From: Dehalococcoidia bacterium
Lineage (GTDB): Bacteria; Chloroflexota; Dehalococcoidia; Lucifugimonadales; JAGWBF01
Assembly: GCA_965219725.1 (NCBI GenBank)
Contig: CBDCOF010000002.1
Span: forward strand, 1,905,433 to 1,937,432
Reading direction: 5' to 3'
DNA: 32,000 bases
In this document: piece after piece, positions 1 through 32,000 of the stretch
Layout: each line of letters opens with the position of its first letter
Position numbering within the stretch: the first letter of the stretch is position 1
The notes under the pieces: model-generated
Told to the model about the DNA's origin: nothing
Databases searched by the model: none
Seen by the model: the letters and a program-made list of their open reading frames with translations, nothing else
Made by a program: the position numbers and the translations under genes

Positions 1-386
1 TCGGCTCCCGCATACCCACCCTGGGTGTGTGCCTGGGCCACCAGTGCATCGGCGACGCCTACGGCGGCATCGTAAGCGGGGCAGGGGAGATTATGCACGG
101 AAAGACCTCCCTCATCCACCATGACGGCAAGGGAGTCTTCCAGGGGCTTCCCAGTCCCTTTGAGGCCATCCGCTACCATTCCCTGGCCGTCTATCGCCGG
201 GAGCTTCCCGACTGCCTAGAGGTAACTGCGTGGACGGACAGCGGCCTGATAATGGGCCTCCGCCACAAAGAGTACCCCGTTGAGGGAGTGCAGTTCCACC
301 CCGAGTCTATTATGACCACCGAGGGGAAGCGCCTGCTGAAGAATTGGCTGGACAGGGTGGACGCTGGGCTGTCCGATGCCGGCTAG
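1..386 (+). CDS. trpG: Anthranilate synthase component II / class-I glutamine amidotransferase (5' end outside window)
   Basis: Frame 3 is open from the window edge ([14 protein letters not shown] precedes the listed Met). Shows the GVCLGHQ nucleophile-Cys motif and the GVQFHPES His/Glu motif. trpD and trpC lie downstream. Confidence 0.9.
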
Positions 387-412
387 ATGGTGGTACGCCC
401 TGTATATGCCCT

Positions 413-453
413 CAATTTCCCGTTCTGATGGACTTTCATAGGGCGGGAAATTG
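413..453 (+). other. Stem-loop 27 nt after the trpG stop (10-bp perfect stem CAATTTCCCG / CGGGAAATTG, 21-nt loop)
   Basis: Inverted repeat read directly from the sequence. No clear U-tract follows, so a terminator role is uncertain. Confidence 0.25.
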
Positions 454-510
454 CGTTAGTATGGGCAATAATCGGAGGCTAACGTGAATAACTAAGGTGG
501 AGGTGGGAGA

Positions 511-921
511 ATGGTTACCGCGGCTTCCAGGAGAGTCCTAGAGTTCACCCAACATAGTTATCTGGCTATCCTCGCTACCGTCTATCCCAGCGGAGGCCCC
601 CAGGCTTTCCCGGTCTGGTATGAGTACGACGGCGAGTCCTTCCTCATCAGCACGGATTCCGGCGCTGCCAAGCTGCGCAACATCCGTCGGAACCCTAAGG
701 TAGCCCTGTGCATCACTGACACCACCCGCCAGGTCAAGTCCCTGACTGTCATAGGCCATGCCCAGGTGGTGATGGACAATGACCAGGCCCAGGAGCTACA
801 CCGCAGGCTGTCCCTCCGCTACCTGGGGTCCGAGGAAGGCACCGAGTGGGCCGACTCCATGGCCGATGAGGAAATGGCCCTCATCCGCATTACCCCCGAC
901 AAGTACCTGTGGACGGGCTAG
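511..921 (+). CDS. Pyridoxamine 5'-phosphate oxidase (PPOX) family / F420-dependent-type small flavoprotein
   Basis: 136 aa. Pattern LATV-P-GGPQAFPVWYEYDGESFLIST-SGAAKLRNIRRNPKVALCI is typical of the split-barrel PPOX family. Strong SD (GGTGGAGGTGGGAGA) precedes the ATG. Confidence 0.85.
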   Translation: MVTAASRRVLEFTQHSYLAILATVYPSGGPQAFPVWYEYDGESFLISTDSGAAKLRNIRRNPKVALCITDTTRQVKSLTVIGHAQVVMDNDQAQELHRRLSLRYLGSEEGTEWADSMADEEMALIRITPDKYLWTG

Positions 922-962
922 TCTGCGTTGACCTTTGACATGCAGACACTTCCAAGGCTCCC

Positions 963-1288
963 TGTAATTATTATGAAAATAGATGCCCCCCGTCATTCCG
1001 GCGCAGGCCGGAATCCAGGGGTGGGGCGGTGGACTCCCGCTTTCGCGGGAGTGACGGTAGGGAGGCCGACCGTCATTTTCATCCCCTTACGTAGCCCGCA
1101 AGGGACATGGGGAATTATTATGAAAATAGCGAGCGCCAGGTTCCCCCACCACACCCTGAAGGGTGCGGCATCCCCCACCCACCGTCATTCCCGCCCTTTA
1201 TTCTGTCATTCCCGCGAAAGCGGGAATCCAGGGTTCCGCAGCTTCGGAGCCGATGCGAAGTCACCCACACCCCGCCCCTGAATCCAGG
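963..1288. repeat. Cluster of family-1 nested-palindrome repeats, inverted relative to the 17.2-18.0 kb array
   Basis: Contains GTCATTCCGGC-GCAG-GCCGGAATCCAGGGG, GGACTCCCGC-TTTC-GCGGGAGTGAC, GTCATTCCCGC-GAAA-GCGGGAATCCAGGG and ATTATTATGAAAATAG modules. 965-1058 is close to the reverse complement of 17911-18003. Confidence 0.85.
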
Positions 1289-1312
1289 ACTCTGTTATGA
1301 GGGAAGTTCCCT

Positions 1313-2329
1313 ATGATTAGAGATGCGATTGAAGCCCTGGTCTCCGGCGATTCATTGGGGATGGAAGATGCCGCCGCCGTCATGCGTGAAGTCATGGAAG
1401 GGGAGGCGACTCCTGCCCAGCTTGGGTCATTCCTCACTGCCCTTCGTCTAAAGGGAGAGACCCCTGAGGAGATGGCCGGTATGGCCATGGTCATGCGGGA
1501 AAAGGCTCTGCGCGTCCACGTTGACGGCCTGCTGGTTGATACCGCAGGCACCGGCGGCGATGGCATGGGGAGCTTCAACGTCTCCACGGCTGCGGCCTTC
1601 GTGGCGGCGGCATCGGGCCTCATGGTAGCCAAGCACGGCAACCGGGCCGCTTCCGGCTCCTGTGGCAGCGCGGATGTCCTGGAGGCCCTGGGGGTGAAGA
1701 TAGACCTGGGGCCGGAAGGGGTGAAGCGGTGCATCGAGGAGGTAGGCATAGGCTTCATGTTTGCGCCTACCTTTCATCCGGCAATGCGCTATGCTGCTCC
1801 GGTGCGGAGGGAAATAGGCATCCGCACGGTGTTCAACACCCTGGGACCATTGACCAATCCGGCGGGCGCCCAGCGCCAGGTCCTTGGCGTCGCAGACCCC
1901 GGCCTGGGTGACAAGATGGCAGAGGTGCTCAAGCTCCTGGGTTCCCAGCGCTCCCTGGTGGTGCACGGGGAGGACGGCCTGGACGAGCTTACCCTGGGGG
2001 CGGATACGAGGGTATGGGAAGTCCATAGCGGCATAATCCACTCTTACGTCGTCTCCCCCGGTGAACTGGGCCTGGACATGGTGTCGGCGGACCGGATAAA
2101 GGGAGGCGGCCCGGAGGAGAACGCTCAAATCATGCTGGAGTTGTTCCGGGGCGATAGCGGCCCGGTTAGGGACGTGGTGCTCCTGAATAGCGCCGCAGTT
2201 ATGATTGCAGGCGGGAAGTCTGAAGACCTGAAAGAGGGGATGAGAATTGCGCAAGAGGCCATTGACGGCGGAGGGGCGCTTCAGAAAGTGGAGGGGCTGG
2301 TGGAGTTGAGCCGGCGTTTGGGGGAGTAA
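1313..2329 (+). CDS. trpD: Anthranilate phosphoribosyltransferase
   Basis: 338 aa with the GTGGDG motif, NVSTAAAFVAAA-G--VAKHGNRA-S---GSADVLEALG and a glycosyl-transferase family 3 layout. SD GAGGGAAG lies upstream. Confidence 0.95.
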   Translation: MIRDAIEALVSGDSLGMEDAAAVMREVMEGEATPAQLGSFLTALRLKGETPEEMAGMAMVMREKALRVHVDGLLVDTAGTGGDGMGSFNVSTAAAFVAAASGLMVAKHGNRAASGSCGSADVLEALGVKIDLGPEGVKRCIEEVGIGFMFAPTFHPAMRYAAPVRREIGIRTVFNTLGPLTNPAGAQRQVLGVADPGLGDKMAEVLKLLGSQRSLVVHGEDGLDELTLGADTRVWEVHSGIIHSYVVSPGELGLDMVSADRIKGGGPEENAQIMLELFRGDSGPVRDVVLLNSAAVMIAGGKSEDLKEGMRIAQEAIDGGGALQKVEGLVELSRRLGE

Positions 2330-2344
2330 TCTGCGGAGGCTATT

Positions 2345-2611
2345 ATGACGACAGCGAAGATAGACAGCGAGCGGGCCAAGGCATGGCTTGATGAATTCTG
2401 GAAGGGCAATAGGGAGTGTCCCGTTTGTGGAAATACCGGATGGGGCGTTGTCCCCGAGCTTATGGAGTTGCGGGAGTATCGGGGAGGGACTCTATCATTG
2501 GCAGGTCCAATAGTGCCCTTGTTTGTCGTAGCATGTGTGACTTGTGGACATACTATGTTGTTCAATGCAGTTGTAGCGGGCCTCGTCGAAAAACAGGAAG
2601 ATCAGGAGTGA
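2345..2611 (+). CDS. Hypothetical small Zn-ribbon protein (CPVCG ... CVTCGH)
   Basis: 88 aa with two CxxC pairs about 40 residues apart. GGAGG sits 5 nt upstream of the ATG. GC is visibly lower than in flanking trpD/trpC. No family recognised. Confidence 0.6.
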   Translation: MTTAKIDSERAKAWLDEFWKGNRECPVCGNTGWGVVPELMELREYRGGTLSLAGPIVPLFVVACVTCGHTMLFNAVVAGLVEKQEDQE

Positions 2612-2614
2612 GCG

Positions 2615-3019
2615 ATGGCTGGTCAGTCCCAGGAACCAATAGGTACACGGCTCGAAAGGTATCTTCGGATAATGTCCCCACTGGAGCAAGTAGCCATACC
2701 CATCCCTCTGGAAGAATGGGATAGGCTGATTAACAGAATAAACTCCTGTAAGGTATCTCTCCAGCCGTGGTCAACAGCCTGCTCTATCGCCCTTGGCATA
2801 GGAGTGACTTCTGGCCTGTCAATTGCCCCAATAGCCGTCTCCAATCTTCCCTGGTGGGTGTTGACGATTTATATAGTGCTTTGCGCCCTTGGCCTGGGAA
2901 CGGGAGTTATTCTTTTCATTGCGGGGAAGACGTTAGCGCGCACCCAGCAGTCTCAGATTGACCTTGTCACCTCTGAGATGGAACGTACCAGGGAGTCCTT
3001 CGGTTTACCTAACGGCTGA
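2615..3019 (+). CDS. Hypothetical 2-TM membrane protein
   Basis: 134 aa. Soluble N-terminus, then two hydrophobic helices (ACSIALGIGVTSGLSIAPIAV and WWVLTIYIVLCALGLGTGVILFIAG), then a charged C-terminal helix. The start is 3 nt after the upstream stop, with AGGAG inside the upstream gene, suggesting translational coupling. Confidence 0.6.
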   Translation: MAGQSQEPIGTRLERYLRIMSPLEQVAIPIPLEEWDRLINRINSCKVSLQPWSTACSIALGIGVTSGLSIAPIAVSNLPWWVLTIYIVLCALGLGTGVILFIAGKTLARTQQSQIDLVTSEMERTRESFGLPNG

Positions 3020-3077
3020 TTGTGTGATACCTAGACCTGATGGCATTGTCAAAAGAGAGGAGGTCAAGTTACTGTAA

Positions 3078-3863
3078 ATGCAGAGAACAATACTCGACGA
3101 TATAGTTGCAGCCAAAAGCCGGGAGTTGGAGGCCCAGAAGTGGGATATGCCCCTGGAAGTCCTGGAGGAGCGTATCGAGGGGCAGTCCCCTCCCATCAGT
3201 TTCTCCCGCGCTCTGGTTGGGGAGAAGGTCCGCCTGATAGCCGAGGTGAAGAAAGCGTCGCCTTCCAGGGGCCTCCTTGCCCCCAATTTCGATCCGGTCC
3301 GTTTGGCCACCACCTACGCACAGAACGGCGCCGCAGCCATATCGGTGCTTACGGACCCCCGGTTCCAGGGGACCCTTGAGCACCTGGCATCGGTCAAGCA
3401 GGCCGTCCTGCCGGTTGGCGCTCCTGCATTGCGCAAGGACTTCCTCTTCGACCCCTACCAGGTGTATGAAGCCAGGGCTTGCGGCGCTGATGCGGTCCTG
3501 CTGATAGTATCCATCCTCACCCCTCAGAAGTTGGCGGACTTTCTCCGCCTCAGCAGCGAGTTGGGGATGGAATGTCTGGTGGAGGTGCATACCCCGGAGG
3601 AGCTTCAGGCAGCCCTGGACGCCGGCGCGGAGATTATCGGCATCAACAACCGGGACCTGCGCACCTTTCACACCGACCTTGCCGTGACCAGAGAACTGGC
3701 CCAACTTGTGCCCAAGGGCAAGGTGATAGTAAGCGAGAGCGGCATCAGCACCGAGGAGGATATGCGAGACCTCAAAGACCTGGGCGTAAACGCCGCCCTG
3801 GTGGGTGAAGCCCTGGTGACAGCCCCCGACGTGGGCGCGAAGGTAAGGGAACTGGCCGGCTAG
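3078..3863 (+). CDS. trpC: Indole-3-glycerol phosphate synthase
   Basis: 261 aa with IAEVKKASPSRG, ISVLTD--FQG, LRKDF--D-YQ--EAR--GADA-LLI and INNRDL-TF motifs. Confidence 0.95.
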   Translation: MQRTILDDIVAAKSRELEAQKWDMPLEVLEERIEGQSPPISFSRALVGEKVRLIAEVKKASPSRGLLAPNFDPVRLATTYAQNGAAAISVLTDPRFQGTLEHLASVKQAVLPVGAPALRKDFLFDPYQVYEARACGADAVLLIVSILTPQKLADFLRLSSELGMECLVEVHTPEELQAALDAGAEIIGINNRDLRTFHTDLAVTRELAQLVPKGKVIVSESGISTEEDMRDLKDLGVNAALVGEALVTAPDVGAKVRELAG

Positions 3864-3866
3864 GAT

Positions 3867-4271
3867 ATGCCACCGGGGCCAGCCGGGAAGGGCCAGGAAG
3901 GGAATATTGGCATGAATGAAGGCGTGATAGGCATTACGATATGGACCGAGGACCTGGATAGGCTGGTAGAGTTCTATAGCGACACCCTGGGAATGAGCCT
4001 GCGTGACCGCAAGAGCGACTGGGCCAACTTCGAGTGGGGCGAACTGCGCCTGAACCTGGGCGTCCACCACCAAGTCCAAGGTAGGGCCAGAGACCCCTAC
4101 AGGATGATGATTAGCTTCGGAATCACCGATATACATGACGAGTGCCGCCGGCTCGAGGGCCTGGGGGTGGAGTTCATAAGGCAGCCGGAGCAGGAGCATT
4201 GGGGCGGCTGGGTGGCAACCTTCCTGGACCCCGACGGGAATATATTGCAGTTCCTGGAGAGGCCCAAGTAG
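3867..4271 (+). CDS. VOC (glyoxalase/bleomycin-resistance fold) family protein
   Basis: 134 aa with the C-terminal pattern FLDPDGNILQF. An alternative start at ATG 3912 (MNEGVIG, preceded by GGAAGGG) is at least as plausible as 3867. Confidence 0.8.
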   Translation: MPPGPAGKGQEGNIGMNEGVIGITIWTEDLDRLVEFYSDTLGMSLRDRKSDWANFEWGELRLNLGVHHQVQGRARDPYRMMISFGITDIHDECRRLEGLGVEFIRQPEQEHWGGWVATFLDPDGNILQFLERPK

Positions 4272-4277
4272 CCCACT

Positions 4278-6008
4278 CTATAGGCCCTGTAGTCCCTCCC
4301 CCGGAAAATCCACTGTCCCGTCCACGTACAGGATATGCAGGGTGGCGACGGCGCTTAGCTCCAGTTGAGCGCCCTGCACCTCGTCCTGGATGTCCAGGTT
4401 GCTGCGCAGTTTGGCCAGCAGTCCGGCAACCGGCATTTGCCCGTCTATGAGGTGTACCAGCCAGGCCACCAGGCTGCTGCATGGCGTTCCCTCGGGCTGG
4501 CCGGGGGTGGCGAGGACGTATCCCCACACAAACTCACCCTCTCCCACCACCGGCTTCCGATGGACCTGCACCCCCTCCGCAAGCCTGGGCACCGCGTGAT
4601 AGACCGGGTTCCTGGTTATATCCGAGTGGGTGCGGGCGGCTGCCAGACGCTCCCGGCGGCCTGCCCGCCCTTCTTCCACCATGTGGACACTGCTCACGAA
4701 TTGGTGCGGGGCCTCGCCTTGCTCAAGTACCACCCGCTCGTATCCCCTGGGGGGCTGGCCGGCTACGGCCTGGATGAAGGCGTGCCTGGGGGAGAGGCTT
4801 TCTTCATCGCCCAAAAGGCGCCGGGCTTCCCAGAAGTAGGAATCAACTGTGCGGTTGCTGGAGTAAAACAGCTTTGCCATTTCGCGAAAATGGTTGTATT
4901 CCTTGTAGTATAGCTCCTTGTAGACCTGTCCTGCCGCCTCTTTCATGCCGGGGTCCTTCAGCGCTGTGGTCACGTAGGCGGCAGCGAGGACCCCCGACAT
5001 GAGGGCTAGATGCACCCCCGAGGAGAAGAGAGGGTCTACGAAACATGCCGCGTCACCCACCAGGATATAGCCGTCTCCCACCACCCGCTCGGAGACGTAG
5101 GACCAGTCCCGGACGATGGATGGGCCGGAGACCAACTTTGCGTCCTTCAACATCCAGGCAGTGTGGGGCGCTTGGGCAATCTGGTCCATGAGGAAGCCCT
5201 CGGCACCCCTGCTGCTGATGCCCTCCTGCCCTGTGGGGCTGTCCACAACGGCCCCCACGCTTGCCCAACCCGTATGCAGGGGTATGTTCCAGAGCCAGCC
5301 GTGTTGGTAGGCTTCGATGAAGATGTTGGTCTCGGCGGGTCCGGGCAGCCTCTGAGACCCGGCAAAGTAGGCGTAAACGGCCAGGTTCTGGAAGAAGGGG
5401 TCCCACTGGCGCAGTTGAAGCCTCCGCCCAAGCAGGCCCACCTGTCCGGTGGCATCCACGATGAACCGGGCGCGGGCGACGCCCTCCCCAGTCCTGTCCC
5501 CGGCCCCGGAATCGTCCCCCAGCCTGTCATAGGCGTAGCGGACACCCACTGCCCTGTCATCCTCGAACAGGACCTCCAAGGCCCGGTGCCCCTCTCGCAC
5601 ATCCACTCCGGCGGCCCGGCTGTTCTCCAGGAGAAGCTGGTCGAACCGGGGCCGCCAGACCTGGTAGGAGTGGGGGTTTCCCTGGTTGGTCTCCTTGAAG
5701 TACCAACTCCATGGTTCCCTCTCCCTGCCCCACACCATAGTGGCCCCCCATTTGGGCAGGAACCCCGCTTCCTGGATGGCGGGCAGCGCCCCAAGCTCAT
5801 CCAGCACTGGGATGCTGGCGGGGAGCAGAGACTCGCCCACGTGGTCCCGGGGGAAATGCTCCCTTTCCAGCAGAAGCACCTTCCAGCCCTTCCGCGCCAG
5901 CATTGTGGCGGTGGTGGTGCCTCCCGGCCCGCCGCCAACGACTATCACATCAGAGAGCACGTCGGCGTCAAGGCCGGCTTTGTCCATTGATGACGAAGGC
6001 GATGACAT
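4278..6008 (-). CDS. Flavin-dependent halogenase family protein (Trp_halogenase-type) with a long C-terminal extension
   Basis: 576 aa. Shows an N-terminal GGGPGG dinucleotide fold, the halogenase-signature WxWxIP motif (GWLWNIPL) and FVDPLFSSGVHLA (FxxPxxSxG). About 150 extra C-terminal residues have a PqqD-like pattern (VPRLAEGV ... LVHLIDGQMPVAGLLAKL). The ATG is 3 nt after the upstream ORF's stop. Confidence 0.85.
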   Translation of the reverse strand: MSSPSSSMDKAGLDADVLSDVIVVGGGPGGTTTATMLARKGWKVLLLEREHFPRDHVGESLLPASIPVLDELGALPAIQEAGFLPKWGATMVWGREREPWSWYFKETNQGNPHSYQVWRPRFDQLLLENSRAAGVDVREGHRALEVLFEDDRAVGVRYAYDRLGDDSGAGDRTGEGVARARFIVDATGQVGLLGRRLQLRQWDPFFQNLAVYAYFAGSQRLPGPAETNIFIEAYQHGWLWNIPLHTGWASVGAVVDSPTGQEGISSRGAEGFLMDQIAQAPHTAWMLKDAKLVSGPSIVRDWSYVSERVVGDGYILVGDAACFVDPLFSSGVHLALMSGVLAAAYVTTALKDPGMKEAAGQVYKELYYKEYNHFREMAKLFYSSNRTVDSYFWEARRLLGDEESLSPRHAFIQAVAGQPPRGYERVVLEQGEAPHQFVSSVHMVEEGRAGRRERLAAARTHSDITRNPVYHAVPRLAEGVQVHRKPVVGEGEFVWGYVLATPGQPEGTPCSSLVAWLVHLIDGQMPVAGLLAKLRSNLDIQDEVQGAQLELSAVATLHILYVDGTVDFPGEGLQGL

Positions 6009-6011
6009 AGA

Positions 6012-6338
6012 CTATTCCCTTATCTCCAGCAGTCTCATCTGCGCCAGGCGACGGATGCTCACCATCACCTGCTCGGCGTCGGCGTTGTCCTCGGTCACGC
6101 AGGCCGAGACCAGGGCCTCCAATGGGTATTCGAGGCCGGGGTCTTCCTCCAGCCGCCGCCAGAGCTTGCTTTCACACACGCTTAGCGCCGTGGAACGGAA
6201 GGTCTGCATATCCATCAGTACAATCCGTTCCCCGGCGCTGCGGCTATAAACATGCTGTGGAATGACAGCGCGTAACATCTCCGCCATCGTTCCCGTTTCT
6301 ATCGAGACCTTTGCATAACTCTCTATGCGGGCCAACAT
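6012..6338 (-). CDS. Small hypothetical protein, possible PqqD-like peptide-binding (RRE-type) domain
   Basis: 108 aa. Its stop is 3 nt from the halogenase ATG, and the halogenase SD (AAGGGA) lies in its 3' end. Pattern GERIVLMD-QT ... KLWRRL ... LEALV ... VMVSIRRLAQMRLLEI resembles PqqD topology. The start is uncertain (M1 at 6338 or M18 at 6287). Confidence 0.5.
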   Translation of the reverse strand: MLARIESYAKVSIETGTMAEMLRAVIPQHVYSRSAGERIVLMDMQTFRSTALSVCESKLWRRLEEDPGLEYPLEALVSACVTEDNADAEQVMVSIRRLAQMRLLEIRE

Positions 6339-6371
6339 CGTGGAGGGGGTACATCCCTTTCCCAGCGGGAA

Positions 6372-6419
6372 ACCCCACCCCTGGATTCCGGCCTACGCCG
6401 GAATGACGGTTACGCAAAG
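6372..6419. repeat. Family-1 repeat, single half-element
   Basis: CCCCTGGATTCCGGC-CTAC-GCCGGAATGACGGTTACGCAAAG is nearly identical to 10327-10373. Confidence 0.8.
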
Positions 6420-6453
6420 GTCTCCTTCTATTCCTTGCTCGGCAAGCCTGGGC

Positions 6454-7698
6454 CTAGCCGGGTGTCGCAACCTGTTCGATGGGTTTGTTGGTTGCGGGGT
6501 CAACCTCGAAGGAGCTGGGCAACTCCAGTTCCTTGGCTATCTCACGCACGGCGGGGATGACCTCTTGGCCAAAGAGCCGGATGCTGCGCATGGAGTCTTC
6601 ATGGGTCATGGCGCCATCGCCGTCCCAGAAGAAGATACTGCCGGGCCGTACCTGCTCCAATACGTGCCTTATCTTGGGGATGACTGTATCCGGTGTACCG
6701 GTGATGATGCTATAGCTGTTTATTTGCTCGTCGTAGGAGCGGCTGAATGCCCCTCCACGGCCTACGGGGGCCGATCTCAGGGTGGGCAGCGTCCTGGTGC
6801 GGGATGTCAGGCCGGGCAGGGTCGAAACTGCTTGATTCTGGATGCCCTCGTTGCCTGCCAGGAAGGGGTTGCTGGGGCCTTGGAGGTACTTGTGGGCGGT
6901 CTCCTGCGCCAACTCCTCCGTCTCGTCCACGTGGACCCTCCAGAGATACCCCAGGTTCTGGGGGCCAGCCTCGTAACCCATCTCGGCGGCCTCGTCCCTA
7001 TATATCTGGAACGCCTCCTTTGTGGGTTCTATATCCGTTGCCAGCATGATGTAGGGAATCCGGTTCCTGGCAGCCCACATCAGGGAGTCCCGGCTGATGA
7101 CGCCCGGCAGCCAGATGGGAGGATGGGGTTTCTGGTAGGGCCTCACCCAGGGGTTCACGTAGCGGTACTGGTAGTGTTTGCCTTCCCATCGGAAGGGGCC
7201 GGGGTCCGTCCACGCCTTCACGACAAAGTCGTGGGCCTCCTGGAACCGCTCCCAGTTGTAGGGCGGGGGGATGTTGTGGGCAACGCTCTCCCGGCCCGTG
7301 CCCCGGACCCAGCCGGAGACCAGCCTGCCGTGAGAGATCATGTCAATCATGGCAAGCTGCTCCACCAGCCACAGGGGGTCGTCCCACAGGGGCAAGATGT
7401 TGCCCAAGAGGACGATTTTGGACTTCTTCGTGATGCGGGCCAGGACTGACGCCTCCACATTCATGGCGCCCCCCATGCAGAAGGGGGTGCTGTGGTGCTC
7501 GTTGAGCATCATGGCGTCAAAGCCCACTTCTTCCACGTAGATTTTCTCATCCAGGTAGCGGTTATATAGCTCTGCGCCCACTTGGGCGTCGTAGGTGTCG
7601 TTGCTGATGTTCAGGTCCTGGATGGGCCTTCCGGTTGACCCGAAGTACCCGGACTTGGGGTCCTGGTAAGGCCGCTCTGTGAAGTATCCTATAAGCAT
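6454..7698 (-). CDS. Luciferase-like monooxygenase (LLM class flavin/F420-dependent oxidoreductase), paralog 1
   Basis: 414 aa with the LNEHH motif and a TIM-barrel LLM pattern (GRL--G---G). GGAGG lies 5 nt upstream of the ATG. Confidence 0.9.
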   Translation of the reverse strand: MLIGYFTERPYQDPKSGYFGSTGRPIQDLNISNDTYDAQVGAELYNRYLDEKIYVEEVGFDAMMLNEHHSTPFCMGGAMNVEASVLARITKKSKIVLLGNILPLWDDPLWLVEQLAMIDMISHGRLVSGWVRGTGRESVAHNIPPPYNWERFQEAHDFVVKAWTDPGPFRWEGKHYQYRYVNPWVRPYQKPHPPIWLPGVISRDSLMWAARNRIPYIMLATDIEPTKEAFQIYRDEAAEMGYEAGPQNLGYLWRVHVDETEELAQETAHKYLQGPSNPFLAGNEGIQNQAVSTLPGLTSRTRTLPTLRSAPVGRGGAFSRSYDEQINSYSIITGTPDTVIPKIRHVLEQVRPGSIFFWDGDGAMTHEDSMRSIRLFGQEVIPAVREIAKELELPSSFEVDPATNKPIEQVATPG

Positions 7699-7757
7699 TG
7701 CCGCCTCCTGATAACATTTTCAGGTATGGGGCTACTGTTGGACTTGATTGGATTGAG

Positions 7758-7824
7758 AGGAGGGTTTCCCGGAAGGAAACTCTCCTATTGATAAGCCGCC
7801 AAGCGGTCTCGCCTGGCGGCTTAT
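7758..7824 (-). other. Two adjacent stable stem-loops between the LLM paralogs
   Basis: 7758-7786 has 12-bp arms with one mismatch (AGGAGGGTTTCC / GGAAACTCTCCT) and a 5-nt loop. 7791-7824 has 11-bp perfect arms (ATAAGCCGCCA / TGGCGGCTTAT) and a 12-nt loop. No U-tract follows on the minus strand. Confidence 0.4.
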
Positions 7825-7838
7825 TCCGTCATGGTGTC

Positions 7839-9107
7839 TTAGCTGTTGGATGGACCGGCCCCGTTGCCCACGGCAACTGCATCTTCGGTGGGCTTGCCGG
7901 TGGCGGGATTTACCTCAAATGGGCCGGGCAGGTCCAGTTCCTTGGCCATTTCCCGCACTGCCGGGATTACCTCTTCGCCCATGAGCCTCAGGCTGCGCAT
8001 GGAGTCTTCGTGGGTCATGGCTCCGTCGCCGTCCCAGAAGAAGATGCTGCCGGGCCGCAGGTACTCGAGGACGTGGCGTATCTTGGGTATTACCGTCTTG
8101 GGCGAGCCTACGGTGATGGTGTAGTTCTCAAGCTGGTCCTCGTAGGACCTCTGCAATGCTCCCCCGCGACCTGTGGGGGCCACAGACCTGGTGGGGAGCA
8201 CCCTGGTCCTGGAGGTGAGGCCGGGAAGCTGGATCAATGCGCTGTTCTGGATGCCCTCATTGCCTGCCAGGAAAGGGTTGCTGGGGCCCTGAACGTACTT
8301 TCTGCCTATCTCAATGGCCATCTGGTCGGTCTCATCCACGTGGACCTTCCACAGGTAGCCTATGTTCTGGGGTCCCGACTCGTAGCCCATCTCGGCGGCT
8401 GTCTCGTGGTATAGGTCGAAAGCCTGCCTGGTTGGACCTAGCTCTGTGGACAGCATTATGTAGGGGATGCGGTTCCTGGCAGCCCATAGCAAGGAGTCAC
8501 GGCTGATGACACCCGGCAGCCAGATTTGAGGATGGGGCTTCTGGTAGGGCCTCACCCAGGGGTTGACATAGCGGTACTGGTAGTGCTTGCCTTCCCATCG
8601 GAAGGGGCCTGGGTCCGTCCACGCCTTCACCACAAAGTCGTGGGCTTCCTGGAACCGCTCCCAGTTGTAGGGCGGGGGGATGTTGTGGGCCACGCTCTCG
8701 CGGCCCGTGCCGCGCACCCAACCGGATATGAGACGGCCGTGGGAGATCATATCTATCATGGCAAGCTGTTCCACCAGCCACAGGGGGTCGTCCCACAGGG
8801 GAAGGATGTTGCCCAGGAGGGCAATCCTGGCCTTCTTGGTTATCCGCGCCAAGATGGAAGCCTCCACGTTCATGGCGCCGCCCATGCAGAAGGGGGTGCT
8901 GTGATGCTCATTGAGCATCAGGCAGTCGAAGCCCACCTCTTCAGCGTAAATCTTCTCGTCCAGATACCTGTTGTACAGGTCTGCTCCCAGGTGTGCGTCA
9001 TATATATCGTTGCTGAGGTCCAGGTCCTGTATGGGTTTCCCCGTTGAGCCGAAGTACCCAGACTTCGGGTCCTGATAGGGTCGTTCCGTAAAGTACCCTA
9101 TGAGCAT
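7839..9107 (-). CDS. Luciferase-like monooxygenase, paralog 2 (tandem duplicate)
   Basis: Highly similar to 6454-7698, including a 65-aa identical stretch SGWVRGTGRES...YQKPHP. The track start GTG 9113 overlaps the SD GAGGAGG. ATG 9107 gives MLIGYFTERPYQ, the same N-terminus as paralog 1, with 5-nt SD spacing. Confidence 0.9.
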   Translation of the reverse strand: MLIGYFTERPYQDPKSGYFGSTGKPIQDLDLSNDIYDAHLGADLYNRYLDEKIYAEEVGFDCLMLNEHHSTPFCMGGAMNVEASILARITKKARIALLGNILPLWDDPLWLVEQLAMIDMISHGRLISGWVRGTGRESVAHNIPPPYNWERFQEAHDFVVKAWTDPGPFRWEGKHYQYRYVNPWVRPYQKPHPQIWLPGVISRDSLLWAARNRIPYIMLSTELGPTRQAFDLYHETAAEMGYESGPQNIGYLWKVHVDETDQMAIEIGRKYVQGPSNPFLAGNEGIQNSALIQLPGLTSRTRVLPTRSVAPTGRGGALQRSYEDQLENYTITVGSPKTVIPKIRHVLEYLRPGSIFFWDGDGAMTHEDSMRSLRLMGEEVIPAVREMAKELDLPGPFEVNPATGKPTEDAVAVGNGAGPSNS

Positions 9108-9177
9108 TGTCACCTCCTCATCTTGCTACCTATCCCACGGGCATAGCCAAGACCCGGCTGCCCGGGCCAAGACAACT

Positions 9178-9212
9178 GGCGGTATTATAATACCGCCTCA
9201 GCTAGTTGTCCA
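9178..9212 (-). promoter_or_regulatory. Palindrome GGCGGTATTATAATACCGCC overlapping a candidate internal promoter (TGGACA-17-TATAAT)
   Basis: On the minus strand, -35 TGGACA is at 9212-9207 and -10 TATAAT at 9189-9184, about 75 nt upstream of LLM paralog 2. The 20-bp perfect palindrome at 9178-9197 could equally be a hairpin or an operator. Confidence 0.3.
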
Positions 9213-9273
9213 TTGATAGACGCCATTGGCTGCTTTCACACTGTTTATACCATAACCGAGGGCTTACATAGCA

Positions 9274-10077
9274 TCAGGAGCCGGAGAGGAACCCCTGCAC
9301 CAGGCGGACGAACTCGTCGGGCTTCTCCACCTCTGGGCGGTGGCCGCAGTTGTCTATGATGGACAACCGAGAACCTCTGATGGAATCTCGATATACCTCG
9401 CCCACGCTCAGGGGGACTATGGGGTCTTCCCTCCCCCAGATGATGCGGGTGGGGAGGTTTCTGACCATCCGCAGCAGATGGGGCAGGGCGGGATAGTGCA
9501 TGTAGGGCCTCCAACTCAGGCGGCAAGACTCCTCCCTGGCTATTTCCCATGCTTCGGCCTGTTCAGGGGTGGCTTCATCGGGGCATATCGTCTGGAACTC
9601 GGGGGTGTTGGCCGGGTCCAGGACGCTGTTGGTGATGTACTCCCTGGCGACCACCAGGAACATATCGTAGATTTCCCCGTCGGGGGGCCGTATTCCGGGG
9701 GCATCTACTATAATCATCTTCTTGAACCTATCGGAGCACATGGTAGCCATCTCTGCGGAGAGCCATCCACCTATGCCTAGACCCATGACGTTGACCTGGC
9801 CTAGTCCCAGGTCATCCATGGCGCCCAGATACCAGCCGCTCATGTCCCGCATGTTCATTATCCAGTCCAGCCTGGGCGACTTTCCATAACCGGGGTGTGA
9901 GGGTATATACAGGGTATAGTCCTGTGCCAGGGCTTCGTGAGAGCGCAGCCAGGCGTGATGGCCTATCTCATCATGGAGGACAAGCAGGGGTTCTCCTCTG
10001 CCTCCCTTGATAAGCTGTATCTGGGACCCCCCCACGTTGACTGTCTCTTCCGTCCAAGTCTGGGAACTTATGGTCAT
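9274..10077 (-). CDS. Alpha/beta-hydrolase fold protein (meta-cleavage-product-hydrolase-like) lacking the nucleophile Ser
   Basis: 267 aa. The nucleophile elbow reads VNVMGLGIGGW (G-L-G-I-G-G where G-x-S-x-G-G is expected, codon GGC). HD replaces the usual HG (LLVLHDEIG). The acid (REDPIVP) and His (NCGHRP) positions are retained. Confidence 0.85.
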   Translation of the reverse strand: MTISSQTWTEETVNVGGSQIQLIKGGRGEPLLVLHDEIGHHAWLRSHEALAQDYTLYIPSHPGYGKSPRLDWIMNMRDMSGWYLGAMDDLGLGQVNVMGLGIGGWLSAEMATMCSDRFKKMIIVDAPGIRPPDGEIYDMFLVVAREYITNSVLDPANTPEFQTICPDEATPEQAEAWEIAREESCRLSWRPYMHYPALPHLLRMVRNLPTRIIWGREDPIVPLSVGEVYRDSIRGSRLSIIDNCGHRPEVEKPDEFVRLVQGFLSGS

Positions 10078-10127
10078 CTTTATGCTTCCTTCTCAGGCAT
10101 CTCTAGTTGAGCATAGACATGGTCCTG

Positions 10128-10177
10128 ACAATATTGTAAGTCCGCCCGATTATAGGACGGCGCTCATTTCTTGTCAA
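10128..10177 (-). promoter_or_regulatory. Consensus sigma70-type promoter plus a downstream 10-bp palindrome
   Basis: The minus strand reads TTGACA (10177-10172), a 17-nt spacer, then TATAAT (10154-10149). The perfect palindrome ACAATATTGT (10128-10137) lies just after the expected transcription start. The hydrolase ATG (10077) is about 65 nt downstream with GAAGGAAG as SD. Confidence 0.55.
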
Positions 10178-10244
10178 CCTGTGTTCCCCTCCGGCAACTG
10201 TTCAGAGTTAAGGTCTCATTCCGGCCCCAACCCGTTATTGCCTT

Positions 10245-10373
10245 GAAAATAGATGCCCACCGTCATTCCCGCTAAGGCGGGAATCCAGGGTCCCACGACG
10301 TAGGCGGCCATTGCGAGTCACCCACCCCCCATCCCTGGATTCCGGCCTACGCCGGAATGACGGTTACGCAAAG
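10245..10373. repeat. Family-1 composite element (complete two-hairpin unit)
   Basis: GAAAATAGATGCCCACC-GTCATTCCCGC-TAAG-GCGGGAATCCAGGGT ... CCCTGGATTCCGGC-CTAC-GCCGGAATGAC-GGTTACGCAAAG. The two roughly 30-bp arms are inverted copies of each other. Confidence 0.85.
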
Positions 10374-10419
10374 TTCTCTTTGGATTGGCTAAAGGTGTAC
10401 AATAAGATTCGTAGAAGTC

Positions 10420-10764
10420 ATGCAGTTTGTAGATAAGTATTTAGGTTTTTCCGCCATTGTGTTTATATTGTCAATCGGCCTGATAGTGTGGTATGAGACT
10501 GACTACATAACCCACGATACCAAAGTGGAGACAGTGATCTCTATCCTGCAATGGTTCGGCACAGTGGTGGCGGGTCAGGTTATCTTCATAGTGATATGGG
10601 AGGGTGTTATGGTATTGGCAGCACGTCTTAGGGAGAAGCGCATACAGGAAGCCCTGGAAAGGGGAAGGAAAGAAGGACGGGAAGAAATTCTCAGTCGCTT
10701 GTCCGAAGAACAACGCCGTCAGTTGGACGAATGGTTAAAGGACGCTCCTATTCCTTCCGACTAG
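10420..10764 (+). CDS. Hypothetical small membrane protein (2 TM plus a charged C-terminal helix)
   Basis: 114 aa with lower GC. TM segments are FSAIVFILSIGLIVW and WFGTVVAGQVIFIVIWEGVMVLAA. The C-terminus is K/R/E-rich. The SD is weak and no family was recognised. Confidence 0.5.
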   Translation: MQFVDKYLGFSAIVFILSIGLIVWYETDYITHDTKVETVISILQWFGTVVAGQVIFIVIWEGVMVLAARLREKRIQEALERGRKEGREEILSRLSEEQRRQLDEWLKDAPIPSD

Positions 10765-10795
10765 ACATTATGGCATGGCCTCAGCCCTGAAAACA

Positions 10796-10825
10796 CTAGA
10801 CCGCCAACAGGCGGTCTAGTTGTTT
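10796..10825. terminator. Rho-independent-type hairpin, potentially bidirectional
   Basis: CTAGACCGCC-AACA-GGCGGTCTAG is followed by TTGTTT on the plus strand and by TGTTTTC on the minus strand. It lies 32 nt after the stop of 10420-10764. Confidence 0.6.
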
Positions 10826-10915
10826 GAAGGAAAGCCTGGAAAAGATTCCTTCACCTATTCACCCTATGATTTCAAAATGACACACTGCTTCTTCTCCGCC
10901 CAGGGCCTTTTAGTT

Positions 10916-11010
10916 GTCATTCCGAGCGGAGCGAGGAATCTGAAATTCCTGCGGCTGGTTAACTTTGGCAACAGCAAGAATCTTAGATTCCTCCCGTCGG
11001 TCGGAATGAC
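10916..11010. repeat. Variant GTCATTCC...GGAATGAC inverted-repeat element (MITE-like, 95 bp)
   Basis: The left arm is GTCATTCCGAGCGGAGCGAGGAATCT and the right arm AGATTCCTCCCGTCGGTCGGAATGAC (imperfect inverted copies), around a 43-bp core. It shares the GTCATTCC/GGAATGAC termini with family 1. Confidence 0.7.
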
Positions 11011-11071
11011 AGGAAATGTTCAGGGCGCTTCCGCCAGTCGTCATCCCGCCAGTCGCCCCAGGGCACCGGAA

Positions 11072-14000
11072 TCATCCGCCGGACTCCCCAGGGATGGAAG
11101 TGGTGGCGGGCGTGAGGGTGACGGCGGTGCTGCTCAGCCATTGGTTGGCCTCGGCGTCGGAGGGGAGGAAGCGGGCCGACGGGAGCAGGCGCTCACCCCA
11201 TTCGCCGCTCGTGTCCTGCTGCTGGAGGGCGAACTCGACGCGGCCATCGGCCAGCAGCTGCGCGGTGATGCGTATCACAAGGCTTGGGTCGCCCTCGAGG
11301 ATGGTCAGCTGGGAACTGTTCAACCAGGTCCCGGCCGCGGCGCCAGAGGGGAAGAAGCGGGCCGACGGGAGCATTCGCTCGCCCCATTCGCCGTTGGAGT
11401 CCTGCTGCTGGAGGGCGAACTCGACGCGGCCATCGGCCAGCCTCTGCGCGGCGATGCGTACCACGAGGCTTGGGTCGTCCTCGAGGACGGTCAGCGAGGA
11501 ACTGTTGGACCATGTCCCGGTCGCGGCGTCGGAGGGGAGGAAGCGGGCGGTTGGGAGCATTCGCTCGCCCCATTCGCCGTTGGAGTCCTGCTGCTGTAGG
11601 GCGAACTCGACGCTGCCGTCGGCCAGCCTCTGGGCGGAGATGCGCAGCACCAGGCCTGGGTCGCCCTCAATGACGGTCAGGGGGGAACTGTTCAACCATT
11701 GCCCGGTAGCGGCGTCCGAGGGGAGGAAGCGGGCCGATGGGAGCATACGCTCGCCCCATTCGCCGTTCCGGTCCTGCTGCTGGAGGGCGAACTCGATGCT
11801 GCCGTCGGCCAGCCTCTGTGCGGAGATGCGCACGTCGACCCCGGAGGTCCCGCTGCCCACCGGCCCTTGGTCCGCACTGCCCACAGTCACTGCGACCTCG
11901 ATCTGCGCGGAGGCTGCCGGACTCCCGTCGTCGGTGGCGGTGACGGTCAGCGAGTAGACGTTGGTCCCGGCGGAACTGCCGGTCGTATCGAGGTCGCCGG
12001 TGCCGGCCAGGGTCAGGCTGCCCTCTTGGTCTATCTCGAACCCCGACGCGTCGGGTCCCGACAGCGACCACGTAACGGTGTCGCCCTCGGGGTCTTCGGC
12101 CTGGTACTGGGCGATGGGACTGTTGTGGTCTTCGTCCAGGGAGATTGCGGCATCTCCGGTGACCGGGCCTACCTCGTTGATGTTGGTGACCTGTACGTCA
12201 ACGCGCAGGGTGTCGGTCCGGCTGGGAGAGCCGTCGTCGGTGGCCCGTATCCTCACCCGGTAGGTGTTGCCTCGGAAGCCGGCGGGGTCCTCGTAGTCCG
12301 GCGACTCCTTGAAACTGAGAGAGCCATCCCCAGAGATTGTGAACTTATCGCCGTCCTCTCTGCCCACTATCTGGATGTCCCAGGATATAGCATCGTCGTC
12401 CGGGTCGTTAGCCGTGTAGGTGGCGACGGGGCCGGTCCCGTTCTCCTGGTACGATGGGTTGACTGGTCCTTCTATATTGGGGCGCCGGTTCGCGCCTCCT
12501 CCTCCTCCTCCGCCACCACCGCCGTTGTTGGTGGGAGAAGGGGGATTGGGCCCGGGGGTAGTGGTGGGGGTAGGGGTAGGGGTGGTAGGTGGGGGGGACC
12601 CGTCGCTGATGGTCACTGTAGCGCCGCTGGGCGAACCCGCCTCCACACCCGTGAGGGTGCCGAAACCCAGATTGATGGTCTCGTCCTCTGTGTCTGAGTC
12701 TGCGGTGGTAGTAATGGTGAAAGACTTGGAGTCATCTCCCGCGTTGAAGACTAGCTCGTTGCTCCCCGTCAGCCCAGTAATAGTATAATCGTCGGCTTCC
12801 GCATTACCGCTAATGGTTATCGGGACCGTCACCGTTGAGGTGGCCTGGGAGGACAGATTAACCTCGACCGTAATCGGATCTCCCTCCTCTTCACTGTAGG
12901 TTGAGGCCCCATAGCTCACCGTAATGGGCGCGCCGGTGTCGCTGGCTTCTATGGTGATGGTCTCCGGGTCGGTGGTGGTACTGCCATGCCTGGCCGTGAC
13001 CATGATGGTCTCTCTGGGCTCATTGTCATCGTCGTCCACCGCGGTGATGGTGGCCGCCGTGGACTCGCTCTGCCCGGTCCGGAGGGTGAGGGTATCGGAG
13101 GAAACGTTGTAGTCCTCCGCCCCCGCCGTGCTGCCGGTGAAGTCCAGGGTGATGGTCTGGTCTTCCGCAAAGGTGACGCCGTTGGTGATGGAGACGGTCA
13201 CTGTCGAATCTTCTCCCTCGGTGATGGAGTTGTGGGTGACTAACAGGCCGAACTCGGCGGTGTCGTTGTCCCGGACGATCACCGAGGCCGAGCGCGCGCC
13301 AGCAATCTGGTAGCGCGACGGAGCCGTAATGGTTGCTGTGATTACGCTGTTGTCCTTCACTACCGTATCGTTTTCCGTCTCTACCGTCAGGGTGGCAGTG
13401 TCGGCGCCTACTTCGAAAGTCACCGACGACGGTGCATCGTCGCTTACCACGGACCCGGGATCTGAAACCCTCACGTTCACGCTCAGTTCGTTCGCGGTGT
13501 CCCCGGAGCGGACCAGGGTGAAGGCCGCCGGTCTGCCCTCGTTGACCATGCCCCTGGATGGTGGTGCGATGGAGACTGTGGGACCTGTCACATCGTCGAC
13601 GTCGAAAATGTTCACTGTTATGCTGTTGTCCTCCATTGGCGATATGATGGTATCCCCAGTATCGTTCACCACCTCATGGGTCAACCTCACTCCCAGGTTA
13701 TCTTGATCGTCTTCGTCCTCGCCTGCGGTCACTATCATAGCCTGTGGCGAATCCCAATTGCCGTCATAGCTCCCCCCACATCGGCTGTTGCCAGTCTTGA
13801 GCTGAGCCGTTGACTCCACTGTTATACCCGTATTCGCCGTACCCCGCACAAATACCCACAAAGTTTCGTTACACCCAACATTGCCGAACTCCGCGGGGTT
13901 TTTGTCAAAATACACTCTGTAAGTGGCTGTTCCCTCCTCGCTAACGTTCAGGGTGGTGGGTTTCACTATCAGCTTGGGAGGCTCGTTGGTCTGGGCGGAG

Positions 14001-14110
14001 GCCGGATGGGCCAGGAGGAGCATGGCGGCAACCACGCCGGCGGCGCATACCGCGAGTATCCCGGCAAGGGCCAGGGTGAGCCGAGGGTGTCCAAGTAAGT
14101 TCATCATCAC
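11072..14110 (-). CDS. Large secreted/cell-surface protein: signal peptide, Calx-beta-like domains, P/T- and Gly-rich linker, two cadherin-like domains, four C-terminal 62-aa repeats
   Basis: 1012 aa. The N-terminus (LTLALAGILAVCAAGVVAAMLLLAHPASA-QT) is signal-peptide-like. Repeated acidic motifs (VDDDDNEPRE, TADSDTEDET) look like Calx-beta. DPDDDAISW...YRVRIRATDDG...VTNINE and DPEGDTVTW...TATDDG look like cadherin. Confidence 0.9.
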   Translation of the reverse strand: MMMNLLGHPRLTLALAGILAVCAAGVVAAMLLLAHPASAQTNEPPKLIVKPTTLNVSEEGTATYRVYFDKNPAEFGNVGCNETLWVFVRGTANTGITVESTAQLKTGNSRCGGSYDGNWDSPQAMIVTAGEDEDDQDNLGVRLTHEVVNDTGDTIISPMEDNSITVNIFDVDDVTGPTVSIAPPSRGMVNEGRPAAFTLVRSGDTANELSVNVRVSDPGSVVSDDAPSSVTFEVGADTATLTVETENDTVVKDNSVITATITAPSRYQIAGARSASVIVRDNDTAEFGLLVTHNSITEGEDSTVTVSITNGVTFAEDQTITLDFTGSTAGAEDYNVSSDTLTLRTGQSESTAATITAVDDDDNEPRETIMVTARHGSTTTDPETITIEASDTGAPITVSYGASTYSEEEGDPITVEVNLSSQATSTVTVPITISGNAEADDYTITGLTGSNELVFNAGDDSKSFTITTTADSDTEDETINLGFGTLTGVEAGSPSGATVTISDGSPPPTTPTPTPTTTPGPNPPSPTNNGGGGGGGGGGANRRPNIEGPVNPSYQENGTGPVATYTANDPDDDAISWDIQIVGREDGDKFTISGDGSLSFKESPDYEDPAGFRGNTYRVRIRATDDGSPSRTDTLRVDVQVTNINEVGPVTGDAAISLDEDHNSPIAQYQAEDPEGDTVTWSLSGPDASGFEIDQEGSLTLAGTGDLDTTGSSAGTNVYSLTVTATDDGSPAASAQIEVAVTVGSADQGPVGSGTSGVDVRISAQRLADGSIEFALQQQDRNGEWGERMLPSARFLPSDAATGQWLNSSPLTVIEGDPGLVLRISAQRLADGSVEFALQQQDSNGEWGERMLPTARFLPSDAATGTWSNSSSLTVLEDDPSLVVRIAAQRLADGRVEFALQQQDSNGEWGERMLPSARFFPSGAAAGTWLNSSQLTILEGDPSLVIRITAQLLADGRVEFALQQQDTSGEWGERLLPSARFLPSDAEANQWLSSTAVTLTPATTSIPGESGG
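11095..11836 (-). repeat. Four in-frame tandem repeats, 186 bp / 62 aa each, within the surface-protein CDS
   Basis: The landmark GCGGGC(C/G)G recurs at 11171, 11357, 11543 and 11729, giving an exact 186-bp period. The unit is RI-AQRLADG-(V/I)EFALQQQD-NGEWGERMLPSARF(L/F)PS-AA-G-W-NSS-LT. Confidence 0.9.
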
Positions 14111-14454
14111 AATGTCTCCCTGTGATTATATGAATTGGGGGAATCGGGGTGCGCTATCAGAACGAGCAGACGCGGAGACGCTCCCGGTGGTGGTAATGCT
14201 GCTACCGGAACTTAATATAATAGCTCTCTGTATATATCTATAAGCTATTTCTATAAGAATGTAACAAAAACTTGAAAGACGATGCAACTATTCCCGTACA
14301 TACCCCGCGCCACCAGCAAGGTACTCTACCAGAACTCCCGGCCTGCTGTCCAGATATAAAGGGTGATATTTTGCGAGATTATTACAAAATCTGAGACCAC
14401 CATCCCCCCGCAGGGCCAGGGCCGCCCGGCCCCAACCCGTCACAGCTATGGAAA

Positions 14455-14595
14455 TAGCCAGGCCCCAGGCCGGAATCCAGGGGTGGGGGTGGGTGACTCG
14501 CAGTGACCGCCTACATCGCGGGACCCTGGATTCCCGCGAAAGCGGGAATTGCCCATGGCCTTGCAAAGGCCAAGTAAGGGGATGAAAATGACGGG
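14455..14595. repeat. Family-1 element (left hairpin truncated)
   Basis: GGCCGGAATCCAGGGGTGGGGGTGGGTGACTCGCAGTGACCGCCTACATCGCGGGACCCTGGATTCCCGC-GAAA-GCGGGAAT ... GGATGAAAATGACGG is colinear with the unit of the 17.2-kb array. Confidence 0.8.
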
Positions 14596-14614
14596 CAGCT
14601 CCAGCCCAAGTAGT

Positions 14615-14749
14615 CCCTTCCCCCTTCGACGGGGGAAGGTTAGGATGGGGGTGATGGCGTGAACAGGAAAAATTTGAGTTCTGTGCGACGATTCCAGTTA
14701 GCAGACCCATCACCCCCACCTCAATCCTCCCCCGTCAAGGGGGAGGAGG
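14615..14749. repeat. Family-2 nested-palindrome element (135 bp)
   Basis: The left arm is CCCTTCCCCC-TTCGAC-GGGGGAAGGTTAGGATGGGGGTGATGG and the right arm CCATCACCCCCACCTCAATCCTCCCCC-GTCAA-GGGGGAGGAGG. The 43-bp arms are inverted copies, each with its own short hairpin, flanking a roughly 49-bp AT-richer core. Confidence 0.8.
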
Positions 14750-14881
14750 CAACTGCACAAGGATTGTGAGACAGGCTCCAAGGGGTTGCCCCTACCGTGA
14801 GATACACCTCCGGGTGTTGTAGGGGCAGTCCTTGTGACTGCCCTGGATGGAGAATCGAAAGACCCTGCCGCGCCCCTCAGG

Positions 14882-14911
14882 TTGCCTATGGCGCAGGCCA
14901 AGGGGTAGAAT
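14882..14911 (+). promoter_or_regulatory. Candidate promoter TTGCCT-18-TAGAAT upstream of the MMPL gene
   Basis: The hexamers were read from the sequence. The ATG at 14936 is about 18 nt after the expected transcription start, and the SD is weak. Confidence 0.3.
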
Positions 14912-14935
14912 AGATTACAACCTGAAAGTCGGTGC

Positions 14936-17218
14936 ATGTTCCAACAGATTGGCAACTTCGCTGTCCGGTTCCGGTGGCCCATAATCCTCTTCTGGGCTAC
15001 CCTCTTTATCATTACCGTCCCCTTTGCGCCCAGGGTTGGCTCCCAACTCAAGGAGGGCTTCGGCGACGCGCAAACCGAGTCCAGGGAAGCCCTGGACATC
15101 CTCATCGAGGAACTGGGGGCCACCGAGTCCCTCATACCCCTGGCCTTTTCCAGCGATACCCTCACGGTGGACGACCCCCGCTATGCGTCGGAGATGAGGA
15201 AAGTCCTCGCCACCGTCGAGGAGATACCCGAGGTAGAGGCTGTCACCACCTTCTACAATTCCGTCAGTTCCAACCTGGTCTCCGATGATGGCCGCACCAC
15301 CCTGGCCCTGGTCTATCTGGACCTGGAGGTGGATGAGGTCCTGGACATCTTCCCGTCCCTGAATGAGCGGGTGAAGCTGGCCGGTTCCTCCAGCGAGGAG
15401 CTTGAGGTCTGGGCCGTGGGAGGCATCGCCATATTCTCCGACCTCAACGAGGCCTCGGAGAGGGACCTACGCCGGGCCGAGGCGGTGAGCCTGCCCCTGG
15501 TGCTGGTTGCCCTGCTAATAGTGTTCGGAGGGCTGGTGGCGGCGGGGCTTCCGGTGGCTATGGGGGCTATCAGCGTGTCCACATCCCTTGCCGGCCTCCT
15601 CCTCCTGGCCCAGGTCACGGACATGTCCATCTTTGCCCTCAACATCGTCTCATTCCTGGGGCTGGGGGTGGCGGTGGACTACTCCCTCTTGGTGGTAAGC
15701 CGCTTTCGCGAGGAATTGGCAAGGGGACGGGGGGGAGAAGGGGGTTATACGGCAGGCCAACAGGGGGTAACTCCCCGGGCGGCGGCCCGGCAGCAGGTTG
15801 ACGATGCCGTCCTCCGCACCGTTGCCACTGCGGGGAAGGCCCTCCTTTTCTCGGGAATCACGTCGGTGCTGGGGATGTCGGGCCTGCTCCTCTTTGAGTT
15901 TATGATGCTCCGGTCCATAGGGATGGGGGGGATGCTGGTCATGGTGGTATCCTTCCTCATAGCCATGACCCTGCTCCCCGCCATATTGAGCGTCCTTGGG
16001 CACAGGGTGGACCGCCTGTCCCTGGTCCGCCCGAGGCGGGAGGCCCAGGGGAGCGGGTTCTGGCGCCGCCTTGCCTCGTGGGTGATGAGACATCCCTTTG
16101 CGGTATCCGTCCCCCTTATCATCTTCCTGGCGCTGCTGGGCACGCCCTTCCTGGGGGTGAAGATTGGCGCGCCCTGGGCCAGCATCCTGCCCCCCGACGC
16201 CGAGTCCCGCCAGAGGGGGGAGGTCCTCTCCGAGAGGATGGGGCCGGGGGCCCTTTCTCCCATCGTGGTAGTCGTCCAGTCTTCCGAAGACATCCTCACC
16301 CCCGGCAACATCGGCGCGCTGTACGACTTCCTCCAACCCATCCAGGAGGACCCAAGGGTGGAAAGGGTGGAGAGCCTTGTCACCCTGGACCCGTCTCTGG
16401 ACAGGGCGGACTACCAGGCATTGTACGCCAGCCGGGGAATTTGGCCCCCCCAGGTGAGGCAGTTGGTGGGAGAGTTCGCCGCCGGCGGCACTACGGTGGT
16501 CCGCATCTACAGCAGGTTCTCGCCCACTGCCGATGAGACCAAGGAGTTGGTGGAGGATATACGCTCCGCCCCGGAGATAGACGGCATCCGCATCCTCGTG
16601 ACCGGGGAGACGGCGGCCCTGGAGGATGCCATTTCTGTGATGTACAGCGATTTTCCCAAAGCCGTGATTTACGTGATGGTAGCCATGTACCTGGCCCTGC
16701 TGGTGCTGTTCCGGTCGGTGGTACTGCCCCTCAAGGCGGTGATAATGAACGGGATGAGCATATTTGCCAGCTATGGCGCTCTGGTATTCATCTTCCAGCA
16801 GGGCCACTTCCAGGGACTGCTGGGCTTTCAGGCGGAGGGGTTCATAGAGCCTACCGTCCCCATCCTGTTGTTCGCCATAGTATTCGGCCTGAGCATGGAC
16901 TACGAGGTCTTTCTTCTCAGCAGGGTGAAAGAGATATATGACGAGACGGGAGACAATGCTGCGAGCGTCGCCCAGGGCCTAGAGAGGACGGGAAGGGTGA
17001 TAACAAGCGCCGCGATGATCCTGGTGTTGGTGGCCGCGTCCTTTGCCACGGCGGACATAGTGGTAGTAAAAGCCCTGGGCCTGGGCACGGCCATAGCGGT
17101 ATTCCTGGATGCTACGGTGGTGAGGGCCTTGCTGGTGCCCGCCCTGATGCGTATCATGGGCAACTGGAACTGGTGGTCCCCCGCTTTTCTGAGAAGGATT
17201 TTACCTGGAGGGGGCTGA
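14936..17218 (+). CDS. MMPL-family (RND superfamily) membrane transporter
   Basis: 760 aa with a duplicated 6-TM architecture and two extracytoplasmic loops. Typical MMPL patterns are present (GVAVDYSLLVVSRFREEL and GLSMDYEVFLLSRVKE). Confidence 0.9.
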   Translation: MFQQIGNFAVRFRWPIILFWATLFIITVPFAPRVGSQLKEGFGDAQTESREALDILIEELGATESLIPLAFSSDTLTVDDPRYASEMRKVLATVEEIPEVEAVTTFYNSVSSNLVSDDGRTTLALVYLDLEVDEVLDIFPSLNERVKLAGSSSEELEVWAVGGIAIFSDLNEASERDLRRAEAVSLPLVLVALLIVFGGLVAAGLPVAMGAISVSTSLAGLLLLAQVTDMSIFALNIVSFLGLGVAVDYSLLVVSRFREELARGRGGEGGYTAGQQGVTPRAAARQQVDDAVLRTVATAGKALLFSGITSVLGMSGLLLFEFMMLRSIGMGGMLVMVVSFLIAMTLLPAILSVLGHRVDRLSLVRPRREAQGSGFWRRLASWVMRHPFAVSVPLIIFLALLGTPFLGVKIGAPWASILPPDAESRQRGEVLSERMGPGALSPIVVVVQSSEDILTPGNIGALYDFLQPIQEDPRVERVESLVTLDPSLDRADYQALYASRGIWPPQVRQLVGEFAAGGTTVVRIYSRFSPTADETKELVEDIRSAPEIDGIRILVTGETAALEDAISVMYSDFPKAVIYVMVAMYLALLVLFRSVVLPLKAVIMNGMSIFASYGALVFIFQQGHFQGLLGFQAEGFIEPTVPILLFAIVFGLSMDYEVFLLSRVKEIYDETGDNAASVAQGLERTGRVITSAAMILVLVAASFATADIVVVKALGLGTAIAVFLDATVVRALLVPALMRIMGNWNWWSPAFLRRILPGGG

Positions 17219-17235
17219 TGTCTGGGATAATTGCC

Positions 17236-18003
17236 GCCGGCTATTTTCATAATAATTCCCCATGGCCTTGCGGGCCACATACGAGGATGAAAATGACGGC
17301 AGCCTCCCCACCGTCATTCCGGCGTAGGCCGGAATCCAGGGGTGAGGGGTGGGTGACTCGCAATGGCCGCCTACGTCGCGAGACCCTGGATTCCCGCTTT
17401 CGCGGGAATGACGGTGCTGGTGGGTGTCTATTTTCATGGTAATTGCCCCTGCCCCTGCGGGCCACATACGAGGATGAAAATGACGGCAGCCTCCCCACCG
17501 TCATTCCGGCGTAGGCCGGAATCCAGGGGGGGGGTGACTCGCAATGGCCGCTTACGTCGCGAGACCCTGGATTCCCGCTTTCGCGGGAATGACGGTGCTG
17601 GCGGGTGTCTATTTTCATGGTAATTGCCCCTGCCCCTGCGGGCCACATACGAGGATGAAAATGACGGCAGCCTCCCCACCGTCATTCCGGCGTAGGCCGG
17701 AATCCAGGGGGGGGTGACTCGCAATGGCCGCTTACGTCGCGAGACCCTGGATTCCCGCTTTCGCGGGAATGACGGTGCTGGCGGGTGTCTATTTTCATGG
17801 TAATTGCCCCTGCCCCTGCGGGCCACATACGAGGATGAAAACCCTATTTTCATAATAATTGCCCCTGCCCCCGCGGGCCGCATACGAGGATGAAAATCGT
17901 ACGGTTTCCCCACCGTCACTCCCGCGAAAGCGGGAGTCCACCGCCCCGCCCCTGGATTCCGGCCTACGCCGGAATGACGGTGGGCATCTATTTTAATAAT
18001 AAT
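17236..18003. repeat. Array of family-1 composite units: about 3.3 near-identical tandem copies (180-181 bp) plus degenerate flanking copies
   Basis: The unit start CTATTTTCAT recurs at 17242, 17428, 17609 and 17789. Each unit has three parts: ATTTTCAT..(40 nt)..ATGAAAAT; GTCATTCCGGC-GTAG-GCCGGAATCCAGGGG; and a 40-nt spacer followed by CCCTGGATTCCCGC-TTTC-GCGGGAATGAC. 17845-18003 is a diverged copy. Confidence 0.9.
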
Positions 18004-18111
18004 GGCATTATGACGAATTGGGGGCGCAGGTATGATGAGGCTTCATACCACCTGAAATGCAACGCTACCCGGCAAAAGCGGGACTAGAGGAAACGGGATG
18101 TTTCGGCTATA

Positions 18112-18639
18112 ATGTCTGCAAACAAAAATGAGGGTGGTGTCTTGGTAACTAAGGATGAGTTTCGACGGTGCATGTCCGAGTTCGCGACAGGGGTCACGGT
18201 AGTAACTACCCTGGACGAAGAGGGTGAGATACATGGCATGAGTGCCAACTCCTTTACCTCGGTATGTCTTGAGCCGCCCATAGTCTTGGTGTGTGTTGCC
18301 CATAACACCAACACCTACCGGTTGGTCGAGAACCGGAAGTCCTTTGGGATCAACATCCTCAGCGGCGACCAGGAGGGTGTGGGCAAGTATTTTGCCAGGA
18401 GGCCCGAGGACAGGACCGGAGACGTTGGCTACGATTATTCTCTATCGTCAGCCTGTGAGGTGCCGGCCCTGAAGGGTGCCCTGGCCTTTTTCGGCTGTCA
18501 GGTTGTGGACTCCTACGTGTATGGAGACCACACCATATACATAGCCGAGGTTAAGGAGATATACAAGGGCGAGCCTGGGGGTGTACCCCTCCTGTTCTTC
18601 GAGAGCAGGTGGTACGGGAACATGGACATGGCAGGCTAG
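18112..18639 (+). CDS. Flavin reductase family protein (HpaC/NADH:flavin oxidoreductase-like)
   Basis: 175 aa with the FRR-MSEFATGVTVVTT motif, S-NSFTSV-L-PP--LV and GDH-I-I-EV. The ATG 18112 overlaps a TATAAT string and has a weak SD. TTG 18142 (after GAGGGTGG) is an alternative start. Confidence 0.85.
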   Translation: MSANKNEGGVLVTKDEFRRCMSEFATGVTVVTTLDEEGEIHGMSANSFTSVCLEPPIVLVCVAHNTNTYRLVENRKSFGINILSGDQEGVGKYFARRPEDRTGDVGYDYSLSSACEVPALKGALAFFGCQVVDSYVYGDHTIYIAEVKEIYKGEPGGVPLLFFESRWYGNMDMAG

Positions 18640-19325
18640 TCCAGACTCCAGAGGAACTTCTCAATAGTCTCGTTAACCTCCCGGTATCGTTCAAGCTGCA
18701 CGTAGTGGGTCGCATTATCGAAAATTGCCTTCTCCGACCCCTGAATCTTGTCGGCTAGATAATCTGTGTATTTTACAGGGGTCATCACGTCCTCAGAGCC
18801 GCAGACCATCTGGGTGGGCAGGGTTATCTTGCTGACCTCGTCCATCATGTCGAACTTGTCGCAGCAGAGCAGGTCGTTGTGCTTGACCGATGGGCCTACC
18901 TCTGCCGACCTTCGCATAATGACCTGCTGTATATCGGGTTCGACCCTGGAAAGCTCCGCTTTACGGTTCTCCAGCCAGTTGGCGGGGTCTTTCTCGCCGT
19001 CTTTACAGTCTTCCAGGTACTGGGGATGGACCCTGAGCTTGGCCCCCGTGCCCACCAGGATGATGCCCACCAATTCCTCGGGGTATTTAAGGGCGTAATG
19101 CTGGGTGATGGCCCCGCCCATGGAATGTCCGCACAGCACCACGTCTTTGTACCTCCGGGCGGCTATGAATCCCCGGACCCATTCCACGTAGCCCTCAACG
19201 CTGCTGCACGGCCTGCCGGTGGGGTGCCCTGGCAGGTCTATCCCTTTGGCGTTCCTGAAGTGGCGTAGTTGGTAATAAAATGAGAGACTTGAGTCCCCTG
19301 CGCCATGAATAAATACCAGTTTCAT
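18636..19325 (-). CDS. Alpha/beta hydrolase with a canonical catalytic triad
   Basis: 229 aa with HGAG near the N-terminus, the nucleophile elbow CGHSMGG, and a late ATHY region. It overlaps the convergent flavin reductase gene by 4 bp. Confidence 0.85.
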   Translation of the reverse strand: MKLVFIHGAGDSSLSFYYQLRHFRNAKGIDLPGHPTGRPCSSVEGYVEWVRGFIAARRYKDVVLCGHSMGGAITQHYALKYPEELVGIILVGTGAKLRVHPQYLEDCKDGEKDPANWLENRKAELSRVEPDIQQVIMRRSAEVGPSVKHNDLLCCDKFDMMDEVSKITLPTQMVCGSEDVMTPVKYTDYLADKIQGSEKAIFDNATHYVQLERYREVNETIEKFLWSLD

Positions 19326-19447
19326 CCGGTGTTCCTTTCTTTAGTTTAGGGTTGGGTGTGTAGTGTGGACCGCAAGGCCCAAAGTAGAATTCTATAATAA
19401 AATCTTCCGATTGGAAAGAGACTCAGGGGGAAGGACGCTCCCGTCGG

Positions 19448-19477
19448 TTGCAAACCTTTCTGCCTGTGGGCTATGAT
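19448..19477 (+). promoter_or_regulatory. Candidate promoter TTGCAA-18-TATGAT upstream of glcD
   Basis: The hexamers were read from the sequence. The ATG at 19508 is about 25 nt after the expected transcription start, with a GGGGGA SD. Confidence 0.4.
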
Positions 19478-19507
19478 GGGGGAACACTGATTACCTAGCC
19501 GGGGGAT

Positions 19508-20959
19508 ATGTTGGCACAGAATTGGCGAAGCATAATAAGGGACCTGGAAAGCATAGTAGGCAAGGAGCATGTAATCTATCACCCGGAAGACCTGCTGGTC
19601 TTTGAGTACGACGGCTCCATAGACAAGGCTACTCCCCAGGCCGTGGCGTTTCCCGCATCCACCGAGGAGACCAGCCGGGTCGTGGCCCTTGCCCATAGGG
19701 AGGGCGTTCCGGTGGTTGGGAGGGGTTCGGGCACCGGCCTGAGCGGGGGTGCCATAGCCAGCCTTGGCGGTATCCAGGTAGCCCTCACCCGCATGAGGCA
19801 AGTCTTGGAGATTGACACGACTAACCGGGTGGCAGTGGTCGAGCCGGGGGTGGTGAACCTGGACCTGGATACCTATGCCCACAAGTTCGGCCTACGCTAC
19901 GCCCCGGACCCCTCCAGCCAGAAGGCTTGCAGTCTGGGGGGCAACATTGCGGAGAACGCGGGAGGCCCCCACTGCCTGGCCTATGGGGTCACGTCCAACC
20001 ACGTGCTGGGTATGGAGGTGGTGCTGGAAGACGGCTCGGTATCCTGGCTGGGCGGCAAGACCGCAGAATCGCCGGGGTATGACCTCCGGGGCGTCTTCAT
20101 AGGCTCCGAGGGGACCTTTGGCATCGCCACCAAGATTGTGGTCCGGCTCCTGCCCATCCCCGAGTCGGTGAAGACCCTCCTGGGCGTGTTCCCGGACGTG
20201 GACTCTGCATGTACGGCTGTCTCCAGCACCATAGGCCAGGGCATCGTACCCGCCGCCATGGAGATAATAGACGCGGCATGTATCAAAGCCATCCTCAACG
20301 TGACCAAGGGAGTCTTCCCCGACGATGCAGGGGCGGTCCTTCTGGTAGAGGTGGAGGGACTGATAGAAGAGGTTGATGAACTGAGCGCGGAAGTTGAGGC
20401 CACCATGTACGACACTGGGGCTATGGAGGTCAAGATAGCCCTGGATGCCCAGGAACGGGAGCGGCTGTGGTCGGCCCGCAAGGGCGCTTTCGGAGCGCTG
20501 GGCAGCCTGGCCCCTAACTACTACCTGGTGGATGGCGTGGTCCCCCGGACCCGGCTCACCGAGACCCTACGAAGGGTTGCCGAGATCGGTGACAGGTACG
20601 AACTTCTCGTAGCCAATGTATTCCATGCCGGAGACGGGAACCTCCACCCTTGCATCGCCTTCGACGATAGGGAGCCGGGCGCCTCGGAGAAGGTGCTAGC
20701 GGCGGGAGAGGAGATGATGGGCCTGTGCGTGGAGATGGGGGGGACTCTTTCGGGAGAGCATGGAATCGGCCTGGAGAAGAAGGCATTTATGCCCCTTATA
20801 TTCACCCAGCAGGATATGGACACTATGATGAAGGTGCGCAGCGCCTTCTCCCCGGTTGGCATCTTCAATCCGGGCAAGATTTTCCCCGGCGGCCCCGAGT
20901 ACGACCAGGCTATGCAGCGCAGGGCCGTGTCCAGCGTAGGCCCGGGAGCGCACATCTAG
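19508..20959 (+). CDS. glcD: Glycolate oxidase subunit GlcD (FAD-linked oxidase)
   Basis: 483 aa with a PCMH-type FAD-binding domain (RGSGTGLSGG, GYDL) and the C-terminal GG--SGEHGIG-K motif. GlcE- and GlcF-like genes lie downstream. Confidence 0.9.
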   Translation: MLAQNWRSIIRDLESIVGKEHVIYHPEDLLVFEYDGSIDKATPQAVAFPASTEETSRVVALAHREGVPVVGRGSGTGLSGGAIASLGGIQVALTRMRQVLEIDTTNRVAVVEPGVVNLDLDTYAHKFGLRYAPDPSSQKACSLGGNIAENAGGPHCLAYGVTSNHVLGMEVVLEDGSVSWLGGKTAESPGYDLRGVFIGSEGTFGIATKIVVRLLPIPESVKTLLGVFPDVDSACTAVSSTIGQGIVPAAMEIIDAACIKAILNVTKGVFPDDAGAVLLVEVEGLIEEVDELSAEVEATMYDTGAMEVKIALDAQERERLWSARKGAFGALGSLAPNYYLVDGVVPRTRLTETLRRVAEIGDRYELLVANVFHAGDGNLHPCIAFDDREPGASEKVLAAGEEMMGLCVEMGGTLSGEHGIGLEKKAFMPLIFTQQDMDTMMKVRSAFSPVGIFNPGKIFPGGPEYDQAMQRRAVSSVGPGAHI

Positions 20960-20987
20960 CCCGCGCATATCCAATGGGAGGGAGAAG

Positions 20988-21341
20988 TTGACCACCCGCA
21001 CCGAAGAATATACTGCCATGAGCCGGAAGTTTTTCAGGGAAGCTGTGGAAGCCCTGGCGGAGGATGACCTGGTACAGGCTTCCGGGAAACTGTGGGACGC
21101 TGCCGCCCAGATGGTTGAGGCCGTTGCCGAAAGGCGCGGATGGCCTCACCACGACCACCGGGACCTGTACCTGATTGTAGAGAGACTTGCCGGTGAGACG
21201 GGAGATCGCAGGCTGATACACCTCTTCCAGTATGCCAGTGGCCTAGAGGGCAACTTTTATGAAAACTGGCAACCCATAGAATTTGTCCAGCGAGGGGTTG
21301 AGCAGATACGGGAGTTCATGGAGAAGATGGAGGCGCTCTAG
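20988..21341 (+). CDS. All-helical 117-aa protein, PaREP1 / HEPN-fold-like, paralog 1
   Basis: TTG start after GGGAGGGAGAAG. Pattern EAVEALAEDDLVQASGKLWDAAAQMVEAVAERRGWPHHDHRDLY...LEGNFYEN. One of three equally long tandem paralogs. Confidence 0.8.
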   Translation: MTTRTEEYTAMSRKFFREAVEALAEDDLVQASGKLWDAAAQMVEAVAERRGWPHHDHRDLYLIVERLAGETGDRRLIHLFQYASGLEGNFYENWQPIEFVQRGVEQIREFMEKMEAL

Positions 21342-21372
21342 TTTTCCGGTCAAGTCTGGTCTGGAGGGGAAA

Positions 21373-21726
21373 GTGACCACCCGCACCGAAGAATATACCG
21401 CCATGAGCCGGGAGCTTTTCAGGAAAGCTGTAGAAGCCCTGGAAGAGGATGACCTGGTACAGGCTTCTGAGAAGCTGTGGGGCGCTGCTGCACAGATGGT
21501 CAAGGCCGTTGCCGAAAGGCGTGGATGGCCTCACCGACAGCACCGAGACCTGTACCGGACGGTGGATAGGCTTGCTGCTGAGACTAGGGATGACGGTCTT
21601 ACACACCTGTTCGGGTATGCGAGTGAGTTGCATACCAACTTTTATGAACATTTGCGGCTCAGAGGCTTTATCGAGGAAGGGGTTGGGTATATACGAGAAT
21701 TAATAGATAAGCTGGAGGCACTTTAG
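21373..21726 (+). CDS. PaREP1 / HEPN-fold-like protein, paralog 2
   Basis: GTG start after GGAGGGGAAA, 385 bp after the paralog 1 start, and 117 codons long. The track ORF from ATG 21283 overlaps the end of paralog 1 in another frame and is not supported. Confidence 0.8.
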   Translation: MTTRTEEYTAMSRELFRKAVEALEEDDLVQASEKLWGAAAQMVKAVAERRGWPHRQHRDLYRTVDRLAAETRDDGLTHLFGYASELHTNFYEHLRLRGFIEEGVGYIRELIDKLEAL

Positions 21727-21757
21727 ATTTGCTGTCAATTCTGATTGGAGGAGGAAG

Positions 21758-22111
21758 TTGACTACCCGTACCGAAGAATATACTGCCATGAGCCGGGAGC
21801 TTTTCCAAAAGGCCGTGGAAGCCTTGGCAGAGGATGACCTGGTACAGGCTTCATGGAATCTGTGGGAGTCTGCGGCACGGATTGTTGAGGCCGTGGCTGA
21901 GAGGCATGGATGGCCTCACCGCGACTACCGGGACTTCTACCGGACTGTGGATAGGCTTGTTGCCGAGACAGGGGATAGCGGGATCGCATTCCTGTTCGCC
22001 TATGCCAATGGGTTGTATGAAAACTCCTTTGAAAACTGGCGGTCTAGGGGCTTTGTCCAGCAGGCAGTTGAGAGGATACGGGAGTTCATAGAGAAGATGG
22101 AGGCGCTTTAG
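21758..22111 (+). CDS. PaREP1 / HEPN-fold-like protein, paralog 3
   Basis: TTG start after GGAGGAGGAAG, 385 bp after the paralog 2 start, and 117 codons long. The C-terminus IREFIEKMEAL is close to that of paralog 1. Confidence 0.8.
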   Translation: MTTRTEEYTAMSRELFQKAVEALAEDDLVQASWNLWESAARIVEAVAERHGWPHRDYRDFYRTVDRLVAETGDSGIAFLFAYANGLYENSFENWRSRGFVQQAVERIREFIEKMEAL

Positions 22112-22120
22112 TTTTCCGTT

Positions 22121-23464
22121 ATGACATCGTTGTCGGATAAGCTGGTCGAGTCCCTGGAGAAGGATGCCCTGCTGCCCTTGGAGCAGCTGCCGGACTACGC
22201 AGTAGATGGGCTGGTCCCTGAGATGGTTGTTTTCCCCAGGGATGTGGGGTCCGTCTCCCAGGCCCTGTCTATTGTGTCCAGGCATGGGAAGAGGGTCGTG
22301 CCCTGGGGGGGCGGGACTCAGATGGCCCTGGGCAATGTGCCCGGTGGGGTCGACCTGGCACTGGGCCTCCGGCGGCTTGACCGCATCCTCTTCCATGAGC
22401 CTGGGGACCTGGTGGTCGGGGTAGAAGCCGGAGCAACCCTCAAGTCTCTCCAGGATGAGCTTGCCAAACAGGGACAGTTTCTACCCCTGATGGCCCCCAT
22501 CCCGTCCCGGGCTACCATTGGGGGAGTCCTGGCAGCCAACGCCGGCGGCCCCTTCAGGCTGGGCTACGGCGCTGCCAGGGACTGGCTCATAGGCATCAAG
22601 GTGGCGCACTCCGACGGCGCCGTCGCCAAAGCGGGCGGCAAAGTGGTCAAGAACGTGGCCGGCTATGACCTGAACAAGCTCTATACAGGCTCCCTGGGCA
22701 CCCTGGGCGTAATCGTGGAGGCCAACTTCAAGCTGGTCCCCCTGCCACCTGAGAGGCGGACAATTGTAGCTGCCTATTCCTCCCTGTCTGCCGCCCTGGA
22801 CGCAGCCCAAGGGCTTCTCCAACAGACTTCCATCCCCCAGGCGCTGCAAGTCATCAATCGAGGGATTATTGATAGGCTTCCGGGGCTGAACATCGCCGGT
22901 GATGGGGAGGCCGTCCTGCTGGCCCTCTTTGCAGGTAGAAGGTCGGCTGTGAAAAGGAAGGTGGATGACTCAACCCGGCTATTAAAGGGCGACGCCGCGA
23001 CTATAGACGACCTGGCCCAGAATGACGGCGACGGCCTATGGCAAGCCATAACCGACACGGGATGGGAAGAGGAGAGTCCACCCCTCCTTATGGCCAGGGC
23101 TATCTCCCTGCCGTCTCAGGTGGGGGATGTGTTGGCGATGGTTGATAGTCTCTCCTCGGGACAGGGGGTTATGCCGCCGGGGATTATGGCAGACGTGGGG
23201 GTGGGCCTGGTCCGCCTCGTGTGGTGGACGGAGGATAACATGCCCGACACGAGGGCAACCCTCGATGACCTGGTAAAGGGACTGCGCGACGGGATGCGTG
23301 GCTATGCGGGCCATCTCGTAATTGAGAGATGCCCGGTGGAGTTGAAACGCAGCATGGACGTATGGGGAGACTCTATGGAGGGTATGGATATTATGAGGCG
23401 GATCAAACATGAGCTAGACCCGGCAGGGATACTCAATCCGGGCCGCTTTGCAGGGAGAATATAG
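22121..23464 (+). CDS. glcE: Glycolate oxidase FAD-binding subunit GlcE-like
   Basis: 447 aa with a PCMH FAD-binding domain (GGGTQ, GG-VVKNVAGYDL-KL--GS-GTLG). No SD precedes the ATG, which lies 9 nt after the paralog 3 stop. Confidence 0.85.
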   Translation: MTSLSDKLVESLEKDALLPLEQLPDYAVDGLVPEMVVFPRDVGSVSQALSIVSRHGKRVVPWGGGTQMALGNVPGGVDLALGLRRLDRILFHEPGDLVVGVEAGATLKSLQDELAKQGQFLPLMAPIPSRATIGGVLAANAGGPFRLGYGAARDWLIGIKVAHSDGAVAKAGGKVVKNVAGYDLNKLYTGSLGTLGVIVEANFKLVPLPPERRTIVAAYSSLSAALDAAQGLLQQTSIPQALQVINRGIIDRLPGLNIAGDGEAVLLALFAGRRSAVKRKVDDSTRLLKGDAATIDDLAQNDGDGLWQAITDTGWEEESPPLLMARAISLPSQVGDVLAMVDSLSSGQGVMPPGIMADVGVGLVRLVWWTEDNMPDTRATLDDLVKGLRDGMRGYAGHLVIERCPVELKRSMDVWGDSMEGMDIMRRIKHELDPAGILNPGRFAGRI

Positions 23465-23466
23465 AA

Positions 23467-24789
23467 ATGAACGCAGGGACCAGGGTCCCACTGAATTTTG
23501 AGCCGGGGTTTGACGGGAAAGACATTCCCAGAGACGAGGACCTCTATCGCTGTGTCCATTGTGGCCTGTGCCTTAGCGCCTGCCCTACCTACGTCGAGCT
23601 AAATCTGGAGACCGAGTCTCCCAGGGGCCGCATCGCCTTTATGAAGGCGGTGAAAGAGGGCCGGCTGGGCATCAGTGATCGTGTAGCGTCTCATTGGGAC
23701 CTCTGCCTGCAATGCCGGGCCTGTGAAGCCGTGTGCCCCTCGGGGGTGCCCTTTGGCCGTATTATGGAATACAGCCGTGCTCAGGCCGTCCGGCATGGCA
23801 AGGTATCGGGGAAGATGAGGCTGGTTATGGCCCTGTTCCTGCGGGGCGCTCTGCCCCATCCGACCCGGCTCAGGCTGGGGGCATACCTGCTGAGGATGTA
23901 CCAGCGCTGGGGCCTGCGCAGCCTGGTACGGAAGTCCCGCCTGCTGAAGCTGCTCCCCGGCAACCTGGCTGACCTGGAGGCCGGGCTTCCCACCTTCGCC
24001 GATAAGTTTTTCGGGCCGGTCCCCCATGTATTCCCTGCCATAGGTGAAAGGAAGATGTCGGTAGGGCTTCTCTCGGGGTGTGTAATGCCCCTGGTCCAAG
24101 GGCCGACGATGGAGGCTGCGGTGCGGGTGCTCACCCGGAACGGGTGCGACGTGGCCGTTCCGATGGGCCAGGGCTGCTGCGGCGCGCTTAACCTCCATAG
24201 CGGGGATATTGAGTCGGCCCGCAGCATGGCGAAACACAACATTGACATCTTCCTGGAAGCGGGGGTAGAAAAGATCGTGGTGGCATCGGCGGGCTGCGGC
24301 TCCACCATGAAGGAATATGCAGAGCTGCTGAGGGATGACCCGGACTATCGGGACAAGGCGGAGCATTTCGGCAGCATCACCGTTGATGTGACAGAGTTTC
24401 TGGAGGGCCTGCCCTTCGACCCGCCCAGGGGGGCAATCAACCAACGGGTGACTTACCAGGACTCCTGCCACCTTGCCCACGCCCAGCGTATCACCGGCGC
24501 TCCCAGGACTATACTTAACTCCATACCCGGCCTGGAGTTGGTGGAGATGGAGAATGCAAGCAAGTGCTGCGGCGCTGCCGGCATATACTCCGTAACCCAG
24601 AGCAAGATGTCTCGGAGGCTCCTGGAGAGCAAGATGAAGAGTGTGGCCTCCACCGGGGCGGACACCCTGGTGACGGCAAACCCCGGCTGCATGATACAGC
24701 TAGAGACGGGCCTGCGTCTGGCCGGCATCCCGGGCCGGGTGTATCACGTGATAGATATACTGGACGAAGCCTACCGGAGGGAGAAGTAG
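23467..24789 (+). CDS. glcF: Glycolate oxidase iron-sulfur subunit GlcF
   Basis: 440 aa with two CxxCxxCxxxCP 4Fe-4S motifs (CVHCGLCLSACP and CLQCRACEAVCP) and two Cys-rich CCG domains (GCCGA, KCCGAAG). Confidence 0.9.
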   Translation: MNAGTRVPLNFEPGFDGKDIPRDEDLYRCVHCGLCLSACPTYVELNLETESPRGRIAFMKAVKEGRLGISDRVASHWDLCLQCRACEAVCPSGVPFGRIMEYSRAQAVRHGKVSGKMRLVMALFLRGALPHPTRLRLGAYLLRMYQRWGLRSLVRKSRLLKLLPGNLADLEAGLPTFADKFFGPVPHVFPAIGERKMSVGLLSGCVMPLVQGPTMEAAVRVLTRNGCDVAVPMGQGCCGALNLHSGDIESARSMAKHNIDIFLEAGVEKIVVASAGCGSTMKEYAELLRDDPDYRDKAEHFGSITVDVTEFLEGLPFDPPRGAINQRVTYQDSCHLAHAQRITGAPRTILNSIPGLELVEMENASKCCGAAGIYSVTQSKMSRRLLESKMKSVASTGADTLVTANPGCMIQLETGLRLAGIPGRVYHVIDILDEAYRREK

Positions 24790-24793
24790 CCCG

Positions 24794-25150
24794 ATCTTCA
24801 AGGTAGTAGCATTAACACTGATATTAGTCGCCGCGCTTTCCGGGTGCTCGGGGCCCCCGGGTCCCGAGGAGCAGGTGCGTACCTACTTGGATGCCCTTTC
24901 CGACGGTGATTCAGTCAGAATGGCCGGCGTGTTTACCCACGAGGTGCGCGACGCGATGAGCTTGGTCATATTGCCGGAAGTCTCAATTGATAACCTGGAC
25001 GTTGAGAAGGTATCCGAGACCGGAGATACCGCCGAGGTTATCGCTGAATACGATGCGGACTTTCCCGGACCGGGGCATACCAGGGTCAAGTTTACCCTGA
25101 CGAGAATAGATGGAGAGTGGCTAATCTCCAATGCTGAAGCTGTAGAATGA
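24794..25150 (+). CDS. Putative lipoprotein (NTF2/SnoaL-like small domain), with a non-canonical or mutated start
   Basis: The track lists 24875-25150 (GTG). The same frame is open from 24755 and encodes (I)FKVVALTLILVAALSGC|SGPPGPEEQ, a classic signal peptide plus lipobox. No ATG/GTG/TTG is in frame. ATC 24794 lies 7-13 nt after GGAGGGAGAAG. Confidence 0.5.
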   Translation: MFKVVALTLILVAALSGCSGPPGPEEQVRTYLDALSDGDSVRMAGVFTHEVRDAMSLVILPEVSIDNLDVEKVSETGDTAEVIAEYDADFPGPGHTRVKFTLTRIDGEWLISNAEAVE

Positions 25151-25353
25151 TTGGATGTCTGATATTTGTGAGCGCTATCCCCATCTTCTTTGGAGTGATA
25201 CTTCTCCTGGAGAACCTTGGCATCGCCGACGGCCTGGTGAGCAAGTATTGGCCTCTGATACTTATAGTCCTGGGCATCGGGGGCATCGTCAACGTGCTCA
25301 GGATCAGGGCAAGGTTCAGGGGCCGCTGGCCCCCGGACACGCTGGATAGATAA
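25147..25353 (+). CDS. Small membrane protein (two TM helices, LiaF/LiaI-type N-terminal-like)
   Basis: 68 aa. An ATGA overlap with the upstream stop suggests translational coupling. The hydrophobic pattern is IFFGVILLLENLG...YWPLILIVLGIGGIV. Confidence 0.6.
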   Translation: MIGCLIFVSAIPIFFGVILLLENLGIADGLVSKYWPLILIVLGIGGIVNVLRIRARFRGRWPPDTLDR

Positions 25354-25379
25354 GGGGATAGATAAAGGCCCTGGGGCCT

Positions 25380-26573
25380 CTAGGCGGCGAAACTTCGCTG
25401 GGCAGCGGCTACGCCCGACCCCAGGGCTACCTCGTAGCCTTCTCCGGGTAGAATCCGCTCCAGGGCCGACAGGAAGCTCAGGACGTTGCTTTCCCTGCAA
25501 GACTCCCCCATGAGGCCCACCCGCCACACGCGACCGGCTATCTGGCCCAGGCCGCCGCTTATCTCTATGCCATAGTCCCTCAGCAGCCTCCGGCGCACAT
25601 TGGCGTCGTTCACTCCCTCGGGGACCATCACCGTCGTCAGGGGATTTAGCCGGTGGTCCGGGTCTGCAAAAAGCCCCAGGCCCAGGGCCTCCACCCCCGC
25701 CCTCAGAGCCGAGGCGACCTTGGAATGTCGTTGAATCCTCTCCTCCAGGCCCTCCTCCATAGCCATGCGCAGGGCCTCCCTGAGGGCGTAGATCATAGAA
25801 ATGGGCGCGGTGTGATGGTAGACGCGATTGGGGTTCTCGGACCAGTAGGTCGCCAGGTTGGCCAGGTTCAGGTAGAAGCTCTGGACCGGGGTCTTCCTTT
25901 CGCTCAGGACCTTCTCCGCCTTGGGGCTTAGGCTGATGGGGGCCAGGCCAGGAGGAGCGCCCAGGCATTTCTGGGTGGCGCTGTGGCAAATATCCACCCC
26001 CCACCCGTCGAGGTCCATCGTCTCACCCCCCAGGGTCGTCACCACGTCGGCGATGAGGAGGGCTTCGTGGCGATGGGCGAGATTAGCTATGTCTGGCAGA
26101 GGGTTGAGCACACCGGTGGATGTCTCACCATGCACAACGCAGAGGGCCTTGATCTTCCGGTGATTCCCCAACTCTTGTTCCAGGGCTGACAGGTCCGGGC
26201 CGACGGGCTTGCCCCAGGGAGACTCCACGACATGCACTTCACCGCCGCAGCGAGAGGCTATGTCGGCCATGCGGTTGCCGAAGTAGCCATTGGTGGCTAT
26301 GACCACCGTGTCGCCAGGCTCTATCACGTTGCACAACGCAGCTTCCATACCCGCCGTGCCCGTGCCCGAGATGGGCAGAGTCAAGGGGTTGGATGTCTTG
26401 AACATAATGCGGAGCATCTCCATCACGTCGTCCATGACCCTGATGAAGTCCGGGTCCAGGTGTCCCATAATGGGCGCGGTCATGGCCTGACGCACCCTGG
26501 GATGGACGTCGCTGGGACCTGCTCCCATGAGTATTCGCTGAGGTGGTCTGAATTCCTTCAGGTAGTTGCTCAT
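25380..26573 (-). CDS. Class-V PLP aminotransferase (alanine-glyoxylate / serine-pyruvate aminotransferase-like)
   Basis: 397 aa with the pattern GHLDP-F---M, HGETSTGV-NP and D-V-SATQKCLG-PPGL-P (PLP Lys). This is functionally coherent with the nearby glycolate oxidase. Confidence 0.9.
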   Translation of the reverse strand: MSNYLKEFRPPQRILMGAGPSDVHPRVRQAMTAPIMGHLDPDFIRVMDDVMEMLRIMFKTSNPLTLPISGTGTAGMEAALCNVIEPGDTVVIATNGYFGNRMADIASRCGGEVHVVESPWGKPVGPDLSALEQELGNHRKIKALCVVHGETSTGVLNPLPDIANLAHRHEALLIADVVTTLGGETMDLDGWGVDICHSATQKCLGAPPGLAPISLSPKAEKVLSERKTPVQSFYLNLANLATYWSENPNRVYHHTAPISMIYALREALRMAMEEGLEERIQRHSKVASALRAGVEALGLGLFADPDHRLNPLTTVMVPEGVNDANVRRRLLRDYGIEISGGLGQIAGRVWRVGLMGESCRESNVLSFLSALERILPGEGYEVALGSGVAAAQRSFAA

Positions 26574-26636
26574 ATCTACTCTATGTCCGTTGATGGAAGT
26601 CCGGGGATTTTATGGCATGGTGGTTATAAAGTCCGG

Positions 26637-26734
26637 CCTCCTCCCACCTTTGCGGGGGAGGACTGAGGTGGGGGGCAGTCTCCTCTGCGAGGCCGTCACC
26701 CCCATCCTAACCTTCCCCCGTCAAAGGGGGAAGG
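26637..26734. repeat. Family-2 nested-palindrome element (98 bp, shorter core)
   Basis: CCTCCTCCCACCTTTGCGGGGGAGGACTGAGGTGGGGGG ... GTCACCCCCATCCTAACCTTCCCCC-GTCAAA-GGGGGAAGG. The arms are homologous to 14615-14749. Confidence 0.8.
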
Positions 26735-26752
26735 AACATCTGAAACATCATA

Positions 26753-27550
26753 CTAGACTACGGGGGATGCGCCGCCGTCTATGTTGACGGCTATGCCAGT
26801 CAGGAAGCTGGCCCGGTCTGAGGCGAGGAAAGCGATTACGTCGCCCGCCTCCTCGGACTCTCCAACCCTGCCAATGGGGATGCTACGGCGCTGGGCCATG
26901 TCCTCGTAGTATTCGTCCAGGGTCAGGTTCGGGTCCTGGGCAATGGCCGCATCGTAGCGGCGGCGGTTCTGGCCGCTCTTTATCAGCCCTATGCACACGG
27001 TATTCACCAGGATGTTGTCCTTGGCCAGGTCTTTGGACAGGGCTTTGGTCACTGCTATCCCTGCCGCTCTGGAAACGGAGGTAGGGACGGAACTGGGGCC
27101 TGGGGCCTTGGCTCCCAGGTTGGTGACGTTTATGATCCTTCCTCCCCCCACCTGGCGCATGTGAGGAATGGAGGCGCGGGCGAAGCGGATGGCGGCCCAT
27201 AGTTTCAGGTCGAAGTCTGCCTGCCAGTCCTCGTCGGTGACGCTCTCGAAGGGGCCGGCGGCGGACTGGCCTGCATTGTTCACCAGGATGTCCAGCCTGC
27301 CGAACTGGTCCACGGTGGTGTTGACCACCCGCTCGATGTCCTGGGGCACGGTAACATCCGCCTGTATGGCCAGGACCCTTCCTTCAGTCCTGGAGCGTAT
27401 ATCCTCGGCGGCGTCATCCAGCACGTCCTTCCGCCTGGCGCAAATGGTGACAGCCGCCCCTTCCAGGGCCATTCTCCAGGCAGCGGCCTTCCCTATCCCG
27501 TCGCTGCCGCCGGTTATTATCGCTACTTTGTCGTTAAGTCCCAGGTCCAT
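26753..27550 (-). CDS. Short-chain dehydrogenase/reductase (SDR) family oxidoreductase
   Basis: 265 aa with TGGSDGIG (TGxxxGxG) and NNAG motifs and an SDR-length Rossmann fold. A strong SD (GGAGAGGAGGAGGG) is present. Confidence 0.9.
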   Translation of the reverse strand: MDLGLNDKVAIITGGSDGIGKAAAWRMALEGAAVTICARRKDVLDDAAEDIRSRTEGRVLAIQADVTVPQDIERVVNTTVDQFGRLDILVNNAGQSAAGPFESVTDEDWQADFDLKLWAAIRFARASIPHMRQVGGGRIINVTNLGAKAPGPSSVPTSVSRAAGIAVTKALSKDLAKDNILVNTVCIGLIKSGQNRRRYDAAIAQDPNLTLDEYYEDMAQRRSIPIGRVGESEEAGDVIAFLASDRASFLTGIAVNIDGGASPVV

Positions 27551-27598
27551 GTCTCAGCCCTCCTCCTCTCCGAGTCTCTCGCTGGGAAACTGACCTAC

Positions 27599-27626
27599 AT
27601 TATAGCACCCATAGCACTCCTAGCAA
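27599..27626 (-). promoter_or_regulatory. Candidate promoter TTGCTA-16-TATAAT upstream of the SDR gene
   Basis: The minus strand reads TTGCTA (27626-27621), a 16-nt spacer, then TATAAT (27604-27599). The SDR ATG is at 27550. Confidence 0.45.
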
Positions 27627-27637
27627 GGGATAATGGA

Positions 27638-28099
27638 CTATGTATGCCGATGAGCTACCCCGCGAGATGAGCACCAGTCTTCGTAGGACGGCACCTCCTC
27701 CCCTACCACCCACAGGAAATAGTACCCCCCACTGTCTCCCAGATACTTGAACTGCTTGCGCAGGTCTTTGAGGGTTGCGTCAAAGCCGCCGTGGGACCGC
27801 AGGTAGCCCTGGAAGCTGCCGTGTTTCTCCTCCAGGTCCATCATTTTACGGGCGTTTATCACGGTGGCTTCCAGCTTGCGGCGATGCCGGATGACCCGGG
27901 TGTCCTTCATTAGCTCTTCCATGTCCGGCTCCGTGAGGTCGGCGACGGCGTGGGGGTCGAACCCCCGCAGGGCCTCGCGGATTCCGATCCATTTAGAATC
28001 CACGACCCGCCAGGAAATGCCTGACTGGAACACGGCTTTGCTCATCACCTCAAGGTAGTCGTTAAGACCTTTTGGGTGTATCCTTTCGGGAGTCTGCAA
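27638..28099 (-). CDS. DNA-3-methyladenine glycosylase I (Tag)-like protein, short form
   Basis: 153 aa. TTG start 5 nt after AAGGAGG. Motifs are QSGISWRVV--KW and D-RVIRHRRK-EA-I-NAR. It lacks the N-terminal roughly 35 residues that I recall in E. coli Tag. Confidence 0.75.
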   Translation of the reverse strand: MQTPERIHPKGLNDYLEVMSKAVFQSGISWRVVDSKWIGIREALRGFDPHAVADLTEPDMEELMKDTRVIRHRRKLEATVINARKMMDLEEKHGSFQGYLRSHGGFDATLKDLRKQFKYLGDSGGYYFLWVVGEEVPSYEDWCSSRGVAHRHT

Positions 28100-28124
28100 C
28101 TTACCTCCTTGGTCCGCTGTACGC

Positions 28125-28133
28125 TACTATACC
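28125..28133 (-). promoter_or_regulatory. Extended -10 element TGGTATAGT upstream of the Tag-like gene
   Basis: The minus strand reads TGGTATAGT, with the expected transcription start about 19 nt upstream of the TTG start. No good -35 hexamer was found. Confidence 0.3.
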
Positions 28134-28207
28134 ATGATTCGAGTCCAGGAGAATCCTATCATACTTGTACGGGTTTCCCTGGAATAGTCCCAATGCGTGA
28201 TTCGACC

Positions 28208-28238
28208 AAAATTAAACACCCCCGAATAAACGGGGGTG
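28208..28238 (-). terminator. Rho-independent terminator after the VOC gene
   Basis: The minus strand reads CACCCCCG-TTTATT-CGGGGGTG followed by TTTAATTTT, 38 nt after the stop at 28276. Confidence 0.6.
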
Positions 28239-28275
28239 GGTAGTTGTAGTTGCGCTGGGAAATCGCCGGCGGAGC

Positions 28276-28644
28276 TTACTTCGCCCGGGGGTCCGGGTGC
28301 ATTATGCCGAAAGTCACGCCCTCGCTGTCGGAGCAATAGGCCAGGTAGCCTATCCGGGGTATCGCAACCTTTGGGGAGATCACCCTGCCACCGTTCCGAA
28401 TGATCTCCGTGACGTACTTATCTACGGAAGATACCTGGATAGTGTTCAGGGCCCTTGGCTGCTCATCCGGGGACTCCATGAATCCGCCGTTGATGCCCTC
28501 TTCGCCATTGTCTCCGGCGGTGATGATCCAGTAGTCTTCCGGGCCATCCCACTTGTTAATCTTCCAGCCGAACACGTTGGAGTAGAACTCCAGCCCCCGG
28601 AGGGTGTTGGGTGCGTTGGTCTCGAAATGTACGACCCTGTTCAT
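28276..28644 (-). CDS. VOC family protein (glyoxalase/bleomycin-resistance fold)
   Basis: 122 aa with an HFE start motif (VVHFETNA), FY--VFGW and G-LAYC-DSEG--FG. Confidence 0.85.
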   Translation of the reverse strand: MNRVVHFETNAPNTLRGLEFYSNVFGWKINKWDGPEDYWIITAGDNGEEGINGGFMESPDEQPRALNTIQVSSVDKYVTEIIRNGGRVISPKVAIPRIGYLAYCSDSEGVTFGIMHPDPRAK

Positions 28645-28802
28645 TCTAATGCTCCACCTTATATTTTCGTCTTTAGATGTACCGAGTTAACTTTGTGGGT
28701 GGCAGCTACCATGTATATACTGTATGCAAATCAGAACGATTGTTCAATCACCCATCGTCCAGCAAAGTTGTCCGAAAGTCCAGGACAGGGGAGGTGTCAC
28801 CT

Positions 28803-29816
28803 GTGGACCCACTCTCACACATTCTCAGCTCTATATACCTGGTCGGACGGGTCTTTTGCCGTTCCGAACTCACGGCTCCCTGGGGTATCTCCTTACCTGC
28901 CCCTGACACTGAAGGCGCATCCTTCCACCTGATAGATGAGGGAAGCTGCTGGCTGAGCTTTGAGGGAGGGGGCCCTATCCAACTCTCCGCCGGCGACCTG
29001 GTCATCTTTCCCCAGAGCCGTCCCCACACTCTCGCCGACTCCCCGGCTACGACTCCCTTGCCCATGGAAGAGGTCATGGGAGTCGGGGGTAATGACGGCC
29101 CCATCCTTTATAATGGGGGTGGGCATAACGGGAGCGGGCATCACGGTGACGGGCATCATAGGGGCGATGGGACTCCCACCACCATAATCTGTGGTGTATT
29201 TGAGGGACAAAACGGGGGCGCTCACACGCTGTTTTCTCTTCTTCCGCCCCTGATATACGTCAAAGGCGGCCAGGGGGAAGCGGACGAGTGGTTGAGGACT
29301 ACCCTCAAGCTCATGGCCTCGGAGGCTGCATCCGCCAGGCCCGGATCAGGGACCATTGTAAGCCGCCTGGCGGATATACTGTTTATACAAGCCCTCCGGT
29401 CCTGGATGGAGAGCAAGGTTGGGGACGGCGAAGGCTGGTTGGCTGCCCTTCGGGACCCCCCGATTGGCATGGCCCTGGGCCACATCCATCAGGCGCCGGG
29501 GGAGGACTGGACTGTGGCTTCCCTGGCCGCCCAGGTAGGTATGTCCCGCTCTGCCTTCTCGGCCCGGTTTACCGCAATGGTGGGCAAGCCGCCCCTCCAC
29601 TACCTGACCCGGTGGAGGATGCAGTTGGCGGGAGACCTTCTGGTAGATGATGGCCTGAGCATTTCGGAAATAGCAGAGCGGGTGGGCTACCAGTCTGAGT
29701 CGCCCTTTTCCAAGGCATTCAAGCAGCATACGGGCATGGCCCCCGGCGCCTACCGACGCCACGCCAACGGGAGGACAAGCCATGCTCAGCGGAGGACTGA
29801 GGGGCAGGCGGCATGA
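28803..29816 (+). CDS. AraC-family transcriptional regulator with an N-terminal cupin-type sensor domain
   Basis: The C-terminal AraC HTH is recognisable (SLAAQVGMSRSAFSARF ... ISEIAERVGYQSESPFSKAFK). The N-terminus DPLSHILSS...FCRSELTAPWG is typical of cupin_6-type AraC proteins. I prefer GTG 28803 (GGAGG 8 nt upstream) over the track start 28677. Confidence 0.85.
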   Translation: MDPLSHILSSIYLVGRVFCRSELTAPWGISLPAPDTEGASFHLIDEGSCWLSFEGGGPIQLSAGDLVIFPQSRPHTLADSPATTPLPMEEVMGVGGNDGPILYNGGGHNGSGHHGDGHHRGDGTPTTIICGVFEGQNGGAHTLFSLLPPLIYVKGGQGEADEWLRTTLKLMASEAASARPGSGTIVSRLADILFIQALRSWMESKVGDGEGWLAALRDPPIGMALGHIHQAPGEDWTVASLAAQVGMSRSAFSARFTAMVGKPPLHYLTRWRMQLAGDLLVDDGLSISEIAERVGYQSESPFSKAFKQHTGMAPGAYRRHANGRTSHAQRRTEGQAA

Positions 29817-29940
29817 GCAGACCTTGCGTAGCCATCGTTATTATGAAAGGAAATTCTAAGGAATTTTACCCAAAAGGGCATAAAGAGGACCGGGGCTTTG
29901 TGCCGCCGGTTGACGTTGTGGCTTGTTAAGAGGCTTGATT

Positions 29941-30459
29941 CTAGGCGTCCTGACGCAACTGATACCAATGTGGTCTGTCTGTCCCGTCTCCGGTAGTGGC
30001 GTTGTTATCTTTCCGTAGCCCTGCTACCACTGAATACGCAGGTGACTTTGTAATTTCGGCTACGTAACGAGCATTGCGGGCCGCCCTTCGTATGTCCTCC
30101 TCGTCAACGGTAAAAGACACCTCAATAGCCAGATAACTTATAGACTCAGGCCAATGATAAGGCTCCTCATCATAATTGACGACGCAGACAATATAGTCCG
30201 CATTGCGAAAACTATCTCGCTCGCTTTTGGGGATGCTTGTATCAAGCAGACGGTATAATTCATCAATTTCATTCTGGGTTAGGACATTCCTCACCTTATG
30301 GTCCATATTAGCTGCAAGCAAGTCCATCTGTCTGCCAGTAGCAACCCAAGAATAATCTCCCTTCAAGACCGACATATCCTCGTGGACCTGCTTGAAGCCT
30401 TTATCCACCCTTTCCTCTAGTCGTTTAAGGATATCCAGTATCTCATCGTTGGAAGCCAT
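29941..30459 (-). CDS. Hypothetical protein: coiled-coil N-terminus plus a possible PD-(D/E)xK-like core
   Basis: 172 aa in a distinctly lower-GC gene. The pattern ...NADYIVCVV...SYLAIEVSFTVDEEDIRRAARNARYVAEIT...VVAG recalls an uncharacterised D...E-x-S/K endonuclease-fold family. The assignment is from memory only. Confidence 0.55.
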   Translation of the reverse strand: MASNDEILDILKRLEERVDKGFKQVHEDMSVLKGDYSWVATGRQMDLLAANMDHKVRNVLTQNEIDELYRLLDTSIPKSERDSFRNADYIVCVVNYDEEPYHWPESISYLAIEVSFTVDEEDIRRAARNARYVAEITKSPAYSVVAGLRKDNNATTGDGTDRPHWYQLRQDA

Positions 30460-30505
30460 GGCGACAGCCCTTTTTCATCCCCTGCTGATTTGTCTATGGT
30501 CTATG

Positions 30506-30538
30506 GTACTACACTACACAAATGTAGTACAGTGTCAA
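30506..30538 (-). promoter_or_regulatory. TTGACA -35 box with an adjacent inverted repeat GTACTACA-N9-TGTAGTAC (operator-like)
   Basis: On the minus strand, TTGACA is at 30538-30533 and only weak -10 candidates follow (TAGTGT). The palindrome at 30506-30530 overlaps the spacer and -10 region. A direct repeat TCTATGG x2 lies at 30493-30506. Confidence 0.25.
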
Positions 30539-30544
30539 TCAATG

Positions 30545-32000
30545 TCATGGTGGGGGCGATTCCCTGATCCTCTTTATCACCCCAGGCAAGACGGGCAGCA
30601 GGTCTCCCGCCAGGGTGCCGGTGTCGCCCATGTCCTGCCTGACTACCTCTCCGGCGGCCCCGTGAAGGTACACCCCGCAGGAGGCCGCATCCGCCGGGGA
30701 AAGGCCCTGGGCCATCAGCCCGGCGATGATTCCCGTGAGCACGTCTCCCGTCCCCCCCGAAGCCAGGCCTGGATTGGCGAAGGGGCTAACCCGGCCCATG
30801 CCCTGAGGGGTGGCGACAACGGTGTAAGCGCCCTTCAGGGCTACAACCGTCCCCCACTTGGCAGACCACTCCAGGGCGGTCTCGTTGCGGCTTGCCTGTA
30901 TCTGGGGGGTGGGTATGCGCGTAAGGGTAGCCATCTCTCCGGGGTGGGGCGTAAGGGCTACGGGCGATTTGAGGTCCCGCCACCAGTCCTCTATCTCCGA
31001 GAGGTTGTTCAGCCCGTCTGCGTCAATGACCGATGGAATGGATGGGTAAGGCTCCTGGAAGAACAGTCTCCGCAGGAACTTCACCAGCTCATCGGAGCGG
31101 CCAAAGCCGCAGCCTATCAGAAGGGAGCTATACTGGTGGAGGACTTCCCGCAGGACGCCGGCTGCATCGGGGTGAAACCTCCCATTCGCGTCCTCGGGCA
31201 GGGGCAGATGGATTACCTCTGTGAGCTTGGAGGCCAGGATGGGGTATATGCTTTGGGGCGAGGCCAGGGTAACAAGCCCCGGCCCCACGCGGGCAGCGCC
31301 CTGGGAGGCAAGATAAGCGGCTCCAACGTAGTTGCGGGAGCCGGCTACCACCAGGGTGTGTCCGAAGGTGCCTTTGTGGGACTGGAGGGGACGCGCCGGC
31401 AGCCTGTCCTTGACCCACCCGCCGGTGAGCATCTCCAGGTTTATGTCCCTGTCCAGGTGCGGGGCGATACCGATGTCCACGACCTCCAGCTTGCCCACTT
31501 TGGCCGCTCCGGGAAACTGGAAATGGCCTGTCTTGGGATAGCCGAAGGTTATGGTAATATCGGCGTCCGGGCAGGCGGGGTCCACCTCTCCCGTGTCTGC
31601 GTTCATCCCGGTGGGTATGTCCAGGGCCATGACAATCATGTTGGGGCGGCGGGCTTTTGCGGCGCTCAGCAGCAGCATGGCGTCTCTGACCACCCCGTCC
31701 AGGGGTCTTGCCCTGCCAGTCCCCAGCACTGCGTCAATCACCAGGTCAGACCGGCCAAGCTCTGCCTCCAGGGACTTGAGGTCCTCGTCCCCGGAGGCCG
31801 AAATAGAGGCAACGCCTCTTTCCAGGGCGGGCCGGAGCTTTGGGTGTTCCTGTTGGCGCTGGGATACCAGGTACGCTGTCACCAAAGCTCCCCAGCGTTG
31901 GAGGTGGCGGGCTGCAACCAGGCCGTCACCTCCATTGTTCCCGGGACCCACCAGCGCCAGGACCCGCGACCCTGCCAGGGCCTTCAGAGCTTTCCGCGCC
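30545..32000 (-). CDS. nnr: Bifunctional NAD(P)H-hydrate repair enzyme (epimerase plus ADP-dependent dehydratase), N-terminus outside window
   Basis: The frame stays open to the window edge (..ARKALKALAGSRVLALVGPGNNGGDG, the YjeF_N motif). The C-terminal carbohydrate-kinase-like domain carries GGTGDVLTG. Confidence 0.9.
   Translation of the reverse strand, partial: ARKALKALAGSRVLALVGPGNNGGDGLVAARHLQRWGALVTAYLVSQRQQEHPKLRPALERGVASISASGDEDLKSLEAELGRSDLVIDAVLGTGRARPLDGVVRDAMLLLSAAKARRPNMIVMALDIPTGMNADTGEVDPACPDADITITFGYPKTGHFQFPGAAKVGKLEVVDIGIAPHLDRDINLEMLTGGWVKDRLPARPLQSHKGTFGHTLVVAGSRNYVGAAYLASQGAARVGPGLVTLASPQSIYPILASKLTEVIHLPLPEDANGRFHPDAAGVLREVLHQYSSLLIGCGFGRSDELVKFLRRLFFQEPYPSIPSVIDADGLNNLSEIEDWWRDLKSPVALTPHPGEMATLTRIPTPQIQASRNETALEWSAKWGTVVALKGAYTVVATPQGMGRVSPFANPGLASGGTGDVLTGIIAGLMAQGLSPADAASCGVYLHGAAGEVVRQDMGDTGTLAGDLLPVLPGVIKRIRESPPP

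Follow-up and report, generated by a model that had tools for sequence, protein, structure and literature searches.

A CndH-type halogenase gene cluster with candidate RRE-type elements in a Dehalococcoidia bacterium

Among the closest described relatives of the halogenase considered here, CndH (the chondrochloren halogenase) takes a tyrosine-derived and FasV a polyketide aromatic substrate, neither of them ribosomal. Extended C-terminal winged-helix domains have been described before, in the chloramphenicol halogenase CmlS, for which we are aware of no peptide substrate, and in QhpG, which combines a CmlS-like catalytic domain with the winged-helix domain and acts on a peptide. QhpG, LodB and GoxB are flavoprotein maturases that act in CTQ cofactor formation by hydroxylating peptidyl Trp, and their genes adjoin those of their partner or substrate proteins. 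RiPP tailoring enzymes include members of both the luciferase-like monooxygenase (LLM) and the flavin-dependent halogenase (FDH) families, the peptide-acting FDHs known to us being Trp-halogenase-like. Every characterized stand-alone PqqD-family protein of which we are aware is a peptide chaperone, and we know of no catabolic pathway that employs a flavin halogenase. SrpI is a RiPP halogenase (PMC12537861), and the expanded LLM ('FMNO') families of SAR202 have been proposed to oxidise recalcitrant DOM (PMC6306507). Our literature search turned up no account of a flavin-dependent halogenase that carries an RRE as a fused domain or is paired with a separate one.

In the 32-kb stretch of Dehalococcoidia DNA analysed here (the window), five minus-strand genes encode an alpha/beta-hydrolase-fold protein (ABH), two LLMs, a small PqqD-like protein and an FDH (Table 1). 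We tentatively favour the reading that this cluster is a lineage-specific elaboration of a conserved ABH-LLM-CndH-type halogenase module of Dehalococcoidia (Chloroflexota), with RRE-type elements that would present the substrate, perhaps an aromatic residue of a peptide or protein. It is not a classical RiPP or NRPS cluster. An earlier note, made from the sequence alone, had proposed a halogenating and oxygenating module possibly acting on a peptide; the FDH, the LLMs and the RRE-like elements are indeed present, but without biosynthetic-cluster or precursor-peptide surroundings. RiPP or NRPS/PKS genes were not found in the neighbourhoods examined; the genes around the cluster are primary or catabolic and include none for a protease, a transporter or any other RiPP enzyme. 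Candidates for a precursor peptide were sought without success, both in the window and as conserved features of 170 related loci, in line with the note's failure to see an obvious one.

Table 1. Features of the halogenase cluster and its surroundings in the window
Feature	Position	Strand	Description
Promoter	10149..10177	-	Perfect sigma-70-type TTGACA-17 nt-TATAAT; 72 nt 5' of the ABH ATG at 10077
ABH	9274..10077	-	Alpha/beta-hydrolase-fold protein, 267 aa; Pfam Abhydrolase_1 and Abhydrolase_6
Second promoter-like site	9184..9212	-	TGGACA-17-TATAAT, 11/12 matches; between ABH and LLM1, upstream of LLM1
LLM1	7839..9113	-	Luciferase-like (LuxA-type) flavin monooxygenase; PF00296 at 103 bits
LLM2	6454..7698	-	Tandem paralogue of LLM1, 414 aa; PF00296; 81% identity to LLM1
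REP-like palindromic repeat copy	6380..6407	-	Inside the cluster, between LLM2 and the PqqD-like gene
Small PqqD-like ORF	6012..6338	-	PqqD-family (RRE-type) small protein, 108 aa as drawn; family profile vs TbiB1
FDH	4278..6008	-	Flavin-dependent halogenase, CndH/CmlS-like 'variant B', 576 aa; PF04820, CndH match
FDH C-terminal RRE-fold domain	4314..4577	-	AF2 pLDDT 80-93; kept family-wide
Flavin reductase	18112..18639	+	Possible supplier of reduced flavin; PF01613 at E 1e-38

The catalytic domain of FDH (about residues 17-420) carries GGGPGG (25-30), GWLWNIPL (237-244) and FVDPLFSSG (323-331), so that the GxGxxG, WxWxIP and FxxPxxSxG motifs previously pointed out can be read directly in the sequence. 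It matches PF04820 at 134 bits (cut-off, 21) and CndH (3e1t) at E 3e-90, groups with CndH, FasV and CmlS, and shows only slight similarity to Trp halogenases (E about 2e-6). The catalytic Lys, for which a check against characterised halogenases had been proposed, is present: K86 aligns with K76 of CndH and does not vary among 28 relatives. Judged by its sequence, FDH is a genuine CndH-type member of the flavin-dependent halogenase family. Motifs, Lys, fold and synteny were observed here, and from the family we infer a mechanism of halogenation in which free FADH2 from an unlinked reductase would give a flavin hydroperoxide, this would oxidise Cl- or Br- to hypohalous acid held on Lys86, and an electron-rich aromatic ring would then be halogenated. 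The flavin reductase gene that the earlier note had linked to the cluster is real, but no homologue lies within 8 kb of FDH in any of 85 related loci, and the gene does not belong to the conserved module.

The C-terminal extension of FDH adopts an RRE topology in the AF2 model (pLDDT 82), and in Foldseek searches the isolated domain was paired with the carbamoyltransferase GdmN (the top match), PqqD (5sxy; E 5.6e-3, TMt 0.68), TbiB1 (TMt 0.62-0.65) and QhpG. PqqD and TbiB1 ranked among the best-placed matches. The E values were weak, none reaching 1e-3, and RRE calls made by Foldseek only have a high false-positive rate (PMC12710340). RREs have been reported in the carbamoyltransferase family of GdmN. 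No PqqD similarity of the C-terminus was found in any sequence or profile search, so that the PqqD-like extension proposed earlier holds for its topology but not for its sequence. The domain is highly conserved, with invariant residues in A1 and A3. Placed above the catalytic domain, an arrangement shared with CmlS and QhpG, it would position the substrate.

The small ORF preceding FDH most likely starts at ATG 6287, giving 91 aa rather than 108, since L171, a sister strain, has ATA in place of the ATG at 6338 and the nearest relative has 91 aa; the coding gene called previously thus stands, but probably not its length. Its family profile matched the lasso-peptide RRE TbiB1 end to end (E 7e-5), and PF05402 was matched by four of seven family members, each under the gathering score, with no match for the window's own copy; the PqqD likeness first seen by eye was in this way recovered by profile. 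The stop codon TAG is followed by TCT and the ATG of FDH, as expected from the translational coupling suggested before, and the same 3-nt spacing was seen in every relative, all of them lying between LLM and FDH and coupled to the latter. Such a gene is present at just one of the 85 related loci and accounts for only 5 clusters out of 1.8 billion representatives. From these comparisons, the small ORF and the second LLM are seen as rare lineage-specific additions to the core. In this lineage a PqqD-family protein encoded on its own and co-produced with the halogenase would help to position the substrate.

In ABH, the nucleophile elbow reads G-L-G101-I-G-G, with Gly101 in place of the nucleophile Ser, compared with GFSLGG in close relatives, while the catalytic-type His (GH) and Asp (ED) are kept; the description of ABH as a Ser-less hydrolase was therefore accurate. 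Of the syntenic homologues, 18 of 36 from one set of loci and 17 of 45 from the other have Gly at this position, and the exchange, with His and Asp retained, appears from these sequences to be natural and recurrent. A Ser-less ABH would bind or process its substrate without a covalent acyl-enzyme intermediate. Both LLMs are, as proposed, genuine. LLM1 probably begins at ATG 9107 (422 aa), to which the family alignment, beginning MLIGYF/MFIGYF, and an upstream GGAGG Shine-Dalgarno sequence point; its PDB matches are 7bip, 8cbb (a LuxA) and 2i7g. The LLM is unusually conserved (about 80% identity across orders), and a tandem duplication was seen at just one other related locus, L046. The LLMs, LuxA-like and FMNH2-dependent, would oxygenate the halogenase's own substrate.

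The TTGACA (10177-10172) and TATAAT (10154-10149) boxes, separated by 17 nt on the minus strand, were found again ahead of the five co-oriented ORFs, as the earlier note had it. With up to one mismatch allowed, the 29-nt pattern occurs twice in the whole window (0.02 expected), and both sites flank the halogenase cluster. Since the second lies between ABH and LLM1, the cluster probably has two promoters rather than the single one proposed. Both would be strong and sigma-70-type, one serving ABH and the other the LLM1-LLM2-PqqD-like-FDH unit. A short hairpin (9178-9197) overlaps the second site. The REP-like palindromic repeat is present in 7 copies in the window (0 expected).

The FDH family has 586 confirmed relatives in species-representative genomes, mostly of Dehalococcoidia, which are conserved over their full length, the C-terminus included. 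The core order of ABH, LLM and halogenase is shared by hundreds of species of Dehalococcoidia, SAR202 and Tepidiformaceae among them, and by Entotheonella; its distribution is broad and near-vertical, at 60-80% identity. Among 85 FDH loci, an LLM gene lies directly upstream in 55, often overlapping or 0-170 nt away, and the full order ABH-LLM-FDH occurs in about 31. Viewed from the LLM side, ABH is upstream in 40 of 56 assessable loci, and FDH is downstream in 27 of 64 and convergent in 5 more. About half of the LLM loci have the ABH-LLM pair with no adjacent FDH, and about a third of the FDH loci have no LLM; the enzymes therefore need not share one substrate. The five genes do not form one conserved unit, the core being ABH-LLM-FDH.

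As the substrate, an aromatic residue within a stretch of peptide or protein is slightly favoured over a free small aromatic because the cluster has two RRE-type elements and an architecture like that of the peptidyl-Trp hydroxylase QhpG; both the built-in and the separate peptide-recognition-type domains hint in this direction. A serious though rather unlikely alternative is a catabolic or DOM-oxidation module in which ABH, LLM and FDH act on free aromatics or phenolics. The LLM would then be an oxygenase of the Baeyer-Villiger or aldehyde type, ABH would help to process ester or C-C bonds, and FDH would halogenate a ring of the phenol or pyrrole type, which might serve as cryptic activation; the winged helix would be no more than a lid, like that of CmlS, with the PqqD-like protein as an accessory adaptor. 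This alternative fits the likeness of ABH to meta-cleavage-product hydrolases, the non-ribosomal substrates of CndH and FasV, the missing precursor, the near-vertical distribution and the proposed role of SAR202 LLMs (PMC6306507), as well as the neighbours of paralogous FDH subfamilies (HpcH/HpaI aldolase, Amidohydro_2, TPP enzyme, molybdopterin oxidoreductase, GMC oxidoreductase and cyclase). However, half of the ABHs lack the nucleophile required for hydrolysis, the RRE-fold domain of FDH is highly conserved, and the PqqD-family protein is coupled specifically to FDH. The peptide chaperone role of its characterized stand-alone counterparts, and the lack of any catabolic pathway known to us that uses a flavin halogenase, also argue against this alternative.

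The two RRE-type elements, and the known use of LLM-family and FDH enzymes in RiPP tailoring, would also suit leader-guided enzymes whose precursor is encoded elsewhere in the genome, but this is improbable, since precursor, protease, transporter and cyclase are absent from all of about 170 loci, the distribution is that of a core lineage gene rather than a patchy BGC, and FDH groups away from the Trp halogenases. That FDH, like LodB, GoxB and QhpG, is a maturase, one which halogenates or hydroxylates an aromatic residue of the co-encoded LLM (or ABH) docked by the RRE-fold domain, is very improbable. The LLM gene directly upstream, often overlapping or within 20 nt, its strong conservation, the shared architecture of QhpG and the significant, sub-cut-off NCBIfam scores speak for it, whereas the retained Lys fits halogenation rather than hydroxylation, FDH is far nearer CndH (E 3e-90) than QhpG (E 1.6e-9), and LLM and FDH are too often found apart. 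Mere co-orientation of unrelated genes is scarcely credible: one or another gene is missing at some related loci, and the cluster contains an internal second promoter and REP hairpin, but the ABH-LLM-FDH order recurs in dozens of divergent genomes of two phyla and the PqqD-like gene is found nowhere but between LLM and FDH, so that chance adjacency is already contradicted by the synteny statistics.

Compared with known systems, the module tentatively favoured here, with its RRE-type elements, is nearest to CndH and FasV (8zop) in the catalytic domain, these being the best sequence and structure matches (E 3e-90 and 1e-79, 36-39% identity, Foldseek E about 1e-32) and sharing GxGxxG, the catalytic Lys, WxWxIP and FxxPxxSxG. 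The similarity ends at about residue 418, the 150-residue C-terminus of FDH being unrelated in sequence, and FDH differs in lying outside a PKS/NRPS cluster and in belonging to a family vertically widespread in Dehalococcoidia. CmlS (3i3l) shares both the catalytic domain and the C-terminal winged-helix lobe; its Foldseek alignment spans 581 columns and therefore takes in the C-terminus. The NCBIfam CmlS model is the top match of FDH, but at 279 bits against an equivalog cut-off of 900, identity is just 26%, the neighbouring genes differ, and CmlS is not among the top 50 Foldseek matches of the isolated C-terminal domain.

The NCBIfam QhpG model aligns with FDH residues 21-510, reaching into the C-terminal domain that Foldseek also pairs with QhpG. 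Scores are under the family cut-offs (QhpG, 206 vs 240; LodB, 126 vs 400; GoxB, 91 vs 400 bits), the qhp, lod and gox partner genes are absent from the cluster, and FDH keeps the halogenase Lys, whereas QhpG has Arg70 at the rim of the corresponding channel. The small-ORF family resembles TbiB1 (5v1u) over its full length, but differs from PqqD in its sub-threshold or, for the window copy, absent PF05402 match, as does the C-terminal domain of FDH in having no sequence similarity to PqqD; unlike PqqD and RiPP RRE systems, the cluster has no precursor peptide, rSAM, protease or cyclase partner. ABH has CumD, BphD and HsaD as its best PDB and NCBIfam matches and shares their alpha/beta fold and conserved Asp and His, but every score is far under the equivalog cut-offs and the nucleophile Ser is Gly in ABH and in about 40-50% of syntenic homologues. 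The LLMs have LuxA-like proteins (8cbb, 1brl) and 2i7g as their nearest structures and come from a class known for LLM expansions; they differ from LuxA and the SAR202 'FMNO' proteins in forming a subfamily of about 420 aa with a variable loop and in their specific pairing with ABH (71%) and the halogenase (about 50%).

Five co-oriented ORFs were found on the minus strand downstream of a perfect promoter, as the earlier note had described, with the first gene starting 72 nt downstream of that promoter. In order of transcription they encode an alpha/beta-hydrolase-like protein (ABH), two luciferase-like monooxygenases (LLM1 and LLM2), a small PqqD-like protein and a flavin-dependent halogenase (FDH). 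When the whole 32-kb window was scanned for the promoter pattern with one mismatch at most, 2 sites were detected against 0.02 expected, the second being TGGACA-17-TATAAT between ABH and LLM1. Since both sites are at the cluster, it is probably transcribed, judging from its sequence, from two strong promoters. The -10 region of the second promoter lies inside a perfect 8-bp-stem hairpin (GGCGGTAT TATA ATACCGCC), which could be regulatory or represent an overlap of terminator and promoter. An ATG within the ORF was taken as the real start of LLM1, on the strength of the GGAGG Shine-Dalgarno motif ahead of it and of the point at which the aligned family members begin. The small ORF had been read as 108 aa; the gene is present but most likely shorter, since its first ATG reads ATA in the sister strain (L171) and its nearest relative has 91 aa. 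Its translational coupling to the halogenase gene was confirmed, the stop codon TAG being followed by TCT and then by the FDH ATG.

Features of the cluster and of the surrounding window
Feature	Position	Strand	Remarks
Perfect promoter	TTGACA 10177-10172; TATAAT 10154-10149	-	17-nt spacer
Second promoter site	9212-9184	-	TGGACA-17-TATAAT
Hairpin at second promoter	9178-9197		8-bp stem
ABH	9274-10077	-	Gly101 codon, 9775-9777
LLM1	7839-9113	-	real start put at ATG 9107
LLM2	6454-7698	-	81% identical to LLM1
Small ORF	6012-6338	-	as drawn, from ATG 6338; start most likely 6287
FDH	4278-6008	-	
FDH insertion	~5484-5531		FDH residues ~160-175
Flavin reductase gene	18112-18639		
REP-like sites	992-1019, 1208-1227, 6380-6407, 10265-10284, 10334-10361, 14530-14549, 17313-17978		all intergenic
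REP-like array	17250-17980		period ~185 bp
ORF	928-1281	+	probably spurious
ORF	17247-17648	-	probably spurious
ORF	17434-17919	-	probably spurious
Cadherin/Calx-beta protein	11072-14110	-	1012 aa
GlcD/GlcE/GlcF-like trio	19508-24789	+	
AraC/cupin regulator	28677-29816		

The FDH passes the Pfam model Trp_halogenase (PF04820) with 134.2 bits (cut-off 21, E 7.7e-39), and among solved structures CndH (E 3e-90), FasV (8zop) and CmlS lie nearest to it, with residues 19-418 covered. The halogenase motifs noted previously are all present (GGGPGG, GWLWNIPL and FVDPLFSSG). Within the GxGxxG FAD-binding motif (GGGPGG, residues 25-30), G25, G26, G27, P28 and G30 are invariant in the family alignment A1, as are W238, W240, I242 and P243 of the WxWxIP motif (W238-L-W240-N-I242-P243) among 28 relatives. 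The earlier note would have given up the assignment had the catalytic Lys been absent; it is present, since phmmer pairs K86 with K76 of CndH, and K86 does not vary in A1 (28 relatives). K76 of CndH is, we take it, the catalytic (chloramine-forming) Lys (Buedenbender et al. 2009). By family membership we assign the FDH as a genuine CndH-type halogenase. More specific assignments were rejected: the CmlS model (NCBIfam NF033113) gave 279 bits against an equivalog cut-off of 900 and covered residues 19-417 only, and the models of peptidyl-Trp maturases gave 206 against 240 (QhpG), 126 against 400 (LodB) and 91 against 400 bits (GoxB). None of the substrate genes of these maturases (qhpC/qhpD, lodA, goxA) is in the window, where the neighbours of the FDH are the LLM, ABH and PqqD-like genes. 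An exact look-up of this FDH sequence returned no record. An acidic, Gly-rich insertion of about 10 residues (DRLGDDSGAGDRTGEG), predicted to be disordered (pLDDT <50), occurs only in this FDH and its 96%-identical relative.

The part of the FDH beyond about residue 420 is conserved throughout the family. In confident AlphaFold2 models (pLDDT 80-93) it folds into three strands and then three helices (E42-50, E53-62, E65-71, H73-81, H88-98 and H104-123 in the domain model, pLDDT 82.5), and the full-length model has the same order. This order matches the strict topology that PMC12710340 applies to RiPP recognition elements (RREs), and the FDH, as modelled, carries a conserved fused domain with RRE topology. 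In Foldseek searches, the best matches to the domain were GdmN (7vzq, E 2.3e-3), a carbamoyltransferase whose family is reported to carry RREs, PqqD (5sxy, E 5.6e-3, TMt 0.68, rmsd 3.5 A), TbiB1 (5v1u, prob 0.6-0.85, TMt 0.62-0.65) and QhpG (7ctq, E 0.12). These E-values are weak, with no match at 1e-3 or better, and PMC12710340 cautions that RRE assignments made from Foldseek only include many false positives. The structure-based route was the only one to give a signal, as the domain had no match in Pfam or in a PDB profile search to E 10 and showed no PqqD-like sequence signal. Of the PqqD-like pattern proposed earlier for both the small ORF and the halogenase C-terminus, the former is partly backed by a profile match of its family (see below), and the latter holds for the modelled topology but not for sequence or profile.

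The small ORF of the window has no Pfam match, and 4 of the 7 members of its family match PF05402 at scores under the gathering score (best E 4.2e-4; 20.4 bits against a cut-off of 23.4 for the copy in the related locus L001). Matches of the family profile are TbiB1, a lasso-peptide RRE aligned from one end to the other (residues 9-89; E 7e-5), and, at E 0.25, a lasso PqqD-family chaperone. Only five related clusters turned up when 1.8 billion representatives were searched exhaustively, and all relatives with readable context lie between an LLM and an FDH gene, 3 nt ahead of the FDH start. The small ORF is a rare stand-alone gene, probably of the PqqD family, that is coupled to the FDH. The idea that it is a duplicate of the fused C-terminal domain is unsupported, because hhalign of its family against the FDH C-terminus gave a probability of 0.3%.

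Both monooxygenases score far over the PF00296 gathering threshold of 27.9 bits (LLM1, 102.9; LLM2, 110.7). Their best named NCBIfam match is TIGR03858 (76 bits against 462), F420-type models score lower, and the structures nearest to them are LuxA-like FMN enzymes. Between orders the subfamily keeps about 80% identity, apart from one loop (columns 300-375 of the alignment A4; LLM1 residues ~296-320), in which 0 to ~45 extra residues follow a conserved LPGLTSR motif and which may be the mobile loop of luciferase-type enzymes. ABH has an alpha/beta-hydrolase fold (PF00561, 59 bits; PF12697, 54 bits) and is closest to the meta-cleavage-product (MCP) hydrolases CumD, BphD and HsaD. That it lacks the nucleophile-position Ser, as claimed before, proved correct: its elbow reads GLGIGG instead of G-x-S-x-G, with Gly101 aligned to the Ser of GFSLGG relatives and to the Ser/Ala position of CumD. 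The change is natural and recurrent, being found in 18 of 36 syntenic homologues of one locus set and 17 of 45 of the other (~40-50%; related loci L037-L085 and L128-L168), which include a whole deep clade (GLGFGGF) as well as isolated cases inside the Ser clade (the window, L047 of Entotheonella, and L136/L137). Asp (WGREDPIVP) is kept in the syntenic homologues with a single exception (Glu), and His (NCGHRP) with none. This sequence pattern suggests a non-hydrolytic or water-activating function for the Ser-less ABH.

With each species represented by one genome, the scan confirmed 586 FDH relatives. The best 80 of these are 50-70% identical along their entire length and are nearly all from Dehalococcoidia (including SAR202 and Tepidiformaceae), together with Entotheonella and one member of Acidimicrobiaceae. 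In 85 FDH loci, an LLM gene lies directly upstream in 55, and the order ABH-LLM-FDH was observed in about 31; tandem LLM genes were found in one other locus (L046) and a homologue of the small ORF only in L001. Starting from LLM orthologues in metagenomes (62-83% identity to the query), ABH was found upstream in 40 of 56 assessable cases and FDH downstream in 27 of 64 in co-orientation, with 5 more convergent. The gap between LLM and FDH is often 0-170 nt, with overlap in some loci. ABH-LLM-FDH is a conserved core. Where the 85 loci have other small ORFs ahead of FDH genes, these were unrelated to the small ORF (ArsR-like HTH, DUF-type proteins and shadow ORFs), and a set of antisense shadow ORFs (cluster c8) was discounted as an ORF-calling artefact. 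The flavin reductase gene was identified as such, in agreement with the earlier note; it occurs in none of the 85 loci, and was rejected as a conserved partner along with glyoxalase and trpC, which are shared with the sister strain only.

FDH subfamilies without an LLM adjoin genes for HpcH aldolase, Amidohydro_2, TPP enzyme, molybdopterin oxidoreductase, GMC oxidoreductase and cyclase proteins. In about 12 SAR202-type loci (L016, L018, L020-L022, L024, L029, L032, L036, L039, L045 and L073), a putative cyclase gene (PF04199) lies directly downstream of FDH in the same orientation; it is further downstream in L028 and L030 and absent from the window. This family presumably includes kynurenine formamidase and isatin hydrolase. 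One LLM-less subfamily has a conserved protein of ~70 aa (MCRSIKTLRR...), probably DUF2277 as judged by eye, directly downstream of FDH in L013/L015/L023/L035 and ~1.9 kb downstream in L027, with an aldehyde-oxidase-type molybdopterin oxidoreductase upstream.

The small-ORF search of the window and ~170 loci revealed no conserved precursor-like ORF, which bears out the earlier statement that no precursor gene is obvious, and neither RRE-type element has a nearby precursor candidate in this set. Apart from the MCRSIKTLRR... protein, the only small ORFs to recur across loci were fragments of genes and artefacts of repeats or tRNAs, and the intergenic stretches ahead of the PqqD-like gene have no sequence in common between lineages. 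A RiPP gene cluster (precursor with protease, cyclase, rSAM enzyme and transporter) was not found in the window, and the related loci have the same type of neighbourhood. The window's other genes include trpD (its product being most similar to Dehalococcoidia proteins), trpC, glyoxalase, MMPL and others, and the genes around the cluster form no biosynthetic cluster. No Rfam family was matched in or around the cluster and no tRNA was detected in the window.

Several other features of the window are worth noting. The 28-mer GTCATTCCGGCGTAGGCCGGAATCCAGG, a REP-like palindrome that is scattered over the window, is present in 7 copies (0 expected), and a second variant (ATTCCCGC-N4-GCGGGAAT) alternates with it in an array; three ORFs are probably spurious readings across these repeats. 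The 1012-aa protein is of secreted type, with Cadherin and Calx-beta domains and four C-terminal repeats of ~66 aa (RISAQRLADGSxEFALQQQDxNGEWGERxLPxARF...), and we take it to be a eukaryote-like adhesin of a kind common among sponge symbionts. The glycolate oxidase-like trio consists of two FAD_binding_4/FAD-oxidase_C proteins and one CCG/4Fe-4S protein.

The FDH would use the usual chemistry of FADH2, O2, halide and a Lys-haloamine, the RRE-type elements would present its substrate, and the LLM and the hydrolase-like protein would share that substrate. By analogy, a peptide- or protein-borne aromatic residue is slightly favoured as this substrate, because there are two RRE-type elements and the architecture is QhpG-like. 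Catabolism of a small molecule is nearly as likely: ABH resembles MCP hydrolases, the neighbours are catabolic, a precursor is absent, and in CmlS there is a precedent in which the winged-helix domain would serve as a lid. It is also possible that the FDH is a maturase acting on the LLM itself, a role weakened by the incomplete co-occurrence of the two genes. Going further along the peptide- or protein-borne reading, the Dehalococcoidia FDH family (~550 aa, with the fused RRE-fold domain) might be a class of halogenases, overlooked until now, that act on peptides or proteins. Such enzymes would halogenate an aromatic residue, or give it a modification derived from halogenation, in an unlinked peptide or in a partner protein, e.g. 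the co-encoded LLM with its extreme conservation. Post-translational halogenation would then be common throughout the lineage of SAR202-type bacteria instead of an unusual step in natural-product tailoring; we regard this as rather unlikely.

Dehalococcoidia, with SAR202 as one of their groups, rank with the most abundant bacteria that are uncultured in the deep ocean, sponges and the subsurface. Recalcitrant organic matter is the presumed target of their many LLMs, and to our knowledge the substrate is known for almost none of them. A highly conserved halogenase with an RRE-type domain, syntenic with one specific LLM and with a hydrolase-like protein that is often Ser-less, offers a concrete three-protein system to reconstitute. 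Were the target a peptide or protein, RRE-guided chemistry would reach flavin halogenases outside RiPP clusters, and a new post-translational modification would come to light. Were it a small aromatic compound, this would be the first flavin-dependent halogenation in a catabolic-type module and a biological organohalogen source in these habitats. On either reading, the family offers biocatalysis a wide choice of diverse halogenases.

We found no paper describing an ABH-LLM-FDH module or a halogenase-RRE fusion. The parts are all of known kinds, and what is new is their combination, the breadth of its conservation within an important lineage of uncultured bacteria, and the added PqqD-family partner. 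The architecture of the FDH itself has precedents, since CmlS aligns with the full-length FDH model over 581 columns and QhpG has been described as a CmlS-like catalytic domain followed by a C-terminal winged-helix domain.

Follow-up and report, generated by a model that had tools for sequence, protein, structure and literature searches.

A tandem array of three PaREP1/PaREP8-family genes between glcD-like and glcE-like genes of a Dehalococcoidia bacterium

In the window analyzed here, a stretch of 32,000 nucleotides from a Dehalococcoidia bacterium, three consecutive open reading frames (ORFs) part a glcD-like gene from a glcE-like gene. These ORFs are real, translated and selected genes of the known PaREP1/PaREP8 family and belong to its bacterial branch; PaREP1/PaREP8 is in turn part of the HEPN-T clade of the HEPN superfamily. 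The array represents an unusual, operon-embedded context for bacterial PaREP1 members, with a function that we infer, and it is more likely to be a long-resident passenger of the operon than to encode an enzyme subunit. In our preferred explanation, to which we assign a probability of roughly 0.45, the genes may constitute a HEPN-type module that is independent of context and rides in the operon, with copy 2 as its functional member and copies 1 and 3 as non-catalytic partners.

Organization of the locus

The three ORFs lie on the forward strand, comprise 117 codons each and start exactly 385 bp apart, with copy 1 at 20988..21341 (TTG start), copy 2 at 21373..21726 (GTG start; the mechanical ORF reaches upstream to 21283) and copy 3 at 21758..22111 (TTG start). 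Tandem repeat analysis with TRF returns a single array of period 385 and 3.0 copies (77% matches, score 1229), which, together with DNA alignment, delimits a tandem unit of three genes and 31-nt spacers at 20977..22118 of the same strand. An array of this regularity is no chance event. Direct reading of the sequence reveals a Shine-Dalgarno (SD) sequence ahead of every start (GGGAGGGAG, GGAGGGG or GGAGGAGG) and the same bases, TAGTTTTCCG, downstream of copies 1 and 3. An earlier note on this DNA had described the equal ORFs, their spacing, their SD sequences, their position between GlcD-like and GlcE-like genes and the identical bases past the two stops, and coordinates and TRF agree with that description; its estimate of about two-thirds identity among paralogs likewise matches the measured values (67–69% at the amino acid and 76–79% at the nucleotide level). 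Its impression that the first 35 or so codons are almost identical in DNA has to be corrected, with 83–90% identity in the 5' part and 65–78% in the 3' half, as does the notion that the array resembles the glc genes in GC content. The copies have a GC of 0.54–0.57 and a GC3 of 0.56–0.67, compared with 0.62 and 0.72–0.76 for glcD, glcE and glcF, and four other glc-linked loci repeat this lower GC and GC3 of the PaREP1 genes. We rejected a reading of the array as an integron cassette or MITE-like element, since the spacers span only 31 nt and neither an attC-sized element nor flanking inverted repeats are seen.

Directly upstream of the array lies a gene for a GlcD-like FAD-linked oxidase subunit (19508..20959, forward strand; 483 aa; PF01565 and PF02913), separated from copy 1 by a 28-nt spacer (20960..20987, forward strand) that contains the SD sequence GGGAGGGAG. 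Downstream, also on the forward strand, a GlcE-like FAD-binding subunit (22121..23464; 447 aa; PF01565 and PF02913) begins 9 nt past the copy 3 stop and is followed by a GlcF-like Fe-S/CCG subunit (23467..24789; 440 aa; two PF02754 CCG domains and a 4Fe-4S dicluster domain). We refer to these genes as GlcDEF-like because their domain sets and gene order fit but the NCBIfam equivalog cut-offs were missed by all three (469 bits against 567.9 for TIGR00387 glcD, 152 against 284 for NF008439 GlcE and 285 against 333 for NF008434 GlcF), so that the label of glycolate oxidase is a putative, family-level call. A scan of positions 19000–25200 for promoters and terminators yielded signals no better than those of shuffled sequences, leaving independent transcription unsupported and co-transcription unproven either, and Rfam at gathering thresholds gave zero matches across the whole window. 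The spacers of 28, 31, 31 and 9 nt from glcD through to glcE, the SD sequence at each start and the lack of internal signals suggest that the PaREP1 genes are co-transcribed with glcDEF.

Family, fold and conserved residues

The products of copies 1 to 3 match PF05942 over nearly the whole model with 66.0, 68.6 and 41.2 bits (E-values 3.6e-18, 5.7e-19 and 1.8e-10), above the gathering cut-off of 24.4; a search of NCBIfam found no model for PaREP1-like proteins of the array. When a single copy was used as query against PDB sequences there was no meaningful match, and the family profile alone reached 2jpu/2q00 (E-value 2.5e-4 for 2jpu). AlphaFold2 (AF2) models of copy 2 (pLDDT 96.6) and copy 3 (pLDDT 96.8) share the same five helices, and the best Foldseek matches are 2q00 (the top hit of copy 2), 2hsb, 1ufb, 1o3u, 1wol, the sacsin HEPN domain and HepT. 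The top matches have TM scores of 0.67–0.83, with 2q00 at rank 1–2 (TM 0.76) followed by HEPN domains, and the HepT structures 7bxo, 6m6w and 8xeh appear at TM 0.59–0.66. The PaREP1 and HEPN-fold resemblance proposed in the earlier note is thus established on both counts, by three Pfam hits above cut-off and by profile and structural matches to 2jpu/2q00 and other HEPN structures.

The copies differ in their retention of 16 hallmark residues. Copy 2 is canonical and keeps all 16, including H87 within LHTNFYE; copy 1 is mildly derived, with 14 of 16 (E33 to Gly, H87 to Glu); and copy 3 is the most derived, with nine of 16 (E33W, K34N, R50H, H57Y, H87Y, F90S, Y91F). This degeneration of copies 1 and 3 is specific to the window lineage and conserved there in three genomes, whereas eight other arrays keep 14–16 hallmarks in each copy, one two-copy array keeps 13–14, and H87 is present in all of them. 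Across the family, position 87 is His in 100 of 107 members. The LH(T)NFYE block of copy 2 aligns with LHVEGFHE of 2jpu, and Arg is absent 4–6 residues upstream of H87. According to earlier descriptions, PaREP1/8 proteins lack the motif Arg (PMC3710099), keep a His, form tandem repeats and are unlinked to MNT (PMC3710099, PMC2701414, PMC3632139). Taken together with the 2jpu alignment, this description makes H87 a candidate equivalent of the HEPN catalytic His. The R-x4-H string previously pointed out in the three copies is indeed there (RRGWPH, RRGWPH and RHGWPH), but its first Arg is not conserved in the family, where, out of 107 members, 36 have Q, 19 have R and 14 have A at position 49. 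Its reading as the catalytic R-x4-H of HEPN proteins fails: the conserved pair is R50/H54 (R-x3-H), which, together with H57, falls in the loop that joins helix 2 to helix 3 in the AF2 model. With R49 variable and H87 devoid of a preceding Arg, a canonically placed Rx4-6H does not occur in the family, an absence that tells against the HEPN-type module.

The missing motif Arg and the density of invariant polar residues (D27, E33, H54, H57, D73, H87 and E92) would also be compatible with a non-enzymatic helical bundle, ligand- or metal-binding or structural in nature, that has only its fold in common with HEPN proteins and uses the conserved His, Asp and Glu residues as a binding site. HEPN domains without the motif have been considered possible binding domains (PMC3710099), and the family is more strongly conserved than is usual for conflict proteins. 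We regard this alternative as unlikely, given that all structural neighbors with TM above 0.6 are HEPN proteins, that hemerythrin- and cytochrome-type bundles score poorly in Foldseek, and that metal or ligand binding is itself putative.

Distribution and origin of the glc-linked clade

PaREP1/8 proteins are known as archaeal proteins, mainly from thermophiles or Crenarchaeota. The family as recovered here (2207 clusters at 50% identity, E<=1e-3) departs from that distribution, which is a descriptive and not a defining trait of PaREP1/PaREP8: its best 80 genome loci include only three from archaea, the 77 bacterial loci belonging to Dehalococcoidia, SAR202 or other Chloroflexota MAGs in 76 cases and to one Acidimicrobiia. 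Most of these best 80 come from Dehalococcoidia, and several chromosomes carry two or three separate loci among them. Arrays of 2–4 copies make up 11 of 87, the remaining 76 being single-copy; 74% share the orientation of the gene upstream, and in 28 of 85 that gene is at most 60 nt away. A fixed partner gene was sought and discarded, as the 147 neighbors in the census spread over 128 Pfam families and BLAST clusters of the two neighbors on either side recur in at most five loci each. No MNT nucleotidyltransferase was found among the 147 neighbors, and its reported absence beside the array is upheld by the syntenic loci L083 and L084, where every neighbor is Pfam-annotated and none is an NTP-transferase.

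Linkage to glc genes is the property of one clade. All six of the closest homologs that were looked up, as well as L092, lie directly after glcD in otherwise differing wider contexts, with 1 to at least 3 copies per locus (one each in L085 and L091) and with GlcD proteins 66–99% identical, the window GlcD sharing 99% amino acid identity with its counterparts in L083 and L084. In a neighbor-joining (NJ) tree without support values, the 15 glc-linked proteins form one clade, and duplications fall within three of its sublineages. Since the closest relatives form a single clade that always follows glcD, these data point to one old insertion and later independent duplications in place. Long ago, in one Dehalococcoidia lineage, a single PaREP1 copy would have entered the glcD–glcE spacer, and would since have been inherited with the operon and duplicated there several times independently, giving rise to three copies in the window lineage. 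The earlier suggestion that the unit was amplified in place is borne out by independent duplications in three lineages of the clade. The retention of the glcD–glcE slot while GlcD identity fell to 66% is what a functional link would also give, and in this respect weighs against the HEPN-type module.

Such a link would be expected if the proteins were accessory, assembly or regulatory factors of the GlcDEF-like oxidase, for instance a GlcD–GlcE chaperone or adaptor with specialized extra copies. The persistence of the clade in the glcD–glcE slot, tightly spaced despite changed synteny, keeps this reading alive, and purifying selection on the copies is in agreement with it. Furthermore, family members adjoin glcF-type genes at L061 and L048, and in four other loci a family gene occupies the parallel position, flanked by the genes for the paralogous subunits TldD and PmbA/TldE. 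In the NJ tree, again one without support values, the copies linked to TldD/E do not group as a single clade, so that this association can neither be reduced to one event nor be taken as shown to be recurrent. Several observations nonetheless render an accessory role distinctly unlikely. Only L061, L048 and L071 among the best 80 loci are near glc-like genes, the neighbors at about 76 of 80 other loci being unrelated to glc, and the co-occurrence with glcDEF that an extra subunit would entail is not seen. At L061, whose GlcD is 66% identical, glcDEF is contiguous and the slot empty; at L089, an unrelated GDPD gene occupies the slot; and copy number within the clade is not constant. Canonical glc-linked copies share the same 16 hallmarks with unlinked ones, and this speaks for one activity throughout the family. 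Lastly, the copies have a dN 6–20 times that of glcD, and in each of the five loci their GC3 falls below that of the enzyme genes.

Selection and exchange between copies

All three copies are under purifying selection. When each is compared with its orthologs in the sister loci L083 and L084, dN/dS ranges over 0.19–0.51 (copy 1, 0.26–0.51; copy 2, 0.22–0.26; copy 3, 0.25), and copies 2 and 3 have probabilities of neutrality of 1e-3 to 6e-6 (about 1e-5 for copy 3); the copy 1 orthologs are 91% identical in amino acids. A sliding-window comparison along 11.6 kb of synteny with these loci defines a hotspot of divergence at 21450..22150 of the forward strand, where nucleotide identity drops to 76–85%, as against 94–100% in the flanks. 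There, the dS of copies 2 and 3 amounts to 0.42–0.58, 3–5 times that of the flanks, with 0.08–0.16 in glcD and glcF. The earlier characterization of the copies as diversifying is right insofar as they evolve fast, but dN/dS stays at 0.2–0.5 and synonymous sites share in the excess divergence, a pattern that points to exchange of sequence and not to positive selection. As dN/dS is below 1 wherever measured, we set positive or diversifying selection aside.

Comparison of array copies reveals clear conversion tracts. In A3, nucleotides 1–90 are 95% identical to A1 and 83% to B3, and the remainder is 100% identical to B3, and nucleotides 181–270 of A2 are 88% identical to A1, compared with 70% to W2; a GENECONV-like permutation test is weakly significant (best p 0.005, uncorrected). 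Gene conversion alone does not account for the similarity of the 5' ends, where codons 2–40 still show a dS of 0.3–0.6 and a dN/dS of 0.1–0.2, values indicating that selection contributes. The array thus appears to evolve through unequal exchange between copies and gene conversion.

Rapid, recombination-driven evolution would also be in keeping with a self-contained, toxin/antidote-like selfish array in which copy 2 is the toxin, copies 1 and 3 neutralize it and loss is harmful. The family belongs to the HEPN superfamily and is multi-copy and dispersed, a few of its loci adjoin DNA methylase or HNH genes, the degenerate flanking copies are confined to the window lineage and conserved there, and the possibility that PaREP1/8 proteins are toxins with an unidentified antitoxin has been left standing (PMC3632139). 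We hold this scenario to be decidedly improbable: the candidate antidote is absent from the single-copy loci L085 and L091 and from most of the 76 single-copy arrays, all copies are canonical in other arrays, the PADLOC search of defense and toxin-antitoxin systems gave no match for the array proteins, and no family member was found in the IMG/VR viral contigs scanned. These negative PADLOC and IMG/VR results, and a mean column identity of 59% across the family, unusual for conflict genes, are also observations against the HEPN-type module.

Discussion

To our knowledge, PaREP1/8 is among the few HEPN families without known activity, partner or phenotype. Of the two readings offered by the earlier note, an accessory subunit or assembly factor and a HEPN-like resident module, the variable contexts of the family and the uninterrupted glcDEF of L061 favor the second. 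Rather than glycolate oxidase subunits, the proteins would form a module that acts independently of its context, most plausibly in stress or conflict, by binding RNA or as a non-canonical RNase that needs no metal, as membership in the HEPN superfamily suggests. Within this module, the functional protomer would be copy 2, which has every hallmark residue. Copies 1 and 3 keep the fold but are without the family His and further polar hallmarks; they are presumably non-catalytic, and may hetero-oligomerize with copy 2 or modulate it. Natural two-domain fusions exist in the family, in some of which the His is missing from one or both halves, and by analogy they make an interaction between copies plausible. 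A more elaborate proposal, namely a self-regulating heteromer made up entirely of paralogs, with copy 2 and pseudo-HEPN copies 1 and 3, expression hard-wired to the flavoenzyme operon and action on the operon mRNA or on GlcD/GlcE assembly, and with TldD-PaREP1-TldE as a second instance, strikes us as very improbable.

These results turn PaREP1/8, once taken for an archaeal, thermophile-linked oddity, into a large and highly conserved Dehalococcoidia family, one clade of which has stayed fixed in a metabolic operon through substantial divergence. They offer concrete means of experimental access, as the window lineage provides a natural set of canonical and degenerate paralogs, and the occurrence of one, two or three copies in the same slot supplies a clean comparative series for discriminating among a toxin, an RNA regulator and an enzyme accessory. 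They also carry a warning for annotation, in that unrelated small genes can part glcD from glcE.

Comparison with known systems

The GlcD, GlcE and GlcF domain sets and their order in the window are those of contiguous operons of the E. coli glcDEFGBA type, from which the window clade differs in having one to three PaREP1 genes that part glcD from glcE. With the HepT/MntA type VII toxin-antitoxin system, the array family has in common a small HEPN-fold protein and a multi-copy, dispersed distribution. In contrast to HepT/MntA, the array has neither an adjacent MNT nor a canonical Rx4-6H and resides inside an operon instead of forming a two-gene module; a toxic or RNase role of its proteins is putative. 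The closest counterpart is PaREP1/PaREP8 itself, as represented by Sulfolobus solfataricus ORF c02003 (2q00/2jpu). Here the resemblance encompasses the helical HEPN fold, the DLxQAxEK and LH..F.E sequence blocks, tandem gene repeats, lineage-specific expansions, the lack of an MNT partner and, putatively, the missing motif Arg together with the His that copy 2 retains. Relative to the PaREP1/PaREP8 proteins described so far, the window array is without an RHH fusion, has two copies out of three from which the family His has been lost along with further hallmark residues, and is hosted by bacteria (Dehalococcoidia/Chloroflexota) and not by crenarchaeal or thermophilic organisms, in a clade that lies embedded in a metabolic operon, between genes for its subunits, and is inherited at that place.

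Results

In the window, the GlcD-like gene (19508-20959, + strand) is followed, 28 nt downstream, by three consecutive ORFs of 117 codons on the same strand: copy 1 (20988-21341, TTG start), copy 2 (21373-21726, GTG start) and copy 3 (21758-22111, TTG start). The array stops 9 nt upstream of the GlcE-like gene (22121-23464, +), and the GlcF-like gene (23467-24789, +) comes next. Domains and gene order of the three enzymes fit GlcDEF; since their scores fall below the NCBIfam equivalog cut-offs, we refer to them as GlcDEF-like. As the earlier note had described, the three starts lie exactly 385 bp apart, each behind a GGAGG-type SD, and the same bases (TAGTTTTCCG) follow copies 1 and 3. The three copies are recovered by Tandem Repeats Finder as one array (20977-22118; period 385, 3.0 copies, 77% matches, score 1229). 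Two further statements of that note have to be revised: the 5' parts of the copies, described as almost identical, share 83-90% DNA identity, and the GC content, described as resembling that of the flanking genes, is lower in the copies (GC 0.54-0.57, GC3 0.56-0.67) than in glcD/E/F (GC 0.62, GC3 0.72-0.76), an offset that recurs in four other glc-linked loci. No transcription signals above chance were found around the array which, together with the close spacing, suggests that the copies are co-transcribed with glcDEF.

The proposed PaREP1/HEPN fold proved correct on the basis of Pfam, profile, AlphaFold and Foldseek results. All three copies pass the curated threshold of PF05942 (PaREP1/PaREP8; E-values of 3.6e-18, 5.7e-19 and 1.8e-10 for copies 1, 2 and 3), and a profile built from 32 family members matches the PaREP-type structure 2jpu/2q00 at E 2.5e-4, aligning the DLxQAxEK and LH..F.E blocks. 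AlphaFold models of copies 2 and 3 (pLDDT 96.6 and 96.8) share the same five helices, and in a Foldseek search of the PDB the top hit is 2q00, followed by the HEPN structures 2hsb, 1ufb, 1o3u, 1wol, sacsin 3o10 and HepT (TM 0.6-0.83). The copies are PaREP1/8-type HEPN-fold proteins.

Sixteen hallmark residues are conserved among 107 family members (D27, Q30, S32, E33, K34, W36, R50, W52, H54, H57, D73, H87, N89, F90, Y91 and E92). The R-x4-H string that had drawn attention in the three copies does not hold as a family motif: its Arg corresponds to the variable R49 (Q in 36, R in 19 and A in 14 of 107), and the conserved pair is R50...H54, in the loop joining helices 2 and 3. In the alignment with the PaREP structure, the matching His is H87 of LHTNFYE. 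No Arg lies 4-6 residues upstream of it, in apparent agreement with the published description of PaREP1/8 as retaining the His and lacking the Arg of Rx4-6H (PMC3710099, PMC2701414, PMC3632139). All 16 hallmarks are present in copy 2, whereas two are replaced in copy 1 (E33G, H87E) and seven in copy 3 (E33W, K34N, R50H, H57Y, H87Y, F90S, Y91F), a pattern repeated in the orthologs of the two syntenic sister genomes, L083 and L084. Elsewhere, 14-16 hallmarks, always including H87, are retained by the copies of eight further tandem arrays and by all remaining glc-linked genes; the two copies at locus L072 retain 13-14, also with H87. Across the whole sample, residues other than His at position 87 occur almost exclusively in flanking copies 1 and 3. 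The window array hence consists of one canonical copy (copy 2) and two degenerate copies.

The copies of the window, L083 and L084 group by position, so the triplication is older than the split of these genomes. Purifying selection acts on all copies (dN/dS 0.19-0.51), with neutrality rejected for copies 2 and 3 at 1e-3 to 6e-6, establishing the copies as real selected genes. Because the derived copies are still folded in AlphaFold models and still selected, they are more likely non-catalytic paralogs than pseudogenes. Divergence is nonetheless far higher in the copies (dN 0.04-0.15; dS of 0.42-0.58 in copies 2 and 3) than in the enzyme genes (dN 0.007 for glcD; dS 0.08-0.16 for glcD and glcF). 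In 200-bp windows along 11.6 kb of synteny, sister-genome identity is mostly 94-100%, with a few flank windows at 82-93%, and reaches a low of 76-85% at about 21450-22150. Since synonymous sites are equally affected, this divergence is best read as sequence exchange between copies, rather than as relaxed or positive selection, a reading supported by clear gene-conversion mosaics in L083. Its copy 3 is 100% identical to that of L084 from nt 151 onward and 83% identical over nt 1-60, where it matches L083 copy 1 at 95%; nt 181-270 of its copy 2 are 88% identical to copy 1 versus 70-72% to their orthologs. Over codons 2-40, dS is still 0.3-0.6 and dN/dS 0.1-0.2, so N-terminal conservation reflects selection in addition to conversion.

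Mosaic divergence patches between the sister genomes also occur in glcE (22850-23350), where the window differs by 8-10% from L083 and L084, themselves 100% identical, and at 29028-29527, where L083 is 12-18% off the window and L084, which are 92-96% identical to each other. The dN/dS of glcE is 0.32-0.37, versus 0.03-0.12 for glcD and glcF.

Linkage to glc genes in related genomes was borne out, with 6/6 of the closest homologs looked up lying directly 3' of glcD. Synteny in L083 and L084 is as in the window, with three copies; L085/L086 and L091 carry one copy after glcD, L087/L088 at least two to three, and L089/L090 two, followed by an unrelated GDPD gene before glcE, and L092 (a JGI contig) shows the same post-glcD arrangement. 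Across these loci GlcD identity to the window declines from 99% to 66% and upstream synteny differs. The 15 glc-linked proteins group exclusively with one another in a neighbour-joining tree that covers 112 members of the family and carries no support values. Duplications are placed within three separate sublineages of this clade, and archaeal sequences are its sister group, possibly through a long-branch effect. The family thus includes an operon-embedded clade with copy-number change, and its distribution is consistent with a single ancient insertion that was inherited vertically together with the operon and repeatedly amplified in place. GlcE in L089 (7696-9083) and GlcD in L091 (4516-5957) are each split by a frameshift into two ORFs, reflecting either long-read assembly errors or oxidase pseudogenisation beside intact PaREP1 genes.

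Among 1.84 billion cluster representatives searched, the family accounts for 2207 clusters at a cut-off of E<=1e-3, or 1128 if the cut-off is set to E<=1e-10. The best 80 loci in species-representative genomes derive from Dehalococcoidia, SAR202 and other Chloroflexota MAGs (76), an Acidimicrobiia MAG (1) and archaea (3), several chromosomes contributing two or three separate loci. Most arrays are single genes (76/87), the remaining 11/87 holding 2-4 tandem copies; the upstream gene is co-oriented in 74% and lies <=60 nt away in 28/85. Among 147 immediately adjacent genes, 128 Pfam families are represented, none of them a dominant partner, and no nucleotidyltransferase occurs; minor recurrent neighbours are TldD/PmbA, enoyl-CoA hydratase, luciferase-like monooxygenase, MT-A70, an N6/N4 methylase with HNH and a retropepsin-like protease. 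Among the best 80 loci, glc-like genes are nearby only at L061, L048 and L071, the L061 member being convergent with a contiguous glcFED. No family members were found on viral contigs, and PADLOC returned no match to the family.

At four loci, one to three PaREP1 genes lie between two paralogous TldD/PmbA-type metallopeptidase genes (L003 3990-8359, L013 3622-7979, L017 3929-8040, L020 2798-6990), paralleling the GlcD-PaREP1-GlcE order; in the neighbour-joining tree, their PaREP1 copies do not form a single clade. The commonest small neighbour, adjoining or near PaREP1 at five loci, is a ~120-aa retropepsin-like aspartyl protease (PF13975/PF13650, ALVDTGA motif; L013 5259-5639, L014 3616-4029, L017 5585-5941, L047 6401-6763, L058 6386-6763). 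A few members lie directly 5' of DNA methyltransferase genes, either an N6/N4 methylase-HNH fusion or MT-A70 (L042 6372-7769, L072 6410-8047; L033 and L070 for MT-A70), which hints at occasional restriction-modification neighbourhoods.

Elsewhere in the window, the MMPL/flavin-reductase intergenic region contains a 181-bp tandem repeat (x3.3, 96% matches) and a 55-bp x2 repeat (17241-17896), centred on REP-like palindromes (GTCATTCCGGCGTAGGCCGGAATC; GGATTCCCGCTTTCGCGGGAATGACGG). The surrounding block (17209-18057) is absent from L083 and shorter in L084, and hence a variable insertion or copy-number polymorphism. A 186-bp x3.7 repeat (11152-11833, 88% matches) lies within the gene of a 1012-aa cadherin/Calx-beta domain protein (11072-14110, - strand), and a tryptophan-halogenase-like flavoprotein gene and, after it, a pair of paralogous luciferase-like monooxygenase genes (4278-9113, - strand) are typical of SAR202/Dehalococcoidia paralog expansions.

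Discussion

We infer that the copies have a context-independent HEPN-type role, in which they would act in RNA binding or as non-canonical RNases rather than as glycolate-oxidase subunits, and that canonical copy 2 would form heteromers with degenerate copies 1 and 3. Natural two-domain PaREP1 fusions, single polypeptides of ~240-290 aa, occur in the representative library (proteins P0125-P0130, P0137 and P0188; P0146 and P0176 are apparent frameshift artefacts), and several have replaced the family His in one or both halves, so that tandem copies might plausibly pair physically as well.

An accessory factor of the GlcDEF-like oxidase is an unlikely alternative, even though the glcD-glcE slot is conserved and a TldD-PaREP1-TldE arrangement parallels it elsewhere: most of the family is unlinked to glc, L061 encodes glcDEF without a PaREP1 gene among them, hallmarks are identical in linked and unlinked copies, copy number varies, and the copies contrast with the enzyme genes in composition and rate. 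Nothing in these results calls for a new mechanism.

PaREP1/8 belongs to the HEPN-T clade, and has been described as an essentially archaeal, thermophilic family of unknown function that forms tandem gene repeats without linkage to MNT, the nucleotidyltransferase partner of HEPN in HepT/MntA toxin-antitoxin systems (PMC3710099, PMC2701414, PMC3632139). By every available test the copies belong to this known family, for which MNT-free tandem arrays had already been described. Our literature search found no papers on a Dehalococcoidia expansion, operon residence or a canonical/degenerate triplet. The array provides a tractable way into this HEPN family, and what it adds to the known systems is a bacterial (Dehalococcoidia) expansion, long-lived residence within a metabolic operon, between two of its subunit genes, and a triplet of canonical and degenerate copies.
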